Shown piece after piece: positions 1 through 64,000 of a stretch of 64,000 nucleotides of DNA. Origin of the DNA: an uncultured virus (IMG/VR IMGVR_UViG_3300031857_000104) (lineage: Duplodnaviria; Heunggongvirae; Uroviricota; Caudoviricetes); IMG/VR virus record IMGVR_UViG_3300031857_000104. One strand, given 5' to 3'. The position numbers were made by a program, and so were the translations under genes. Numbering within the stretch: the first letter of the stretch is position 1; every line of letters begins with the position of its first letter. Under the pieces are notes generated by a model. That model did no database searches. It saw only the letters and a program-made list of their open reading frames with translations, and had not been told where the DNA came from.

Positions 1-81
1 GAACTGGTAAAAAACACAATTGTCATATGACGGAAGGAAAAAAAGATTTGTGGAATGTTAAAGATAAAAAATTAGAATGTT

Positions 82-291
82 ATGGAAGCAAAACAGACAG
101 CGGTAGAATGGTTTAATGAAGAAATTAACAAGTTAAATGTAGGTAATGATGCAAGAGTCTTCATTGCTAAGTTATTTGAACAAGCCAAAGAAATGGATAA
201 AGAGCAAAGAATTAAAGGGTATCAATTAGGTTACGATACAGGATATAAAGTATGTGAAATGAAATTTAATGGGTTATTTAAATCAGAATAG
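82..291 (+). CDS. hypothetical phage protein (KQTAVEW-type small protein)
   Basis: ORF in tightly packed run; N-terminal KQTAVEWF and LFEQAKEM resemble the next ORF. Confidence 0.7.
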   Translation: MEAKQTAVEWFNEEINKLNVGNDARVFIAKLFEQAKEMDKEQRIKGYQLGYDTGYKVCEMKFNGLFKSE

Positions 292-292
292 A

Positions 293-826
293 ATGAAAAC
301 AACATTAGAATGGTTGAAAGAACAATTTGAAAAAGATGGTGATACAACATTTCTTAACTTAAATTGGGATAGGTTTGATGAATTATTTGAACAAGCAAAA
401 AAAATGGATGATGAGTTTTTAGAAAAACTTAAAGATTTTGATGTTTGGAAAGAATGGAAAAATTCTAGTATGAAAACAAAAGAAACTAAATTTGGAACTT
501 ACGTGGAAACTGAAAGTGCAACAAAACTAACTGGTGATAAGATCACAAGGTTTGTTGAGAGATTGAAAAAAATTGGTATTGATGTAAAACTATCAGGAAA
601 CTTTCCTTGGGTTTATATTGATGAAATCTGTGGTATAAGAGTAACAGAAAAGTTTGAGGCAAATCACGGATTTACTTTAATATTTCTTCCTGGTAGAAAC
701 GATAGTCCACCATCTGAATTTACAGATATTACAGAGATATTCAAACTTATACGAAAGTATGTTAGAGAAGTTAAGTTAGTTGAAATGATGAAAAACGACG
801 AAAAAGACGGATTATATGAAAAATAA
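293..826 (+). CDS. hypothetical phage protein
   Basis: Probable start ATG 293 (MKTTLEWL); shares LFEQAKKM with the upstream ORF. Confidence 0.7.
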   Translation: MKTTLEWLKEQFEKDGDTTFLNLNWDRFDELFEQAKKMDDEFLEKLKDFDVWKEWKNSSMKTKETKFGTYVETESATKLTGDKITRFVERLKKIGIDVKLSGNFPWVYIDEICGIRVTEKFEANHGFTLIFLPGRNDSPPSEFTDITEIFKLIRKYVREVKLVEMMKNDEKDGLYEK

Positions 827-1238
827 TAAATTGTTCTTGGACGATATAAGAATTCCAAAGGACGCGATTAATTTAATTCCAAGTAATTTCAATAAGTTTT
901 ATTGGGAAAATGATTGGGATATTGTAAGAAACTACGATGAGTTTGTTTTATATATAGAAATGAACGGAGTACCTGAATTTATATCTTTTGATCATGACTT
1001 GGCAGATTTTCACTATGATTTTAAACCTGAAGATTATGAAAACATGTCTGAGGATGATATGGTTATAAAATTTGGTAGTATGGAAAAAACAGGACTTGAT
1101 TGTGCAAAATTCCTTGTTGAATATTGTGCAGACGAAAACGTTCCATTACCTGAATATTTGGTCCATTCGGCAAATCCGTCAGGAAAAGAAAACATTGAGA
1201 AATTTTTGGAAAACGCAAAAAAACATTTATCTTTGTGA
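816..1238 (+). CDS. cyclic-phosphate-processing receiver-like domain protein
   Basis: Motifs LFLDDIR, ISFDHDL, KTGLDCAKFL, VHSANP. Confidence 0.75.
   Translation: MKNNKLFLDDIRIPKDAINLIPSNFNKFYWENDWDIVRNYDEFVLYIEMNGVPEFISFDHDLADFHYDFKPEDYENMSEDDMVIKFGSMEKTGLDCAKFLVEYCADENVPLPEYLVHSANPSGKENIEKFLENAKKHLSL
1228..1235 (+). promoter_or_regulatory. Bacteroidota-type -7 promoter box
   Basis: TATCTTTG just upstream of ATG 1240; matches TAnnTTTG. Confidence 0.55.
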
Positions 1239-1239
1239 T

Positions 1240-1629
1240 ATGGAAAAAGAATTTGTTATATACTCACTTGCTTTAAGGATGAAAAAACTTGGGTATAATG
1301 GGTCTTGTTTTGCTTTTTATCAAGTAGAGAACTTTGAAGAAAAACCTTGTGGTGTTGATGATAGAGATGAGTATATTAGAACAGGTTTTGCCACTTGTAA
1401 GAACTCTGAAATTCCTGAACATTTTACATCGGCGCCAACTTGGCAACAAGCATTTATGTGGTTAATACCACAAATAGATGGTGAATTTAAAGTTTGTTTA
1501 GGTGAAAATGGGTGGTATGTTTATAATTTGGAAAATCAAGTTTTTGAAGGTGATGTTGCACTTGAAAAGTTAATTCAAATTGTGGAACAAAGAAATGTTG
1601 ATATGACCGATTATGGTGTGTATAAATAA
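1240..1629 (+). CDS. hypothetical phage protein
   Basis: Probable start ATG 1240 (MEKEFVIYSLALRMKKLGY), just after the previous stop. Confidence 0.7.
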   Translation: MEKEFVIYSLALRMKKLGYNGSCFAFYQVENFEEKPCGVDDRDEYIRTGFATCKNSEIPEHFTSAPTWQQAFMWLIPQIDGEFKVCLGENGWYVYNLENQVFEGDVALEKLIQIVEQRNVDMTDYGVYK

Positions 1630-1641
1630 AAAACAAATAAT

Positions 1642-1890
1642 ATGAAAATAATTAAATTAACATCCCATAAAGACGATAGTTTTATTTACGTTAATGTTAA
1701 TGAAATTGGGCATTTTTATGAAGTAAAGGATAGTCAAATGTGGTATCAAGGAGAACCCACATCAAAAAAACGAACTGTGGTTGGAGTAACAACACACAAT
1801 AACGGAGGTTTTAATGTAAAAGAAACACCCGAAGAAATAATTGAATTAATTAATAGTGGTCTTTTAAATAATAATTATGAACTTAGATAA
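1642..1890 (+). CDS. hypothetical protein
   Basis: 82 aa ORF in operon; ends with VKETPEEI motif. Confidence 0.65.
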   Translation: MKIIKLTSHKDDSFIYVNVNEIGHFYEVKDSQMWYQGEPTSKKRTVVGVTTHNNGGFNVKETPEEIIELINSGLLNNNYELR

Positions 1891-2398
1891 ACTAACAATA
1901 GACGAACTTATCTCGTTAAGAAATGAAATTAATGGTAAAATATATGACTACACAGATGGTTATTTGTATATCTGTTCTGTTCGTCAGTTTGGTAGTGTTT
2001 GGGAAGAAAGACCAAGTAGTTTATATGCTCTAAGAGAACTTTGTGATTCGTATTACGGAGACAACGGTATTGTCGATGTTTATACCAACAATCCCAATTT
2101 AGAATTTCCTGAAATGGAGTTTGAAAATTATGGTGACGTTATGTATATTAAATCTGAGGGTGATTACCGTGACTGGGTTAAATACAATAAAGAAAAAAAC
2201 TTTGTTGAAGATGTAACCAAAAGAGTTAATGAGTGGGAAGAATGTAAAGATAAACCATTAAGATACCGACCTATGTTTGCACCCATTTGGACAAAAGAGG
2301 AGGTTGATGATATGACCAAAGAGTTTGAAAGTAAGACCTGGGACTTTACGGAACCAAGATCTATGAAAATAAATTATCTTGAAGATGATGTTGAATAA
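1877..2398 (+). CDS. hypothetical protein
   Basis: 173 aa ORF overlapping both neighbours. Confidence 0.7.
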   Translation: MNLDKLTIDELISLRNEINGKIYDYTDGYLYICSVRQFGSVWEERPSSLYALRELCDSYYGDNGIVDVYTNNPNLEFPEMEFENYGDVMYIKSEGDYRDWVKYNKEKNFVEDVTKRVNEWEECKDKPLRYRPMFAPIWTKEEVDDMTKEFESKTWDFTEPRSMKINYLEDDVE

Positions 2399-3203
2399 AA
2401 ATATGATAGAAACACCATTTAATTATACAGGGTCAAAGTTCAAATTGTTAGAACAATTATTAACTGAATTTGATTACACCAAAACAACTTTTGTTGATGT
2501 TTTTTGTGGTGGTGGTTCTGTATATACAAACGTTTTAGATAGGTATGATAGGATAATAATAAATGATATTATCTCAGATTTAATTGGTATCCATAATGGG
2601 TTAATGTTATCAGATGATATTATTGAGATTACTAAAACACTATGCCCTGGTAAAGGTAATCCAGAAGGTTATGCGAAACTAAGAGAAGATTATAACACAA
2701 ACCCAAGTCCTGAAAAACTATGGGCATTGATGTTATCATGTACAAACAACATGATGAGATTTAATCAAAAGTTTAAATTCAATCAAACTTATGGTGATAG
2801 AGGTTGGAATAGTAAAACAGATACCAAAGTAGAAAAGTTTGTAAACCACATTAGAAACCATGTTAGTAAAGTTGAATATCTAAGTAATCATTTTGAAGAT
2901 TTGGAGTTTAACCAAGACACCATGTTATATATTGACCCACCATACTCAAACACCGAAGCCGGTTATAATGCTTTTTGGAAAAAAGATTATGATTTAAAAC
3001 TTTATAATTGGATTAAAGATAAGGACAGTAAAGGTTGTTTTTTTGCTGTTTCAGGTTCATTATCACATGATGGTAAATCTTGTTTACTGTTAGATATGTT
3101 AATTAAAGATGGATATACTTGTGTTGAATTTGAATACGATTATAATAAAGTATCAAGGGTCGGTAAAAAAGAAACCAAAGAAGTTTTAATTAAAAATTAT
3201 TGA
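2379..3203 (+). CDS. DNA adenine methyltransferase, D12/Dam class
   Basis: PFNYTGSK, DVFCGGGSV (motif I), RFNQK, YIDPPY (motif IV); true start may be slightly downstream. Confidence 0.9.
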   Translation: MKMMLNKNMIETPFNYTGSKFKLLEQLLTEFDYTKTTFVDVFCGGGSVYTNVLDRYDRIIINDIISDLIGIHNGLMLSDDIIEITKTLCPGKGNPEGYAKLREDYNTNPSPEKLWALMLSCTNNMMRFNQKFKFNQTYGDRGWNSKTDTKVEKFVNHIRNHVSKVEYLSNHFEDLEFNQDTMLYIDPPYSNTEAGYNAFWKKDYDLKLYNWIKDKDSKGCFFAVSGSLSHDGKSCLLLDMLIKDGYTCVEFEYDYNKVSRVGKKETKEVLIKNY

Positions 3204-3222
3204 ATAATTAAAAAATAATTTA

Positions 3223-3230
3223 TATCTTTG
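3223..3230 (+). promoter_or_regulatory. Bacteroidota-type -7 promoter box
   Basis: TATCTTTG just upstream of ATG 3235. Confidence 0.55.
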
Positions 3231-3234
3231 TGTC

Positions 3235-3366
3235 ATGAAATATTTAGGAGTTAGTTTGATTTATTTAGGGTTCTTTGGATTAATAGGGACCGCATTGTAT
3301 ATTACACAAAACGCAAATTGTTTGTGGGCTTTATTATTAACACCATCTATAAAAAGTAACGATTAA
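3235..3366 (+). CDS. small membrane protein
   Basis: 43 aa hydrophobic ORF (MKYLGVSLIYLGFFGLIG...) filling the gap; below the ORF-track cutoff. Confidence 0.6.
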   Translation: MKYLGVSLIYLGFFGLIGTALYITQNANCLWALLLTPSIKSND

Positions 3367-3370
3367 GATT

Positions 3371-3631
3371 ATGGAATTTGAGGCATTTGAAAGAGCAAAA
3401 AAAGTTAAAGAACAACTTGATAGATTAGAAAATCAGAAGTATAAGTTGGAAAGATCTCTTAAATCTTGTTTTTTGGGTGCATCAATCACATACTCAACAG
3501 GAGGGGGATCCGGAATAAAAGATGAAGTTATTCTTTATAACAAAGAAGCTATTAAAGAAATGATTTCTAAAGAACTTGAAAGATTAAAAGGAGAAATAGG
3601 TTTAGTAAAAGAAGAATTTGAAAATATATAA
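3371..3631 (+). CDS. hypothetical coiled-coil protein
   Basis: 86 aa ORF in operon. Confidence 0.65.
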   Translation: MEFEAFERAKKVKEQLDRLENQKYKLERSLKSCFLGASITYSTGGGSGIKDEVILYNKEAIKEMISKELERLKGEIGLVKEEFENI

Positions 3632-3633
3632 AA

Positions 3634-4761
3634 ATGGAAAATTTAAATAGTGTTGCATATGTTGGTAAGATAGGTTCAGTATCTGAAATACCAAATGCAG
3701 ATAATATAGAATTAGTAACTGTTGGTGGTTGGAATGCGATAACTAAAAAAGGTGAATACCAGGTTGGTGATTTAGTCGTTGTTGCAACTACCGATGCGGT
3801 AATACCACAAGCATTATCTGACTTGATGGAAGTAACTAACTACCTTCGTAAAGGACAAAGAGTTAGAACCGTAAAACTTCGTGGAGTTTACTCTGAATGC
3901 TTATTAATACCATTCAAATACTTGGCACCAAAATCTTTGGAGAACAATGTTAATGAAGGTGATGATATGATGGAAATACTTGGTATAACTAAATACGAGC
4001 CACCAGTTAAAGTAGTAACTTTAGTTTCAGGCGACCGTAAAGTAAAGTACCACCAAAATCCTAACTTCCACGTTTACTACAAATTTCCTAATCAAAAGAA
4101 CGTACCTGATATGTTTAATGAGGAAGATGAGGTTGTTATAACTCGTAAGTTGCATGGAACTAATGCACGTTACGGTATAGTTAGAAAGAAAAAACTATCA
4201 CTATGGGATAAGGTTAAATTATTTTTTGGAAATCAATGGGCGGGATTTGAGTACGTTTATGGGTCACATAATGTTGAAAAAGGGTCAGACTCACAAGGGT
4301 TTTATTCAACCGATGTGTGGGATGATGTTGCTAATAAGTATGATATAAGAGATAAATTGTGGGATCACGTAAAAAATACTTATGACTATCTTGAAAGTGG
4401 TTTTATAATATATGGTGAAATATATGGTGCTGGTATACAAAAAAACTATGACTATGGTTTAGAAGACATAAAGTTTGCTGGTTTTGATGTTGAAGTGGAT
4501 AACAAATATGTTGGTTATCCTGCAGAATGTGCACACTTTAATGTTTTGGATTTACCACAAGTTGAAAAATTATATTGGGGACATTGGTCTAAAGAAAAAC
4601 AAGATAAGTTTGTTTTTAATAACAATATAGAGGGAACTAAAGTACCACATGAGGGTGTTGTTGTTAAATCTGTAACTGGTGACCGTAAAAAAGTATCGAA
4701 AGTAATAAACCCTGATTATTTAATATACGGAGAAAAAAATAATGTTGGTGACTCCCATTAA
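3634..4761 (+). CDS. RNA ligase, DRB0094/Rnl2-like family
   Basis: N-terminal IPNADNIE...VGGW; nucleotidyltransferase motifs RKLHGTN, YGEIYG, FAGFDV, HEGVV, KVINPDY. Confidence 0.9.
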   Translation: MENLNSVAYVGKIGSVSEIPNADNIELVTVGGWNAITKKGEYQVGDLVVVATTDAVIPQALSDLMEVTNYLRKGQRVRTVKLRGVYSECLLIPFKYLAPKSLENNVNEGDDMMEILGITKYEPPVKVVTLVSGDRKVKYHQNPNFHVYYKFPNQKNVPDMFNEEDEVVITRKLHGTNARYGIVRKKKLSLWDKVKLFFGNQWAGFEYVYGSHNVEKGSDSQGFYSTDVWDDVANKYDIRDKLWDHVKNTYDYLESGFIIYGEIYGAGIQKNYDYGLEDIKFAGFDVEVDNKYVGYPAECAHFNVLDLPQVEKLYWGHWSKEKQDKFVFNNNIEGTKVPHEGVVVKSVTGDRKKVSKVINPDYLIYGEKNNVGDSH

Positions 4762-4783
4762 CTTGATGGGGTCACTTTTTTTT
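4748..4783 (+). terminator. intrinsic terminator
   Basis: GTGACTCCCAT...ATGGGGTCAC hairpin followed by T8. Confidence 0.75.
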
Positions 4784-4807
4784 ATTAACTTTATAAAAAA
4801 TTAAAAT

Positions 4808-5074
4808 ATGCCTTATATAAATGTACACGTAGATTTAGATGAAATTTACGAAGATATGGATAGACGAGATAAACAAGCAATGGCCGAGTGGTTACATGAC
4901 GATGGTATTTTAGAAACTCACCATAATATCGAAATAAGAAAATTAGTTAGAGGTAAAGAAGAATCTAACGGTGAAAAATATTTAAGAGACGACCTAACAA
5001 AAATTTGGAACTCTTATTACCAATTAACTAGTGAAGAAGAATTATTAATTAAAAATATAGCAAATAGATTATGA
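4808..5074 (+). CDS. hypothetical protein
   Basis: 88 aa ORF. Confidence 0.65.
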   Translation: MPYINVHVDLDEIYEDMDRRDKQAMAEWLHDDGILETHHNIEIRKLVRGKEESNGEKYLRDDLTKIWNSYYQLTSEEELLIKNIANRL

Positions 5075-5310
5075 TACAACCAGCAAGAGAAATTATTTAC
5101 GGTGTTTGTGATAAAACCGGTGATTGCGATTCGTATTTTGGGTTTTTTAAAAATTATGAAGATGCACAAAAAGAAGTAAAAGTCCAATCAGACAGATTAA
5201 AAAATGAATTAGGTATGATGGATATTGTGGTTAAAGAAGATAGGGCCGTATTACCTAAAGATAGAGTAGAAACAATGGTAATAATAATTCATAGTTATGT
5301 CCTTAGATAA
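5071..5310 (+). CDS. hypothetical protein
   Basis: 79 aa ORF, ATGA overlap with the upstream gene. Confidence 0.65.
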   Translation: MIQPAREIIYGVCDKTGDCDSYFGFFKNYEDAQKEVKVQSDRLKNELGMMDIVVKEDRAVLPKDRVETMVIIIHSYVLR

Positions 5311-5509
5311 AGAAAAAGACCCAATTGGGTTAAAAATCACAAAGTTTATTGTTGCTAACGTTTTTTGGTATTTATTATTTTCTATAATTTATTGGAACAT
5401 TGATTGTAGAGAATGGTGGTTAGTAAAAGGTGCGTGGGGTCGATTTTTATTGGTGGTATTAGAATTATTAATTTATGCAAGTGCATTTTCAGATGGAAAA
5501 AAAAGTTGA
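5297..5509 (+). CDS. small membrane protein
   Basis: Two hydrophobic segments. Confidence 0.6.
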   Translation: MSLDKEKDPIGLKITKFIVANVFWYLLFSIIYWNIDCREWWLVKGAWGRFLLVVLELLIYASAFSDGKKS

Positions 5510-5684
5510 AGTTTTAGTTAGGTTTGCAAACGAAAGTGTTTATTATAACAAAATAAAAATAGACCCTTTAAAAATAAAAGACCCAATGGTTTTTACTGAT
5601 GAGGTATTCGTAACTATTGATGGTGTTAGAGTGGCAATGAAAAAAGAAGATTGGAATAATTTAAAATTAAAAGAAAATGAGTGA
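5493..5684 (+). CDS. hypothetical protein
   Basis: Probable start MEKKVEV. Confidence 0.6.
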   Translation: MEKKVEVLVRFANESVYYNKIKIDPLKIKDPMVFTDEVFVTIDGVRVAMKKEDWNNLKLKENE

Positions 5685-6690
5685 TATTATTGAAGAAGAC
5701 TACTCTATTGGTGATGAAGAAATAGATTCTGATGTAGAAGAAAGATATCTAACTACAGATGAAATAATCCATAAAAATCGTAAAGTTGTGAGGGGTCTAA
5801 AAAATGAAGAAAAAAAAGAATTAGACATTCCTTGTTGCTGGAGTAATTTAAAAAATGACGAGTATGCACCTGCATATGTGACAGTACCAAAAGTTCCTGC
5901 TGGTGTTTATGAGATTGGTTGGAACGGACAACTTGGGACTCACACATTAAAAAAACAACCATTTAAAACTGATGAGTTGTATCATTTACCATCACCTGAG
6001 ATTACAGACATATTACAGGATATTGAAAATTTTTGGAATAGAGTTGATAAATACAAACAATATAACTTTGTACACAAAAGAGGTATTTTAATGTATGGAG
6101 ATCCTGGTTGTGGAAAGTCAGGAATCATACAACTAATCACACAACAATTAATAGAAAGAGACGGTATTGTTATTAATGTTAAAGATGAAGAAGACGTTGA
6201 AAGGTTCACATCATTTATTGCAACTTTTAGAAAAGTAGAACCAAATAGACCACTTGTTGTATTATTAGAAGATATTGACTCAATTGCAAGTGAAAATAGA
6301 TATCAAACGGCAAGACTATTAAATATCTTAGATGGAGTAAAACAAATTGAAGGTGTAGTATATATTGCAACAACAAACTACCCTGAAAAACTACAAGAGA
6401 GAATCACCAACAGACCTTCTCGTTTTGATAGAAGATACAAAGTTGAAGTACCAAATGAAGAAATAAGAAGAGCATATATTAGACATAAATTGAATGACGA
6501 AGATATTAAAAATATTAATATTGATGAATGGGTTAAAAGAACTGAAGGTATGTCATTATCACATTTAAAAGAAGTCGTTATTTCAGTTATAGTTATGGGT
6601 AGAACATTTGAAGAAACTATTGGTAACTTAGAAGAATTGGCTGAAAAACCAAGAATTAAAGGATCTGGTAGTGTTGGATTTGGAAAATAA
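5677..6690 (+). CDS. AAA+ ATPase
   Basis: Walker A GDPGCGKS, Walker B LLEDID, sensor ATTNYPE, SRH RPSRFDR. Confidence 0.9.
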   Translation: MSDIIEEDYSIGDEEIDSDVEERYLTTDEIIHKNRKVVRGLKNEEKKELDIPCCWSNLKNDEYAPAYVTVPKVPAGVYEIGWNGQLGTHTLKKQPFKTDELYHLPSPEITDILQDIENFWNRVDKYKQYNFVHKRGILMYGDPGCGKSGIIQLITQQLIERDGIVINVKDEEDVERFTSFIATFRKVEPNRPLVVLLEDIDSIASENRYQTARLLNILDGVKQIEGVVYIATTNYPEKLQERITNRPSRFDRRYKVEVPNEEIRRAYIRHKLNDEDIKNINIDEWVKRTEGMSLSHLKEVVISVIVMGRTFEETIGNLEELAEKPRIKGSGSVGFGK

Positions 6691-6714
6691 TTATTATATT
6701 TGTAAAAAAAAGTT

Positions 6715-6879
6715 ATGGGAATAAGTCAAATTGTAATGTTAGTATTATTAAGTTTAAATTTATTAATGGGTGCACATTTTCACGGAAAAGAAAGAACGGG
6801 AAAATATAGTTTTTGGGTTACAACCATAAGTGTTGCGATTTATATGTCATTATTAATAACTGGTGGATTTTTTAATTAA
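6715..6879 (+). CDS. small membrane protein
   Basis: 54 aa ORF with two hydrophobic helices; TATATTTG at 6695 upstream. Confidence 0.6.
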   Translation: MGISQIVMLVLLSLNLLMGAHFHGKERTGKYSFWVTTISVAIYMSLLITGGFFN

Positions 6880-6885
6880 AAAATT

Positions 6886-7071
6886 ATGTCTAAACACAAA
6901 AAAGTAACTTGGGAATGTTTAAGTTGTAATAAACAACACGAATCGTACTCTGATAGAAGATGGGATATGCAAATTTGTGAGTGTGGGAAAAGTGGGTATG
7001 ATTTAGAAAAGTTTTATTCAAGAACTATGGGAGAAATAAAAATTATCAAGGAAGAAATATTTGAAAAATGA
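6886..7071 (+). CDS. small Zn-ribbon-like protein
   Basis: CLSC...CECG. Confidence 0.6.
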   Translation: MSKHKKVTWECLSCNKQHESYSDRRWDMQICECGKSGYDLEKFYSRTMGEIKIIKEEIFEK

Positions 7072-7496
7072 GATATCACGCAAATTTTTATACAAATAGA
7101 TTAGTAACCGAATGGTTAAAAAACGGTAAGATTATAATCGCTTGTGATCTTGACGATACAATAATACCTTATAACGAAGAGATAAAATACAACTGTAAAA
7201 AAATGGTTGATTTGATATTGGAGTGTCAAAAGGAAGGTATTATATTTTTAATAAACACCGCAAGAAGTAAATTTCAATTAGAAAGAGCAAAAGAACAAGT
7301 TGAAGAACTTGGTATTGTGGTTCACGGGGTAAATAAAATGCACCCTGAATGGGACAAACCATATGGTATAAATGGTAAAATATATGCTAACATATTTTTA
7401 GATGATAGAGGAGGGTTTGGTTGTACGTATGAAATACTATCCACGGCACTTGCTATAGTAAGAAAAGAAAGAAAAGATGGGAATAAGGATGAATGA
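7068..7496 (+). CDS. HAD-superfamily hydrolase-like protein
   Basis: IIACDLDDT motif I, NTAR, C-terminal FLDDR. Confidence 0.75.
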   Translation: MRYHANFYTNRLVTEWLKNGKIIIACDLDDTIIPYNEEIKYNCKKMVDLILECQKEGIIFLINTARSKFQLERAKEQVEELGIVVHGVNKMHPEWDKPYGINGKIYANIFLDDRGGFGCTYEILSTALAIVRKERKDGNKDE

Positions 7497-8040
7497 TAAT
7501 TACAGAACGGATCATGAGTTTGAAAACTTTTTGAAAAATATTAGTGGAGTTACTATACAACACAAACAACATTTGGGACCAATAATCGAAAGAAGGTATT
7601 TTAATGTTGGTAACGGATGGTTAGGAATTATTCAAAGACTCTTTGAGGTTTTAATTAGACTTGGTTGGAACAAACAATTTATCAACGTAAAAGAAAAGTT
7701 TGGTGGTATGAGTATTTTTATTGACAACATACCAGAAAACGGTTTTAATTTTATTTTAGATGCCGAAAAAGAAACATTTAAAGTTTGTGAGATTTGTGGC
7801 GAACCAGGAGAACAACATAGAATAAAGGGTTGGATACACACACTTTGTGAAGAACATAGAGACGAAAGACTTATGGTTGAAGACGAAGGTAAAAAATATC
7901 TTATAAAAGAAAAAGAAAAAATTAATAATGGTGATTTATATTACAACGCCCAAACACATAAAGTATTGAAGTGTGAAGTAGATAATTTTTTTGATCCTTG
8001 GTCAGTAAAAGTTATAGAAATAATTAAAAATAATAATTGA
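7477..8040 (+). CDS. conserved phage protein (KEKFGG...CExCG...TLC type)
   Basis: VGNGW, VKEKFGGM, CEICGEPG, GWIHTLCEEH. Confidence 0.65.
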   Translation: MGIRMNDNYRTDHEFENFLKNISGVTIQHKQHLGPIIERRYFNVGNGWLGIIQRLFEVLIRLGWNKQFINVKEKFGGMSIFIDNIPENGFNFILDAEKETFKVCEICGEPGEQHRIKGWIHTLCEEHRDERLMVEDEGKKYLIKEKEKINNGDLYYNAQTHKVLKCEVDNFFDPWSVKVIEIIKNNN

Positions 8041-8065
8041 CAATTAAAATAGAATTATATATAAT
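8037..8065 (+). promoter_or_regulatory. canonical sigma70-like promoter
   Basis: TTGACA-N17-TATAAT 21 nt upstream of ATG 8087; chance match possible in AT-rich DNA. Confidence 0.45.
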
Positions 8066-8086
8066 TACAAAACAAAAACAAAAGAC

Positions 8087-8521
8087 ATGACAATTAAACA
8101 GGCGCTAAAACAAAAAAACAAGTTAATCAAAAGTATTACTGAAAATACTAAGTTGATGCAACAATATAACTCAATTGAAGTTGGTAATAAAAGGCCATAT
8201 AGTACAACAACACTATATGATAGAATATCACTTGATATGGACGAATTGGCGAGTTTAAAAACTAAAATCCATATAGCAAACACACCCGTGTTAAATAAGA
8301 TTTTTGAAATGTCAGAAACAAAATCTTTAATTGCGTCACTTAAAAAAATGGATTGCACCGAAGGTAAATCAAATAGAGATAGATACCGTCTTGAAAGTGA
8401 AGTAGTTTTAACTTCAGAAATAGGTTTAGTTGTGAGAAATGAAATGGTAAGAGTATTAGAAGAAAAAGTAGAAAAAATTCAAGATGAGTTGGATGTGTTT
8501 AACGCAACAACCACAATATAA
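8087..8521 (+). CDS. DIP1984-like helical protein
   Basis: MTIKQALKQKNKL...LKTKIHIAN...IQDELDVFNATT pattern. Confidence 0.6.
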   Translation: MTIKQALKQKNKLIKSITENTKLMQQYNSIEVGNKRPYSTTTLYDRISLDMDELASLKTKIHIANTPVLNKIFEMSETKSLIASLKKMDCTEGKSNRDRYRLESEVVLTSEIGLVVRNEMVRVLEEKVEKIQDELDVFNATTTI

Positions 8522-8705
8522 TGTGATTTGAGGATAGTGTTAAAAAGTATATCTCGTCTACAATTGAAAACTGGATAGTTGATAATTGATTGTGATTAAG
8601 TAATGTCCTAATTTTAACAGAAAATTCAAACACTCAAAAGTCATTTTATTAAAACTTAAAACTCTTAAAATTTGAGATTTTTTAATAACTTGAACCAAAT
8701 CATAT
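8521..8705 (+). ncRNA. candidate structured RNA / 3' element after the DIP1984-like gene
   Basis: ATGTGATTTG (8521) can pair with CAAATCATAT (ends 8705); inner ATCTC/GAGAT pair; periodic TCAAA/TTAAA units; terminator follows. Confidence 0.4.
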
Positions 8706-8706
8706 A

Positions 8707-8741
8707 AAACCCTCAGTAGAAATATTGGGGGTTTGTTTTTT
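8707..8741 (+). terminator. intrinsic terminator
   Basis: AAACCCTCAGTA-GAAA-TATTGGGGGTTT then T-run. Confidence 0.7.
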
Positions 8742-8767
8742 ATAAATAAATTTATTATATTTGTATT

Positions 8768-9346
8768 ATGAAAGTTATATTTTTAGATAATGATGGTGTT
8801 ATATGTCTCTCTAACAATTGGGGTGGACGAACAAAAAAATGGGCAAAATACCGTAGTGAAAATCCTGATAGTAGTAAGGAAAAAAAAGATGCCCCTGTTG
8901 AATATCGTTTTGATGACTTTGATAAAAAAGCAATTAAAATTCTTAATGAGATACTTGAAGAAACAGGTGCTGAAATTGTTGTAAGTTCAGATTGGAAATT
9001 ACACGCAACACTTGAAGAACTTGGAAATTATTACGAAAGTCAAGGTATTATCAAACGACCAATCGAGTTGACTCCTAACTTAAAAGATTGTACTGTTCAC
9101 GGTAACAATTTTATATGGTCAACACAATGGGATTTAGAACAAACACGAACAATTGAAATTAAACAATATCTTCACGATCATCCTGAAATTACTCATTGGG
9201 TTTCTATTGATGATTTAAATATGGGTAAGATAGGTGAGCCTTGGAAAGACCTATGGGCGATAACTAACTTTGTTTTAACACCAAAATCAAACGAGGGAAT
9301 AAAACAATCTGGACTTAAAGAAAAAATTATAAAATTTTTAAAATGA
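8768..9346 (+). CDS. HAD phosphatase, RNA-repair ('Swiss army knife') type
   Basis: KVIFLDNDGVI, IVVSSDW, VSIDDL; TATATTTG at 8756 upstream. Confidence 0.8.
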   Translation: MKVIFLDNDGVICLSNNWGGRTKKWAKYRSENPDSSKEKKDAPVEYRFDDFDKKAIKILNEILEETGAEIVVSSDWKLHATLEELGNYYESQGIIKRPIELTPNLKDCTVHGNNFIWSTQWDLEQTRTIEIKQYLHDHPEITHWVSIDDLNMGKIGEPWKDLWAITNFVLTPKSNEGIKQSGLKEKIIKFLK

Positions 9347-9657
9347 TTAATATAAAAGATTTATTTAAAAAAAGACCTGATTTACTCGCAGAATTGGAAG
9401 TTAAAAAACTTATCGAACATACCAAGGAACTTGAGGGTGAAATATTTGAAAAGAAAATAGAAAAAAACTATGACAAAAACCATATGTTGAAATCTATGTT
9501 ACAAGATATTTTGTCAAGTTGCAAAGAGTATGAAGAAAATAAAATACTTGAAGAAAGATATCCTGAACTATATAAAAAAGTTGATGCCGATTCTTTAGTT
9601 AAAAATTTATTAGACTATATTATAACCATGAACGCTAAAAACGATTTAGGATTATGA
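9343..9657 (+). CDS. hypothetical protein
   Basis: 104 aa ORF, ATGA overlaps. Confidence 0.65.
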   Translation: MINIKDLFKKRPDLLAELEVKKLIEHTKELEGEIFEKKIEKNYDKNHMLKSMLQDILSSCKEYEENKILEERYPELYKKVDADSLVKNLLDYIITMNAKNDLGL

Positions 9658-10052
9658 AAAAAAGAGTTTATTTAATTGATATTGATGGTACGGTATGTGA
9701 CGATATAAAAAATGAAGATAGTCACTTATTCCCAATTGCAAAACCATATGAAGGTTCAAAAGAAGTATTAAATAAACTTTATGATGAAGGTAATAAAATT
9801 GTATTTTTTACTGCAAGAGAATATAAAGATAAAGGAACCACACTTGCTTGGTTATGGAGACACGGGTTTAAGTTTCACGATTTAATAACAGACAAACCAA
9901 GATGTTCAGAAGACGAAGAATATGTTTGGATTGATAATAAACCAGTAAGAGGCATTACTTATAAAGGAGAGTGGGGACCAATTGTTGAGGTACAAAATCA
10001 TTCTGAAGAAATAAAAACATTATTAAAATTTGAAAATGGAACAAAAATTTAA
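9654..10052 (+). CDS. HAD-superfamily phosphatase
   Basis: LIDIDGT, FTAR, DKP, WIDN. Confidence 0.8.
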   Translation: MKKRVYLIDIDGTVCDDIKNEDSHLFPIAKPYEGSKEVLNKLYDEGNKIVFFTAREYKDKGTTLAWLWRHGFKFHDLITDKPRCSEDEEYVWIDNKPVRGITYKGEWGPIVEVQNHSEEIKTLLKFENGTKI

Positions 10053-10347
10053 AATATTCATGGTTGATGATAGACCATATTTAACGGTTGATGAAAATGT
10101 AAATATCGGAGACAAAGCGATTGTTACAGTTGGTGATTTATACCCAACCTTAGTTGAATGTCAAAACGAAGACCAAATAAAAATAATTCAAGAATCTAAA
10201 CTATCAATGACAAAAAGACATAAAGTCGTTTTAACCCCCGATAAAATGAATTTAGATAAAGAAACATTAAAAACTTTAATAGAAAATGACGGATCTCTTT
10301 TTGTTGAATATGTTGATGGAGAAATTAAAATAATTGAAAACCTATAA
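10036..10347 (+). CDS. hypothetical protein
   Basis: Probable start MEQKF. Confidence 0.65.
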   Translation: MEQKFKIFMVDDRPYLTVDENVNIGDKAIVTVGDLYPTLVECQNEDQIKIIQESKLSMTKRHKVVLTPDKMNLDKETLKTLIENDGSLFVEYVDGEIKIIENL

Positions 10348-10362
10348 AACATATTTATATGT

Positions 10363-10725
10363 ATGTCAATAAAAAATGCGGTTAAAGATTACGTTAAAGA
10401 GTTTTATGAAATATCGTATGATCCAAAACAAAAACAAATAATACTTCACGATGAGTTTGATTTCAAAAACTTTGTAACTAAAAACGTAATAGATGTTGGT
10501 AGGGTAGGTAAAGTTAAAATTACTTTGATATGGAGTAAAATAGAAGAAGTAACAGGAATACAATACCACCACAAAGAGTTTCAAACAGAATTATCAAATT
10601 TATTTTTTACCATCATCACTGAAAAAAAATCAAAAGATTTATTTAAATTATTAGTTGAAGAAAATATACCGGTTAATTTAAGAATTAATGAGGTTTTAGA
10701 TGAATTTCCAATTCTAAAAGATTAG
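10363..10725 (+). CDS. hypothetical protein
   Basis: 120 aa; first gene in the window with TATTTAT just upstream. Confidence 0.65.
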   Translation: MSIKNAVKDYVKEFYEISYDPKQKQIILHDEFDFKNFVTKNVIDVGRVGKVKITLIWSKIEEVTGIQYHHKEFQTELSNLFFTIITEKKSKDLFKLLVEENIPVNLRINEVLDEFPILKD

Positions 10726-10739
10726 AGTATTTATTAAAT

Positions 10740-11102
10740 ATGAAAAGGATAATACTATCAGAAGAAGAAACAAACGACATCAAATCACAACACGATGATA
10801 TTGATAGAAAACTTATGAACTTTTTATTAAGAAGACATAAAATTGAAGAAAGAAAACTTGATGGTGGTTGGAAAGATGTTGAACCATTAATTGTTACTGA
10901 ATATACTTTTGAAGGGTTACCTGGTTACGGGTTTAATTCTTGGGCATCAAAAAAAGACATGGAAAAAAAAATAATTGATATGTTATATGAAAATGACGTA
11001 TTAGATAATTGGCCATATGACTTAGACCAACAAGACCCAATAAGAGTTAAAACAATTAAAACAATAAGAAAATTTTTAGATTTTATATTAGTAAAAAAAT
11101 GA
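10740..11102 (+). CDS. leader-tagged hypothetical protein
   Basis: MKRIILSEEETNDIKSQH leader; TATTTAT upstream. Confidence 0.7.
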   Translation: MKRIILSEEETNDIKSQHDDIDRKLMNFLLRRHKIEERKLDGGWKDVEPLIVTEYTFEGLPGYGFNSWASKKDMEKKIIDMLYENDVLDNWPYDLDQQDPIRVKTIKTIRKFLDFILVKK

Positions 11103-11509
11103 TAAATAAAGATAAAAAACTAATAAATACATTAAAAAAATTCTACGAGGATAAAGAATTTTCAACAACTTTTCAAGATGAAGTTTATTCAAATTGGAAT
11201 GGTAATGATTATACGACACACATAGAAAATTGGGAATTTGTTTATTATTTAAAATTAAACCAATTATTAGGTGAGGTATCAAATGCGATAGCTAGTTTTG
11301 ATGTTATTATAACTGATATAATAATTGATGATAATCATAATAGATTAGATGTTTGGGCTGATAGAAATTATGATCAATACGCTTGGTTTATTGAAAACGT
11401 GAGAGAAGATTTATATGACACTATTGGACATGCATTCCCAATTTCATTATATTTTGAATTTTATACTGAAGAAGAATATCAAAATATAGACAATCAAGAA
11501 GAAATTTAA
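11099..11509 (+). CDS. acidic hypothetical protein
   Basis: 136 aa ORF. Confidence 0.65.
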   Translation: MINKDKKLINTLKKFYEDKEFSTTFQDEVYSNWNGNDYTTHIENWEFVYYLKLNQLLGEVSNAIASFDVIITDIIIDDNHNRLDVWADRNYDQYAWFIENVREDLYDTIGHAFPISLYFEFYTEEEYQNIDNQEEI

Positions 11510-11530
11510 TATTTTTAAATCAAAAAATTT

Positions 11531-11884
11531 ATGGCACACCCAATAATTCACGCAAAAAGTTCTGCCAAAAAGTTTGGTGGAAAGTGGGAAGATTATATTC
11601 ATTTACATAACTGGCTTGACGAAACTAAAGGATGGTATGGTCATTCGTTACATAGGGCATTCAGACATCATTCAGAAGGGATATTTGAAATGGAACAAAG
11701 ATTTGGTGCCGAGTTTAAAAATAGTGACGATAAAACAGTTTATACAAGATATGTTGGAGAACAACACGTAAGAGAAGATTGTGACGGACAAATACCATCT
11801 GCTTCTGATTGGTTAAAGATTTTAATGTCAGGAGAAAGACCCACATGGGTTACAAGAACTCAAAGATTACAGTTTGAAGATTGA
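11531..11884 (+). CDS. DUF6915-like His-rich protein
   Basis: MAHPIIHAKSSAKKFGG, HRAFRHHSEGIF, GEQHVREDC. Confidence 0.7.
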   Translation: MAHPIIHAKSSAKKFGGKWEDYIHLHNWLDETKGWYGHSLHRAFRHHSEGIFEMEQRFGAEFKNSDDKTVYTRYVGEQHVREDCDGQIPSASDWLKILMSGERPTWVTRTQRLQFED

Positions 11885-11900
11885 TATATTTATATAAATA

Positions 11901-12617
11901 ATGAGAATAGTTTTACCAGAAAATTTAAGAAAAGAATTTAAAAGATTCTGTATGTATCTATCAGCCATTTCAGGAATGAATAGAATTGGGTTAATGTATA
12001 TACAATATGATTTTGATTATATGGGTATTGAATGGAGTGATAAAACAAATTATTTTTATGTAAATGGGGAAAGAATTGAAACACCACCAGGTCTTGATAA
12101 GTACCTTTCAGACTTACTTGAAAATACAATAAGTGAAGAAACAATTTATGATAATTTACCACCAAATATTTATGACGATTTTCATGAACGAGGAACTATA
12201 GATGTTTCATTATATCCAGAAGAATTTAGAATGGAAATAGGTATTGATTATGACTACACAAAAGGACAAACTATGACCGGTGGGTATGATATTGATAGAG
12301 TAATTGGAAGAATTGACCCAGAATCAATTCAAGAGTATATTGATAACGGAGACATTTTTACAGTTTATTTTAGTGGTAGTGGTGATGAAGGTGAAGTAGA
12401 AGAAAATGGTTTAGTAAATAATGAATACGACCCAATACCTGATCCTGTACAAGGTTTAGTATATAACACATTAGATCGGTATTATGGTGGTTGGATAGAT
12501 GAAAGAGGTAGTAAAGGTGAAATGGAAGTAGATTTTTCAAATATGACAATAGATGTTGAATACACTGAATATGACACTGCTTATGAATATATAAAATACG
12601 GAGAAATAAAGATGTAA
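11901..12617 (+). CDS. DUF6878-like acidic protein
   Basis: YFSGSGDEG...YGGW...GSKG. Confidence 0.55.
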   Translation: MRIVLPENLRKEFKRFCMYLSAISGMNRIGLMYIQYDFDYMGIEWSDKTNYFYVNGERIETPPGLDKYLSDLLENTISEETIYDNLPPNIYDDFHERGTIDVSLYPEEFRMEIGIDYDYTKGQTMTGGYDIDRVIGRIDPESIQEYIDNGDIFTVYFSGSGDEGEVEENGLVNNEYDPIPDPVQGLVYNTLDRYYGGWIDERGSKGEMEVDFSNMTIDVEYTEYDTAYEYIKYGEIKM

Positions 12618-12619
12618 AT

Positions 12620-13375
12620 ATGGCAACACTAAGATTAACTGATGAACAAAAAAATATATTAAAAAGATATAATGCTCTTTTAATGGCAGTTGCTGATGAA
12701 GGGATATTTTGGACGGCATACGCTGGTGAGGATTATATTGATTCTTTTGAAGGACCATACCCTGAAGGAAGTAATTACTATAATAGGGCAAAAGAAATTG
12801 ACAGTGAAGGAATGGGTCTATTAACCACAATAATAGAAGATTATACAGATAGAATAAGAGACCAAATAATGGATTTAAATTATTGTGATGATTGCACTGG
12901 TAGTGGAAGTTTTAGACCATTATACGACCCACAAACAATGACATTTAAATTAATTGCTTATTATGGTGTAAGACAAAGTGAGGAACATGTAACTGAAAAA
13001 TCATTTGATGAAGTATCGCAAGACACACCGACATGGAATTTTGGAGATCAAAGTAAAAGACCTTATAAAAAATTAAATAACGATGAATTTGTTCAAAGTA
13101 TGATTGACCATAATGAAGGAAGAACAAATTTTGAATTTACATATAATGGTTATGGTGATAGTGGTGAAATAAATGAAAACGAAATAGGATGGGGAAATCC
13201 TGTTTATGAACTTGCCTATGACGTAATTGATTTATACCATTCAGGTTGGGAAAATAATGATGGTTCTGATGGTCAAATAATTATTGATTTAGAAAATAAA
13301 AAAATACAACTATATCATACATCCTATTATAGTGAAGATGAAGAAGAAGATTTAGGTGAATTAAAATTAATATAA
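12620..13375 (+). CDS. DUF6878-like acidic protein
   Basis: YNGYGDSG...HSGWENNDGSDGQIIID. Confidence 0.6.
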   Translation: MATLRLTDEQKNILKRYNALLMAVADEGIFWTAYAGEDYIDSFEGPYPEGSNYYNRAKEIDSEGMGLLTTIIEDYTDRIRDQIMDLNYCDDCTGSGSFRPLYDPQTMTFKLIAYYGVRQSEEHVTEKSFDEVSQDTPTWNFGDQSKRPYKKLNNDEFVQSMIDHNEGRTNFEFTYNGYGDSGEINENEIGWGNPVYELAYDVIDLYHSGWENNDGSDGQIIIDLENKKIQLYHTSYYSEDEEEDLGELKLI

Positions 13376-14235
13376 TGGATAGATTAGACGAACAAGTTGG
13401 TAGAATAAGACAAATGATGGGTCTTACTTTAAATGAAAGTAAGAAAAGGTTCGGATGTGAAAGATTTAGTGATAATGAAAAAAAACAAGAACTTTGTCAT
13501 AACATTTCTGATTTAAAACATTGGTTACATAAAGACGATGGTTTAGGAATGAAAGTTATTATAAATAATAAGTTAAAAGAATTAAAAAAACCAATACCTG
13601 AAGAATTAAAAAACCAATATTTAAATGGTGTTGATATATTAAAAAATATAGGTAAGATCACAAATGGACAAAAAAATTGGTTTATTGAGAAAGTTTTAGA
13701 AGATAACAATTTAGTTTATATTGATGGTAAATGGAGTCCGGTTAATAAACTAAATACAAACTATATTGATTTGGCTGAATTATTAACTGACCTATTATAT
13801 ATGGGAGGAGAAAGGGCTGAATCATTTATTAATAAAATTAATGAAAACCCTAAAGAAGGGTTAATGTCTTTAAGATCAAACTTACCGGCATTAATTAACA
13901 AATATTTTGAAAACCCTGAAAAACTAATTGATTATACTGAAAATATTAAAATATCATCTGATTTTGGTGAGAAGGCAGAACAAGAAGTTAAAGACAAATT
14001 AATTGAAAACGGTTTTACTGTTGATTATGAAGGAGGTAATGGTGATTTAATAGATATGGTTTATGGAACCGATTTAATAATGACACATCCTGATTACGGG
14101 ACAAAAACAATTCAAGTAAAAATGAATAAAAATGCTTGGAATGAAAAAGATGAATATAAATATGTTGATTGGGTAGTTGTTTCAAAACCATTTACTATTT
14201 ATGATAATAAAACTAAAGAGGTTATTAATTTGTAA
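13375..14235 (+). CDS. leader-tagged protein with C-terminal PD-(D/E)xK-like nuclease motif
   Basis: Leader MDRLDEQVGRIRQMMGLTLNE; GEKAE...DMVYGTDL...TIQVK. Confidence 0.55.
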   Translation: MDRLDEQVGRIRQMMGLTLNESKKRFGCERFSDNEKKQELCHNISDLKHWLHKDDGLGMKVIINNKLKELKKPIPEELKNQYLNGVDILKNIGKITNGQKNWFIEKVLEDNNLVYIDGKWSPVNKLNTNYIDLAELLTDLLYMGGERAESFINKINENPKEGLMSLRSNLPALINKYFENPEKLIDYTENIKISSDFGEKAEQEVKDKLIENGFTVDYEGGNGDLIDMVYGTDLIMTHPDYGTKTIQVKMNKNAWNEKDEYKYVDWVVVSKPFTIYDNKTKEVINL

Positions 14236-15266
14236 TGAGTAGAGATTCTGCACAACATTTATTAGATGAATTTAACGATGGAAATTGGGATGAGGTAGGG
14301 GCATACTTCAACGAAGACTTTGCTCTATTCATGGAGTATTTAGGTAAATACGGTTTAGATGTTGAAATTGATTTTAATAATATTGATGACGAGTTTAAAA
14401 ATAAATTACTATTAATTAAACTAAAAAAAAATCCACAGGAAACACTAAAATATATTTGTGATAATTTAATAACAGACGTTTATCCAATGAAAGATGGGTA
14501 TTATCTACATTTAAACGATAGGACAGAATTAGCCGATTTATTTAAAACATACAGCAGAGACACCTCACCATATGATGTTGCAAAGATGGTTTTAGGTGAA
14601 GATAGTTGGGAACCATATTGGGACACAACAAATGATGTTTATCGTGATGTTATTGATGATTTAAATGGTGAAAATTTAAAACATTTAGGAAACTATATTT
14701 TAAAACATATTGGAAATCAAGACATGTTTTTGCGTGATTATGACGATCAGTTTTTTCACCAATTATCAGAAGAACAAAATACTGAAGGATCTTTTAAAAT
14801 AACAAGTGAAAATATTATGGACCTTATAAAAGATGAATCGGCAATGAATGAACTTTTAAATGGTGATTTAGAAGAATTAAAAAGTGAACTTTATTCATTA
14901 CATAATAATGCTTATAACAGTGCATATGAAGAAGAAATATATACTGATGTTTGGAATGAATTAGAAACTTATTTTGTTCCGCAATCTTGGGAATACGAAA
15001 CAAAAGAAAGATATGATGGAAAAAAAATAAGTCATGAATATCTTAAAATAAAAGATTTCTATGGCGATATATATGATTTTTTATCTAATAACGAATGGCC
15101 TTCTTGGAATAACGAATATTTAGGATATTATGATAATTATTGTGGGTTTATTAATGATATGATGAATAACGGAGAAAAAGAATGGTTATCATTTAGAATA
15201 CCTGATTATCCAGATTGGGACCTGACAAAAAAGTCAATTAATGAAATGCTTACAAGTTATATATGA
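14235..15266 (+). CDS. acidic hypothetical protein
   Basis: 343 aa ORF, TAATG overlap. Confidence 0.75.
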   Translation: MSRDSAQHLLDEFNDGNWDEVGAYFNEDFALFMEYLGKYGLDVEIDFNNIDDEFKNKLLLIKLKKNPQETLKYICDNLITDVYPMKDGYYLHLNDRTELADLFKTYSRDTSPYDVAKMVLGEDSWEPYWDTTNDVYRDVIDDLNGENLKHLGNYILKHIGNQDMFLRDYDDQFFHQLSEEQNTEGSFKITSENIMDLIKDESAMNELLNGDLEELKSELYSLHNNAYNSAYEEEIYTDVWNELETYFVPQSWEYETKERYDGKKISHEYLKIKDFYGDIYDFLSNNEWPSWNNEYLGYYDNYCGFINDMMNNGEKEWLSFRIPDYPDWDLTKKSINEMLTSYI

Positions 15267-16276
15267 AAATATTAATCACACAAGAACAATTTAATTTATT
15301 AAATGAAACCAAAAAAGAAAAGGTTTCTTGTTCAAAGTGCGATCATTCTTGGGATATAGAAAAAAAAGATGAATACCCATATCTATGTCACATGTGTGGC
15401 TATGATTCAAAATCAAAAAAACATAACTACGAAGAATTAGAAAATTTTTGGAAAAACTACAAGAAAGAAGAAGTTAATGAAAAGTGGTCAGAAAAATATA
15501 AAAAAAGTATTAATTGTAATAACCCAAAAGGTTTTAGTCAAAGAGCTCACTGTCAAGGAAGAAAGAAACATTTGAAGGAAAATTTTGAAAATCCTGAAAT
15601 ATTTAAAAGTTCAATTGAAAAGAATTTAAAAGAATATACATCAAACTATGAGTGGTTAGATAGTATTGGTGCTGAATTTACAACAACAAATACATCCGCT
15701 GGTTGGAAAAATGAATACGACACACCACTTTGTATGTATATTGTTAAAATTAATAGTAATATAACACCAAGTTATGAACAACAAAAATCTTTATTTGAAG
15801 ATATATCATTTGTTCATTCTATGTTTTTCCCTACAGAAGATGGAAAACCTACATGTTATTTTTCAACTTTATCAGAATATCCAAGTGGTGATATAAAGTC
15901 ATTTCCGAGTCTTAGAACTATGAGTGAAAATAAAGAGGAATCTAAATTGGTTGAAGGTTACGATATAGAAAAAATAAAAAAAGCGTTAAAAATACTTTCA
16001 CAAATATCAGAATCTATTGGTGAATACGTCCCTTTAGAATTTAAGTTATATGGGTATGAATTAAAACGAGGTGGGGGTTTAAAAATTATGGTTTTATATA
16101 TTGATGTTGATAGTAAAGACGGAGCATATGATACGATGAGTAGAGTATGGCATGATATATCAAACCAACTACTTGATGTTTTTGAGATGTTAGAAATTAG
16201 AGATGAAAGATATATGTACCCACTTTATGATTTTAAATTTAATAAAAGACCACTAAATAATATTGAAACTGTTTGA
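15263..16276 (+). CDS. leader-tagged multi-module protein
   Basis: MKILITQEQFNLLNE leader; CxxC..CxxC module; KWSEKYKKSINCNNPKGFSQRAHC module; modules separated by hydrophobic-x-E. Confidence 0.75.
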   Translation: MKILITQEQFNLLNETKKEKVSCSKCDHSWDIEKKDEYPYLCHMCGYDSKSKKHNYEELENFWKNYKKEEVNEKWSEKYKKSINCNNPKGFSQRAHCQGRKKHLKENFENPEIFKSSIEKNLKEYTSNYEWLDSIGAEFTTTNTSAGWKNEYDTPLCMYIVKINSNITPSYEQQKSLFEDISFVHSMFFPTEDGKPTCYFSTLSEYPSGDIKSFPSLRTMSENKEESKLVEGYDIEKIKKALKILSQISESIGEYVPLEFKLYGYELKRGGGLKIMVLYIDVDSKDGAYDTMSRVWHDISNQLLDVFEMLEIRDERYMYPLYDFKFNKRPLNNIETV

Positions 16277-16303
16277 TTAATTTAAAAAAGTTTTATATAT
16301 TTG
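16272..16303 (+). promoter_or_regulatory. Bacteroidota-type promoter (-33/-7)
   Basis: TTTG-N20-TATATTTG upstream of ATG 16340. Confidence 0.65.
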
Positions 16304-16339
16304 TACTATTAATCATTTAAAATAAACATTAAAAAAATT

Positions 16340-16588
16340 ATGGGAACAAAATCAGGTAACAAAGGAAGGTACATTTGTAAAGTAGGTTTTTATGACATCT
16401 ATGCTAAGGACACTTACAAACCAAAAAAAGAAAGTAAATATAATTTTATTAAACCAGAAGTTAAATCAACGGTTTATAATGTGTTACATGCAAAAAAATT
16501 GGTCAAACAAAATTTTAAAACAAAAGATGAAGCAGTTCAAGAGGCTGTTAATCTTTTAGGTTCAAAGGCCGAGTTATACGGATTATAA
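16340..16588 (+). CDS. basic hypothetical protein (no leader)
   Basis: 82 aa monocistron between host-type promoter and terminator. Confidence 0.7.
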   Translation: MGTKSGNKGRYICKVGFYDIYAKDTYKPKKESKYNFIKPEVKSTVYNVLHAKKLVKQNFKTKDEAVQEAVNLLGSKAELYGL

Positions 16589-16609
16589 CATATAGGTTAA
16601 TATAAAAAG

Positions 16610-16638
16610 AAAGTCAGGGTTTTAGTCCTGACTTTTTT
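16610..16638 (+). terminator. intrinsic terminator
   Basis: AAAGTCAGG...CCTGACTTTTTT. Confidence 0.75.
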
Positions 16639-16660
16639 GTTTTATTTTGTATTTATTATT

Positions 16661-18172
16661 ATGGAGTTTAAAAAACAAGATTTATTGGTGAAAGAAGACA
16701 AAACAGAAGATGGTATTGTAAAAAAAGTATTAGATAAATTAGGAAAGATTAAAGATAGAGCAACTTCTGAAGTTAAAGAAACAAGTGCGTTAGTTAGAGT
16801 GCTAATACATGCTGTTAAATCTTATGCAAAAAATAGAGAGTTTGATTTAAATGATGAAGATAGAAAATTTATAAAAGGACAATCAACTGATGTTGTTAGA
16901 ACACTAATACTTACAATAGTTGCGATTATACCACTACCAATACCACTTACACCATTTTTAATAATATTTGGAAATAAAATAGGTGTTGATCTTGTACCAA
17001 AAGAACATGAAATACCAGAAAAAGGAAAATCAAAAAAACAAAAATTAAAAGAATCTAAATTAAGTATAATTTTAACTGAAGATCAAATAAAAATACTTGA
17101 TGAGATGTCAAAAAGATATAAAAGTGTTTTACATAAATTATGTATAAATCAAAAAGAAAATAAACCATTTTGTAAATTATATCAGTTAGAAAAACAATTA
17201 GATGATGATTCTAAAGTTGATTTAGAAATAGCCATTGAAACATTAAATAGTTATTTCAAATTTAAAAACGTTGGAATGTTTCCTGTTATTGTTGATTTAG
17301 CATTACAAGATGAGGGCAGGACTGTTGCTTATTTAAAATTAATTTCAGACTTTATTCAAGACGAATCACAAGATAAAACACAAACAAAAAGAGTTTTAAA
17401 TAAACAAAGAAACACAAAAGAAATACCTAAAAATTTTGAAGATTTATTAAAACAAGCGAGGTATTTAGAACATCAAAAATACGAAGAAAGATTTGTTGGT
17501 GATTACTTTGATAAAAAAGGAACTTTTTTAAGACTTAATTATAATTGCGGAGACGACGCAAAAGACACTCTATTTACCATATTAACAAAAGTTAAATCAG
17601 AAGAACATACTCTTGATATTGTTTTTGAAAAAATAAAAAATTGTATTCAAAAATCCTTAACTCAAGGAACTTATTATTTAAAGGCGGACTTAGTTACAAA
17701 ACAAGATTTAAAATGTAGTGGTGATACAATATTTCCTTCAGGGACACATTTTGAAGTTAAAAAAATGGATCCATTTATTGATAGTTATTTATCTGAATTT
17801 TTTTCAATATTTAAACAAACTGAAATTATAACATTTAAACCAGATTATATATCATTATATAATGAGTTGATTGATAGAATTTATAATTGGTTATTATCTA
17901 ATCCTGATGCTGAAGAATATTTAAATAAAGTTAAATCACAAATGGGAGGAATTATTTATGAATACGACACGATAGTTCCAACAGAATATATTGATTTATA
18001 TTGGTCAAATAAAGGACAAAGAGGTTGTGATGAAAAAAGACTTTCAATAAGGTTTAGAATTAACCCTGAAGTTAATGAAATTAAAACCTATAAATTTAAA
18101 AATAATGAGGAACTTTTACCTATAATAAAAAAAGTCACTCACAATGAAAAAGATAAAGTTGTTTGTAAATGA
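16661..18172 (+). CDS. fused hypothetical protein with internal leader
   Basis: Probable start ATG 16661 after TATTTAT; hydrophobic IIPLPIPLTP segment; internal LKESKLSIILTEDQIKILDE. Confidence 0.75.
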   Translation: MEFKKQDLLVKEDKTEDGIVKKVLDKLGKIKDRATSEVKETSALVRVLIHAVKSYAKNREFDLNDEDRKFIKGQSTDVVRTLILTIVAIIPLPIPLTPFLIIFGNKIGVDLVPKEHEIPEKGKSKKQKLKESKLSIILTEDQIKILDEMSKRYKSVLHKLCINQKENKPFCKLYQLEKQLDDDSKVDLEIAIETLNSYFKFKNVGMFPVIVDLALQDEGRTVAYLKLISDFIQDESQDKTQTKRVLNKQRNTKEIPKNFEDLLKQARYLEHQKYEERFVGDYFDKKGTFLRLNYNCGDDAKDTLFTILTKVKSEEHTLDIVFEKIKNCIQKSLTQGTYYLKADLVTKQDLKCSGDTIFPSGTHFEVKKMDPFIDSYLSEFFSIFKQTEIITFKPDYISLYNELIDRIYNWLLSNPDAEEYLNKVKSQMGGIIYEYDTIVPTEYIDLYWSNKGQRGCDEKRLSIRFRINPEVNEIKTYKFKNNEELLPIIKKVTHNEKDKVVCK

Positions 18173-19035
18173 AAATAATAATAACAGAAAGTCAATATAA
18201 AATTCTAAAAGAATCTATTTCTGATGATCAGGATTTTATTGAATATATTAAAGACGTTGAAGGAAAAGTAATTGATAAAAAAACTAAACTACATAAAGCA
18301 TATAAAGATTCTGTTGGTGTTGTAACAATTGGATACGGCCATTCTGAAAAACGAGATCCAAATGTTAAGATGGGTATGAAAATACCAGAAACAAAGGCAA
18401 TTAGTTATTTAAAAGATGATTTAAAAACTGATGAGTCAAAAGTTAAAAATTATGTTGCAGAAAAATTTCCAGGTTATACATTAAATGACGAACAAATACA
18501 AATTTTGGTTGATTATAATTACAATGTAGGGTTAAGTAAATTTCCTAAGTTTGTTAAGGCTGTTGTTACTAAAGATTGGGAAACAGCAAAAAAAGAATAT
18601 AAAAGATATGCCGGTGGAAAAGAATTAACTGATCGAAATACAAAATTTTTTAATAAATTTTTAGCAAATAAAGGTAAAAAAACTAATACAACACCAGAAT
18701 TAAAATATGAAACTGATGAACTATGTTTTACTTATTTAGAGTTTGAATTAAACGCTCTTACTCAGAGCACCACACATAAAGTACACCAATTTCCTCCATC
18801 AGATCCTGTAAACTATAGATTAGAAGTAGGACCATATCCACCGCCAAAAAGAGAAGGTAGATATTTAGTTTTTTTTAGAAATGGGAACATTAAATGGTAT
18901 AATGGTAATGAGTTTTCATCTTATGTTGGTAAATGGGGTTATAACACAGAAAACGATGATTGGAAAATAGTTGGTAAAAAAGGTAAAATAAGTTTATCAA
19001 AAGCACTAAATCAACCCTATGATAATTTTGCATAA
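18169..19035 (+). CDS. leader-tagged phage lysozyme (GH24-like)
   Basis: MKIIITESQYKILKE leader; EG...AYKDSVGVVTIGYGH and YNVG motifs. Confidence 0.85.
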   Translation: MKIIITESQYKILKESISDDQDFIEYIKDVEGKVIDKKTKLHKAYKDSVGVVTIGYGHSEKRDPNVKMGMKIPETKAISYLKDDLKTDESKVKNYVAEKFPGYTLNDEQIQILVDYNYNVGLSKFPKFVKAVVTKDWETAKKEYKRYAGGKELTDRNTKFFNKFLANKGKKTNTTPELKYETDELCFTYLEFELNALTQSTTHKVHQFPPSDPVNYRLEVGPYPPPKREGRYLVFFRNGNIKWYNGNEFSSYVGKWGYNTENDDWKIVGKKGKISLSKALNQPYDNFA

Positions 19036-19039
19036 TAAA

Positions 19040-19624
19040 ATGAAAATAATAATAACAGAAGACCAATATAGGTTATTAAAAGAAACTAATATGACCGAAG
19101 ATAATCTATATCGGTTTTTGTACTCATTATGGGATAGACAAAAAAAGATGGGAGAGGAACCCCATCTTGATGATGTAATCTATGATGTTACTGGTATTAC
19201 AAAAGGTAGTGAAGAAGATAACCAAACAATACGACCAATATGGTTTGAATATAATGGTGGTTATAATAATTTATTTGAAAAATTAAAAGAAGAATTATTA
19301 AATAAAGAATTAAGTTTTGAGGGTAATCAAAATTTAAAACTAACATTTATGGTTGATGATATAGAATCATACGATGATGGAAGATGGAAAGGTGAGGTTG
19401 ATATTACTTGTCATTTGTTAGATGGAACTGTTGATGGATATGCTTATGATGAGGAAAGAGACGAGATGGTAATGGTACCAAACATGTATATTGGAGATCA
19501 ATATGCTGAATTGGAGTATGATACACAAGATTTTGATTATTTTTTAAAAGAAGAAATAAGAAATTTTTTGGACACTATAATGGAAAGATATGGAATACTA
19601 TATCATGTTGAAATATATGCGTAA
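19040..19624 (+). CDS. leader-tagged acidic protein
   Basis: MKIIITEDQYRLLKE; start reassigned to ATG 19040. Confidence 0.75.
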   Translation: MKIIITEDQYRLLKETNMTEDNLYRFLYSLWDRQKKMGEEPHLDDVIYDVTGITKGSEEDNQTIRPIWFEYNGGYNNLFEKLKEELLNKELSFEGNQNLKLTFMVDDIESYDDGRWKGEVDITCHLLDGTVDGYAYDEERDEMVMVPNMYIGDQYAELEYDTQDFDYFLKEEIRNFLDTIMERYGILYHVEIYA

Positions 19625-19989
19625 TGAAAATAATAATAACTGAAGATCAATTAAAATTAACGGTATTTCAATATGCTGTTGATAATGCTTGGCAAGATTT
19701 CAAAGACGAATGTCCTGAAAAAAACTTCAGTTGGGATTATTGTGATGATACTGAATTTGTTACAAGAATTGAAGTTAAAACCGCATATAAAACAGAACCA
19801 TACGCCGTTAAAGGGATGGAAGTTGTTGAACTTGGTATTATATTTTATATTGATACAGTTTTTGATTCAATTGATGTTGGTGAATATTTTTGGGAATTAG
19901 AAAAATATCTTGAACCATATTTAGGAAAAGATAATTTCAAAATAAAACTACTTAATGTTATAAACGAAAACCCAAGAGCCAATTGGTAA
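19624..19989 (+). CDS. leader-tagged protein
   Basis: MKIIITEDQ; ends in NW like the next gene. Confidence 0.75.
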   Translation: MKIIITEDQLKLTVFQYAVDNAWQDFKDECPEKNFSWDYCDDTEFVTRIEVKTAYKTEPYAVKGMEVVELGIIFYIDTVFDSIDVGEYFWELEKYLEPYLGKDNFKIKLLNVINENPRANW

Positions 19990-20393
19990 TGAAAATAATA
20001 ATAACAGAAAGTCAGTATAAAATGTTGTTGGAGTCAAATACAGAACCAATGCAAAACCTTATTGATATGGCCTTTGATCAGGTAAAAGAAAATTGTGAAG
20101 GTGGATATTATATTAGATCACATCAAAATCTTATTTGTGAACCTGTAGACATGATTGAAGAAATTAAAGTAGTAGATGTATCAAAAGTAACATCTATGGA
20201 TTATTTTGAAAAAAATAAAATGGATGTCGTACACATAAAAGTTAATTGTTACATTGATTCAATACGTGAATATAATAATTTAGATAATTTTATTTATGAA
20301 CTACAAGAAGAGATGAGAAATATAATTGGTGGTAAATTTTTTACTTTAGAAATAGGTGAGATAATTAATAAAAGAAAAGATTTTAATTGGTAA
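19989..20393 (+). CDS. leader-tagged protein, paralogue of 19624
   Basis: MKIIITESQYKMLLE; similar D.A...K..C...IK/EV...YID...NW pattern. Confidence 0.75.
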   Translation: MKIIITESQYKMLLESNTEPMQNLIDMAFDQVKENCEGGYYIRSHQNLICEPVDMIEEIKVVDVSKVTSMDYFEKNKMDVVHIKVNCYIDSIREYNNLDNFIYELQEEMRNIIGGKFFTLEIGEIINKRKDFNW

Positions 20394-21010
20394 TGAAAAT
20401 AATAATAACAGAAGATCAATTTAATAAGTTACAAGATAGTGACAAGGAATTTAACAAGACAAAAAAACTTGTTAATTCTATGTTTGATCAAGGTTATGAT
20501 GTTGATGATATACTTAAAATTACTGGATTAGATAAAGACGCTGTTATTGTTTTACTTTATGACCGTAAAGTTATACAGGATGAAAGTGGTGAATGTCCAG
20601 ATAAATACCAATACTTATATTACAAACTTTTTAGGAGCGGTAGTGATTTAATAAATAAAGACCGTTATTTTGAAGACGGATCAAGTATTGAAATAACATT
20701 TGAATATTTTTCGGGAACAATTGATTTTAAATATACATCAGAAGGGTATAAATTAATTGGGTACGCAACTTTAATGTGGGACGCTGAACCAAAATTACCT
20801 GTAGATATTACTACTTTTTATGATATTGACGGTACCGATTATGATGTAGATGGTTCCGAATACTCAAGTGTTGATTTAAGAACTGATGAAAAATTTAATA
20901 ATATTAAAACATTTAGACAGTTAGTTGATTATTTTAATAATGATTATTATATTATGTTAAAAGAAGAATTGGATCCTTTATTAAAAAGATGTATAAAAAA
21001 CTATTTATAG
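20393..21010 (+). CDS. leader-tagged acidic protein
   Basis: MKIIITEDQFNKLQ. Confidence 0.75.
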   Translation: MKIIITEDQFNKLQDSDKEFNKTKKLVNSMFDQGYDVDDILKITGLDKDAVIVLLYDRKVIQDESGECPDKYQYLYYKLFRSGSDLINKDRYFEDGSSIEITFEYFSGTIDFKYTSEGYKLIGYATLMWDAEPKLPVDITTFYDIDGTDYDVDGSEYSSVDLRTDEKFNNIKTFRQLVDYFNNDYYIMLKEELDPLLKRCIKNYL

Positions 21011-21012
21011 TC

Positions 21013-21270
21013 ATGAAAACTTTTAGACAGAATTTACATATTTGGTTAGAAGAACAAAAAAACACATCTAATAATGATGAGGTAATAGAAATGTTGACTA
21101 ATGTTCAAAAACATATTAAAAAAAATGAAAAAGAAGAAGAACGATTAGTTAATATTGCATATGAAAATGGGTATTATGATTGTGAATTAAAAAAAGGTTT
21201 TAAACACGGATATTATAAAAATACATATAAAGTCCATGACTATATAAAAGGTTTATTAAATTTAAATTAA
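21013..21270 (+). CDS. hypothetical protein
   Basis: Probable start MKTFRQ after TATTTAT. Confidence 0.65.
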   Translation: MKTFRQNLHIWLEEQKNTSNNDEVIEMLTNVQKHIKKNEKEEERLVNIAYENGYYDCELKKGFKHGYYKNTYKVHDYIKGLLNLN

Positions 21271-21271
21271 A

Positions 21272-21586
21272 ATGGAAATAACAGCAAAAGAATTACAAGA
21301 AAAAATTGATAACGGAGAAAAGGTTATTGTTGAATTTTGGGCTCCATGGTGCGGACCTTGTAGAATGATGAAACCAATTTTTGAAAAAGTTGCGACCTCA
21401 AATGATACCGACGTTCAAATGTATACAATGGATATAGAAAACAATAAAGACTTTGCCTTATCTATTGGTATAAGAAGTATACCAACAACTAAATTATTTA
21501 ATAAAAATGAATTAGTTGAAACTAAAGTTGGAGTATTAAACGAAAATCAAATTAAAGACTTGGTTGAAAACCTTTTATTAAATTAA
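21272..21586 (+). CDS. trxA: thioredoxin
   Basis: WAPWCGPC active site, IRSIPT. Confidence 0.92.
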   Translation: MEITAKELQEKIDNGEKVIVEFWAPWCGPCRMMKPIFEKVATSNDTDVQMYTMDIENNKDFALSIGIRSIPTTKLFNKNELVETKVGVLNENQIKDLVENLLLN

Positions 21587-21587
21587 T

Positions 21588-21752
21588 ATGAGAAAAGTTA
21601 TTGGAGTTATAGTTTTATTTTGTATCTTAGCATCCTGTAAAACAAGTAAAGCAAGTTGTGACGCATATGGAAACACAGAAAAAATTAATAAAAGTGGAGT
21701 TGACCTTACAAGAAATTTGGGCAGCAACACGTCCTATAATACAAAAAAGTAA
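21588..21752 (+). CDS. small putative lipoprotein
   Basis: MRKVIGVIVLFCILASC lipobox followed by KTSKASCDAY. Confidence 0.5.
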   Translation: MRKVIGVIVLFCILASCKTSKASCDAYGNTEKINKSGVDLTRNLGSNTSYNTKK

Positions 21753-21795
21753 GGTTACATATTCAAGAAAAGAAAAACACAAGAAAAAGTATTAG
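21667..21795 (+). CDS. small basic peptide (ArfA-like YxRKxKHK tail)
   Basis: METQKKLIKVELTLQEIWAATRPIIQKSKVTYSRKEKHKKKY. Confidence 0.5.
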   Translation: METQKKLIKVELTLQEIWAATRPIIQKSKVTYSRKEKHKKKY

Positions 21796-22265
21796 TGGGA
21801 TTGTCTTGATAGTAATACAATATCATCAACGGATAAAGCAAACTCATCTTCAAGAATATAATATAAATTGTCCACTTCTACAGCTGACGCATTAAATTGA
21901 ATGTAAAGCCAAGGTGAAGAATAAAAACCATCAAAAACACTATAATCATAATTTAAATCATTAAGTGCATAAAATAAATATTTATATCCATCTAAATTAC
22001 TTTTATCAAAAAAGTATTCTATTTCTTCAAAATCATAGCCAACTATAGGTAAAAAATCATAAAGATCTTCGTCTAATTTGTTATCACTAAGATCATAAAT
22101 TAAACTGTAATAGTCTTTATCAAAATAGCCCGAACTCTTATAAAGTTTTTCAGAATCAATTTTAACTCTTAATTTTAAAACCTCATATTCCGTATAAATA
22201 TTAAAATCAATATCTACACCACGAAATACATTATCAATAATTAATCTTTTAATTTTTTCATTCAT
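21792..22265 (-). CDS. acidic hypothetical protein
   Basis: 157 aa; TATTTAT upstream on the minus strand. Confidence 0.7.
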   Translation of the reverse strand: MNEKIKRLIIDNVFRGVDIDFNIYTEYEVLKLRVKIDSEKLYKSSGYFDKDYYSLIYDLSDNKLDEDLYDFLPIVGYDFEEIEYFFDKSNLDGYKYLFYALNDLNYDYSVFDGFYSSPWLYIQFNASAVEVDNLYYILEDEFALSVDDIVLLSRQSH

Positions 22266-22288
22266 AATAATAAATATATTAAAAAATA

Positions 22289-22320
22289 TTTGGAAGTTTA
22301 GAATTAAGTATATATCTTTG
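22289..22320 (+). promoter_or_regulatory. Bacteroidota-type promoter (-33/-7)
   Basis: TTTG-N20-TATCTTTG upstream of ATG 22345. Confidence 0.65.
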
Positions 22321-22344
22321 TATCACAAATAAACCGATAAACAT

Positions 22345-23097
22345 ATGATGAACTTAGAACAACTTAAATCACAAGCCCCTTCAGTATTCGCTACACAAGC
22401 TTCACCTTCAGTATCTAACCAATACGTATTCGTTCCTACAATGGATATCCTTGAAAACTTTCAAAGAGAAGGATGGGAGATAGCATCAGCAAAACAAACA
22501 GGTAGAACTATCCATGGACTTCATGAGATTAGATTACGTAATGGAGAACTACCAAAAGTTGGTGATACTTTGGTTGAGGCAATCATACGTAATTCACATA
22601 ACGGTATGTCAACACTTAGTGTAAGTGCAGGTCTACACAGGTTGGTATGTTCTAATGGTCTTACAGTACCAACATCTACTGCTGAGTCATTTAAGGTTAA
22701 ACACCAAAGGTTTGAACTTGATGACGTTAAAAGACTTACAGAATCTTTCGCATCTAAATTACCAAAGATTGAGATGTCGGTAAATCGTATGATGGAGAAG
22801 GAACTATCTACAGATGAAAAGATTGATTTTTTACGTAAATCATCTGAGGTGAGATTTGGTCAAAACAAAGTATTAACAGATTTAGAAATGGTTGGTCTAT
22901 TAGCACCAAACAGAACAGAAGACGAGGGGGACGATTTGTGGAGAGTATTAAATGTAGTACAGGAGAAGTTTGTCAGAGGAGGGGTGGAAATGACATCGCC
23001 AAAAGGACGTAGAACTAAACTTAGAGGACTACAAAACATAATGGCCTTGAACAAAGTGAATACAAAACTTTGGGAGTTGGCTGAGGAAATGATCTAA
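22345..23097 (+). CDS. DUF932/DUF945-family protein
   Basis: APSVFA, YVFVPT, NSHNG, GLHRLVCSNGL, DLWRVLNVVQE, NTKLW. Confidence 0.85.
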   Translation: MMNLEQLKSQAPSVFATQASPSVSNQYVFVPTMDILENFQREGWEIASAKQTGRTIHGLHEIRLRNGELPKVGDTLVEAIIRNSHNGMSTLSVSAGLHRLVCSNGLTVPTSTAESFKVKHQRFELDDVKRLTESFASKLPKIEMSVNRMMEKELSTDEKIDFLRKSSEVRFGQNKVLTDLEMVGLLAPNRTEDEGDDLWRVLNVVQEKFVRGGVEMTSPKGRRTKLRGLQNIMALNKVNTKLWELAEEMI

Positions 23098-23101
23098 AAA
23101 G

Positions 23102-23129
23102 AAAAAGGAAGTGAAAACTTCCTTTTTTT
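23102..23129. terminator. bidirectional terminator
   Basis: AAAAAGGAAGT-GAAA-ACTTCCTTTTTT between convergent genes. Confidence 0.8.
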
Positions 23130-23394
23130 ATTTCATATTCTTTAAAACCATTTCTAAAGAGTAGATAGATTCCTTATCTTGTTTGGTCTTAACTTTCTTA
23201 TTTTTAAGATAGTTTAATGAGTCAAGTATTTCATCTTTTTTAGATTTTGTGTTTTGAACTGACACAACAGGAGTGGAGTTATCAACATAAATAACTTCTT
23301 TTTGTTTTGGATAAAGAGTGTTATAAACATCAATCGCAGTTTTTGCGTGACGAGTTGTTATACGAATAACGAGGTATTTTAGTAGTTCTTTCAT
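23128..23394 (-). CDS. hypothetical protein (no leader)
   Basis: Probable start MKELLKY; TATCTTTG on the minus strand at 23399-23406. Confidence 0.65.
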   Translation of the reverse strand: MKELLKYLVIRITTRHAKTAIDVYNTLYPKQKEVIYVDNSTPVVSVQNTKSKKDEILDSLNYLKNKKVKTKQDKESIYSLEMVLKNMK

Positions 23395-23418
23395 ATAACA
23401 AAGATACAAAAATCTTTG

Positions 23419-23541
23419 TTATTTACCTAATTCTTCGTAATACTTTTGAATTAATTTGTGGTTGTTTTCGATTCTTCTTAAATCCTTTAAAATACTTTTT
23501 CTTGATTTACCTTTTTTACCTTCTTTTCTTGCCTTTGCCAT
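23419..23541 (-). CDS. small basic protein
   Basis: 40 aa MAKARKEGKKGKSRK...; TATTTAT upstream on the minus strand. Confidence 0.55.
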   Translation of the reverse strand: MAKARKEGKKGKSRKSILKDLRRIENNHKLIQKYYEELGK

Positions 23542-23592
23542 TTTTTATTTATTTACCAATAAATACTTTTAAAGTAATATTTATAATAATAT

Positions 23593-24042
23593 ATGAAACA
23601 ACTTATTAGAAAAATATTAAAAGAAGAAACGGAACCTGAAACAGAACTAACCGATTTAGAAAATAAAGGAATAGATTTTGTTGTTAAAATCCTTAAAAAG
23701 AATTACCCATTTGTTGATGGTTGGAAAATGATCTATAAAGATCGTTTTGAGTTAGATCTTCTAATTACTTGTGATACAAAAAAACTTGCTGAATTTTACA
23801 ATAGCGAATTAAAAGATTACTACCAACGTAATCCACAAGAAATATATGGTAAAGAATATCCATACCCCTTTTCAGTGTTAAATTTATCTAATGACATGGA
23901 TTCAGATGAAAAATGGGCTTTATATTTAGACTTTAATGAACATATGAATGAAATATATGAGTTTATACCTGATGAAATGAAAATTATAAATACGTATGAT
24001 GACGTAATAAAATTAGATGCAGAACTTTTTACCTTCAAATGA
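23593..24042 (+). CDS. leader-tagged protein
   Basis: MKQLIRKILKEE; TATTTAT upstream. Confidence 0.75.
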   Translation: MKQLIRKILKEETEPETELTDLENKGIDFVVKILKKNYPFVDGWKMIYKDRFELDLLITCDTKKLAEFYNSELKDYYQRNPQEIYGKEYPYPFSVLNLSNDMDSDEKWALYLDFNEHMNEIYEFIPDEMKIINTYDDVIKLDAELFTFK

Positions 24043-24695
24043 AAAATTTAATTAGAAAAATATTAAAAGAAGAGGTAAATAAAAAATACCCCAAGCCAAC
24101 GCCAAAAGTGGAACGACTTGTATATGGTTGGTTAGATAACTATTTTGAAGGATCCCAAATGTATGATAATGAGGTTTGGGATAATTATAGATTTGATTTT
24201 GAATTTTGTAAAAATGGTAAAGAAATTGCAGAATTAATAACAGAATTTGAGGACAAAAGTCCTGATTGGGGACCACAAGATGAAAGACCATTAAGTGAAA
24301 GAAAATTTAAAGAAGCATCTCTACATATATACCCAGTTATGATTGATGAATTACTTTCAGACATACCAATTAGAAGACACTACTTAATTTATCTAATTGA
24401 AGAATGGTTTGAGGACACATACTTGGATAAAATTCAAAGAATGTTAAATAGAAATGATTTACATTTGGATCGTGTATCGGTTTCTACATATAAAAGAGAA
24501 GGTAACATATGTATACCACCAATGACAAAATCTGAAGATGTGACAGAAGAAGATATGATAGAACATATACTTAAAACTACACTTTTTAAAAGAAATGATA
24601 TACTTAAACATGAAGAAGAAAAACCAGGTTGGATTGAGAAAACGTATTTACAAAAACTTCGTAGCGATGAGTATGATAGATTAAATAGACAATAA
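24039..24695 (+). CDS. leader-tagged protein
   Basis: MKNLIRKILKEE. Confidence 0.75.
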   Translation: MKNLIRKILKEEVNKKYPKPTPKVERLVYGWLDNYFEGSQMYDNEVWDNYRFDFEFCKNGKEIAELITEFEDKSPDWGPQDERPLSERKFKEASLHIYPVMIDELLSDIPIRRHYLIYLIEEWFEDTYLDKIQRMLNRNDLHLDRVSVSTYKREGNICIPPMTKSEDVTEEDMIEHILKTTLFKRNDILKHEEEKPGWIEKTYLQKLRSDEYDRLNRQ

Positions 24696-26164
24696 TGAAA
24701 CAAGTTATTGAAGATATATTAAATAATACTATATTACCTGAATATGAGGACTTAATTTGTGGTTTTGAAATAAAAGAACCACACGAAAGGTTTGATACTA
24801 TGGGTAATACACCATTTAAATTTATAAGTGTTACTGTAACATTTATTGCTGGATATGGAACAAAATATTGGCCAATAACATTGTCGGTTAGAGATAAGTT
24901 TGATGATATAATGAATGATATTTGGGATGTAATTTATAATTATACAAATATTGCTACCGACGTATATCACAAAACAGTTAGTAAATGTGAAGGTAAGGAT
25001 GAGTTTATGAACGAATCAGAAAACAAAAAATCAAACTATGTTAATTTAATTAAAGATATTGTAGAACCATTTAAAAATGAAGATTGTGTTTGTGATATAA
25101 ATGTTTCATATGACGATGAAGATGATATGTATAGTGTTTATGTAGTGACATCAACAGAAGAATTAAGAGAAAAGTTTTTTTATGTTGATGGTATACAACA
25201 GTACATATTAAAATTAAGAGTTAATATTAACAAAACAATTATTGGTTATTTACCAATAGAAAACTTATATGTTGGATCTTACGGAAACCCTAATTGTGAA
25301 TGGAAACCACATGTTCATGAAGCACACAAAGTAGAAAAGGATGAATACGTTGAGCTATACAGAGATAAAGATTTTATTTTAACAATACCATTAACACACG
25401 ATGCGTCAAAGAAATATGGATCCGACACCAAATGGTGTACAACAAAAAAAGATTGCAATAAAGACTTCAAAAAACATACCGAATTAGGTGTGTTAGGTTA
25501 TATTGTTGTAAGAGATAAAGAACTTAAAGAAAGGTTAGGTAGTAACGCTTTTGCCCTATACAGACTAAAAGGTGATGATTTTACAAGAACAATAGCATTT
25601 GACGATCAGAATAATGAATATAGAAACGGGGAATCTTGGTTAGGAAATAAATTTGATATTGTGGATAAGTTATTTCAGTTTTATAAAATGATGAATAAGT
25701 ATAACGATTATTTTGAAAAACAAGACACCAAAGAAACAATTGAAGAATCAAAGGAGATTAGTAAAAAAGATCTTTCAGAAGATATGAAATACAACAAAGT
25801 TAATACCGTTTTAAATAGAATCATGGGTTCAAAATATGATTGGTGGGAAGGTATTGAAATAGATGATGTTCAAGTTAGTCAGACATACTTCATAATAAGA
25901 TTAACAGGAACTTTAAAAGTAGATGAAGAATGGGGTGAAAAACAGTGGAATACCTATATGTTAGATATGGAGTTTCCTGGTAATAGTGGTTGGGAAGATA
26001 ATGAAGAATATGAACTAGTAACACTCGGAGACGTTATTGGTAGTGATACATCAAATGAAATAAGCGATGAAATAATAGACGTATTAAGATTCACTGGGGT
26101 TATAGATCCCGAAATTCAGCCGTCATTTTTATCTTTTAGATCAATAATGTTAAAATTTGTATAA
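24695..26164 (+). CDS. multi-module protein
   Basis: Apparent four modules joined at FMNE/HVHE/TIEE; includes PLTHDASKKYGSDTKWC segment. Confidence 0.75.
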   Translation: MKQVIEDILNNTILPEYEDLICGFEIKEPHERFDTMGNTPFKFISVTVTFIAGYGTKYWPITLSVRDKFDDIMNDIWDVIYNYTNIATDVYHKTVSKCEGKDEFMNESENKKSNYVNLIKDIVEPFKNEDCVCDINVSYDDEDDMYSVYVVTSTEELREKFFYVDGIQQYILKLRVNINKTIIGYLPIENLYVGSYGNPNCEWKPHVHEAHKVEKDEYVELYRDKDFILTIPLTHDASKKYGSDTKWCTTKKDCNKDFKKHTELGVLGYIVVRDKELKERLGSNAFALYRLKGDDFTRTIAFDDQNNEYRNGESWLGNKFDIVDKLFQFYKMMNKYNDYFEKQDTKETIEESKEISKKDLSEDMKYNKVNTVLNRIMGSKYDWWEGIEIDDVQVSQTYFIIRLTGTLKVDEEWGEKQWNTYMLDMEFPGNSGWEDNEEYELVTLGDVIGSDTSNEISDEIIDVLRFTGVIDPEIQPSFLSFRSIMLKFV

Positions 26165-26177
26165 TATATTTATAGAT

Positions 26178-27290
26178 ATGAAAAATAATTTACAAGAACA
26201 AATATCAAGAATAAAATCAATGATGTTTGTAATTAATGAAGAAGAAGAATCAATTATATCTAAATTAAAAAAAATAAAAGAGTTTAAAAATGAAGGGTTT
26301 AAAACTGCATATGTAGAAGACCCTTATGGTAAACCTGATAAAACGGGAGAGCTTTATTATGTTTTTACACAAACAAATAAAGGGTGTGAAGATTTATTAA
26401 GTAAAACTTTTATTAGTTTTTCAGAAAGAAATAAGGCTCATTGGTCAGGTGTAAAAGATATTAGTAAGGCAGATGCAATATTAATACTTACACATAAAAT
26501 AGTAAAAAATAACGTTGTTTTTAAATTAAAATTAAGTTGGGCGTGTGAATTAGTTTATGGTGATGCTGCGGTTGAAAAAATAAAAAATTTAATTGACGAT
26601 TATAATGAAAAAGAAAAAGGAGTTACCGTTGATGATTTTTTAGAACTAAGATCATTTATGTTAAATAAAGAAGAAATAAAAAAACTAAATAATCAATCAG
26701 AAGAGGATGCTAAATTATCTTATACACCACCAAAACCAAGTAGTATAGATGAAAAAGATTTTGTTTTTTCTGCAACGTCTGACGGAAATATAAGTGTAAG
26801 TGTTTTAAAAACTTATCCATCCGATAAAGATCCCAGTAGATTGTTTTATTTTAATGGACCAATGGTTACTTATAACCCTGTTATTTATGGACCACTTGGT
26901 ATAGAAATAGAGTTAAATATTACTGAGTATAATAATGAAACAAATACATTAACAATGGATTTAAGTAAATGTGATTATGCTGCGTGTAAAGATAAAAATG
27001 GGAACCCTAAAGTAATAACGACAACTTTAAATAAAATAAAACCTAAAATTTTAAAATCCGTCACGGATGGATATAAAGTAAATAATTTTAAATTAATAGA
27101 ACTTGAGGTTAATGCTAAAGATGAGAACAATAAAGACACATCTAAAGATGTTGGACTAATCCCTTTAAACACAACAATTGCAAGTAAATGGGCTAATTTT
27201 GTAGGAGATAATACATCACTTATGGCTAAAGATGAAAAAGAAAAACTTAAAGAACAAATATCAAGAATAAAATCAATGATGAGTAATTAA
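26178..27290 (+). CDS. protein with leader at both ends
   Basis: Starts MKNNLQEQISRIKSMM and ends LKEQISRIKSMMSN. Confidence 0.8.
   Translation: MKNNLQEQISRIKSMMFVINEEEESIISKLKKIKEFKNEGFKTAYVEDPYGKPDKTGELYYVFTQTNKGCEDLLSKTFISFSERNKAHWSGVKDISKADAILILTHKIVKNNVVFKLKLSWACELVYGDAAVEKIKNLIDDYNEKEKGVTVDDFLELRSFMLNKEEIKKLNNQSEEDAKLSYTPPKPSSIDEKDFVFSATSDGNISVSVLKTYPSDKDPSRLFYFNGPMVTYNPVIYGPLGIEIELNITEYNNETNTLTMDLSKCDYAACKDKNGNPKVITTTLNKIKPKILKSVTDGYKVNNFKLIELEVNAKDENNKDTSKDVGLIPLNTTIASKWANFVGDNTSLMAKDEKEKLKEQISRIKSMMSN
26194..27281 (+). repeat. 32 bp exact direct repeat (26194-26225 and 27250-27281)
   Basis: AAGAACAAATATCAAGAATAAAATCAATGATG at both positions. Confidence 0.9.
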
Positions 27291-27296
27291 AATTAA

Positions 27297-28013
27297 TTAA
27301 CGAATTTTTTTTATTTTAAAATGTTCATAAAATTCAGGGTAACTTTCTAAATATCCTTTAAGAGTTTCCTCATCAAACTCAATGTCTTCGGCCATCCAAT
27401 ACCAATATAGTTTTTCATTTATATCAAAACCATAATAATCATGACAGTCCATTTGAACCGCACATACTTTTTCGGCATCGTCATGTTGCCCAATACAAAT
27501 AAAACCAGATGAAATATTCTTTAATAAATTACTTTCACCAAGAGGTATATATCTGTTATTTATCCAATTTAACCGCTCAATTATTTTTTGGTAAAACATA
27601 TTGGCACTACCCCACCTTACTGAACTAAAAAAAACAACACAGTCAGATTCAAAAAGTTCTTTAGATATTTTCCACAATTCGTCATCAGGGTTGTGTAAGG
27701 ATGCCCAACATCTATGATAACCTGAAGGGTTTTTACTTTTGTCTTTTAATAATGCTTCCTTTACACCACATTGATTACCGTCTTCTCTGGAAACGTTACC
27801 TTCACATGGATATATGTTTAAATCAGGAACATTTATTACTTTACAATTATCTAATTCGTTAGAAATTACTTTGGCTAAAATAGTGGATTTAGGGGTTTGT
27901 TTTTCAAGTATCTTTTGGTATCTATTAGAACAAGTTAAAAATAAAACCTTTTTATATTTCTTTAAAGTTTTAATAGTTTCAAGTAACTTTTTATGGTTTC
28001 CTTCTTTTATCAT
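27297..28013 (-). CDS. flavodoxin-fold NAD(P)H-dependent FMN reductase / iron-sulfur flavoprotein-like
   Basis: VLFLTCSNR, KSTILA, IYPCEGN, DCVVFFSSVRWG, IIERL. Confidence 0.75.
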   Translation of the reverse strand: MIKEGNHKKLLETIKTLKKYKKVLFLTCSNRYQKILEKQTPKSTILAKVISNELDNCKVINVPDLNIYPCEGNVSREDGNQCGVKEALLKDKSKNPSGYHRCWASLHNPDDELWKISKELFESDCVVFFSSVRWGSANMFYQKIIERLNWINNRYIPLGESNLLKNISSGFICIGQHDDAEKVCAVQMDCHDYYGFDINEKLYWYWMAEDIEFDEETLKGYLESYPEFYEHFKIKKIR

Positions 28014-28097
28014 ATTAATAAATATATATATTTAAAATAAAATATCCAATTAAAAATAAGATTTGTTAAAATGATATATTTTTTTTATATTTACTAA

Positions 28098-28439
28098 ATG
28101 TTAACGGAATACATAAAAGATTTAATATCGGATATTGATACTGTCATGATAACAGATATTGTTATTAATGAGAATAAAACATTTACGGTTAATGTTAAAA
28201 GAAAAGGTATTTCTGAATCACGTTATAATAATCACTACAATAAAATAATTAAAGCCGCTGCAGTTGCTGCCATATCAAATAGACTTAAACCATACTTCAA
28301 GGAAACTGAATATAATATAATTGTAACATTAGAAACAAAATCCTTGAACATTGTATTGTACAAAGACCAATGTGTAAGTGACAATGACCGTGAAAATAAT
28401 TCAGAAACAGAATTTAGAGGTCTTATGAATTTAATTTAA
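28098..28439 (+). CDS. MLTEYIKD-family protein
   Basis: Shares start and INEN.TFTV with 31028. Confidence 0.7.
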   Translation: MLTEYIKDLISDIDTVMITDIVINENKTFTVNVKRKGISESRYNNHYNKIIKAAAVAAISNRLKPYFKETEYNIIVTLETKSLNIVLYKDQCVSDNDRENNSETEFRGLMNLI

Positions 28440-28459
28440 GGTTCTCATATTTATATAGT

Positions 28460-29176
28460 ATGAACTTAAATGAAGAGGTACAAAGAATCAAATCAATCAT
28501 GGGAGTTATATCTGAAAAGTTAGAAGATATACAAGGAACGCCATTATACCATAAAACCTCAACAAGTAGGGGATTAAAGATTATGGACTCGGATTCATTA
28601 ATAACGTCAAGACCATCTGATGAATATTTAAAATTAGATGATGAACTACGAAACACAGAAAAACAAAGTGCAATATCATTTACAAGAGATAAGAATTGGG
28701 AACCAGATCAGTCAATTGGTGTGGGAAGTGGAAGTAGGTTAGAAGATAAACATATAACTTTTGTGGTTGATAGAAATAAATTAAAAACAAAATACAAAAT
28801 AGAACCTTTTAACTATGAAATAATTGGCGATAGAGATTACAGAAACAAAGGTGTCGAATTACCAAAATGGATGAAAAGACGTAAGAAAAATCCTGAAATG
28901 GAGGAAAGAGTTTTTACTGATAGGATATACCCATTACACAAATATCTTATTGATGTTATATACACTGGTGATAATCCTGAAATTCAGGAGTACTTAGATG
29001 GTTATAAAAGTCAATACCTTAACAAATCTGATGTAACAAATGATTTTGAACAATTAGATAAAGAAGAAATGAAAGAAGGTGAGTTAACAGAAAAGTGTTG
29101 GAAAGGATATACTCAAAAAGGAATGAAGACAATGTTTGGTAAACGATACCCTAATTGTGTAAAGAAGAAAAAATAA
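28460..29176 (+). CDS. leader-tagged protein, possible ADP-ribosyltransferase-like fold
   Basis: MNLNEEVQRIKSIMGVISE leader; LYHKTS, ISFTRD, EMEE; C-terminal LTEKCWKGY...PNCV module. Confidence 0.55.
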   Translation: MNLNEEVQRIKSIMGVISEKLEDIQGTPLYHKTSTSRGLKIMDSDSLITSRPSDEYLKLDDELRNTEKQSAISFTRDKNWEPDQSIGVGSGSRLEDKHITFVVDRNKLKTKYKIEPFNYEIIGDRDYRNKGVELPKWMKRRKKNPEMEERVFTDRIYPLHKYLIDVIYTGDNPEIQEYLDGYKSQYLNKSDVTNDFEQLDKEEMKEGELTEKCWKGYTQKGMKTMFGKRYPNCVKKKK

Positions 29177-29514
29177 TGAACATACAAGAACATATAAGAA
29201 AAATATTGAAAGAAGAAAACTCCGATAAGATGATAAAACTTGTTGGGCAATATTTAAAATTCATGTACCCTGGGTTTAATGAAAAAGATGTGGATGTTGA
29301 CGAATACGAGGATAGTCGTGGTTTTCCTGTTGTTATATTTACTGATATTGAAAATGGTATATATTTAGCAAAATATCATTACGGCACAAAAGAATTACAA
29401 TTAAGTAGGTCTATATTTAATGAGTTAGAAGGGTTATTAAATGATGATATGGAATATGTAATTGATTGGTTTAATAATGAGTTTGGTGAAGATGCCGAAT
29501 ACGTAACGTTTTAA
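29176..29514 (+). CDS. leader-tagged protein
   Basis: MNIQEHIRKILKEE. Confidence 0.75.
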   Translation: MNIQEHIRKILKEENSDKMIKLVGQYLKFMYPGFNEKDVDVDEYEDSRGFPVVIFTDIENGIYLAKYHYGTKELQLSRSIFNELEGLLNDDMEYVIDWFNNEFGEDAEYVTF

Positions 29515-29520
29515 TTTAAT

Positions 29521-30114
29521 ATGGATATACAAGAACAAATAAGAAGAATATTAAAGGAAGAGACACAAGGAATTGATAACTTCTTAGACGAACTATCAAA
29601 CACACACCCAATGTCTGATGAATTGAAGACATTTGTTAAACAATTTATAGAAGAATCGGAATGTAAAAGAATTGACTTTTCAAATTTTAAAATAGGTGTT
29701 TTAGGACTGGCACTTGAAAGTGGGGTTTTAATTAATTCAATTACCATTAGAAGACCTTTACCATATTTGTTATTTGTAATATTTCATGAGGTTGCACACC
29801 AATACCAATTTAAAAAATATGGTGCTGATGTTATGTATGATTGTTATTTAGGTGATATCACAGAAAGAGAGGCTGCTGAGTTTATGAAACAAACAGAAGA
29901 AGTTGCTGATGAATTTGCCGCAAGAAAAATAAGACAACTTCAAAAGATGGGACTAATTGAACCATTTACACCACCACAAATGTACAAAAACATACCAATA
30001 CAACAGATAACCATGATGGTAAATAATTATAGAAATGATATGAGAAGAAAAAATATTGACTCACAAGAAAAAGTCAGTGAATATTTTTATAACATGGTTA
30101 AGAGTGAATTATAA
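29521..30114 (+). CDS. leader-tagged zincin-like metallopeptidase
   Basis: MDIQEQIRRILKEE; IFHEVAH (HExxH) and downstream EEVADEFA. Confidence 0.7.
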   Translation: MDIQEQIRRILKEETQGIDNFLDELSNTHPMSDELKTFVKQFIEESECKRIDFSNFKIGVLGLALESGVLINSITIRRPLPYLLFVIFHEVAHQYQFKKYGADVMYDCYLGDITEREAAEFMKQTEEVADEFAARKIRQLQKMGLIEPFTPPQMYKNIPIQQITMMVNNYRNDMRRKNIDSQEKVSEYFYNMVKSEL

Positions 30115-30666
30115 ATGAACCTACAAGAACAAATATCAAGAATACAATCAATGATGGGTATCATCACTGAAGATAGATACAAAGGATATACGAGATTTTT
30201 AAAAGATAATGTTTTTACCAATTTCCCAAACTATATCATTAACGATATGTTTAGAGAAACTGGTGATTTAGATTATCGTGACGTTCAAGGGATGTCAAAA
30301 GATGAGATTATAGATTATTTTAATAATGGACCCGGTAAAAGATTTTTTGAAAGATATGGGAATTTTGAAACAAGAAATAAACCAAAAGTTATAGAAATAA
30401 AATGGGACGATTTAATTGAACCAATACAAAAGTTTTTAAAAAATAAAATGTCAGGTGAGAATCCAAATTTTCCAAATTCAAGGGAAAAAGTAATACAAAC
30501 AATGGATAGAGAACCAAATCTTGGTAATGGGGATAATGAACCAATTATTATTAAGTATAATAGTGAAGGGAAAATAGAAGATATTGCCGGTGGTAATCAC
30601 AGAACATACGCAGCATTTGAACTTAACAATTTCAACCCAATAAAAATGAAAGCATATGTGATATAA
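30115..30666 (+). CDS. leader-tagged ParB/Srx-like protein
   Basis: MNLQEQISRIQSMMGIITE; EPIII...GGNHRTYAA. Confidence 0.6.
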   Translation: MNLQEQISRIQSMMGIITEDRYKGYTRFLKDNVFTNFPNYIINDMFRETGDLDYRDVQGMSKDEIIDYFNNGPGKRFFERYGNFETRNKPKVIEIKWDDLIEPIQKFLKNKMSGENPNFPNSREKVIQTMDREPNLGNGDNEPIIIKYNSEGKIEDIAGGNHRTYAAFELNNFNPIKMKAYVI

Positions 30667-30670
30667 TAAT

Positions 30671-30697
30671 ATGAACCTACAAGAACAAATTATTTGA
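30671..30697 (+). pseudogene. orphan leader remnant (MNLQEQII-stop)
   Basis: First 20 nt ATGAACCTACAAGAACAAAT identical to the start of 30115, then runs into a terminator. Confidence 0.75.
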
Positions 30698-30729
30698 TCC
30701 CCCACTTGTAAAAATGGGGGATTTTTTTT
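30697..30729 (+). terminator. intrinsic terminator
   Basis: ATCCCCCA...TGGGGGAT plus T-run; overlaps host-type promoter whose TATCTTTG is at 30729. Confidence 0.75.
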
Positions 30730-30753
30730 ATCTTTGTATTATACCAATTACCT

Positions 30754-31020
30754 ATGCGAAAAGATAAAGAATCCATAATAAGAACATTTCTTAATGACAT
30801 GGTATTCAAAGATAGAAACGATATTGTTTTAGAAGTAAAAAAGATAACAAAGAAATTTTACGATATAAAAATTATTGTTGTATTAGACCGTAAAGATGGA
30901 ATGATTAAAAGATTTAATAAAGGAGTTTCAATTTCACCGATAGACACATTATTACAATCTTATGGTATTTTAGAAAAAAATGAATATGAATTAGATTGGG
31001 ATTATAGATACGATTATTAG
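30754..31020 (+). CDS. hypothetical protein (no leader)
   Basis: 88 aa ORF after host-type promoter. Confidence 0.65.
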   Translation: MRKDKESIIRTFLNDMVFKDRNDIVLEVKKITKKFYDIKIIVVLDRKDGMIKRFNKGVSISPIDTLLQSYGILEKNEYELDWDYRYDY

Positions 31021-31027
31021 TGAAGAT

Positions 31028-31297
31028 ATGTTAAAAGAATATGTTTTAGATTTATTATCAGGTATAGGTTTAAATGAAATAAACGTTATAATAAATGAAA
31101 ATAATACCTTCACCGTTAAAGGTAAATACCGTGTTTTAAACGCTTTTAAGGGTATGGGTAGTGATTTAAAATACGTTGTAACCGTAAACATTAAAAATAA
31201 ATTAAGAACATATTTTAATTATGGTCAATTTGATGTTGAAATAGATATAGAAACAGTTGATTTTGATTGGGATGGAGCAGAAATAATTTTTCAATAA
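31028..31297 (+). CDS. MLTEYIKD-family protein
   Basis: MLKEYVLDLLS; similar to 28098. Confidence 0.7.
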   Translation: MLKEYVLDLLSGIGLNEINVIINENNTFTVKGKYRVLNAFKGMGSDLKYVVTVNIKNKLRTYFNYGQFDVEIDIETVDFDWDGAEIIFQ

Positions 31298-31536
31298 TGT
31301 TAACAGAATATATAAAAGACATATTAGATAATGAATGTGTAGAAGTTGAACGTATCGGTAAAAGATATGTTATTACACAAATTTTAGATTGTAAAGGATG
31401 TTCAATATTATATGAATTTTATAATAGCACAAGTCGTGTTTTTATAAGAATAATATGTGGAAAATTAGATAAATTTATTCCAAGTGAAGAGTATATAGTT
31501 AAAACAAAAACGATTAACGAACCAATACCTGAGTAG
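31297..31536 (+). CDS. MLTEYIKD-family protein
   Basis: Close paralogue of 31538 (YVITQ.LDC.G, IN.PIPE). Confidence 0.75.
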   Translation: MLTEYIKDILDNECVEVERIGKRYVITQILDCKGCSILYEFYNSTSRVFIRIICGKLDKFIPSEEYIVKTKTINEPIPE

Positions 31537-31537
31537 A

Positions 31538-31777
31538 ATGTTAACCGAATACATAAAAGACATATTAGGATTTAAAGACTTAGAAGTTAAAGTTATTAAC
31601 GATAAGTATGTTATTACACAAACTTTAGATTGCCAAGGAAGTCAAGCAATCTATGATTTTTATGAAAGAACAAATAACCTTGTTACAAAAGTATTATACG
31701 ATAAATTAGATATCTACATTCCAAGAGAAATGTATATAATAGAAGCAAAAATAATTAACAAACCAATACCTGAGTAA
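31538..31777 (+). CDS. MLTEYIKD-family protein
   Basis: Tandem duplicate of 31297. Confidence 0.75.
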   Translation: MLTEYIKDILGFKDLEVKVINDKYVITQTLDCQGSQAIYDFYERTNNLVTKVLYDKLDIYIPREMYIIEAKIINKPIPE

Positions 31778-32146
31778 ATGGTGTTAGATTTCATTAAAAA
31801 CAGATTCCGTAAGAAAGTATTAACTGAAGATGAGAAGGTAGTTAATGCTATTGCTCATTTTATCGTGTCAAGTTTTAAAATAGATATTAGAGATAGTTCT
31901 TTAACAGGGGATGAGTATGGTGTTTATAGAATAGCAAACGGAGGACCTGTTCTATTTTTTTATTATAATCATTATAAAAAACTACAATATAACGAAGAAC
32001 TAACCAAAGAATTATATAAGTATATTCCTGATGAGAGACTAAAGATAATAGATAATGAATTAATCAGAAAAGTATTTAAAAAGTTATTTTATAAGGAAGT
32101 AGATAGTGCGAGTACTTTTAGGGATATAAATAAAACTAAATTATAA
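31778..32146 (+). CDS. hypothetical protein
   Basis: 122 aa; RKKVLTE near the N-terminus. Confidence 0.65.
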   Translation: MVLDFIKNRFRKKVLTEDEKVVNAIAHFIVSSFKIDIRDSSLTGDEYGVYRIANGGPVLFFYYNHYKKLQYNEELTKELYKYIPDERLKIIDNELIRKVFKKLFYKEVDSASTFRDINKTKL

Positions 32147-32173
32147 ATTAAATCTATTAAAGTATTTATTTAT

Positions 32174-32620
32174 ATGGGTCTACAAGAACATATCAGAAAA
32201 GTATTAAAGGAAGAAACCGACAAAAAAGAATCTCTTTTAAAAATCATAGAAGAGAATGGTTTATATGCCTTTATGGGAATGACGGGATTGTCATTACCTG
32301 AAGTTTATGAAAAGGCTGGAGAACTACCAAGAAATATACTTGAACAATACCTTATAGATTGTATTATGGAAGAAGGACATGAAACTCATTATGACGACAG
32401 AAAATATCTTTTAGTTACAACTTCAATTAGTCATAACACTTACGTTGATTATATATCGACAGAAGGAAAAACATTATGGGTTGAAATTAGTGAATATGGT
32501 GACGATGATAATGACGATCCTGAAGATGTTTATACTACGTCCGCAGATAATCTTTCACACAGTAATATATTTGATCTGGTAAATGAAATTACTGAACATA
32601 AATTAAGAAATTTAATATGA
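32174..32620 (+). CDS. leader-tagged protein
   Basis: MGLQEHIRKVLKEE; TATTTAT upstream. Confidence 0.75.
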   Translation: MGLQEHIRKVLKEETDKKESLLKIIEENGLYAFMGMTGLSLPEVYEKAGELPRNILEQYLIDCIMEEGHETHYDDRKYLLVTTSISHNTYVDYISTEGKTLWVEISEYGDDDNDDPEDVYTTSADNLSHSNIFDLVNEITEHKLRNLI

Positions 32621-33039
32621 ACCTACAAGAAAACATCAGAAAAGTATTAAGGGAGGAGTCACTAAAACAAAGCCTGATGGACGAGATAAAAAGGTTCGGC
32701 ATCAGAGACACGGCAAGTATAATGGGTGTAAGTGTGGAAGAACTTTTAGATATGGTGGGGATAAGAGGTACCAAAGACAATATGATATTTTTAGCCAAAG
32801 CAATAATGGATAATGATGTTAAACAAAAATTAAATTACTGTAGTTATAATATCGTACCTACACGTTATTCTATTAATATAGATGTTTATATACCTAAACC
32901 TGAATATGAAGGTAAGTATATGTATGATCAAAGACTACGTAATCATGCATATGAATTAATAAGTGAGTTAATATACAAATTAGGTGGTGGATTAATCAGA
33001 GGACATAATATACACGTTTCTAATACAGGTAATTGTTAA
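32617..33039 (+). CDS. leader-tagged protein
   Basis: MNLQENIRKVLREE. Confidence 0.75.
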   Translation: MNLQENIRKVLREESLKQSLMDEIKRFGIRDTASIMGVSVEELLDMVGIRGTKDNMIFLAKAIMDNDVKQKLNYCSYNIVPTRYSINIDVYIPKPEYEGKYMYDQRLRNHAYELISELIYKLGGGLIRGHNIHVSNTGNC

Positions 33040-33057
33040 GACTATATATTTATTAAT

Positions 33058-33453
33058 ATGAACCTACAAGAACATATCAGAAAAGTATTAAGAGAAGAGA
33101 CTTCTTCAGAAGAAGTAAAGTTTAATAGACAAATAAAAAAAACACGATCATATGAATATCTAATTAACAGATTCAAAATAGAAGATGTGGACGGGGAAGA
33201 GAAGATGGTGGATACAAAATATTATACAACTTATTATATACATGGTGGACAAATAAGTAAAACATCACAAAAAATTAGTAACGACATACTATACGAGATA
33301 TCAAAAATGAAAGGTGAAGAAGAAACTCTTATAAAAATATATAAAAGGTTTTGTAATAAATTATTTCCTGATTGTGATATGGAACACGATACTATGTTAA
33401 ACATGATTATTTATAATATGGTACGTGATTATATATTAGAAGTAAGACTATAG
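33058..33453 (+). CDS. leader-tagged protein
   Basis: MNLQEHIRKVLREE; TATTTAT upstream. Confidence 0.75.
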   Translation: MNLQEHIRKVLREETSSEEVKFNRQIKKTRSYEYLINRFKIEDVDGEEKMVDTKYYTTYYIHGGQISKTSQKISNDILYEISKMKGEEETLIKIYKRFCNKLFPDCDMEHDTMLNMIIYNMVRDYILEVRL

Positions 33454-33716
33454 ATTTAATTTACTCACTCATCTCTACCGTTCATTTCATTCACTACGTT
33501 CTTCGTTCATAATTTAATTCTATACTCTTACATTTCTATAAAGGTTATGTGGTAATTAGTGGGACCTATCTTAAATCATAATGTAATATACTATTAACAA
33601 AATACAGTATAATTGTAAAAACTATTTCCCCCCATTCTAAAGAACTGTCCCCCATTTACTTAATGGATAATAAGAGTAAGATGTATTAGGTATGTTCTAA
33701 TAATATACAGATGAGG

Positions 33717-33769
33717 TGTTCATTAAAAAGGAATGTTCAGTGTCACTGAACAAGGGGAAATAATGAACA
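33717..33769. repeat. nested inverted repeat
   Basis: TGTTCATTA-N8-TGTTCAGTG-T-CACTGAACA-N8-TAATGAACA. Confidence 0.85.
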
Positions 33770-34670
33770 AGATATTGGTATATACAAACGAACAATACGA
33801 AGTGGTATTATATATGGACTGATGTTTTGTAGTAGATAAGTAAGGATAAACCTGACTGTAGTGATACGTTTAGTAAGTCCCACTTATTACCACTAAATAA
33901 TATCTTATTATAATGATCCTATTCTCGTTGGGGGTTAATATATGACACATTTACATGTTCCATTCGTTGGAATATCTTTAGGACTTCGTCTCCCCCGCTT
34001 CTACATAGTTAAGACATTAATTAGCTGGAAAATGTATATACCTAAAAAAATGGTCCTACAGATACCTACAGAGGGGATTTTTTAGGCTGGTCATATCTAG
34101 AACGACAATTATGGTGGGAAATAGTGGAAATTATATGTGGTAAAAAGTGGGGAAAGGGATTGTCCCCCGTGTGAAACGAGACTGACATTTTGTCAAAATC
34201 AAGAAAATTAACAAAAAAGTTATTAACAATTTCCCCCTGACAGTATGACAGAGACCATTTTGTCAGTCTTCAAGGTCTCTAATAATGTACTTTCTAATGT
34301 AGTATGTGATGTAAGAGGTGGGAAAGAAGTCTAAAAAGAATAGACATAGAGATATGAACCCCAATATAAATGATAGTATAATAATAACCCACATAAAGAT
34401 ATATGTTCCCATAAGAGAATAATATTATATAGACTTCAACTTTTCAAGAGTATGTGTATATTTATAGTAGAACTTATTTCCCCCACAGTAGGGGATTAGT
34501 TAATCAGGATCCATGTGACCGTAAAGATTAAGATGAGTTCACAATCACTTTACACTAACTTCCTACTTATGGTGGGGAGATTCTTTATTTATATAAAGCA
34601 GGTTGGAGTCTACCCTCTGCAAGAAGTTGTCCCCCTCTTGAACCCGTCGTCGGAATTACCATAGACAATA

Positions 34671-34700
34671 CAAAGGTACGGATTATTTTTGACATACACA
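34671..34700 (-). promoter_or_regulatory. Bacteroidota-type promoter pointing into the non-coding region
   Basis: Minus strand TTTG...TACCTTTG with about 18 nt spacer. Confidence 0.5.
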
Positions 34701-34954
34701 AATAATCCCCCATATATTTATAAACATTTTTTAGGGAGGGGTGTGGATAACTATATGTCCCCCCTCTATGGTTTGGCATACCCCCTCCCCCCTAAATAGT
34801 GGGGACTCCCTCCCCCGTATCCTCCCTCTTATAGGACATATTGTCAGGCCCAAAAGGGGGGTCAATCCCCTTTATCAAGTATAAACTTTTTAAAACAAAA
34901 AAAGGGGGTATATACCTAAAAAAAATTTCTGGAAAATTTTTCAGAAAATCGGGG

Positions 34955-34961
34955 TATTTAT
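34955..34961 (+). promoter_or_regulatory. TATTTAT motif (representative of about 35 copies before unit-initial genes)
   Basis: Recurs about 4-35 nt before ATG on both strands, e.g. before 10740, 16661, 23593, 26178, 28460, 35394, 37825, 43530, 50536, 54737(-), 61122. Confidence 0.65.
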
Positions 34962-34967
34962 ATTATT

Positions 34968-35324
34968 ATGAAAAGAATTATAAGATTAACAGAATCAGAT
35001 TTAACACGCATCGTTAAACGTGTACTATCTGAACAACCAAAAATCCCTACAGGATTTACACATAAATTAGTTTCCGTTACAAAAAAAGGTAATACTGTTA
35101 TTGGTGTAACATCCCCAACGGTTAGTGAAAGTTCAAACATTCCAACAAGATGGGAAAGTTGTAAAAAAGAAGGTACTAGTAATTGTATTGAATATCCGTC
35201 AACACTACCTGATGGTAGGCATTCGGCAACTGAAGGAACATGTAGTAATTGTGATTTTTTTATTAACTATATGGGTTCAAAATATTTATGTCGTTTTAAT
35301 GATAAACCTTGTAGAAAAGTATAA
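34968..35324 (+). CDS. leader-tagged Cys-rich protein
   Basis: MKRIIRLTESDLTRIVKRVLSE. Confidence 0.75.
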   Translation: MKRIIRLTESDLTRIVKRVLSEQPKIPTGFTHKLVSVTKKGNTVIGVTSPTVSESSNIPTRWESCKKEGTSNCIEYPSTLPDGRHSATEGTCSNCDFFINYMGSKYLCRFNDKPCRKV

Positions 35325-35343
35325 ATGATAATTAATTTATATT

Positions 35344-35372
35344 AACCCCCTCCCCCAACAGAGGGGTTTTTT
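35344..35372 (+). terminator. intrinsic terminator (repeated cassette junction)
   Basis: CCCCTC...AACAGAGGGGTTTTTT; near-identical copy at 35810. Confidence 0.75.
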
Positions 35373-35393
35373 ATTTCCCAAATATTTATTATT

Positions 35394-35804
35394 ATGAAAA
35401 GAATTATAACATTAACGGAATCGGATTTAACAAGGATTGTTAAACGTGTTATTATGGAACAAAATAATAAAAATTTTCCTGAGTCCAAGTTTAATGATAC
35501 ACTAACCAAACTTCTAAAAAGTCAGGGGATTAAGGTGTCGTACCAATACTTTAATCATAATATGTATAAATTAAGGGGTACGGTTTATCTCTATAAGAAT
35601 GGGGAGGTTCTTGGTTATAGACATGGGTATGATTTTTCATATGACTTTGACCAAAGGTTTGGTCGTCTAACTTATTTATCACATTTCCCCAACATAGAGA
35701 ATGTTGACATGTTAAGATTTCTCCCACCTGAAAATGTGGTTGAGTATTTTTCTGATAATTTGGTATCACATATTAAAAAAGATAATCCATATTTGTTTAA
35801 ATAA
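35394..35804 (+). CDS. leader-tagged protein
   Basis: MKRIITLTESDLTRIVKRVIME. Confidence 0.75.
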   Translation: MKRIITLTESDLTRIVKRVIMEQNNKNFPESKFNDTLTKLLKSQGIKVSYQYFNHNMYKLRGTVYLYKNGEVLGYRHGYDFSYDFDQRFGRLTYLSHFPNIENVDMLRFLPPENVVEYFSDNLVSHIKKDNPYLFK

Positions 35805-35809
35805 GACAG

Positions 35810-35837
35810 CCCCCTCATTCAAACAGAGGGGTTTTTT
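35810..35837 (+). terminator. intrinsic terminator (repeated cassette junction)
   Basis: CCCCTC...AACAGAGGGGTTTTTT. Confidence 0.75.
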
Positions 35838-35857
35838 ATTTCCCCATATTTATTATT

Positions 35858-36160
35858 ATGGAAAACCAAATTGAATCTGTAATCAAATCAATTGTATTTA
35901 AAAAATACCCATCATTATATGAGGTTAAAATTAAAGATTTGATGAGGTATTATGAACCTTTAAGTAATAAGTCATTTGTTTGTAATTTCAAATCTAACGA
36001 ATGTTTATCTACAAAAGAACAAATGGATATAGATACTGAAGTTAAATTTTTATTTAATATGTTGGGACCTCAAACTACATTTCGTACACCAGACATCAAA
36101 TGTTTTTTTGATTGTGGAGAAGGATACGAATTTAAAAGTGATTATGGATATAAACATTAA
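35858..36160 (+). CDS. hypothetical protein
   Basis: 100 aa; TATTTAT upstream. Confidence 0.7.
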   Translation: MENQIESVIKSIVFKKYPSLYEVKIKDLMRYYEPLSNKSFVCNFKSNECLSTKEQMDIDTEVKFLFNMLGPQTTFRTPDIKCFFDCGEGYEFKSDYGYKH

Positions 36161-36225
36161 TCCCAACTAAAATCTTTTTATATCTATTACACCCCCAAAT
36201 CTAAAAAAATATTTCTGGAAAAAAT

Positions 36226-36256
36226 TTTGTAAATCCCAACTATTGCATTATCTTTG
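36226..36256 (+). promoter_or_regulatory. Bacteroidota-type promoter (-33/-7)
   Basis: TTTG-N19-TATCTTTG upstream of ATG 36280. Confidence 0.65.
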
Positions 36257-36279
36257 TATTTAATTAAACCCCTTATTAT

Positions 36280-36576
36280 ATGAAATGTAAAATATTATTT
36301 GAATCAAAACACGTTAACGGTAGTGATTACTTTGGAACAAAGATTATATCTATGTTCGATAAAAAATTTAAGATTGTGTATGAATGTAGAAATGGTAGGT
36401 CATCACTTGATGTTGATATTATGAATTCTGATGGTGAGTTCAAACATATCCTTTCTAAATATACCCTTGGCTTTTTTCATGGTCCATCATATGTTAGCAA
36501 TCAGGACAATAAAGACAAGGACTTCTATAAGGGTTTTGAGTTATGTAAGGAAGTCATCTCTAAAATATATTCTTAG
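36280..36576 (+). CDS. hypothetical protein (no leader)
   Basis: 98 aa ORF after host-type promoter. Confidence 0.7.
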   Translation: MKCKILFESKHVNGSDYFGTKIISMFDKKFKIVYECRNGRSSLDVDIMNSDGEFKHILSKYTLGFFHGPSYVSNQDNKDKDFYKGFELCKEVISKIYS

Positions 36577-36580
36577 TCAT

Positions 36581-36838
36581 ATGGAAGATAAAATGTTTGT
36601 TGGGGTTTCCGTAACAATTAAAGACGGTAGATTCTTTTTTGATATAATGGCAGATAAAGGTTTGTCCTTGGAAGATATTCGTTCCATTCTTGTTGGGGGA
36701 GTTGCATTATCCATTCGTTCAGAAAAAACCCCCGAACTTCAGGCAAAGGTAATGAGAAGTGTTGTCGATCATTTGGAATCTGAATTTATTGACCCTGATT
36801 CATTTAAGGATTCGTATGTGAATGATGATATAAAATAA
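36581..36838 (+). CDS. hypothetical protein
   Basis: Probable start MEDKMF at 36581. Confidence 0.65.
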   Translation: MEDKMFVGVSVTIKDGRFFFDIMADKGLSLEDIRSILVGGVALSIRSEKTPELQAKVMRSVVDHLESEFIDPDSFKDSYVNDDIK

Positions 36839-36918
36839 AAAAATTTTTTTCATAACGAACCATCCCCCAGCCCCCTTCCTTTTTCTTTGTATTATATATT
36901 TATTATTAAATTGATATT

Positions 36919-37746
36919 ATGAAAAATTTAATTATTACAGAATCAGAAAGAAATAGGATATTAGGTATGCACAAATCAGCAACATCAAAACATTATTTAA
37001 TGGAACAAGCAAATGGCGATACACCAAGCGGAAATTATTGGCAGGGAATAGTCGACGACCAAAATAAACAAATAGACCAATCTAATATTAAAAATAGATT
37101 TGGTGAGGATATATTTAATGGTGTTAAAAAAATTGCCGATGACAAAGGAATGACTCAGGTGAATAATATACGTGATGACAATTCATATTACGAATGGAGT
37201 AAAGATTTGGGTGGAGATAATAAATTATTACTATTCTTATATAATCAATCTAATGATAACACCAAAACCGCAGCAATTATGACTTATGTTGATATGGACG
37301 GCGGAAATGCTTACAAAATGAGTGGAGGCCGTTTAAGTAAAGGTTCGGGTTTTAAAATGGGGTCATATCCAAGACCTGATAATATTTACAATATTAGTAC
37401 AAGTTTATTTAATAGTGTGGAATTAACATCAGAAATGGATCAAATATCTAAAATGTTTCAGTCAAATAAACCCGCTCAGCAACAGACACAACAAACAAAT
37501 ACCAATACTTCAAGTGGTTCAGATGTTATAAGTAAATTAACAGCCAATAAACCAACTTTCAAATATTATGCTCTAAATAAAAGTGAAAGTACCTTAGTAG
37601 GTAATGGAGTCGATACAAAAGTCACAATTAAAAGTTGGGATTTTAAAGATGGTGATATACCTCAAATGGTTTATGTATCAGATATTAAAGGGAATGATGT
37701 TACTTTGGAAAACACTACCGGAAGTGCTAATGTAACTTTACAATAA
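36919..37746 (+). CDS. leader-tagged protein
   Basis: MKNLIITESERNRILGMHKSATSKHYLME. Confidence 0.75.
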   Translation: MKNLIITESERNRILGMHKSATSKHYLMEQANGDTPSGNYWQGIVDDQNKQIDQSNIKNRFGEDIFNGVKKIADDKGMTQVNNIRDDNSYYEWSKDLGGDNKLLLFLYNQSNDNTKTAAIMTYVDMDGGNAYKMSGGRLSKGSGFKMGSYPRPDNIYNISTSLFNSVELTSEMDQISKMFQSNKPAQQQTQQTNTNTSSGSDVISKLTANKPTFKYYALNKSESTLVGNGVDTKVTIKSWDFKDGDIPQMVYVSDIKGNDVTLENTTGSANVTLQ

Positions 37747-37771
37747 TTTTAAATCTAAATACTTTATATCA

Positions 37772-37801
37772 CCCCCCTCCATCAAACGGAGGGAGTTTTT
37801 T
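37772..37801 (+). terminator. intrinsic terminator
   Basis: CCCTCC...GGAGGG plus T-run. Confidence 0.7.
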
Positions 37802-37824
37802 ATTATATTGTTATATTTATTAAT

Positions 37825-38124
37825 ATGAAAAGAATTGTAAGGTTAACCGAATCAGATTTAACAAGAATTGTTAAACAAGTAATTAATGAGAATACTGAGG
37901 ATTTTAAAAAAGAATGTGAAAACATAAAAGAATTGACAGGAAGTGTTTGGATGTTTATGAACCAATGTGTTGATTCTGATACTCCAGAAGATTTATATAA
38001 AAAAAACGTTTTGGAAAATTCTAAAAAACTAATTACCGCTTTGCAAAAATTAAATTCAACTATTCCAACAACACAACAACCAATAAGTGATATACCTAAC
38101 AAACCCGATTCGTCCACAACTTAA
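37825..38124 (+). CDS. leader-tagged protein
   Basis: MKRIVRLTESDLTRIVKQVINE. Confidence 0.75.
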   Translation: MKRIVRLTESDLTRIVKQVINENTEDFKKECENIKELTGSVWMFMNQCVDSDTPEDLYKKNVLENSKKLITALQKLNSTIPTTQQPISDIPNKPDSSTT

Positions 38125-38148
38125 TTTTTTCCTTCATATTTATTTTAT

Positions 38149-38550
38149 ATGAAAATCATTATAACAGAATCACAATATAGAACTTTATTGGAATCCACCG
38201 ATAATGAATCAATGGATAAAAATAAGAAATTAATTAATAGTATTGTTGGTTTTGATTTCTCTGGTCGTATTGAACAAATAACCTCAACTCATGATATTGC
38301 AAATTGGATTGATGAGTGTGTTGGTTGGGAAAGTATCAGGAGACGGCTTAATAATTTTGGTCCTATGTATACATTTGAACTTGATGGTGTAAAATACCTT
38401 TATCAAGATAGAGGTAAGTTTGAATTGTTTATGGATGATGATTGTAATGACTATTTTAATGATGAAATCCATGAGAGACTTGGAATTGATTTACTTGGGT
38501 TAAAGTTTTCTGATATCATTAACATGTATTTTGAAGAGGAAGAAAATTAA
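38149..38550 (+). CDS. leader-tagged protein
   Basis: MKIIITESQYRTLLE. Confidence 0.75.
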   Translation: MKIIITESQYRTLLESTDNESMDKNKKLINSIVGFDFSGRIEQITSTHDIANWIDECVGWESIRRRLNNFGPMYTFELDGVKYLYQDRGKFELFMDDDCNDYFNDEIHERLGIDLLGLKFSDIINMYFEEEEN

Positions 38551-38633
38551 TAAAAATTTTTTTAGCATCGAACCTTCCCCCAACCCCCTTCCTTTTTTCT
38601 TTATATTGATATATTTATAAATAAAATATTATT

Positions 38634-39173
38634 ATGAATAATTTAAATGAATACAAAAACAGATTTTACACATTAATGGAATCAACCATGGGTAATGTTA
38701 AACCGTTAATAACCGAAGAAGACGAAAATAACACTATTGATTTAACTGATTTAAATTCACAAGTTCCCGATAATTTGGTTGATAATGCCGATTTAACTCC
38801 TGATGGTACTTATACACCTGTTGGTGGTCGCGGTAACCCTCAAGATACGAACGAGTTTACATTATGTTATGAAGGTAATTGTTATAGAGTACCAGGAAAA
38901 AACGTTAATTTTAACTGGGTTCCAAATGGGATGAGAAAGCCTATTAATGGTAAGATTACCGGAACAAGAAATACTTTTTTTTATGAACCATATGTGGCCA
39001 ATGGCAAATCATATGATATTAAGTATTATTTTGGTGGTCAATTGGCAACTAATGTTATAAATAAATCTGATGATAAGTTGATTGGTTTTGATACCGATAA
39101 TTTTAGTTTTTATTGTTATACACCAAAAAGTGGTGGGGATTATGTTTGTGAAGAATTTACATATGAATTTTAA
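38634..39173 (+). CDS. leader-tagged protein
   Basis: MNNLNEYKNRFYTLMESTMGNVKPLITE. Confidence 0.75.
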   Translation: MNNLNEYKNRFYTLMESTMGNVKPLITEEDENNTIDLTDLNSQVPDNLVDNADLTPDGTYTPVGGRGNPQDTNEFTLCYEGNCYRVPGKNVNFNWVPNGMRKPINGKITGTRNTFFYEPYVANGKSYDIKYYFGGQLATNVINKSDDKLIGFDTDNFSFYCYTPKSGGDYVCEEFTYEF

Positions 39174-39242
39174 AAAAAAAACTAAAACTTTTTAATATAT
39201 TAAAGTATTTATACGTAAATAAAATAATTAAACAATATTAAT

Positions 39243-39473
39243 ATGAAAAGAACATTAAAATTAAATGAAAGAGATTTATCAAGAATAATTAAAAGAGTAA
39301 TTAATGAAGGTGCGGGATTTTCAACATATTACACATCATCTGACGGTATTAAAATAGAAGTTTTTTGTACCCAAGGAAATGGTGGGTTAAACTCTAAAAT
39401 AAACAGAGATGGTAAAGGGGCTAATTTAACTCAAGCACAATTTGCACTTTTATGTCCTGGTATGGCATCTTAA
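39243..39473 (+). CDS. leader-tagged small protein
   Basis: MKRTLKLNERDLSRIIKRVINE. Confidence 0.75.
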   Translation: MKRTLKLNERDLSRIIKRVINEGAGFSTYYTSSDGIKIEVFCTQGNGGLNSKINRDGKGANLTQAQFALLCPGMAS

Positions 39474-39504
39474 CAATAACATCTTAAATTTTTAAAAATA
39501 ATTT

Positions 39505-39533
39505 ACCCCCCACCTCATCTAGTGGGGGTTTTT
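39505..39533 (+). terminator. intrinsic terminator
   Basis: CCCCCAC...GTGGGGG plus T-run. Confidence 0.75.
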
Positions 39534-39557
39534 ATTTTCCTTATATTTATATTTTAT

Positions 39558-39869
39558 ATGAAAATCATTATAACAGAAGAACAACTTTTCACGGTTAAAT
39601 CCTTAAATGGGGTTAAAAAATATATTGAGGATTATCTATCACAATTTGAACACTTTGTAAAACTTGAGGTAAGGGTCTCTAAAACTTCCACTGCATATTT
39701 TAACGCTGTTGAAAACCCAACTTTAGTTTATTTTGAAATTTTTATTGATGGACCAATTAGTCAAACAAACATTGAAAATGAAATACAATTTGCAATGGAT
39801 ATGTATTTTCCTCGTGATGGAGAAGAATTAATTTCTGTAATGTGGGATTTATATTTTGACTATGTATAA
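39558..39869 (+). CDS. leader-tagged protein
   Basis: MKIIITEEQL; start reassigned to ATG 39558. Confidence 0.75.
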   Translation: MKIIITEEQLFTVKSLNGVKKYIEDYLSQFEHFVKLEVRVSKTSTAYFNAVENPTLVYFEIFIDGPISQTNIENEIQFAMDMYFPRDGEELISVMWDLYFDYV

Positions 39870-39909
39870 TTTTTTTTAAATTTAAACATATTTATATTAA
39901 AAATATTTT

Positions 39910-40233
39910 ATGAAAAAAATGGTTAGACTTACGGAATCTCAATTAACAAATGTTATTAGAAAAATAATTTTGGAACAAAATGAAACTTTTAATTATAAAG
40001 GTTTAACGATCACATTAGAAAAAAAAGAAAATAATGAAGTTTTTGTAACCATAACAGGGCCTAATGAAGGTTCACAAAGGGTGATTAATATAATTAATAG
40101 AAAATTAGAAAATAACGGGTATAAAAAGAAAAGTGCCGCAGATTCATTAAATGCCGAAAAAATAAGAACGGCAACATTTACTTTGGTTGTACCAATTGTT
40201 AAAACCGTTAAAGACATATTGGGTCTTAACTAA
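39910..40233 (+). CDS. leader-tagged protein
   Basis: MKKMVRLTESQLTNVIRKIILE. Confidence 0.75.
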   Translation: MKKMVRLTESQLTNVIRKIILEQNETFNYKGLTITLEKKENNEVFVTITGPNEGSQRVINIINRKLENNGYKKKSAADSLNAEKIRTATFTLVVPIVKTVKDILGLN

Positions 40234-40305
40234 CGGTTACCACCAATCTTTTTAATTGTAGAAAATAATATTTGATTTTATTTTTTATTTTGGGTATATT
40301 TTTTC

Positions 40306-40800
40306 ATGTGCATTAATATACCACCAAATTATTTTGAACCACATTATCGTGAGGTGAGATATCCCCATTCAAATTTAAAAAAACATCATTCAAGATATCT
40401 TAGGTTATTGTCTGAATTTTTTAAAACTATGTATGATTTTAAATTTCAATTGTATTGTGAAAGAGATCATATACAAGTAATAATTTTTGACGTATTACCA
40501 TCACCCGTTTACCACCCAAGCACATTTGACCCTTCTTATAGGTTTTTAAAAAATGATAACGTTAGTTATGAACTTATTAGTGAGTATGAAATTTTTAATA
40601 CCGTCTATTCATATATTCCTGATTTAATACCATATTTAGAATTTGAATTTGTTTTTTATCTAGGTGTGGCGTTTTATGAACAAAGAGAAAACCACTGCTT
40701 TAATTTAAGACGATTATATTATGAAGTTTGTTCTAGAGAAGAATTACATAGACAAAAACAATATTATGATAATATTTATAATATAAACACATTTCTATGA
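40306..40800 (+). CDS. hypothetical protein (no leader)
   Basis: 164 aa aromatic-rich ORF. Confidence 0.6.
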   Translation: MCINIPPNYFEPHYREVRYPHSNLKKHHSRYLRLLSEFFKTMYDFKFQLYCERDHIQVIIFDVLPSPVYHPSTFDPSYRFLKNDNVSYELISEYEIFNTVYSYIPDLIPYLEFEFVFYLGVAFYEQRENHCFNLRRLYYEVCSREELHRQKQYYDNIYNINTFL

Positions 40801-41192
40801 AAAAAATAATTAGATTAACAGAAAACGAATTAGCTAGTTTAATAAAACAAGTTATTAATGAACAAAATAATGAAACCACTAAAATTGGTGGTTATGAATT
40901 AGGTGCGGGTGTTGCCAGTATTCAAAAATTAGGAGGTTCAAAAATTAAAATAACGTTTAATGCTCCTACAACAGAACCTGTTATTTGGTTTGGTGGAGGT
41001 GAAAACAATTTTACATATAAAGTAATATTGAAGTACGATCCAAAAACTGAAGAAATCTCATTAGATGATTTTTTAACAGACTACGATCTTAACCCTAATA
41101 AAGAAAGAGAATATTTTGAACAAAATACTGGATTACCCTTACCCGCTAATAGTGAAAACTTTAGTAAAAATATTTTAGAAAAAATATTTTAG
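40797..41192 (+). CDS. leader-tagged protein
   Basis: MKKIIRLTENELASLIKQVINE. Confidence 0.75.
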   Translation: MKKIIRLTENELASLIKQVINEQNNETTKIGGYELGAGVASIQKLGGSKIKITFNAPTTEPVIWFGGGENNFTYKVILKYDPKTEEISLDDFLTDYDLNPNKEREYFEQNTGLPLPANSENFSKNILEKIF

Positions 41193-41202
41193 AAAAAAAT
41201 CA

Positions 41203-41430
41203 ATGAAAAACCAATTAAAAAATATTTTAGAAACTGTTTTAAAAGAAACTTATCCTGAAATAAAAAATATTATTGTATTTAAAAATGAATATGCTGAAAA
41301 CATTTATTCAGTTTTAGTTAATATTGAATATATGGATCTTTTAAAAATTGATGATAAAGAATTAAAAGAAGATATATACACAATTGGGGGGTATATAAAC
41401 TGTAGAATTGAGTCCGTGCAATTTTATTAA
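41203..41430 (+). CDS. hypothetical protein
   Basis: 75 aa; LKETYPEIKNI resembles 35858 and 23593. Confidence 0.65.
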   Translation: MKNQLKNILETVLKETYPEIKNIIVFKNEYAENIYSVLVNIEYMDLLKIDDKELKEDIYTIGGYINCRIESVQFY

Positions 41431-41460
41431 TTAAGATATATTTATATATAAAATAATATT

Positions 41461-41730
41461 ATGAGAACAAAACTAACAGAAAGAGATATTACAAGAATTG
41501 TAAGAAGAACCTTGTGGGAACAAGAACAAGGGATGGACATTAATGCCTTATCTAAATTGTCAGAAATTGAAGGCGTTTCTGAAATTCAAGGATGTAATAC
41601 TGAAACTTTTGATTCTACAACTTGTTTGACAAATGCGATGGATGAATTAACATTTAACGTTTTTGTTAAAGAATTTTTACCGGCATTGCAAACGGCTAAA
41701 ATTGACACTAGTTCAGTTCCTAAATTTTAA
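41461..41730 (+). CDS. leader-tagged protein
   Basis: MRTKLTERDITRIVRRTLWE. Confidence 0.75.
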   Translation: MRTKLTERDITRIVRRTLWEQEQGMDINALSKLSEIEGVSEIQGCNTETFDSTTCLTNAMDELTFNVFVKEFLPALQTAKIDTSSVPKF

Positions 41731-41751
41731 TTAAATACTTTTCATATTTTG

Positions 41752-41781
41752 AACCCACCCAATACTAAAGGTGGGTTTTTT
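41752..41781 (+). terminator. intrinsic terminator
   Basis: AACCCACC...GGTGGGTTTTTT. Confidence 0.75.
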
Positions 41782-41810
41782 ATTTTATAATTTTTAATAT
41801 ATTTATCTAT

Positions 41811-42284
41811 ATGGAATACACAAAATTAACAGACAAACAATTAAAATTAATCATCACTCAATTACAAGAAAGATTTGAGGAAGAAGATGAGGATATCTTT
41901 GATGATTACAACTGTTTTAATAATTATATAACTGAGATTATTGAAGACGTTGTTAAGTACTTTGGTATTGAAATCAAAAATGGTACTGATTTAAGTTTTT
42001 TTATTGCTCTATGTAGATTAAACCCTACTGCAGAAGGAGAAATTAAAAGACCTCAACATAACACTTTTGATGTATTACATGAAGAAAATGCTCACCTAAG
42101 TAAAGTCACAACATTTAAACAAACAATTGGTTCTTTTTTGGACCTTAATAAAAGTATTCTTGAATCAATGAGAGATACTGATTATTACATCTATTATGAA
42201 GGTAATGTTATTGATGAAGAAGAGTATTCATATGATGTGTCAAATGATGAGGTTACAGAAATAAAAAAATGGAAGAAAAAATAA
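41811..42284 (+). CDS. acidic hypothetical protein
   Basis: 157 aa; TATTTAT upstream. Confidence 0.7.
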   Translation: MEYTKLTDKQLKLIITQLQERFEEEDEDIFDDYNCFNNYITEIIEDVVKYFGIEIKNGTDLSFFIALCRLNPTAEGEIKRPQHNTFDVLHEENAHLSKVTTFKQTIGSFLDLNKSILESMRDTDYYIYYEGNVIDEEEYSYDVSNDEVTEIKKWKKK

Positions 42285-42293
42285 ACCCCATTA

Positions 42294-42983
42294 ATGACTG
42301 ATAGTGAATTAAATAAAATTATAAAACTTTGTTATAATCAGTTTTTAGAAAAGACCTATGATTTTCATGGGTTAACTCTAAGACCTGTTTTATATGATGG
42401 TAGAAATGGTTATGAAATATTTTGGGAAGTAGAAAATAAAAATGATCTATCTTGTAGTGAAACCACAGTTACTGATTTTGTTCATGATTTAATTATGGAA
42501 TTTTCAAAATTTGTAAGTAACAGAGAAAATAATTTATATAGAGATTATTGGAAAAGACTTTGTAAAATATCAACAGACATTTTTCCAAAAAATAGAGTTT
42601 ATATAAATGATAGTGATCGTGAAGAACTTATAAAAAGTTTAACTAAAATATCTGAACTTACTTTTAGAGGTGTTCACTGCGATATTGATTTTTATAATGT
42701 TAATTTTGATAATTCTTCTGGTGAAGATTTTTATATTGGTTATGAGGTTGTTTTAAGTAATATGTCAGTTCTTGGTGAAGAAGTTGATGATTTTAGTGAT
42801 GAGTACAAAGAAGGAATACATGATTTGATGTATCACGATGATTTTATTGATTATCAATTTGATTTAATGTTACCATTCACAAATAAAATAATTAGAAATC
42901 CCCTATTATTTGATAATACATATATGTATATAACAAACGATTTTATTATTAAAGATAAAAAAGGAAAAACATTTTTTTACTAA
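42294..42983 (+). CDS. acidic hypothetical protein, probable paralogue of 48561
   Basis: GL.L.P...N..DLS...FSKF...Y.N pattern shared with 48561. Confidence 0.7.
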   Translation: MTDSELNKIIKLCYNQFLEKTYDFHGLTLRPVLYDGRNGYEIFWEVENKNDLSCSETTVTDFVHDLIMEFSKFVSNRENNLYRDYWKRLCKISTDIFPKNRVYINDSDREELIKSLTKISELTFRGVHCDIDFYNVNFDNSSGEDFYIGYEVVLSNMSVLGEEVDDFSDEYKEGIHDLMYHDDFIDYQFDLMLPFTNKIIRNPLLFDNTYMYITNDFIIKDKKGKTFFY

Positions 42984-43417
42984 TGTACACAAACGAAGAA
43001 CAATCACAATTAAATAAATTTTTAGAGCACGAAACATTTACGATGGACACCGATTTTTTTGGTGGAGATTCAAAATTTGAATTTGAATATAAGTTTAAAT
43101 TAGTTGGTACTAAAAAAATGATGAGTGTCGGTGAGTACTATGACTATATAAGAGTATTTGTAACTATTGTTGGTGGAGAAGATAGATTTAAAAGACTTCT
43201 TAAAGTTATTAGTTATGTTCAAAAAATAAATGAAAGAAATTTCTTAGAAGAATTTTTAAAAAAAGAATATGGTTTTAGTAATCAATTAAATAGAGATATT
43301 TCAGATAATTTAAAATATTTTTCTGATGGTAAAGATCATGTCAGAGTACAAATTGAATCTATTACTATAACTGATAATTTTTTTAGTGAAGTTAAAAATA
43401 TTGATTTAAATTTATAA
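42983..43417 (+). CDS. hypothetical protein
   Basis: 144 aa, TAATG overlap. Confidence 0.7.
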   Translation: MYTNEEQSQLNKFLEHETFTMDTDFFGGDSKFEFEYKFKLVGTKKMMSVGEYYDYIRVFVTIVGGEDRFKRLLKVISYVQKINERNFLEEFLKKEYGFSNQLNRDISDNLKYFSDGKDHVRVQIESITITDNFFSEVKNIDLNL

Positions 43418-43422
43418 AGATA

Positions 43423-43495
43423 CGGTTTAGGACCGCTATTGCTACGGCAATAAAAACCCCCATAAGTGTCGCTACCAATGGGGGTTTATTTTTTT
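43423..43495 (+). terminator. triple-hairpin element ending in a terminator
   Basis: CGGT-TTAGG-ACCG; TATTGC-TACG-GCAATA; AAACCCCCAT...ATGGGGGTTT plus T-run. Confidence 0.65.
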
Positions 43496-43529
43496 AAAAC
43501 TTAATGATATTTATTAATAAAACTATATT

Positions 43530-43871
43530 ATGAAAAAAATTGTAAGACTAACTGAATCTGACTTAACTAAACTTGTTAAACATATAATTGTTGAAGTACA
43601 AGAAGAAGAGACAGTTTTATTAGATAAAGTTGATAAGATGTTAGATTCGATTCCTGATGTTAAAACAGATGATGAAATGGATCCACCATTATGGGACAAA
43701 ATAAAAGAAATGGTAGAAGATGCCGGTCACGACCTTGAAAAATTTTTTAAAAAATTAAAAAGAAACAGTAAAAAAGCATTTAGAAGATTAAAAAGAAAAA
43801 GAATTTTTCCTAAAAGAACAAAAATTGTAAAACCAAAAATACCTGGAGGTTTAAACCCTTGGGAGAAATAA
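43530..43871 (+). CDS. leader-tagged protein, acidic core and basic tail
   Basis: MKKIVRLTESDLTKLVKHIIVE. Confidence 0.75.
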   Translation: MKKIVRLTESDLTKLVKHIIVEVQEEETVLLDKVDKMLDSIPDVKTDDEMDPPLWDKIKEMVEDAGHDLEKFFKKLKRNSKKAFRRLKRKRIFPKRTKIVKPKIPGGLNPWEK

Positions 43872-43937
43872 ATTGTTTTTTTTTAAAAAATCGATATATT
43901 TATATATAAAAACGAATAAACAAATAAAAATAAAAAA

Positions 43938-44225
43938 ATGAAAAGAATTGTTAGATTAACAGAATCAGATCTTACTCGCATCGTAAGAAGAGTAATTAAA
44001 GAAAATAACTTAGCAGAATCTGAAGAAGAGGCAATATCATCTGAAATAGAATCTATGGACGAAGATACCCCTGATCCAGGTTTATTACAAAAATTAGAAA
44101 ATTTTGCTAAAAATTTTAAAAAATTACCTAAAAGAATACTTAATAAAATTAAAAGGTTAAAAAGAAAAAACCCTAACATGATAAAACGATACCCAAATAT
44201 TGACATGAATTGCCCTGACTGGTAA
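43938..44225 (+). CDS. leader-tagged protein, paralogue of 43530
   Basis: MKRIVRLTESDLTRIVRRVIKE; FKKL...RLKRK tail. Confidence 0.75.
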   Translation: MKRIVRLTESDLTRIVRRVIKENNLAESEEEAISSEIESMDEDTPDPGLLQKLENFAKNFKKLPKRILNKIKRLKRKNPNMIKRYPNIDMNCPDW

Positions 44226-44264
44226 ATAATAAAAAAACCCAACAAATATGCCAAACTGGTAAAT

Positions 44265-44295
44265 AAAAAAGGACTCAATTTGAGTCCTTTTTTTT
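44265..44295. terminator. bidirectional terminator
   Basis: AAAAAAGGACTCAA-T-TTGAGTCCTTTTTT between convergent genes. Confidence 0.8.
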
Positions 44296-44720
44296 TATTC
44301 TACTCCTACTACTTCTAAATCAAAAATAAGTTTTTTTCCAGCTAATGGGTGATTAGCATCTAAAACTACCGTTTCATCTTTAACTTCTTTAACAACAAAT
44401 TTTATAGGACCCATTTGTGTTTGTGCCTCTAACGGCATACCAACCTCAACTTCACCCGGCATTTGTTCTTTAGGTACTTCTTGAACCATAAAATCATTAT
44501 ATTCCCCATAAGCATCAACAGATTCTATTTCCACTGTTTTTTTATCTCCTGTTGACATATCAATCAATCCATTTTCAAAACCACTAATTAGCTGACCTTG
44601 TCCCAATTGTGCGGTTAACGGTTCTCTACCCTCGACCATAGATGAATCAAAAATAGTTCCATCTTCTAATCTTCCTGTGTAATGTACAGTAACTGTACTG
44701 TTCTTTTCTACTTTTTTCAT
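44295..44720 (-). CDS. FKBP-type peptidyl-prolyl isomerase (SlyD/FkpB-like)
   Basis: VTVHYTGRLEDGTIFDSS, LISGFE, AYG, LDANHPLAGKKLIFDLEV. Confidence 0.92.
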   Translation of the reverse strand: MKKVEKNSTVTVHYTGRLEDGTIFDSSMVEGREPLTAQLGQGQLISGFENGLIDMSTGDKKTVEIESVDAYGEYNDFMVQEVPKEQMPGEVEVGMPLEAQTQMGPIKFVVKEVKDETVVLDANHPLAGKKLIFDLEVVGVE

Positions 44721-44793
44721 AAATTTATTTTTTTTATAATTGTATTAAATTTTTATATAATTGTAAAACTATTTATTAAAATAATTATTAATT

Positions 44794-45105
44794 ATGAAAA
44801 CAAGAAAAAAAATAGAAACTGAAAAGGTTAATGCGCTATTAGAACAAAGGTATTTACACAATAAATTCTTAAAAGAAGATGAACAACTTAAATCACCACA
44901 ATTACAAGTTACGAGCATTAAGGGAAAACCAGGCAAATATAAAATTAGTATTTTTCAAGAAGACCCTAATGGTAATTTAAAAAACATTATGACAACGAAC
45001 ATAGCTAAACAATTAAATTTAATGGATGAATATGCAAGTCAAGAAGATGCTCAAAACGCCATGACTAATATTGATAAATCTAAATTAGAAAAATTGGTTC
45101 AATAG
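44794..45105 (+). CDS. leader-tagged protein
   Basis: NALLEQRYL...FLKE; TATTTAT upstream. Confidence 0.7.
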   Translation: MKTRKKIETEKVNALLEQRYLHNKFLKEDEQLKSPQLQVTSIKGKPGKYKISIFQEDPNGNLKNIMTTNIAKQLNLMDEYASQEDAQNAMTNIDKSKLEKLVQ

Positions 45106-45139
45106 ATAATTTTTTATATATTTGTAAAAAAATTATTTT

Positions 45140-45433
45140 ATGGATGTAGAAAAATTAGATTTATCTGAAATAAAAACTCTGTGTAAAAAATATGATGTTG
45201 GTTTTGTCGGAGATAAAAAAACATTAATAAAAAAATTAAAATATTTTTTAGATCCCGTACAGGATAGTTTAAACACTCATACAGGTAGAAAATTACCATC
45301 AGATAAAAAAATTGTTGGGGTTAAAATTAGTGAAAAAGATAAGTTAAATAATATTATAAAAAATAAAGGTCAATTTTTATATTACTCTTTTGGTTTTCAA
45401 TATTACTTAGTTAATAAAGATTTAGTTTTATAG
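45140..45433 (+). CDS. hypothetical protein, SAP/HeH-like N-terminus
   Basis: LDLSEIKTLCKKY...GDKKTLIKKL; TATATTTG at 45117 upstream. Confidence 0.6.
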   Translation: MDVEKLDLSEIKTLCKKYDVGFVGDKKTLIKKLKYFLDPVQDSLNTHTGRKLPSDKKIVGVKISEKDKLNNIIKNKGQFLYYSFGFQYYLVNKDLVL

Positions 45434-45460
45434 AGTATTTATATATAAAATATATTTTTA

Positions 45461-46684
45461 ATGCGAAACAAGTTACAAATATCTGAACAAGAACGTTCAA
45501 ATATACTTTCTATGTATAGATTAATTTACGAAGACGTTACCACAAAAATTAGCGGTAAAGTTAATACAATTCCTGGTATTAGTTATAGTAATGCTTCTAG
45601 AGGTGTTAATTTAAAAATAGATTTATATAGTGATGAAAATACTGAAGATGTTGAAACTCTTGGGGATAATGACGATATAACCGAATTAAGATTGATTGAC
45701 ACCACAACCACGGACGGAGCAGGTAATTTTTATTTTGATAATATTACTGACAATATAAATTTAGTTATACGGTTCGACGGAAATGATTTTTTTAATCCTT
45801 CAGAATTAAAACTAAAAAAGATAACACCTAACCAAGAAACTAAAATAACATTAACAGTTTATTCAAAAAATGAGGAATATATTGAGAAAGAAGATGACGT
45901 AGATTACTACGAACCAAAACCTAACAAATACTGTAATAAAAAAGAATCTAATGATAAAAACATTTTTGGTTTAGGATTTTATGAAGAAAAAACATACCCT
46001 TCACCCGATTCTATTTTAAAATATAATAAAGAAAAATTTATTTTAAATGCTAATGCTGTCGGAATATTGGATGCTTTTAATACTTATTTAACGTTATACC
46101 CTAACGATAAAGTAACTGCCGAAAAAATGGTAGATGCGATGGATGATGCAGCCACTAAAACTTTTTCACCACCAAAATATAGAGTACCATGTAAAAGAGT
46201 TTTTTCTGAAAAAGGTAATTTTGTTGCAAGTACATTAGTAAAGTTTAAAAAGAAAAAATTAGATGAGTTAGTTGAGTATGTTATTTTAAAAGACCACCCA
46301 AAAATAGAACCATTAGATTTTGACCCATATGATTTCCAAAGAGCGTTAGAAGTCTCGTATGATTTAAAAAGAAAAATATTTTTATTTGTTTGTTCTGATA
46401 CTAATCAGGAATGTAATAATATATTTAATGAATTAATATATTTAAAAAATATTAAAGAAAAATTAAAATTTTTTGTTAGACTTTATTACCAGGTAAATAG
46501 AAACGAAACTAAAAAATATGTATTGGCTTCAGAATCACTAAATATTGATACATACCCAACTATGGTAATTTTAGAAGCAATTAAAGATCCTAGAACTAAC
46601 CCTATAAAAAATTCTGTTAAGTTAATAAAAAAAATAACTGAATTTAATAACTTAGAGGAAAATATAAACAACTTATTATCTTAA
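45461..46684 (+). CDS. leader-tagged multidomain protein
   Basis: LQISEQERSNILSMYRLIYE; beta-sandwich-like TTTDGAGNFYF; thioredoxin-like C-terminus (IDTYPTMVIL). Confidence 0.65.
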   Translation: MRNKLQISEQERSNILSMYRLIYEDVTTKISGKVNTIPGISYSNASRGVNLKIDLYSDENTEDVETLGDNDDITELRLIDTTTTDGAGNFYFDNITDNINLVIRFDGNDFFNPSELKLKKITPNQETKITLTVYSKNEEYIEKEDDVDYYEPKPNKYCNKKESNDKNIFGLGFYEEKTYPSPDSILKYNKEKFILNANAVGILDAFNTYLTLYPNDKVTAEKMVDAMDDAATKTFSPPKYRVPCKRVFSEKGNFVASTLVKFKKKKLDELVEYVILKDHPKIEPLDFDPYDFQRALEVSYDLKRKIFLFVCSDTNQECNNIFNELIYLKNIKEKLKFFVRLYYQVNRNETKKYVLASESLNIDTYPTMVILEAIKDPRTNPIKNSVKLIKKITEFNNLEENINNLLS

Positions 46685-46708
46685 TAGATATTTATAAAAA
46701 AAAATGTT

Positions 46709-47284
46709 ATGAAAAAAAACTTATTAAATGAATTAAATGAAATCAAATATCTTTTTGATTATAGAAGAGGTAAAATATTATCGGAACAAAACACTCCTTT
46801 TATGGAAGAAGAATTTGAAGATGATATAATGTTAATGGAACCTGATGTAATGGAACCTGATGTTAAACCAAAAACAAGACCAAGAGATCCGGAAGAAAAA
46901 CCTTTTGATCCGGATAGAGATAGAAGAGAAAGAAATCCCGATATATTACCATATACCGATCCTGACACTCACCCACAAGGTGGATTTGATGATGAAGTAG
47001 AATATGAAGTAGAAATTGATGACAAAATGTTTGAACCTGAATATGAAATTGAGTTTAACGATGTAGATGTTGCACCTACAAGAGAAAGAGAAAGAACTAG
47101 AGAAAGAGAAAGAACTAGAGAAACTGAAAAACCTTTTAATCCTGACAGAACAAGAAGAGAGAGAGATCCTAATAGATTACCATATACTGATCCTGATACT
47201 CATCCACAAGGTAAAGATAAAGACTTTGATGGTGATTCAGCATTAGAAAAATTAGTAATGAAATATCTTAGAAGTAAAAAATAA
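46709..47284 (+). CDS. leader-tagged low-complexity repeat protein
   Basis: LLNELNEIKYLFDYRRGKILSE; two EKPF.PDR.RRER.P..LPYTDPDTHPQG repeats; TRERER tandem. Confidence 0.75.
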   Translation: MKKNLLNELNEIKYLFDYRRGKILSEQNTPFMEEEFEDDIMLMEPDVMEPDVKPKTRPRDPEEKPFDPDRDRRERNPDILPYTDPDTHPQGGFDDEVEYEVEIDDKMFEPEYEIEFNDVDVAPTRERERTRERERTRETEKPFNPDRTRRERDPNRLPYTDPDTHPQGKDKDFDGDSALEKLVMKYLRSKK

Positions 47285-47286
47285 AA

Positions 47287-48276
47287 ATGAAAAGATTAAT
47301 ATACGAAAGACCAGTAAGTGATTACTTACCTGATGAGTTTAAAAAAAGTGCAAGGGATGCTAGTAAAAGGTTATATGATGACCCTAATAATCCGGCACCT
47401 TCTAGTAATCAGGTTGGTATGCTTATGATGGGACTTCCGAGAATGGAGTCAGGTAAAAATCAACAACTTTTAAACATTGCCATGGAAACTTTTTATAAAA
47501 TGTATCCAAGAATTAAAGGTTTAGTTGACAAAGGTAAAATTAGAATGGACGTTCAACTTGGTTCTGCCGGCGGAAGAATGAAAACACAAACACCAAACCA
47601 AGAAAAATTAAAAAATGCTAAAGAGGCTGACGAAGATTTTGACGAAAGAGTAAAACAAAGACATTTTATTAATGCTAAAACACAAGGTAAGGCATGGTTA
47701 GATGGTTTTGGAGCAATTAAAAAAATGAAAAGTAAAATTGACGCAATTGATCCTAACCTTTATCAAAACTACGATGGGTTTGTAAGGGGAGCGTCTAGAT
47801 TTTATTGGGAAAACACTGACATGTTAGAAAGAATGGCAGCGTCAGGTGCTGGTAGAATGGCTTATTGTGATGTTTATCCTGATAAACAAAATAAAGGGGT
47901 GTGGGTTATTGAAGTAAGAGCGCCTCATTTACCTTTATTGATGCACGAGTTAGTAAAAGGTGCTGAATATTATGATAGCTTATTTTCCTTACCTCAACAA
48001 AAAGAAGTTGGAGATGTTTTAATGGGTATTACTGATGTTCATAAACACGAAATTCAAAATATGAACTACGGTAGATCTTTATGGTCAAAAATTAGATATA
48101 TTTTAGAAGAAATGGTTGATGGATATGACCCAAGTATGGAGAACGATCTTACTTTTGAGTTAGAAGGATTAGGACCTAAAGTATATAATAGATATATGGA
48201 TGGTATTGTAAAAGATGATAATAAAATAATAGGTGAATTCATAAAAAAATGTGAGGAGATTGTCAAAACTTTATGA
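47287..48276 (+). CDS. hypothetical protein
   Basis: 329 aa; MKRLIYE start; LLMHELVKG. Confidence 0.75.
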   Translation: MKRLIYERPVSDYLPDEFKKSARDASKRLYDDPNNPAPSSNQVGMLMMGLPRMESGKNQQLLNIAMETFYKMYPRIKGLVDKGKIRMDVQLGSAGGRMKTQTPNQEKLKNAKEADEDFDERVKQRHFINAKTQGKAWLDGFGAIKKMKSKIDAIDPNLYQNYDGFVRGASRFYWENTDMLERMAASGAGRMAYCDVYPDKQNKGVWVIEVRAPHLPLLMHELVKGAEYYDSLFSLPQQKEVGDVLMGITDVHKHEIQNMNYGRSLWSKIRYILEEMVDGYDPSMENDLTFELEGLGPKVYNRYMDGIVKDDNKIIGEFIKKCEEIVKTL

Positions 48277-48542
48277 AAAATAAACTGAATGAGTACGATA
48301 TTAATAGAATCGTTAAAAAAATTATCAACGAAGACATTGATAGAACAAAAATGTTAGAGATTGTTGATGATGTTATTAACAGACTTAAAGAACATGGTAT
48401 GGAATACTACCGAGAGTTAGATTCACTTAACTTTAAGTACCCTACTGAAAGATATAAAAAACCAAAACCTTTAAAAAGAGGCGATATTGAGCCACCAAAA
48501 GGTGTTAGAGTTTCAAGATCCGCTTTTCCTGATGAAATTTAA
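48273..48542 (+). CDS. leader-tagged protein
   Basis: MKNKLNEYDINRIVKKIINE. Confidence 0.75.
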   Translation: MKNKLNEYDINRIVKKIINEDIDRTKMLEIVDDVINRLKEHGMEYYRELDSLNFKYPTERYKKPKPLKRGDIEPPKGVRVSRSAFPDEI

Positions 48543-48560
48543 TACATATATTTATTTTAT

Positions 48561-49208
48561 ATGGAAAAAACCAAAATTTTTAACCTTTTTAAAACATTTA
48601 TTGGTTCAGATGTAATTGATATTGAAGGATTATATTTAAAACCTGAAAGAATTTTAAAAGATGGTCGTACAATTGAGTTTTCAATTAAGAATCCTGACGA
48701 TTTATCGTATTATATTGGTATTGTTGTTGAGTATTTAGATGAAATTCTATTTGATTTTAGTAAATTTACCAATTTTAAGTTTAATTATCGCATAAATACT
48801 AATTACACTAATTATCCTGCACTATATTTAAACGAAACATTAAAAAATGACATACAAACCTATCTAAATAGTAAAAAAAGATTAAGATTAATTGGTTCAA
48901 GTAGGATAGCCGTCACTATTGATGGTGAAAGTTTAGGGTTTTGGACTGAATTTGATAGTGATAGGATATTCATATGGAATGAGTTTGAACCAAACTCAGG
49001 AGTTGCGTATGATTTAATGTCAAAAGAAATAATTAGTGAAGATTTAAGTGAATGCATCGACCAATACCTTAAAATTATTGAATCTGACAGTACATATCTT
49101 GAATCTGATGAAGTTTATCAAGGATTAGATTCAATTTTAGAAGAACATCCTTTAATTTCTACTGATTGGGTTGCATTAGTCTATCATACTGGGTTTACAA
49201 ACCTATGA
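48561..49208 (+). CDS. acidic hypothetical protein
   Basis: 215 aa; TATTTAT upstream. Confidence 0.7.
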   Translation: MEKTKIFNLFKTFIGSDVIDIEGLYLKPERILKDGRTIEFSIKNPDDLSYYIGIVVEYLDEILFDFSKFTNFKFNYRINTNYTNYPALYLNETLKNDIQTYLNSKKRLRLIGSSRIAVTIDGESLGFWTEFDSDRIFIWNEFEPNSGVAYDLMSKEIISEDLSECIDQYLKIIESDSTYLESDEVYQGLDSILEEHPLISTDWVALVYHTGFTNL

Positions 49209-50477
49209 TAACATAGATTTACTACGTTTTTTACGGTGAAAAGTGATAACAAACCTGTGAACCTCATCTTGAATAGTTGCAAGTAAGTTAAAAAACTTAG
49301 AATTTTCAAATTTTACACTATTTCCGTCTGTAAAATGTAAAATATCTGACTTGTGAGACAAGTTTTTACTAATTGACACTAAATCTACCCTATCAAGTAG
49401 TGAAAGTTCATTAAAAACCTTCTTTGCCACTGATAATTGACCCTTACCACCATCAATAACAACCATATTAGGTAGTTTTTTCTTCTCTTTTATCAATTTG
49501 GTAAACCTTCTACGTAAAACTTCATCAAAAGAAGCGTAATCGTCAGGACCTTCTACTGTTTTTATGTTAAATTTACGGTATTCTGATGTATTTTTCTTAC
49601 CATTGGTGTATCTAATAAGGGCAGATACCTGACAATCACCCATAATATGTGAATTATCATACATTTCTATGTCAATTGGGGTGTTTTTTAGTGAATATGT
49701 GGTCTTAAACTCGTCAGCAATCACCAAATAACCACCAATTCTTGTAGTCTCTACACATTTTTCATATTTATTTAGTGCATCTAATCTAAATTTGATGTCA
49801 TTTGCCTTTTCAAACTCCATATCTTTACTGAATTTACCCATAAGACGTGTCAATTTACCTTTATATTGGTCAATATTAAAAGAAATAACCTGTTTTAGGT
49901 CAGAAATTGTTGAATTATACACAAATTTATTGATATTACCCACGCATGGAGCGTCACATCTACCCATATGATACTCTAAACAGGTAGAAAACTTGTTATT
50001 TTCCACATTTTCAGGTATAATATCGTATGAACATGACCGTAAATTGAATATGTCATGTAATAAATCGTGTATTTCGTAGCAAATATTACTACTTGATACA
50101 CAAATTAGTGGTTTTGAGTCTAAATTTGACTCATTTTTTACTTCTAAACGTGGAAAAGTCTCATTTGTAAGGGTTAAATACCATTTTTTTGACCGATCGT
50201 CCTTTAATTTGATGTTAAATTTAGGTTTATGAGACTTAATTAAGTCATTTTCTAATATAATTGCTGAATTTTCGTCTAAAGTGGTCAAAAAATCAACATC
50301 TGAGACGTTTTCTACCAATAATTTGGTCTTACTTGTGTGATTTTTGTTAGAAAAATACGATTTTACCCTGTTTGGGAGGTGTTTTGCCTTACCAACATAG
50401 ATAATTTGACCTTTTTTGTCCTTAAAAAGGTAGCAACCAGCACTTTTAGGTATGTTTTTTAACTTTTCTTCTAACAT
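49203..50477 (-). CDS. uvrC: excinuclease ABC subunit C-like (no C-terminal HhH)
   Basis: GIY-YIG (GCYLF...IIYVGKAKHL..RV.SYF), Cys cluster, UVR region, RNase H-like YDNSH, DDYAS, VIDGGKGQL, IQDEVHRF. Confidence 0.9.
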   Translation of the reverse strand: MLEEKLKNIPKSAGCYLFKDKKGQIIYVGKAKHLPNRVKSYFSNKNHTSKTKLLVENVSDVDFLTTLDENSAIILENDLIKSHKPKFNIKLKDDRSKKWYLTLTNETFPRLEVKNESNLDSKPLICVSSSNICYEIHDLLHDIFNLRSCSYDIIPENVENNKFSTCLEYHMGRCDAPCVGNINKFVYNSTISDLKQVISFNIDQYKGKLTRLMGKFSKDMEFEKANDIKFRLDALNKYEKCVETTRIGGYLVIADEFKTTYSLKNTPIDIEMYDNSHIMGDCQVSALIRYTNGKKNTSEYRKFNIKTVEGPDDYASFDEVLRRRFTKLIKEKKKLPNMVVIDGGKGQLSVAKKVFNELSLLDRVDLVSISKNLSHKSDILHFTDGNSVKFENSKFFNLLATIQDEVHRFVITFHRKKRSKSMLS

Positions 50478-50535
50478 TTTAGCTAAAATAACACTTTTTT
50501 ATGGAAAAAACAAACAAAATAGACTATTTATTACT

Positions 50536-51087
50536 ATGAAAATAGTAATTACAGAGTCCCAATACCGTATTTTAATGGAAAATGTCCAAATTATTGACGA
50601 TATTTTAGATAAAATGGGTGAAATTGGGTACGAAAACCTTGAAAATGACGAAAAAATGACCCTAAATAGGTACTCAGAATGGTTAAATTCGGGTAAAAAA
50701 GGTGATTTTATGGACGAAATAACCCCTAAAAACGATGATTTTGGGGCTAAAGTAGGTGAAGAATACACCACTTATTTACGTGATGGTAGTGAATTTTCAT
50801 TTATGTTTGACTATTCTGACGTATTAGAAAATGAAAACCTATATCATGGTTCAGTAAAATGGCAAGGAGAGGAGTGGTTTGGTGTAATAGTCACAGATAA
50901 AAAAGGTAATTTAGTAGAAATTGATTTTGTTTTAGATCAAGATTTAGAATCTTATAATGCAGATGATGAATTTGCTGGGTATGATGAAGAAAATGAGAAA
51001 AGATTACAGGACGAAATGGATAAAAAGGAACTTGCCCAAGTAAAATACTTCTTTATAGAAGAGGTAATCCCACATTTAGGTAATTAA
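50536..51087 (+). CDS. leader-tagged acidic protein
   Basis: MKIVITESQYRILME; IDDILDKM...GYENL...EK. Confidence 0.75.
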   Translation: MKIVITESQYRILMENVQIIDDILDKMGEIGYENLENDEKMTLNRYSEWLNSGKKGDFMDEITPKNDDFGAKVGEEYTTYLRDGSEFSFMFDYSDVLENENLYHGSVKWQGEEWFGVIVTDKKGNLVEIDFVLDQDLESYNADDEFAGYDEENEKRLQDEMDKKELAQVKYFFIEEVIPHLGN

Positions 51088-51681
51088 ATTATTATCTTTT
51101 AAGTAATTAAATAAAGATCTGGCTAATTTTTCACCAAATTTAATGTCAGATGGGTAATGGGCCTTAGCCATTTGTCTAGAATATACAATATCATCTTTAA
51201 TTTTTTTTAATTCTTGTTTGTATTTTGGATATTTGTGTGATAAAACAAGATATATTAAGTTAGATTGTGTTGAGTGTCCTGATGGATATGAAAACCCTTC
51301 CATAGATTTTAACAAAGAATCATTTAACTTAGGGTTTAATCTAAAAGGTCTTGGTCTTTTATAATAGTTTTTAAGATCCGTTATAATATTATGAACATCA
51401 CCACCTAATTTAGATATTAATTTTTTTTCATCAATACCTTTTGTTTTAAAAAATTTAATAAAATTACCATCAATGTCGTCTTTTTCTTGAACAAATCTTT
51501 TTTTTAAATTAATACTTTTTAAATATTTGATTTCTTTCTTTGTTTCTTCACTATTATCAGATGGTGGAGGATAGTTTTTAAATTTAGAAATATCAAAATC
51601 TTTAAATAAATTTTTTATTTTTTTACCTTCAGATAAATTCATTAAGTTTTTTATTCTATCTATTTCTTCATTTAATAACAT
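51076..51681 (-). CDS. leader-tagged PAP2/acid phosphatase
   Basis: MLLNEEIDRIKNLMNLSE; KNYYKRPRP, SYPSGHS, SRQMAKAHYPSD. Confidence 0.85.
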   Translation of the reverse strand: MLLNEEIDRIKNLMNLSEGKKIKNLFKDFDISKFKNYPPPSDNSEETKKEIKYLKSINLKKRFVQEKDDIDGNFIKFFKTKGIDEKKLISKLGGDVHNIITDLKNYYKRPRPFRLNPKLNDSLLKSMEGFSYPSGHSTQSNLIYLVLSHKYPKYKQELKKIKDDIVYSRQMAKAHYPSDIKFGEKLARSLFNYLKDNNLIT

Positions 51682-51710
51682 ATTTATAAATATCCTAATA
51701 TTTATTTGGT

Positions 51711-52145
51711 ATGATAACAAAAAAACATTTATTAGAAAACGGATTTAATATTGATAATATTATAACTGAACAAAAAACATCAAAAGATTTTTCAGAAATG
51801 ATTTCATTAATGTTACATTCAAGAACTCAAGCACACACATTACATTTACAAACAAAATCCTATCCTGAACACATGGCGCTTAATGGTTATTATGACGGTA
51901 TTGGGGATTTAATAGATGGGTTAGTTGAGTCTTATCAAGGAAAATATGGAATTATTGAATCTTACAAATCTTATGATTTGGTTTCTTATAAAAGTACTGA
52001 AAATACTATAAAATATTTACAGGATTTGTGTAAAAAAATAGAAGGGTTAAGAGACTGTTGTAAAGATTCGTATATCCAAAATCAAATAGATACTATTTGT
52101 GAGTTAATAAATAGTACCTTATATAAACTTAAATTTTTAAAATAA
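51711..52145 (+). CDS. ferritin/Dps-like four-helix protein (DUF5856-like)
   Basis: HTLHLQTKSYPEHMAL..YY...DGLVESYQG...IQNQID...TLYKL. Confidence 0.7.
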   Translation: MITKKHLLENGFNIDNIITEQKTSKDFSEMISLMLHSRTQAHTLHLQTKSYPEHMALNGYYDGIGDLIDGLVESYQGKYGIIESYKSYDLVSYKSTENTIKYLQDLCKKIEGLRDCCKDSYIQNQIDTICELINSTLYKLKFLK

Positions 52146-52150
52146 AAAAA

Positions 52151-52558
52151 ATGGCAAGAGAAATTTTATTAAATGAAAGAGAATTTTTTAACCTTATTAA
52201 AAAATTGGTTAAAGAAGTAAAAGAAGAACAAGAAATGAAAGAAGGTATTTTTGGACCAAGTTCAAAAGATATTGAATTAAGAAAAATTGATTTGATTAGA
52301 AAAATTGATGACTTAATGGAGGAGTTAGAATTAACCGATGATGATCTATATAATTCAGTCGAGTCAGTAATTAGACAAGCGGAAGAACATAATTATGATG
52401 GTGAAGTTGATGTAAAACAAGGAAGAACGGGAAGAATCGTTTTGTTATTTAGACCAACACCTTCTAAATTTCATCAGTCAGGGTTTTATAAAAATGTTGT
52501 GAGTCCTTTAGTTGGTGGTATGAGAGGAGGTCACACTTTTGGTGGTGGAAGGGATTAA
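52151..52558 (+). CDS. leader-tagged protein
   Basis: MAREILLNEREFFNLIKKLVKE. Confidence 0.7.
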   Translation: MAREILLNEREFFNLIKKLVKEVKEEQEMKEGIFGPSSKDIELRKIDLIRKIDDLMEELELTDDDLYNSVESVIRQAEEHNYDGEVDVKQGRTGRIVLLFRPTPSKFHQSGFYKNVVSPLVGGMRGGHTFGGGRD

Positions 52559-52581
52559 CTTATAAAATCAAAAATTTATTT

Positions 52582-52609
52582 AAGGTGGTTATTTAACCAC
52601 CTTTTTTTT
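52582..52609. terminator. terminator hairpin between convergent genes
   Basis: AAGGTGGTTA-TT-TAACCACCTT plus T-run. Confidence 0.7.
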
Positions 52610-52885
52610 GTCTATAATTTTATGTATCATCTGTAAAGTTTTTAAATTAACTTTATGGAATTTTAAATAATTATATGATCTTATTGTTTGCTGAGTAAAA
52701 AATAAAAACCCAACCAAAAAAATAATTGCGGGGGCAAACCCAAATACAGGATCAATCAAATAAATTAACATAAAAGATAAAAAAACAAATAAACTATTAA
52801 GAGAAAACCTCAATTTGTTTTCCCATAAATTAATATTTGATTTTGCCTCATTAATCTGTAATTCTTTTTTTTCTAAATAACTCAT
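52589..52885 (-). CDS. membrane protein (no leader)
   Basis: Two hydrophobic helices; TATTTTTG upstream on the minus strand. Confidence 0.6.
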   Translation of the reverse strand: MSYLEKKELQINEAKSNINLWENKLRFSLNSLFVFLSFMLIYLIDPVFGFAPAIIFLVGFLFFTQQTIRSYNYLKFHKVNLKTLQMIHKIIDKKKVVK

Positions 52886-52931
52886 ACTTTTTTTTTATAC
52901 AAAAATAATATTATTTTTTTAATAAAAAAAA

Positions 52932-54737
52932 TTATTCTAATATATTTTTGTATTTAACAAAGAAATTATACGGGTAATTTCCGGCAGCTGTGTGTTGGTA
53001 ATTACCTCTTAATAATACATTATTATCTTCTAACTTTTCTAAGTTGTCTCTTGTTTTACCGTATTGACCACCCCAATTTTTATAATTACACAAACTATAA
53101 ACATTATCTGGTAAAGATGTTTTACCACTTATTAATTTATTTACATATGTTTCTATTGGTTCTCCTTGGGTATATGGATCAATTAGGCCAATAAAACTAT
53201 AATTACTTGAATTACTTATAATTTCTTTCCAAACCTTAGACCCTCCACCTGAAAATCCCATAATTTTACTAATTTTACCTGAAGGTAATGAATCCCTTTG
53301 ATTTATAAATTTCACGTTATCTGTTGATAGTCCGGCCATAATCCATTGTTTTTTCATGTATTCTGCAGTTGCAAAATCCGCACCTCCAATTACAACAGTT
53401 AATCCATCGATATCTTCAACTTCCTCAACATCTTCTTCTTCTTCTGATATTTGACCAACATAAAATAAATGCCAAGGTTCCGCCTTTCTAATACCATTTT
53501 TTTTATATGTAACCTCAAAACCATAATCTCCACATTTTTCCGCCACCCATTTTTTTACTTTAGGGTTTAGGTCCCACCAAGACGGATCGGTACTAATAAT
53601 ATCAAAAGCCAACCCCGTGTGGTGCTGACTAAAACCTGGTATTGTGTTATAACTTTGAACATCATCTATTGTTCTTTTGTCATCTTGAACTTTTTTTCTA
53701 AAATTCTCAACTTGGTCATTATAGCTTCTATAATCACTAACAATTGATGTTGTAACATTAGGGAAGTCTTTTTTTAAATCTGATAATAATAATAAAATTT
53801 GTTCTTTCGCAATGGTATTAACTGATCCGGCATCTTCTCTGGTTTCACCTTCTTGGGTCATTTCTTTTTCTAAATTTTTTTCTGTGATGTTTACACCATA
53901 AGATCTTAATTTATTAATTGCATTTTTCACTGATTGAGGTAATTTATCAAAAATGGGTGATGAATCTTGGGTGTTTGTATTTGTTTGATCTGTAGGTTTT
54001 GATAAATTAATAGAATTTAAACTCTCTTCAAAGGCCTCCTCATTACCTTTTTTTAAAATTGCAAAAATTTTATAATCAATATCAATTGGGTCAGTATCTG
54101 TAACTTTTGCAGTTACTCCCGTATGATGAGTCATTAACATTGGTGTAGGACTTGGTGGGTAATATTCGTAATGTAAATGTGGTCCCACTGTTTGTCTACC
54201 TTTATTACCGGTGTTGGCTATTATTTGTCCCGGTTTTATTTCATCTCCGGCACTAACAAAAATATCGTCACAGTGTACAAATCTACTTAATGAACCATCA
54301 GGGTACTCAACCGCTAAAACCCATTCACCGGATCTGTTGGCGCTTTTTACTTTACCCTTTCTTAATGATACAATTGGGTGCCCAATACTAAGTCCATAAT
54401 CACGACCATGATGCCAATGATATTTACAATATCTTTCAGGTTTTATTCCTTGATTACATAAATACATTATTGGTGCTCTCCATCCATATGTTTTACCTCT
54501 TACTTCATCTAGTGGTCTTATTAAACTTTGATCTAAAGTATTAACATCTAATTCATCTAATTTTTTTCCAACATCTTCGGGTTTTATAAATCCTAAAAAT
54601 TCACCTTTATCGTCAAAACGAAGAGCACCGACATCTTCTCCGGATCTCTTACCTGATGAAGGTGTGACCATCATTTTACGATATATCCCCTGTTCGGAAA
54701 TTTCCTCTCGTAATATGTTTAATAATTTTAACGACAT
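52932..54737 (-). CDS. leader-tagged peptidoglycan peptidase: M23 plus M15B/VanY domains
   Basis: MSLKLLNILREEISE; HHGRDY and HLHYE (M23); SDYRSY, SQHHTGLAFD, EPWH (VanY-like). Confidence 0.85.
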   Translation of the reverse strand: MSLKLLNILREEISEQGIYRKMMVTPSSGKRSGEDVGALRFDDKGEFLGFIKPEDVGKKLDELDVNTLDQSLIRPLDEVRGKTYGWRAPIMYLCNQGIKPERYCKYHWHHGRDYGLSIGHPIVSLRKGKVKSANRSGEWVLAVEYPDGSLSRFVHCDDIFVSAGDEIKPGQIIANTGNKGRQTVGPHLHYEYYPPSPTPMLMTHHTGVTAKVTDTDPIDIDYKIFAILKKGNEEAFEESLNSINLSKPTDQTNTNTQDSSPIFDKLPQSVKNAINKLRSYGVNITEKNLEKEMTQEGETREDAGSVNTIAKEQILLLLSDLKKDFPNVTTSIVSDYRSYNDQVENFRKKVQDDKRTIDDVQSYNTIPGFSQHHTGLAFDIISTDPSWWDLNPKVKKWVAEKCGDYGFEVTYKKNGIRKAEPWHLFYVGQISEEEEDVEEVEDIDGLTVVIGGADFATAEYMKKQWIMAGLSTDNVKFINQRDSLPSGKISKIMGFSGGGSKVWKEIISNSSNYSFIGLIDPYTQGEPIETYVNKLISGKTSLPDNVYSLCNYKNWGGQYGKTRDNLEKLEDNNVLLRGNYQHTAAGNYPYNFFVKYKNILE

Positions 54738-54830
54738 ATAATATAAATATTTGTTATGCTCATTTAAAACCAACTTATGAAAACATATTGAATTTTAAAC
54801 ACCACTTTAATATATTTATTACGTATTTAT

Positions 54831-56114
54831 ATGAAGATGAGATATATTTTAACAATTCTATTTTTTATAACAATTTATTTTGGTTTTTCACAACCAACAA
54901 ACGATAATTGCTCAAACGCAACTTTAATAACATTACCAAATCCTTTGGCTTGTCCTAATGGTGTTGGCGGTACTGTTAATGTTTCAGGAACAAACATAGG
55001 TGCAACCGCACCAACACCATATACTTACTTACTTGGATGTTCAACAGGAGGGAATCAACCGGCACCAGCATTAGATGTTTGGTATAGATTCGTTGCAACA
55101 GGGACAAGAGTAACTATTAATATAACAGGAGGTTCTCCCGCCTTACCAAATCCCGCAATCACACTATGGAACGGCACTAACTGTAATAATTTATCAGGAA
55201 CAGGGTGTGATAATAATGGAACTGCTGCGGGGGCAAACTCAGCAACATTTGAACCATTAGCCATTGGTCAAACGTATTACATACAAATAAGTGGTATGAA
55301 TAGTACTGCACAAGGTAATTTTAATATGTCTATTAACGCGTCAAATGATTGTGCCGACTGTAATACCTCATCTTACTTAACTGTAACACCACCACCAACA
55401 AACGGAGCATATTTACCAGGAACCCAAGTGACATTTTGTTATACGGTAACAAATTATAGTCAAGTAAATGCAAATTGGATTCATGGTATTATACCAACAT
55501 TTGGTAATGGATGGAATTTATCTACATTACAATCAAACGGAACACCGCCACCAACTTCAGGTGGATATGGATGGTATTGGGCTAATGGTCCTTTAGGTCA
55601 AGGATGGTGGGTTGATTTAGATCCTGCGGGAGCAACACCACCTGATGGTATTTTTTCTAATAATTTTGGTTATTCGCCTGTAAATGGATCAGGAACATGG
55701 ACTTGGTGTTGGAGAATCACTACTAAGGCAAACTGTAGTTCAGGAACAAATTTAAATATGAGTATTAATACTACATCTGATGGTGAAACAGGTAATTGGA
55801 CATCAATTGCTTGTACAGATGACCCAAATTATCAATTTTCGGCTATTTTAAATTGTTGTACCACAACCGCAACTTTTGTAAGTCCCACTTGTTATAATGG
55901 TACTAACGGAACGGCAACTGCAAACCCAACAGGGATATCTCCTTATCAATATTCTTGGAATACGTCTCCTGTTCAAACAACTCAAACCGCAACAAATTTA
56001 CCAGCAGGTACTTATACAGTCACAGTAACGGATGCCTCTGGGTGTGTATCAACCGCTACAGTGACATTAACCAATCCCCCTCAAATTATTTTGGGACCAA
56101 TAAACCATAATTAA
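54831..56114 (+). CDS. secreted adhesin-like protein with SprB-like repeat
   Basis: Sec signal; [33 protein letters not shown]; ends GPINHN. Confidence 0.75.
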
Positions 56115-56124
56115 AAAAAACATT

Positions 56125-56706
56125 ATGAAAAAATTATTAACCTTTTTAATGTTATTGATCTCATCAATTTCATTTTCTCAATTCACAACAACACAACCTG
56201 ATACGGTGTGTTATCAATCTACCGCACTTTCAACCTATACTGTAACAAGTATTGGTTCAGGGACATACACTTGGACTGTTCCTACTTGTGCTACTCTTGT
56301 TTCAGGCCAAGGAACTAACACAATTCAAGTAAATTGGTCGGCTTGTCCTCCAGGATTTATTAACGATGCAATATCTGTTACTTACGCATCACCTGCACCT
56401 GCAAACTGTCCTGCTGCTCCTGTTTATATGGATGTTTTAATATATCAAGTAGTCCCTACAATAACAGCATTAGGACCATTTTGTGAATCAGATCCTTGTG
56501 TGACATTAGTTGGTACACCTGCTGGTGGTACATGGTCAGGTCTTGGTGTGTCAGGTAACCAATTCTGTCCTGATAACGTAACAAACGGAACAAATGCGGT
56601 GTCAACAATTACTTATACAGTAAATGCTGGAGGATGTACATTTACAACAACAACTACTGTTCCTGTTTATGGAACACCAACATTATCACCAATCCAACAC
56701 AATTAA
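56125..56706 (+). CDS. secreted PKD/Ig-like protein
   Basis: Sec signal; YTWTV...SGQGTNTIQVNW, GTPAGGTWSG; ends SPIQHN. Confidence 0.75.
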   Translation: MKKLLTFLMLLISSISFSQFTTTQPDTVCYQSTALSTYTVTSIGSGTYTWTVPTCATLVSGQGTNTIQVNWSACPPGFINDAISVTYASPAPANCPAAPVYMDVLIYQVVPTITALGPFCESDPCVTLVGTPAGGTWSGLGVSGNQFCPDNVTNGTNAVSTITYTVNAGGCTFTTTTTVPVYGTPTLSPIQHN

Positions 56707-56864
56707 TGATTGACAGTTGGCCTGGTTTATTATTACCTCTTTGGTTGGCTCTTATTTTTGAACCAACCAAAGAACATAATAAAATAGAAGAAAAACCTGC
56801 AAAGGTTATAAAAATAGAAAAACCTAAAGTGGATACAACTTTGGTATTAAAAATAAAAAATTAA
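56706..56864 (+). CDS. small membrane-anchored protein
   Basis: TAATG-coupled on both sides; MIDSWPGLLLPLWLALIF. Confidence 0.55.
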   Translation: MIDSWPGLLLPLWLALIFEPTKEHNKIEEKPAKVIKIEKPKVDTTLVLKIKN

Positions 56865-57430
56865 TGAAATACATTTTTTTCATATTATTATTTAGTATGT
56901 CCTTACTTACTTCGGCACAACAGACTTTTGAACTGTGTGCCGGAGAAAGTAAAACTGTGGTTTACACTTCACAGTCGGGGGGTGATGGATCAAACGTATG
57001 GACAGTTAATGGTACACCATATTTAACAGAAGATTTAACATATACTTTTGACGCTGCCGGTATATACAATATTGTAATAAGAAGAGAAAACGGTCCGTGT
57101 TATGTTGAACAAACATTACAAGTTGTTGTTACTGATTGTCCAGGTGTTATTTATTGGGTTCCAAATTGTTTTACACCTGACGGTAATGAACATAACCAAC
57201 TATTTGGTCCCGTAATGAGTGAAGGATATGACATTAACGGTTTTCAATTTTTAGTATTTAATAGGTGGGGAGAAATTGTATGGGAATCACAAGACCCTAA
57301 TGGTAGATGGGATGGTCTATATCAAGGTAGAATTTGTACAGACGGTGTTTATATTTGGAAACTAACCTTTAATGTTTTTGGAAATGACGGTAAAATTACA
57401 GATCACGGACATTTAACTATCTTGAGGTAA
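56864..57430 (+). CDS. secreted protein with T9SS type-B (gliding-motility-associated) C-terminal domain
   Basis: Signal peptide; VPNCFTPDGNEHN.LF...VFNRWGEIV...WDG...GVYIW...GHLTILR. Confidence 0.85.
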   Translation: MKYIFFILLFSMSLLTSAQQTFELCAGESKTVVYTSQSGGDGSNVWTVNGTPYLTEDLTYTFDAAGIYNIVIRRENGPCYVEQTLQVVVTDCPGVIYWVPNCFTPDGNEHNQLFGPVMSEGYDINGFQFLVFNRWGEIVWESQDPNGRWDGLYQGRICTDGVYIWKLTFNVFGNDGKITDHGHLTILR

Positions 57431-57598
57431 TTCTTTAATCATACCCATTTCAATTAAATTTTCAATAGACTTATTTTTAGGCGCCTTTAAATAATAGTTA
57501 TCACCATCATTTCTAAAAAAACACCATCCTGATAAAACCGTATTTAAATGATTATACGTTTCTTTATCTTTTACTTTATATGTTTTTAATCCCACCAT
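57413..57598 (-). CDS. hypothetical protein
   Basis: 61 aa ORF closing the minus-strand operon. Confidence 0.5.
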   Translation of the reverse strand: MVGLKTYKVKDKETYNHLNTVLSGWCFFRNDGDNYYLKAPKNKSIENLIEMGMIKELPQDS

Positions 57599-58167
57599 CT
57601 TTCAATTTTTTGTTCTAATAATTTAAATAATAATTTTCTTGCCTTTTCTTGGTTATGTCTTGCAACGAAATGACAGAGAGTGTCTTTTTCTAAATCGTTA
57701 CCTTTTTCTTTTAAGACTTTTCTAACACTTGATGGATATTTTTTCAAAAACTCGTCATAGTTTTCACTTAAAACAGTCTTTTTAATTTCTTTTAAATTTG
57801 GGTTATCTTCAACAGGAATAAAATCAAATTCAGTTTCACTATAATCAAGATGTTCCATACCGTAATATTCTTCTTTTACCCTTTCAAGTAAATTAAGTAC
57901 AATTGTCATATCACGGTTATCTCTATCAACTTCAGTGTGTCGATTCGCGTAGACAATTTCCTGTCTTTGAAACTCTATCTTTTTTTGTAGTATGTTGTAG
58001 ATATACCAACCATCCCAATCTTTATCTTTGTATAAAGTTGGCATCCATTTGAATATGTTTTTTACTCCTGTTATAAAGTAACGTATTCTCCAATGTAAGT
58101 TTCTCCACAACCAATTTCTATCCCAAGCAGAATCATTTGGTACTATCAGTTTTTTGTAATTTTTCAT
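57586..58167 (-). CDS. conserved phage protein (Trp-rich ends)
   Basis: GVKNIFKW...DKDWD...IERWWD; TATATTTG upstream on the minus strand. Confidence 0.7.
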   Translation of the reverse strand: MKNYKKLIVPNDSAWDRNWLWRNLHWRIRYFITGVKNIFKWMPTLYKDKDWDGWYIYNILQKKIEFQRQEIVYANRHTEVDRDNRDMTIVLNLLERVKEEYYGMEHLDYSETEFDFIPVEDNPNLKEIKKTVLSENYDEFLKKYPSSVRKVLKEKGNDLEKDTLCHFVARHNQEKARKLLFKLLEQKIERWWD

Positions 58168-58351
58168 TTTGATCTTCTTTGTATTGCAAATATACAGAAA
58201 AAATCATTAAAAAGTTAACAAAAACACATAAAAAAATTTCTAATAAATAATGCCAATCTACTTGAGTCATAGAAAAATGTGTACCAAACCACATAAATGA
58301 ACCATACTTATTCATTATTTGTACTACTAAATACTTCAAAAATTTAATCAT
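58133..58351 (-). CDS. small membrane protein
   Basis: Hydrophobic segments. Confidence 0.55.
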   Translation of the reverse strand: MIKFLKYLVVQIMNKYGSFMWFGTHFSMTQVDWHYLLEIFLCVFVNFLMIFSVYLQYKEDQNEKLQKTDSTK

Positions 58352-58387
58352 AACGTTACTATTACATTTATAATTATATTTATTTAT

Positions 58388-58672
58388 ATGAAAAAAAATC
58401 TAAAGGAGTTAAATCCCGAACTTGAACCTGGAGATAGAATCATATTAATTTATATGGACGATTACACAAACCCAATACCTTTAGGTTCAAAAGGTATTGT
58501 ACACGATGATCCAGAAACATATAAATTAAATAGACCAACATTTTCAGGAAAAGGTTGTGGTTATGCTTACTACGTTACCTGGTATGATGATGAAGGTAAT
58601 TATATAGGTAAGATGCCGTTAGAACCTGATGACGATAGTTGGATTTTTGATAAAGATTATTATAAACAATAA
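58388..58672 (+). CDS. hypothetical protein, SH3-like
   Basis: MKKNLKE; PGDRIILIYMDD...PLGSKGIV...VTW. Confidence 0.65.
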   Translation: MKKNLKELNPELEPGDRIILIYMDDYTNPIPLGSKGIVHDDPETYKLNRPTFSGKGCGYAYYVTWYDDEGNYIGKMPLEPDDDSWIFDKDYYKQ

Positions 58673-58684
58673 AATAAATAAATT

Positions 58685-59212
58685 ATGAGAGGTTATTCTA
58701 CAATGTCTGACGAAGAAAGACAACAAATTATTAAACAACATGCACAAGTGTATGATGGATACGCAACAGGTAATGTACCATCTAATATGACACCATTAAC
58801 AGTTTATGACGCCGCAAGAGATAAAGAAGGTGTTACTGTAAATTCTTTTGGTGATGTAAAACATTATACAAATCATAAAATAAATGAAATTGCTGCTAAA
58901 AATTTACATTACGATGAAATTGACCCGGCATATGAATTTGATTCAGGAGGGCCTGGTGATCCTAATTTAGGTTACAATGTTTATAATCAAACAAAACCAG
59001 CATATGATTTTGATTCAAAAGGACCTATAGACCCTTTTTATGGTGGTGGGACGCAAACAGGTTTTGAAGGACATGATGAGGATTCTGACGACGATTTTGA
59101 ATTTGATATGATTGATTTTCAAGACTATATTGAAGGTGAAGATACTGAAAACATAAACGAAAGTGTATATAAAACTTTAGACATGTTTAAACGATTTAAA
59201 AAATATAACTAA
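58685..59212 (+). CDS. leader-tagged acidic protein
   Basis: MSDEERQQIIKQH; internal PAY.FDS.GP.DP repeat; INE sites. Confidence 0.7.
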   Translation: MRGYSTMSDEERQQIIKQHAQVYDGYATGNVPSNMTPLTVYDAARDKEGVTVNSFGDVKHYTNHKINEIAAKNLHYDEIDPAYEFDSGGPGDPNLGYNVYNQTKPAYDFDSKGPIDPFYGGGTQTGFEGHDEDSDDDFEFDMIDFQDYIEGEDTENINESVYKTLDMFKRFKKYN

Positions 59213-59514
59213 TGGAAGTTATTGAAATAATATCACATTATATTGATAAGACCCAAAATTTAATAATTGTTGAGTTTAAAATGCTTGGGGACGATGATGA
59301 TATGATTAGAGAAGATTTTATTGAATACTCTTTTTATGAAGAATTTGGATTTGATAATTCAAAAGATTTTAAAATTTTTGAAGATGTTATGGAAGAAGAT
59401 GAGTGGGAAGACGATCAGTATGATTATATTAATGATGACCATAATCTATTATCTTTTTTAAATGAATATTATATAGTATTTCCTAAAAAAATACCTAAAG
59501 CAGAAATTAAATAA
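59212..59514 (+). CDS. acidic hypothetical protein
   Basis: 100 aa, TAATG overlap. Confidence 0.7.
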   Translation: MEVIEIISHYIDKTQNLIIVEFKMLGDDDDMIREDFIEYSFYEEFGFDNSKDFKIFEDVMEEDEWEDDQYDYINDDHNLLSFLNEYYIVFPKKIPKAEIK

Positions 59515-59517
59515 ATT

Positions 59518-61080
59518 ATGAAATTTATAACAGAAATAAGAAGAATAAAATCTTTAATTAATATTTTTGAAAACACAGAAAAAATAAACTCTACAGCAAT
59601 AATCGGCGATAAAATTGCTTATTATTTAAATAACGATACAGATAATGAATACTCAGAATTAATTGATAATGATATGGATTTTGAGAAGTTATTAAATAAT
59701 GTCTTTAGTTATGATAAAATTAACCCACAAGTAAGTAATGTTTTTATTTCTATTGGATCTAAAGATTTTTTTGATCCTGATTTAGATATTAAAACTTTGG
59801 TTTCTAAATTAGAAGATATTTTTCCAAATGCACAATTTTATTTAATTAAAGGGTATATTGACGCATTAGAGTTTAATTTAGATAAAAATAACAGAGAAAT
59901 GATTGAAGATAATTCTGTTACTTTTTTTAAAATGTTTGCTGCCGATAGAATACCAACAATTGGTAATCACTCAATTATTGGTAACGGTGTTTTAGAAAGA
60001 GGTGAAGAGTTATTAATTGATTTAGAAGAAATTATAGATCAATACAGTGAAGATTTTGAAATAACTAAAATAGAAGATAATAATGAAATAGAAATAAAAA
60101 ATGAGTTTATTGATTTAGATATTGATGATGACACTGATTTTGATACAATATATGAATTTTTATCAAATATTGAAAAAATGATAAAATCAAAAAATGTATA
60201 TAGTATTGATTTAAAAGATAAATATTTAGGTGATGTTGAGTTAATACAAATTGCTTTAAAATTTTTAGAGGTTCCATTTTCTGAATCATTAGAAATTAAT
60301 GGTAAGTTTGACAATAAAACAAAAATGGCAGTAGAACAATACCAAAATTTAAATTCATTAAGTAGGACCGGTATTGTTGATTTTGAGACATTAGAAGAAA
60401 TTTTTTATGATCTAAAAATGAAAAGTTTTGATGATGAAGATTTAGGTAAATTTATGGGTAAATTAGATGTGGAATTAAAAACATATGTACCAGACGATAT
60501 AGATTTAGAAGAATTATGTGATAGAATTATTGATAATATTGAAGGTGGTTATGCAAATGAAGTTCATTTTGCTGATGCTGCAAGTAAGGCCAAAGAAGCC
60601 GATATGAAACAAGCCTTTTTAAATTCAGGCGAAACAATGTTTGGAATCGACAGAAAAAATGGACCAACAATGACTGAATTTTGGGAGTTAGTTGATGAAA
60701 ATAGTGGTTGGGCTGAAGAATCTGCAGACAAAGAAAAATGGTCTCATGGTTATATGGGTGGTGACATTGAAGATGAATTAAGAGAATATGTTTATGAATG
60801 GGCAATACCAACATTTGAAGACTTTAAAAATAAAAAATTAGATTCAGAAGCGAAAAAATTAGTTGAGGAAGATGAACGTATAACCATCCATTTACTTTAC
60901 GCTGTATGGAATGGAATCGTTTTCTTTAATCATTTTGCGAATGTTATTAATTCGGCAGTTTCAGAAGGTATTACAGATAGAGATGAGTTATGGAAAGTGG
61001 CTTTAGATTCAAGAAAAAACCATTCAAATGGTGCGGTTAGAAATAGCGCACCAAAAATAGAAAAAATAGCTAATATGTAA
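59518..61080 (+). CDS. leader-tagged peptidoglycan-binding and GH108-like hydrolase protein
   Basis: MKFITEIRRIKSLINIFE; VELIQIAL...INGKFDNKTKMAVEQYQ...TGIVD (PG-binding); IEGGYAN...SGETMFGI. Confidence 0.7.
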   Translation: MKFITEIRRIKSLINIFENTEKINSTAIIGDKIAYYLNNDTDNEYSELIDNDMDFEKLLNNVFSYDKINPQVSNVFISIGSKDFFDPDLDIKTLVSKLEDIFPNAQFYLIKGYIDALEFNLDKNNREMIEDNSVTFFKMFAADRIPTIGNHSIIGNGVLERGEELLIDLEEIIDQYSEDFEITKIEDNNEIEIKNEFIDLDIDDDTDFDTIYEFLSNIEKMIKSKNVYSIDLKDKYLGDVELIQIALKFLEVPFSESLEINGKFDNKTKMAVEQYQNLNSLSRTGIVDFETLEEIFYDLKMKSFDDEDLGKFMGKLDVELKTYVPDDIDLEELCDRIIDNIEGGYANEVHFADAASKAKEADMKQAFLNSGETMFGIDRKNGPTMTEFWELVDENSGWAEESADKEKWSHGYMGGDIEDELREYVYEWAIPTFEDFKNKKLDSEAKKLVEEDERITIHLLYAVWNGIVFFNHFANVINSAVSEGITDRDELWKVALDSRKNHSNGAVRNSAPKIEKIANM

Positions 61081-61121
61081 TTTATTACTTTTTTTTATTT
61101 AATTGTTGTGTATTTATTTAT

Positions 61122-61424
61122 ATGGATGATTTAAACGAAAATATTAAAAGAATAAAAAAGTTAATGAAGGTTGAATCTGAAATAGATGAGAGTGAGATTA
61201 GCGAAGAAGGTGAAGGTGGTGAATCCACTGGAGGATCTACTGGTGGTTCTGGTTATCCTACAGTTAAAAAACATTCTGACACATATCAAACACAAAGAGG
61301 TAAAGCAAATACCTTAGATATGAAAACAAAATGGGAAAGTGGTTTATCTAGAGGAAAGGCTAATACCTTAGATATGAAAACAAAATGGGAAAGTGGAAGA
61401 ACGATGGGGTCAACAGGACCTTAA
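61122..61424 (+). CDS. leader-tagged small repeat protein
   Basis: MDDLNENIKRIKKLM; RGKANTLDMKTKWESG twice. Confidence 0.75.
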   Translation: MDDLNENIKRIKKLMKVESEIDESEISEEGEGGESTGGSTGGSGYPTVKKHSDTYQTQRGKANTLDMKTKWESGLSRGKANTLDMKTKWESGRTMGSTGP

Positions 61425-61436
61425 AATTTATGTTGT

Positions 61437-64000
61437 ATGAATAATTTAGACGAAACGATAAAAAGAATATTATTAAACATGAATTACGACTCAAGAAAAA
61501 CCTTGAGCGAAAATACATCCGCATTAGAAAAATACGTTTTACTTGAAGATCCAAAAGTTCAAGCACCTATGAGCGAGCTTAATTCGATGAATATGTATCA
61601 AATAATGGCTTTTCAGTATTGGGTTTGGACAAAGGTTGATAAAAATCTTGACACCACACCTGGATTATCTGGTGAATATAATAAAACAAAATATAGTTCT
61701 ATATTATGTAGTCAACCTTGTGCTTCCGTTAAATTTGATATACCTGGTAATACTGAAATTGAAATACCTGGAGCAATTGATGGGGGAATTGGTGAATTGA
61801 CAAAAAAGGCATGGACTACTTATGGAGAATTATATAAAAAATCGTACCCTAATTGGTCAAAACCTTTACCTGAAGATAAATTTTACTTGTGGGTTTTAGG
61901 TAAAACAGCACCTCTTAGTTCAATGCAAGAAATTAAAAATTTTCAAAAATGGTTTTTAGAACATTATGAAAAGAAAAAACCTGATGCAAAAGGTTTGGTT
62001 AGTTCAATGTTATGTTTACCAAATGCTTCATGTACCGTATCACAAGCAGTTGATGGATATTGGGATCATGGTACTAAAAATGCTTGGGTTACTGCCGGTA
62101 CAAAATACAAAACCGAAATTAATACCAAGGCTTGGTATAAAGAAGAAGTTTGGACAGTTGAATTGCAAGCAGAATATGATAAACAACAAGCATTAGTTGA
62201 TGAATCTAATAAACAGAAAAAATCACTATCTAAAATAAAAAGTTTTTATGAAAATCCATCAGGATGGAACGGAGTTGCCGCAAGAGATGGTGAAAACCCA
62301 AGATATACAAACGTAAATGATAGTACGTATTGGAAAGAACAGTCTTATCTGGTCGATTATCTACATAATGGGTGGGGTTGGAATTATAACACTTTAGTTT
62401 ATCCCGCACCTGTAGCATATACTAACAAAGAAATAAATGAAATTTATAGTATTTTAACTCAAAAATTCATACAAAACTATAGGGGAGAATGGGTCGATAG
62501 GGCCACTTTTAATAAAGAAAAAGATGACCTAGAAAAAGAACAGATAAGAATCAACAGTAAAGAACGAGATAATACTAATGTTATTCTTCCTAGAACAAAA
62601 ATAAGAGATGAATTTTTTGGACCAAAACCAACACCCCAAGAAGTTTTGTACGCCGAAGATTTAAAAAGACAAATGTTAAAATTTAATAATGATTTATCAA
62701 AACAATCAACATTAATACCACAATATTGTAAACCTATTATGTTAACAGACGGTATAAAAAATCAATACGGAGATTTTATTCATAGAAAATATATTAGCCC
62801 AAGTGAGATTTGTTTAGAAGCTGGAGGGTTATGGGCATATCAAATTGGGGATAATGTAAAATGTGGTTGTAGAGATCAAACTGCACCAAGTATTAATTAT
62901 CCTATAATCACTAACGTAAGATATATAAATTATGTTAAAAATACTATTGATATTGTTCCTCAAACTTTACCAGAAGCTAAAGTTATATTAGGATTCCAAA
63001 CTGAGGCAAGAAAACCTTTTGACCCTGAAGACATAAAAGATTGGGCAAAACTTGTGACTGAGGTCACAATGCCACTAACATTTGTGGTTATTCTTGCGGC
63101 ACCATTGTTAGGTGTTGGTGCGTTGACTGCTGAAGCAATTTTATTGAGTTTTGATTTGGCTGACGCCGTCGCTTACATGATTTTAGGTGACCCATATGCT
63201 GTAGGACTCTCTTTAACTGCCGGAATTATCGGATCACCTAACCTAATAAAACAAATACCTTCAATTGGTAAATTTACAAATGGTGACGCCGGATCAATGA
63301 AAGAATTTATTAAGAAATTTTCTGACTTTTTGGAATCAAAGGGAGCCAAATTTTCCGAAATGTCTACGGTCGCTAAAGAAATTATTGAAAACAGTACAGC
63401 AATTAAAGCACTAGTAAATACTAATTTTGCCAAAAAAATAAAACCAACTGTAAAACTTGCAAAGAATGCGGTTGAAAGTGCAAAACACCAAACAAAATTA
63501 ATTAAACATGTTATTGGTATGAGTGCAGAATCTTATGGTGATTTTATTAAATTTGTTTTATTTACAAAAAATGCACCTATTAGTATTTTTAGAAATTTAG
63601 TTTTAAATTTTGTGGCACCATTTATCACATGGGACGTATTAGCATATAATTTAGGTTTTTGTAGAAAAATGGATATGAGTGAAGTTGAAAAAATGTATAA
63701 TGAGGCAGTAAAAATTGAAAATAAAATGGCTAAATCAAACATAAGGACATTAGTTAAAAATGAATATGGGAATCTTGTTGTTTCAGATTTATCGCCTTTA
63801 CAATTGACTGAAGAAGATAAAAAAATACTTGATTCTAAACCTTGGAAACTTTTTGTTTATTTTGCAAATACTATAGATAAACTACAAATGTTTACAAATA
63901 CCTGTGAAGGTCTTAAATCTTTAGAAAAGGTTAAAGAATTAATGAAACAACAGGGAACCGATGTCATAAGTAAACAATTAGATGAACTAATTGGTAGTTT
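61437..64000 (+). CDS. large leader-tagged protein, 3'-partial
   Basis: MNNLDETIKRILLNMNYDSRKTLSE; apparently open to the window end (frame checked at start, middle and end); two FQ.W...A.DG...TK.AW repeats; hydrophobic block near 63070-63230. Confidence 0.75.
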   Translation, partial: MNNLDETIKRILLNMNYDSRKTLSENTSALEKYVLLEDPKVQAPMSELNSMNMYQIMAFQYWVWTKVDKNLDTTPGLSGEYNKTKYSSILCSQPCASVKFDIPGNTEIEIPGAIDGGIGELTKKAWTTYGELYKKSYPNWSKPLPEDKFYLWVLGKTAPLSSMQEIKNFQKWFLEHYEKKKPDAKGLVSSMLCLPNASCTVSQAVDGYWDHGTKNAWVTAGTKYKTEINTKAWYKEEVWTVELQAEYDKQQALVDESNKQKKSLSKIKSFYENPSGWNGVAARDGENPRYTNVNDSTYWKEQSYLVDYLHNGWGWNYNTLVYPAPVAYTNKEINEIYSILTQKFIQNYRGEWVDRATFNKEKDDLEKEQIRINSKERDNTNVILPRTKIRDEFFGPKPTPQEVLYAEDLKRQMLKFNNDLSKQSTLIPQYCKPIMLTDGIKNQYGDFIHRKYISPSEICLEAGGLWAYQIGDNVKCGCRDQTAPSINYPIITNVRYINYVKNTIDIVPQTLPEAKVILGFQTEARKPFDPEDIKDWAKLVTEVTMPLTFVVILAAPLLGVGALTAEAILLSFDLADAVAYMILGDPYAVGLSLTAGIIGSPNLIKQIPSIGKFTNGDAGSMKEFIKKFSDFLESKGAKFSEMSTVAKEIIENSTAIKALVNTNFAKKIKPTVKLAKNAVESAKHQTKLIKHVIGMSAESYGDFIKFVLFTKNAPISIFRNLVLNFVAPFITWDVLAYNLGFCRKMDMSEVEKMYNEAVKIENKMAKSNIRTLVKNEYGNLVVSDLSPLQLTEEDKKILDSKPWKLFVYFANTIDKLQMFTNTCEGLKSLEKVKELMKQQGTDVISKQLDELIGS

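Follow-up and report, generated by a model that had tools for sequence, protein, structure and literature searches.

A protein of 370 residues from an uncultured phage begins and ends with the same peptide, EQISRIKSMM, and the second copy is probably a leader stranded at a point where phage genes have been exchanged. The peptide belongs to a family of short N-terminal leaders that stand in front of otherwise unrelated proteins, here termed cargos. The stranded-leader reading is favored because a homologous protein has a leader followed by a second cargo at the same junction, and because the C-terminal copy has a varying tail, misses the [LIVM]xE end, and is not matched by any tail in the homologues of 34% identity.

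Source of the DNA

The window, i.e., the whole stretch of 64,000 nt that was analyzed, has a G+C content of 28.7% and is densely packed with small genes, mainly on the plus strand. Comparison of its ORFs with PHROGs assigned functions such as RNA ligase, DNA methyltransferase, endolysin-type lysozyme, and M23 peptidase domains; the same comparison named no head gene and no protease gene, and it found no integrase or recombinase family, tyrosine recombinases included, among the 109 ORFs of these 64 kb of genome. Nothing similar was found in the GenBank phage records, either by DNA or by the protein encoded by the gene under study (cargo1). The related contigs, which were recovered from lake and freshwater metagenomes, are as long as 281-285 kb, and CheckV rated a 49-kb relative as 17% complete; these sizes, sources, and completeness estimate point to an uncultured freshwater jumbo phage with a genome of roughly 290 kb. 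No paper on this leader family was found in a literature search that covered few subscription journals.

The Repeat and Its Reading Frame

The earlier note on this DNA had described a cargo domain bracketed by an exact 32-bp repeat of leader DNA, with both copies in frame, and exact matching bears this out (Table 1). No match to the 32-mer arose in 100 dinucleotide-preserving shuffles, and the spacing of 1056 nt equals 352 codons, so that both copies are in the frame of the same ORF. A third copy, with a single mismatch (31/32), is located at 30125-30156 on the plus strand. Translation from the ATG at 26178 gives the 370-aa product, with the N-terminus MKNNLQEQISRIKSMM and the C-terminus KLKEQISRIKSMMSN, in which EQISRIKSMM occupies residues 7-16 and 359-368; the ORF listing allows an upstream extension to a TTG at 26157. 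At the position of the ATG of the working leaders the C-terminal copy has GAA, and it is not followed by their G-[LV]-I-x-E end.

Table 1. Features of the repeat-bearing locus and its surroundings (window coordinates)
Feature	Positions	Strand	Basis
ORF: A1-type leader, cargo1 body, probable stranded leader stub, stop	26178..27290	+	
Working N-terminal A1 leader MKNNLQEQISRIKSMMFVINE, end I-N-E	26178..26240	+	
Repeat copy 1, exact 32-mer	26194..26225	+	
Cargo1 body, two predicted alpha/beta domains linked by helices	26241..27239	+	
Probable stranded leader stub EKLKEQISRIKSMMSN and stop, in frame with cargo1	27240..27290	+	Alignment with working leaders and L022
Repeat copy 2, exact 32-mer	27250..27281	+	
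Cargo3 module, present or absent among alleles	27290..28060		Contigs of two runs (X7, X11)
Cargo3 gene, 238 aa, leaderless	27297..28013	-	
Second A1 leader gene, its leader containing the third 32-mer copy	30115..30666	+	

Short-read graph contigs do break at leader copies, and a contig mis-joined at a repeated leader could in principle have created the second copy, an artifact for which the earlier note had allowed. This explanation is effectively ruled out, since the same protein end occurs in four database proteins from other, independent assemblies (P0001, P0004, P0015, and P0016), diverged alleles (P0005 and others) have a nonexact stub at the same place, and one Logan contig from another run (X11 record 5), which belongs to a diverged allele, continues from cargo1 across the C-terminal copy.

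A Leader Family Conserved as DNA

Simple N-terminal patterns recognized 34 leader genes in the 64 kb, namely six of the A1 type (the EQIxRIKSMM kind), seven of the A2 type, eight each of the B and C types, and five of the D type. The D-type genes may instead be a true domain family, and the number of leader genes is therefore best given as at least 29. A degenerate DNA pattern for EQISRIKSMM retrieved 21 IMG/VR loci, in all of which the peptide starts 2-5 residues past the start codon (21/21); at least six unrelated cargos follow it, although several of these loci are duplicates. Between the window and the 21 loci, nucleotide similarity does not extend beyond leader-sized stretches (32-89 nt), with the exception of one stretch of 118 nt (29087-29204).

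The N-terminal position of the leaders is nearly universal. Scanning six frames of 56 sources (392,763 nt) with a regular expression for A1 leaders returned 160 matches, of which 148 obey a strict N-terminal rule and 10 are normal starts lengthened upstream in frame (L026 7947 among them), the remaining two being one chance match and the C-terminal copy of the window. The corresponding expression for A2 leaders returned 46 matches: 42 N-terminal, three at probable non-ATG starts, and one internal, in the locus L022. Thus, apart from the chance match, only the window copy and the internal leader of L022 lie away from a gene start among 206 matches.

Codon usage was compared between 133 unique A1 leader contexts and the background of the same contigs. 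The leader Leu is CTA in 88 of 124 cases against 9% in the background, the first Ile is ATA in 115 of 121 (background 37%), and the first and second Ser are TCA in 97 of 102 and 85 of 94 cases, respectively (background 36% for both). An identical 30-mer is used by 10 of the 21 unique leaders that encode EQISRIKSMM, whereas the probability of identity from background codon use is 0.002. In 136 contexts, conservation extends over a block of about 44 nt, from the ATG to two bases beyond ATGATG, and drops to the background level on either side. The leader is therefore conserved as DNA, synonymous sites included. Either continual exchange or conversion among leaders, or selection on the DNA or mRNA, may account for this conservation. 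Promoter-like sites are not enriched at the leaders (20 against 18.6 expected), and neither are terminator-like sites (1 against 0.6).

These data also change how the exactness of the repeat is to be read. The exact 32-mer occurs at 11 places in eight sources, nine of the places being in seven loci other than the window; it is the commonest DNA form of the family. Because the 32-mer is a family property found in eight sources, identical leader copies are no sign of a recent event, and the proposal that 32 bp of exact identity mark a recent duplication or integration does not hold.

Homologues of Cargo1 and the Second Cargo of L022

The cargo1 family is small. A word-indexed search gave three clusters, and an exhaustive search of 1.84 billion representatives gave four matches, all of the same three lineages. 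Neither cargo1 nor cargo3, the product of the gene downstream, was assigned to a family in Pfam, PHROGs, or NCBIfam or had a match in a sequence search of the PDB, and searches of the ESM Atlas and Rfam found nothing.

The most distant lineage (P0003 and P0024; 321 aa, 34% identity) ends approximately where the cargo1 body ends, without a leader-like tail. The lineage represented by L022 (7998-9500) is 55% identical to the window protein. It is a single ORF of 500 aa in which a leader, cargo1, the internal leader TNLQEQIKRILMEE, and a second body, cargo2, follow one another with no stop between them; the internal leader has a Thr codon at the Met position and no ATG. The L022 protein equals P0002 except for one residue, and its form is shared by four full-length members of the cluster from several contigs. 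In L026, L030, L038, L015, and L057, cargo2 has a leader gene to itself, with an A1 leader in some contigs and an A2 leader in others, and P0020 (138 aa), from the same 90% cluster, consists of cargo2 on its own, with the N-terminus MKLREQIKRILKEE. Since cargo2 is elsewhere a stand-alone leader gene, the L022 protein is the product of two normally separate genes fused across a leader. Furthermore, because a homologue of only 55% identity also has a leader at this junction, the feature is old and not a fresh scar.

The L022 junction bears directly on another explanation, namely a tandem duplication of leader and cargo1 by unequal crossing-over at leaders, followed by deletion of nearly all of the second cargo1. 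It would explain why GTAATTAA follows copy 2, with a 2-nt offset from its place after copy 1, and why the two copies with their upstream flanks align without gaps over 55 nt at 82% identity, but both observations are weak in DNA of 29% G+C. Moreover, a similar G-[LV]-I-N-E stretch is common after working leaders, so that the 8-mer is not specific to cargo1, and L022 has another leader type and another cargo at the homologous junction. A tandem duplication is thus very unlikely.

The C-Terminal Stub in Close Relatives and in the Predicted Structure

In a DNA alignment, the window stub matches up in the same frame as the internal leader of L022 and the working leaders. Its variation was followed in the window group, which comprises 14 sequences at about 90% identity or more (12 C-terminus-bearing members of the 90% cluster and two fragments). 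The motif LKEQI[SL]RIK is kept in 14/14, and a stretch of 23 residues ending in LKEQISRIK is invariant in 13, P0010 being the one that differs, while the residues before it vary. The tail beyond the motif is SMMSN in four relatives, TIIKN in eight, TIIKNKIC in one, and TIMKN in one, and the invariant stretch is common to both frequent allele groups (SMMSN and TIIKN). Met occupies the two variable tail positions in 112 and 125 of 131 working leaders. The stub also misses the [LIVM]xE end, which occurs within ten residues after the leader in 111 of the 131 unique A1 leaders, mostly as G-[LV]-I-[NE]-E, as compared to 18% of random ten-residue windows.

The AlphaFold2 model of the protein, built from a nine-sequence alignment, has a mean pLDDT of 73.5. 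It has an N-terminal helix (residues 2-38, pLDDT about 54-63) that continues past the leader, then the two alpha/beta domains, a low-confidence unstructured segment at 341-350 (pLDDT below 50 from 342), and a C-terminal helix at 351-369 with pLDDT of about 40-48 and no confident contacts. A Foldseek comparison of the model with the PDB gave no credible match (best TM 0.14). In the model, the stub looks like an appendage outside the fold.

The earlier note had also suggested that the C-terminal copy is a functional tag. With the same helix at either end, cargo1 could be held at two points by the partner of the leader, perhaps the head core during assembly, or its two ends could pair. None of the 14 close relatives has lost the frame of the stub, and LKEQISRIK is the same in 13 of them; this agrees with such a role and counts against a stranded leader, and the invariant 23 residues could reflect selection on the C-terminal helix. 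The tag would be a predicted helix on a flexible linker, its core peptide shows moderate amphipathicity (only 3% of shuffled versions have as high a hydrophobic moment), and T4 Alt is a protein processed at both ends (PMC5694885). Against this, the four tails differ exactly where working leaders are nearly invariant, the stub does not run on into G-[LV]-I-x-E, the 34% homologue ends without a comparable tail, the leader scan found only one other off-start leader, that inside L022, and the C-terminal helix of the model makes no confident contact at its low pLDDT. The tail variation, the missing [LIVM]xE end, and the tailless homologue weaken the claim of a second tag, which we regard as unlikely yet still a live rival.

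Leaders as Exchange Points

The proposal that leader DNA is the handle for recombination is supported by comparisons between loci. The sequences of L015 and L011 match at 98.9% over 3031 nt and then part exactly where a leader ends, with different and unrelated DNA and cargos beyond it, and the same cargo is found with different leaders in different contigs. Breakpoints were collected from megablast matches of at least 400 nt and at least 93% identity among the window and L001-L055, with ends at least 150 nt inside both sequences. Twenty of the 39 pairwise events fall within 10 nt of an A-type leader, and leaders cover 3.3% of the interior bases; the binomial probability of this enrichment, about 6e-14, is only indicative, since near-duplicate loci inflate the counts. 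Over all 91 sources, 29 of 102 query-side breakpoints are at leaders, against a coverage of 2.1%.

In-frame fusions across leaders recur as well. Relaxed patterns applied to 581 ORFs of at least 150 aa recovered five with an internal leader (the window ORF, L022, L038 4326, L039 2289 of 776 aa, and L039 13446) and one likely chance match. The N-terminal part of L038 4326 is 100% identical in L047, where other DNA follows the leader, and its C-terminal part is 81% identical in L024. Likewise, P0010 (543 aa) is a HAD-like protein fused via EDDKNLQEQISRIKSMM to leader-cargo1, and L026 7947 has a cargo-less A2 leader followed two codons on by an A1 leader in one ORF.

Exchange at leaders need not involve a circle. 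The earlier note had proposed that a circular leader-cargo unit integrated by a single crossover, or that a duplication was followed by loss of a neighboring cassette. Of these, the loss of a cassette fits the intact second cargo of L022, and circle integration is not needed to explain the structure. In the circular version, recombination between two leaders would release a leader-cargo1 mini-circle, and its crossover into a resident leader would leave one leader copy on each side. Leader-cargo-leader is indeed the predicted product, the same cargo1-to-leader junction stands before different DNA in the window and in L022, and T4-type phages are documented to form such circles between the short conserved elements of cassettes (PMC2839356). 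A double crossover between the linear genomes of co-infecting phages would yield the same structure, however; none of the 15 joints listed, out of 35, is of this kind at the 32-mers, which is no test, as graph contigs break at leader copies and are uninformative on a 26225-to-27282 joint or on circles. In addition, the 32-bp exactness is no evidence of recency, the 109 ORFs include no integrase-like protein, and the earlier note's check for an empty site with a single repeat copy gave no such site for cargo1 in the databases searched (IMG/VR; the records of L057, L056, and L006; relatives of the upstream gene). Cargo1 itself was not found in IMG/VR or in the records of L057, L056, and L006, and the upstream 489-aa gene has relatives at three loci, none of them syntenic. 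An origin by circle integration is therefore quite unlikely.

Two joints were considered as candidates for a deletion or circle, one from 26181-26243 to 29039-29085 and one from 29177 back to 26187 with an ATG between. Both were assigned to the loci of other phages because their sides are short (21-45 nt), their depths exceed the local depth, and such arrangements are known in other loci, e.g., in L006, where a KKKK-ending gene is followed by a leader.

The Cargo3 Module

Downstream of the stub is the convergent cargo3 gene, with 6 nt between the two stops. Contigs of two runs (X7 and X11) join 27289 to 28061 and skip the 771 nt between them (27290-28060), so that cargo3 is an insertion/deletion module. 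In X11 record 5, the end of cargo1 (34 differences in 264 nt) leads straight into the DNA that precedes the gene at 28098. One X7 contig has unlike DNA before 27226. The KIC-stop tail of P0007 matches what window positions 28058-28069 encode, which suggests that the TIIKN-type alleles are those without cargo3.

Relatives of cargo3 were found at 36 loci, 34 of which include the N-terminus; 33 of the 34 are leaderless, in unrelated contexts. Only in L039 does a relative have an A1 leader (53% identity, the alignment beginning at residue 19 of L039). This distribution argues against an in-situ inversion in which cargo3 would be the stub's own cargo.

The closest relative, in L057, is 93% identical in amino acids and 89% in DNA over 27306-28070, nearly the bounds of the module. 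L057 has a leader remnant with an in-leader stop on the opposite strand, 47 nt past the cargo3 stop and with a truncated cargo behind it, and a leader-cargo2 gene on the other side of cargo3. This geometry matches that of the window, and it may have arisen independently. Shared ancestry of stub plus cargo3 with L057 was rejected, since nucleotide homology begins only at 27306 and the cargo3-free allele still has the stub. We infer that the window may be a recombinant, similar to L022 on its left and to L057 on its right.

An Explanation for the Second Copy

The stranded-leader explanation can be put as follows. Copy 1 is the working leader of cargo1. Copy 2 would be the 5' remainder of a leader that once opened, and in relatives still opens, the adjoining leader-cargo gene; with no stop and start codon between the two genes, its codons extend the frame of cargo1. 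The cargo that once stood behind the stub would have been lost or exchanged, and in the window allele the stub now abuts a reverse-strand leaderless module that is itself an insertion/deletion polymorphism. The mechanism would be ordinary homologous recombination of the phage, with the leader DNA of about 44 bp acting as a portable patch of homology: crossovers in leaders would swap, delete, or fuse cargos, and where a leader is in frame with the gene upstream, a crossover within it would automatically yield an in-frame fusion or a stub. Fusion may have come first and loss of the cargo second, or the stub may have come first and cargo2 been added by a crossover within it. The stub itself would be functionless. 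The ATG at 27232-27234, which is out of frame, was considered as the former start of the gene to which the stub belonged, displaced by a 1-nt deletion, and was set aside, as the in-frame alignment with L022 and the working leaders is simpler.

A bolder version, which we hold to be unlikely, makes the stub a live docking site and the 44-bp leader an integrase-free exchange site, a "coding integron" whose in-frame multi-cargo polyproteins would be cut by the head protease at every internal leader. If so, the leader would be kept identical as DNA because of its role in exchange, and the stub could capture the next cargo, as in L022.

Read as a stranded leader, the odd repeat becomes a readable scar of how accessory genes are rebuilt in large uncultured phages. 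With the exchange site inside the genes, swaps, fusions, and stubs would all be in frame. The signature is countable, as breakpoints at leaders together with synonymous sites frozen over about 44 nt, and two kinds of product are predicted, namely deletions or circles formed by way of the 32-mers and polyproteins cut by a protease.

Comparison with Known Systems

The prohead protease of phage T4, gp21, prefers to cleave at (L/I)xE, which resembles the [LIVM]xE end of the leaders. The cargos that bear leaders include Phage_lysozyme, M23 plus VanY, a peptidoglycan-binding domain, PAP2, a Tox-ART-HYD1-like domain, a P-loop kinase, and an HD domain, and among five partial records from relatives with leaders, one (G008) encodes a T4-type prohead protease (PF03420, 62.8 bits). 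By analogy, the leaders are putative capsid-targeting propeptides that would be cut at the [LIVM]xE end. If leaders are cut off, fusions across them would be harmless and hence persist; the stub, without such an end, would stay on cargo1. If they are capsid-loading tags, the arrays would amount to a large reservoir of injected proteins that changes quickly.

Among described protein systems, the capsid-targeting sequence (CTS) of T4 is the closest. There, a short N-terminal peptide is the sole common part of the unrelated, fast-changing proteins IPI-III and Alt (PMC3012670, PMC12373910); it is a propeptide of 10-20 residues by which unrelated internal proteins are loaded and which gp21, the prohead protease, then cleaves away (PMC3012670, PMC5694885, PMC9958956). 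As at the polymorphic ip loci of T-even phages, one short N-terminal peptide is placed on otherwise unrelated proteins. Unlike in T4, there are several leader families, at least 29 genes in 64 kb rather than a handful at two loci, and the leader genes lie among nonstructural genes; the available text of the T4 descriptions contains no C-terminal leader stub. The likeness noted is one of layout, putative cleavage motif, and cargo kinds.

As to mechanism, the closest described case is the modular shuffling mediated by PeSLs (promoter-early stem-loops) in T4-type phages. A PeSL is a short conserved sequence repeated in the plastic regions of RB49 and phi1 (Arbiol et al. 2010, PMC2839356), where it bounds insertions, deletions, and replacements between close relatives; recombination functions of the phage itself, which require patches of less than 50 bp, are held responsible for the exchange, with no dedicated integrase involved (PMC2839356). 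Similarly, the conserved block of about 44 nt described here bounds differences between loci (20 of 39 breakpoints). PeSLs, however, are intergenic promoter-terminator elements, whereas the leader is coding and forms the first 14-15 codons of each gene, without enrichment of promoters or terminators. The exchanges described here therefore keep the reading frame and can make fusion proteins and stubs; mini-circles are documented for the PeSL system. With the leaders, the classic "linker" model of modular evolution in phages, together with the T4 PeSL and ip-locus cases, would be extended beyond intergenic elements to a leader that is itself coding.

Two further systems are similar in part. Like integron gene cassettes, the leader genes are single-gene units exchanged at a repeated boundary sequence, but no integrase is encoded among the 109 ORFs, the boundary is inside the coding sequence, and the exchange is apparently homology-dependent. 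Polymorphic toxin loci (CDI and Rhs) combine a large conserved N-terminal delivery region with a variable C-terminal toxin and an immunity gene, and their displaced "orphan" modules are truncated remnants beside the active gene. In both the toxin loci and the leader arrays, the variable part is exchanged by recombination at a junction of conserved coding sequence, and remnants stay behind, with the difference that the junction here is a leader of 15 residues on whole small phage genes.

Tandem leaders, fusions and a possible shared end module

The second leader copy read in frame at the C-terminus of cargo1, the body of the window's A1-leader ORF at 26178-27290, is taken as a stranded leader (the stub), and its mirror image is found in L026, a locus from a related uncultured phage contig. 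There, a single ORF carries two leaders in tandem, MDLQEHIRRILKEETN and then MKLQEQISRIKSMMGVINEN..., so that a leader devoid of cargo lies ahead of a working leader gene. A further polymorphic fusion at a leader is provided by the database protein P0010 (543 aa), a member at about 90% identity of the cluster of the window's cargo1 protein, in which a HAD-like protein with a DFDDTLV motif is joined in frame via the leader to cargo1.

At the other end of the genes, different leader-cargo proteins finish in one conserved C-terminal peptide (...GYTQKGMKTMFGKRYPNCVKKKK), directly after which the next leader starts. The DNA of this region is 86% identical between the window and L006, another related locus, and the contig depth summed over four metagenomes peaks at the window's copy, reaching 965 vs about 20 nearby. 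This end region looks like a second shared end module, possibly swappable.

Two gene arrays in the window bear two other leader types, and one of the B-type leader genes encodes a phage lysozyme domain. In two proteins whose leader types differ, the 30 residues directly after the leader are matched by Pfam DUF6576 (model length 47 positions), with a score of 28 bits that is barely above the cut-off.

Candidate regulatory sequences

The leader DNA of cargo1 agrees at 10 of 12 positions with a sigma-70-type promoter (TTTACA, 17 nt, TAAAAT), although such matches are no commoner here than in shuffled sequences and the pattern may not be that of the host. Elsewhere in the window, a 1.5 kb stretch has no ORF longer than about 60 aa, and its G+C content rises to 0.44 vs 0.29 overall. 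Blocks of it recur at 70-95% identity in at least 10 related loci, and it contains repeated GTGG motifs and TTGACA-like boxes. Searches of the stretch for tRNA and Rfam matches found neither, and one block gave a weak consensus fold (-7.1 kcal/mol, one compensatory pair). Conserved regulatory DNA is one possible reading of the stretch; an RNA not yet described is another.

Coordinates of leader-associated and neighbouring features
Feature	Sequence	Position	Detail
Arrays with other leader types	window	18169-21010; 34968-44225	MKIIITE[SED]Q...; MK[RK]I[IV]RLTESDL..IVKRVI.E
Lysozyme-domain gene	window	18169-19035	
Promoter-like match	window	26189-26217	
End peptide	window	29087-29204	
End peptide	L006	1768-1885	
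End peptide	L091	9685-10176	
ORF-poor stretch	window	33454-34967	blocks shared with L047, L038, L043, L039, L049, L036, L024, L028, L026, L057
Gene with DUF6576 match	window	50536-51087	
Gene with DUF6576 match	L057	4274-4972	
ORF with tandem leaders	L026	7947-8474	
Prohead protease locus	L094	G008:C1:9649-13113	PF03420

A protease gene on a contig with leader genes

In G008, the partial record of a leader-bearing relative, a 56-kb contig holds several A1-like leader genes (L005) together with a gene for a prohead protease of the T4 type, which is followed by a scaffold-like acidic protein.
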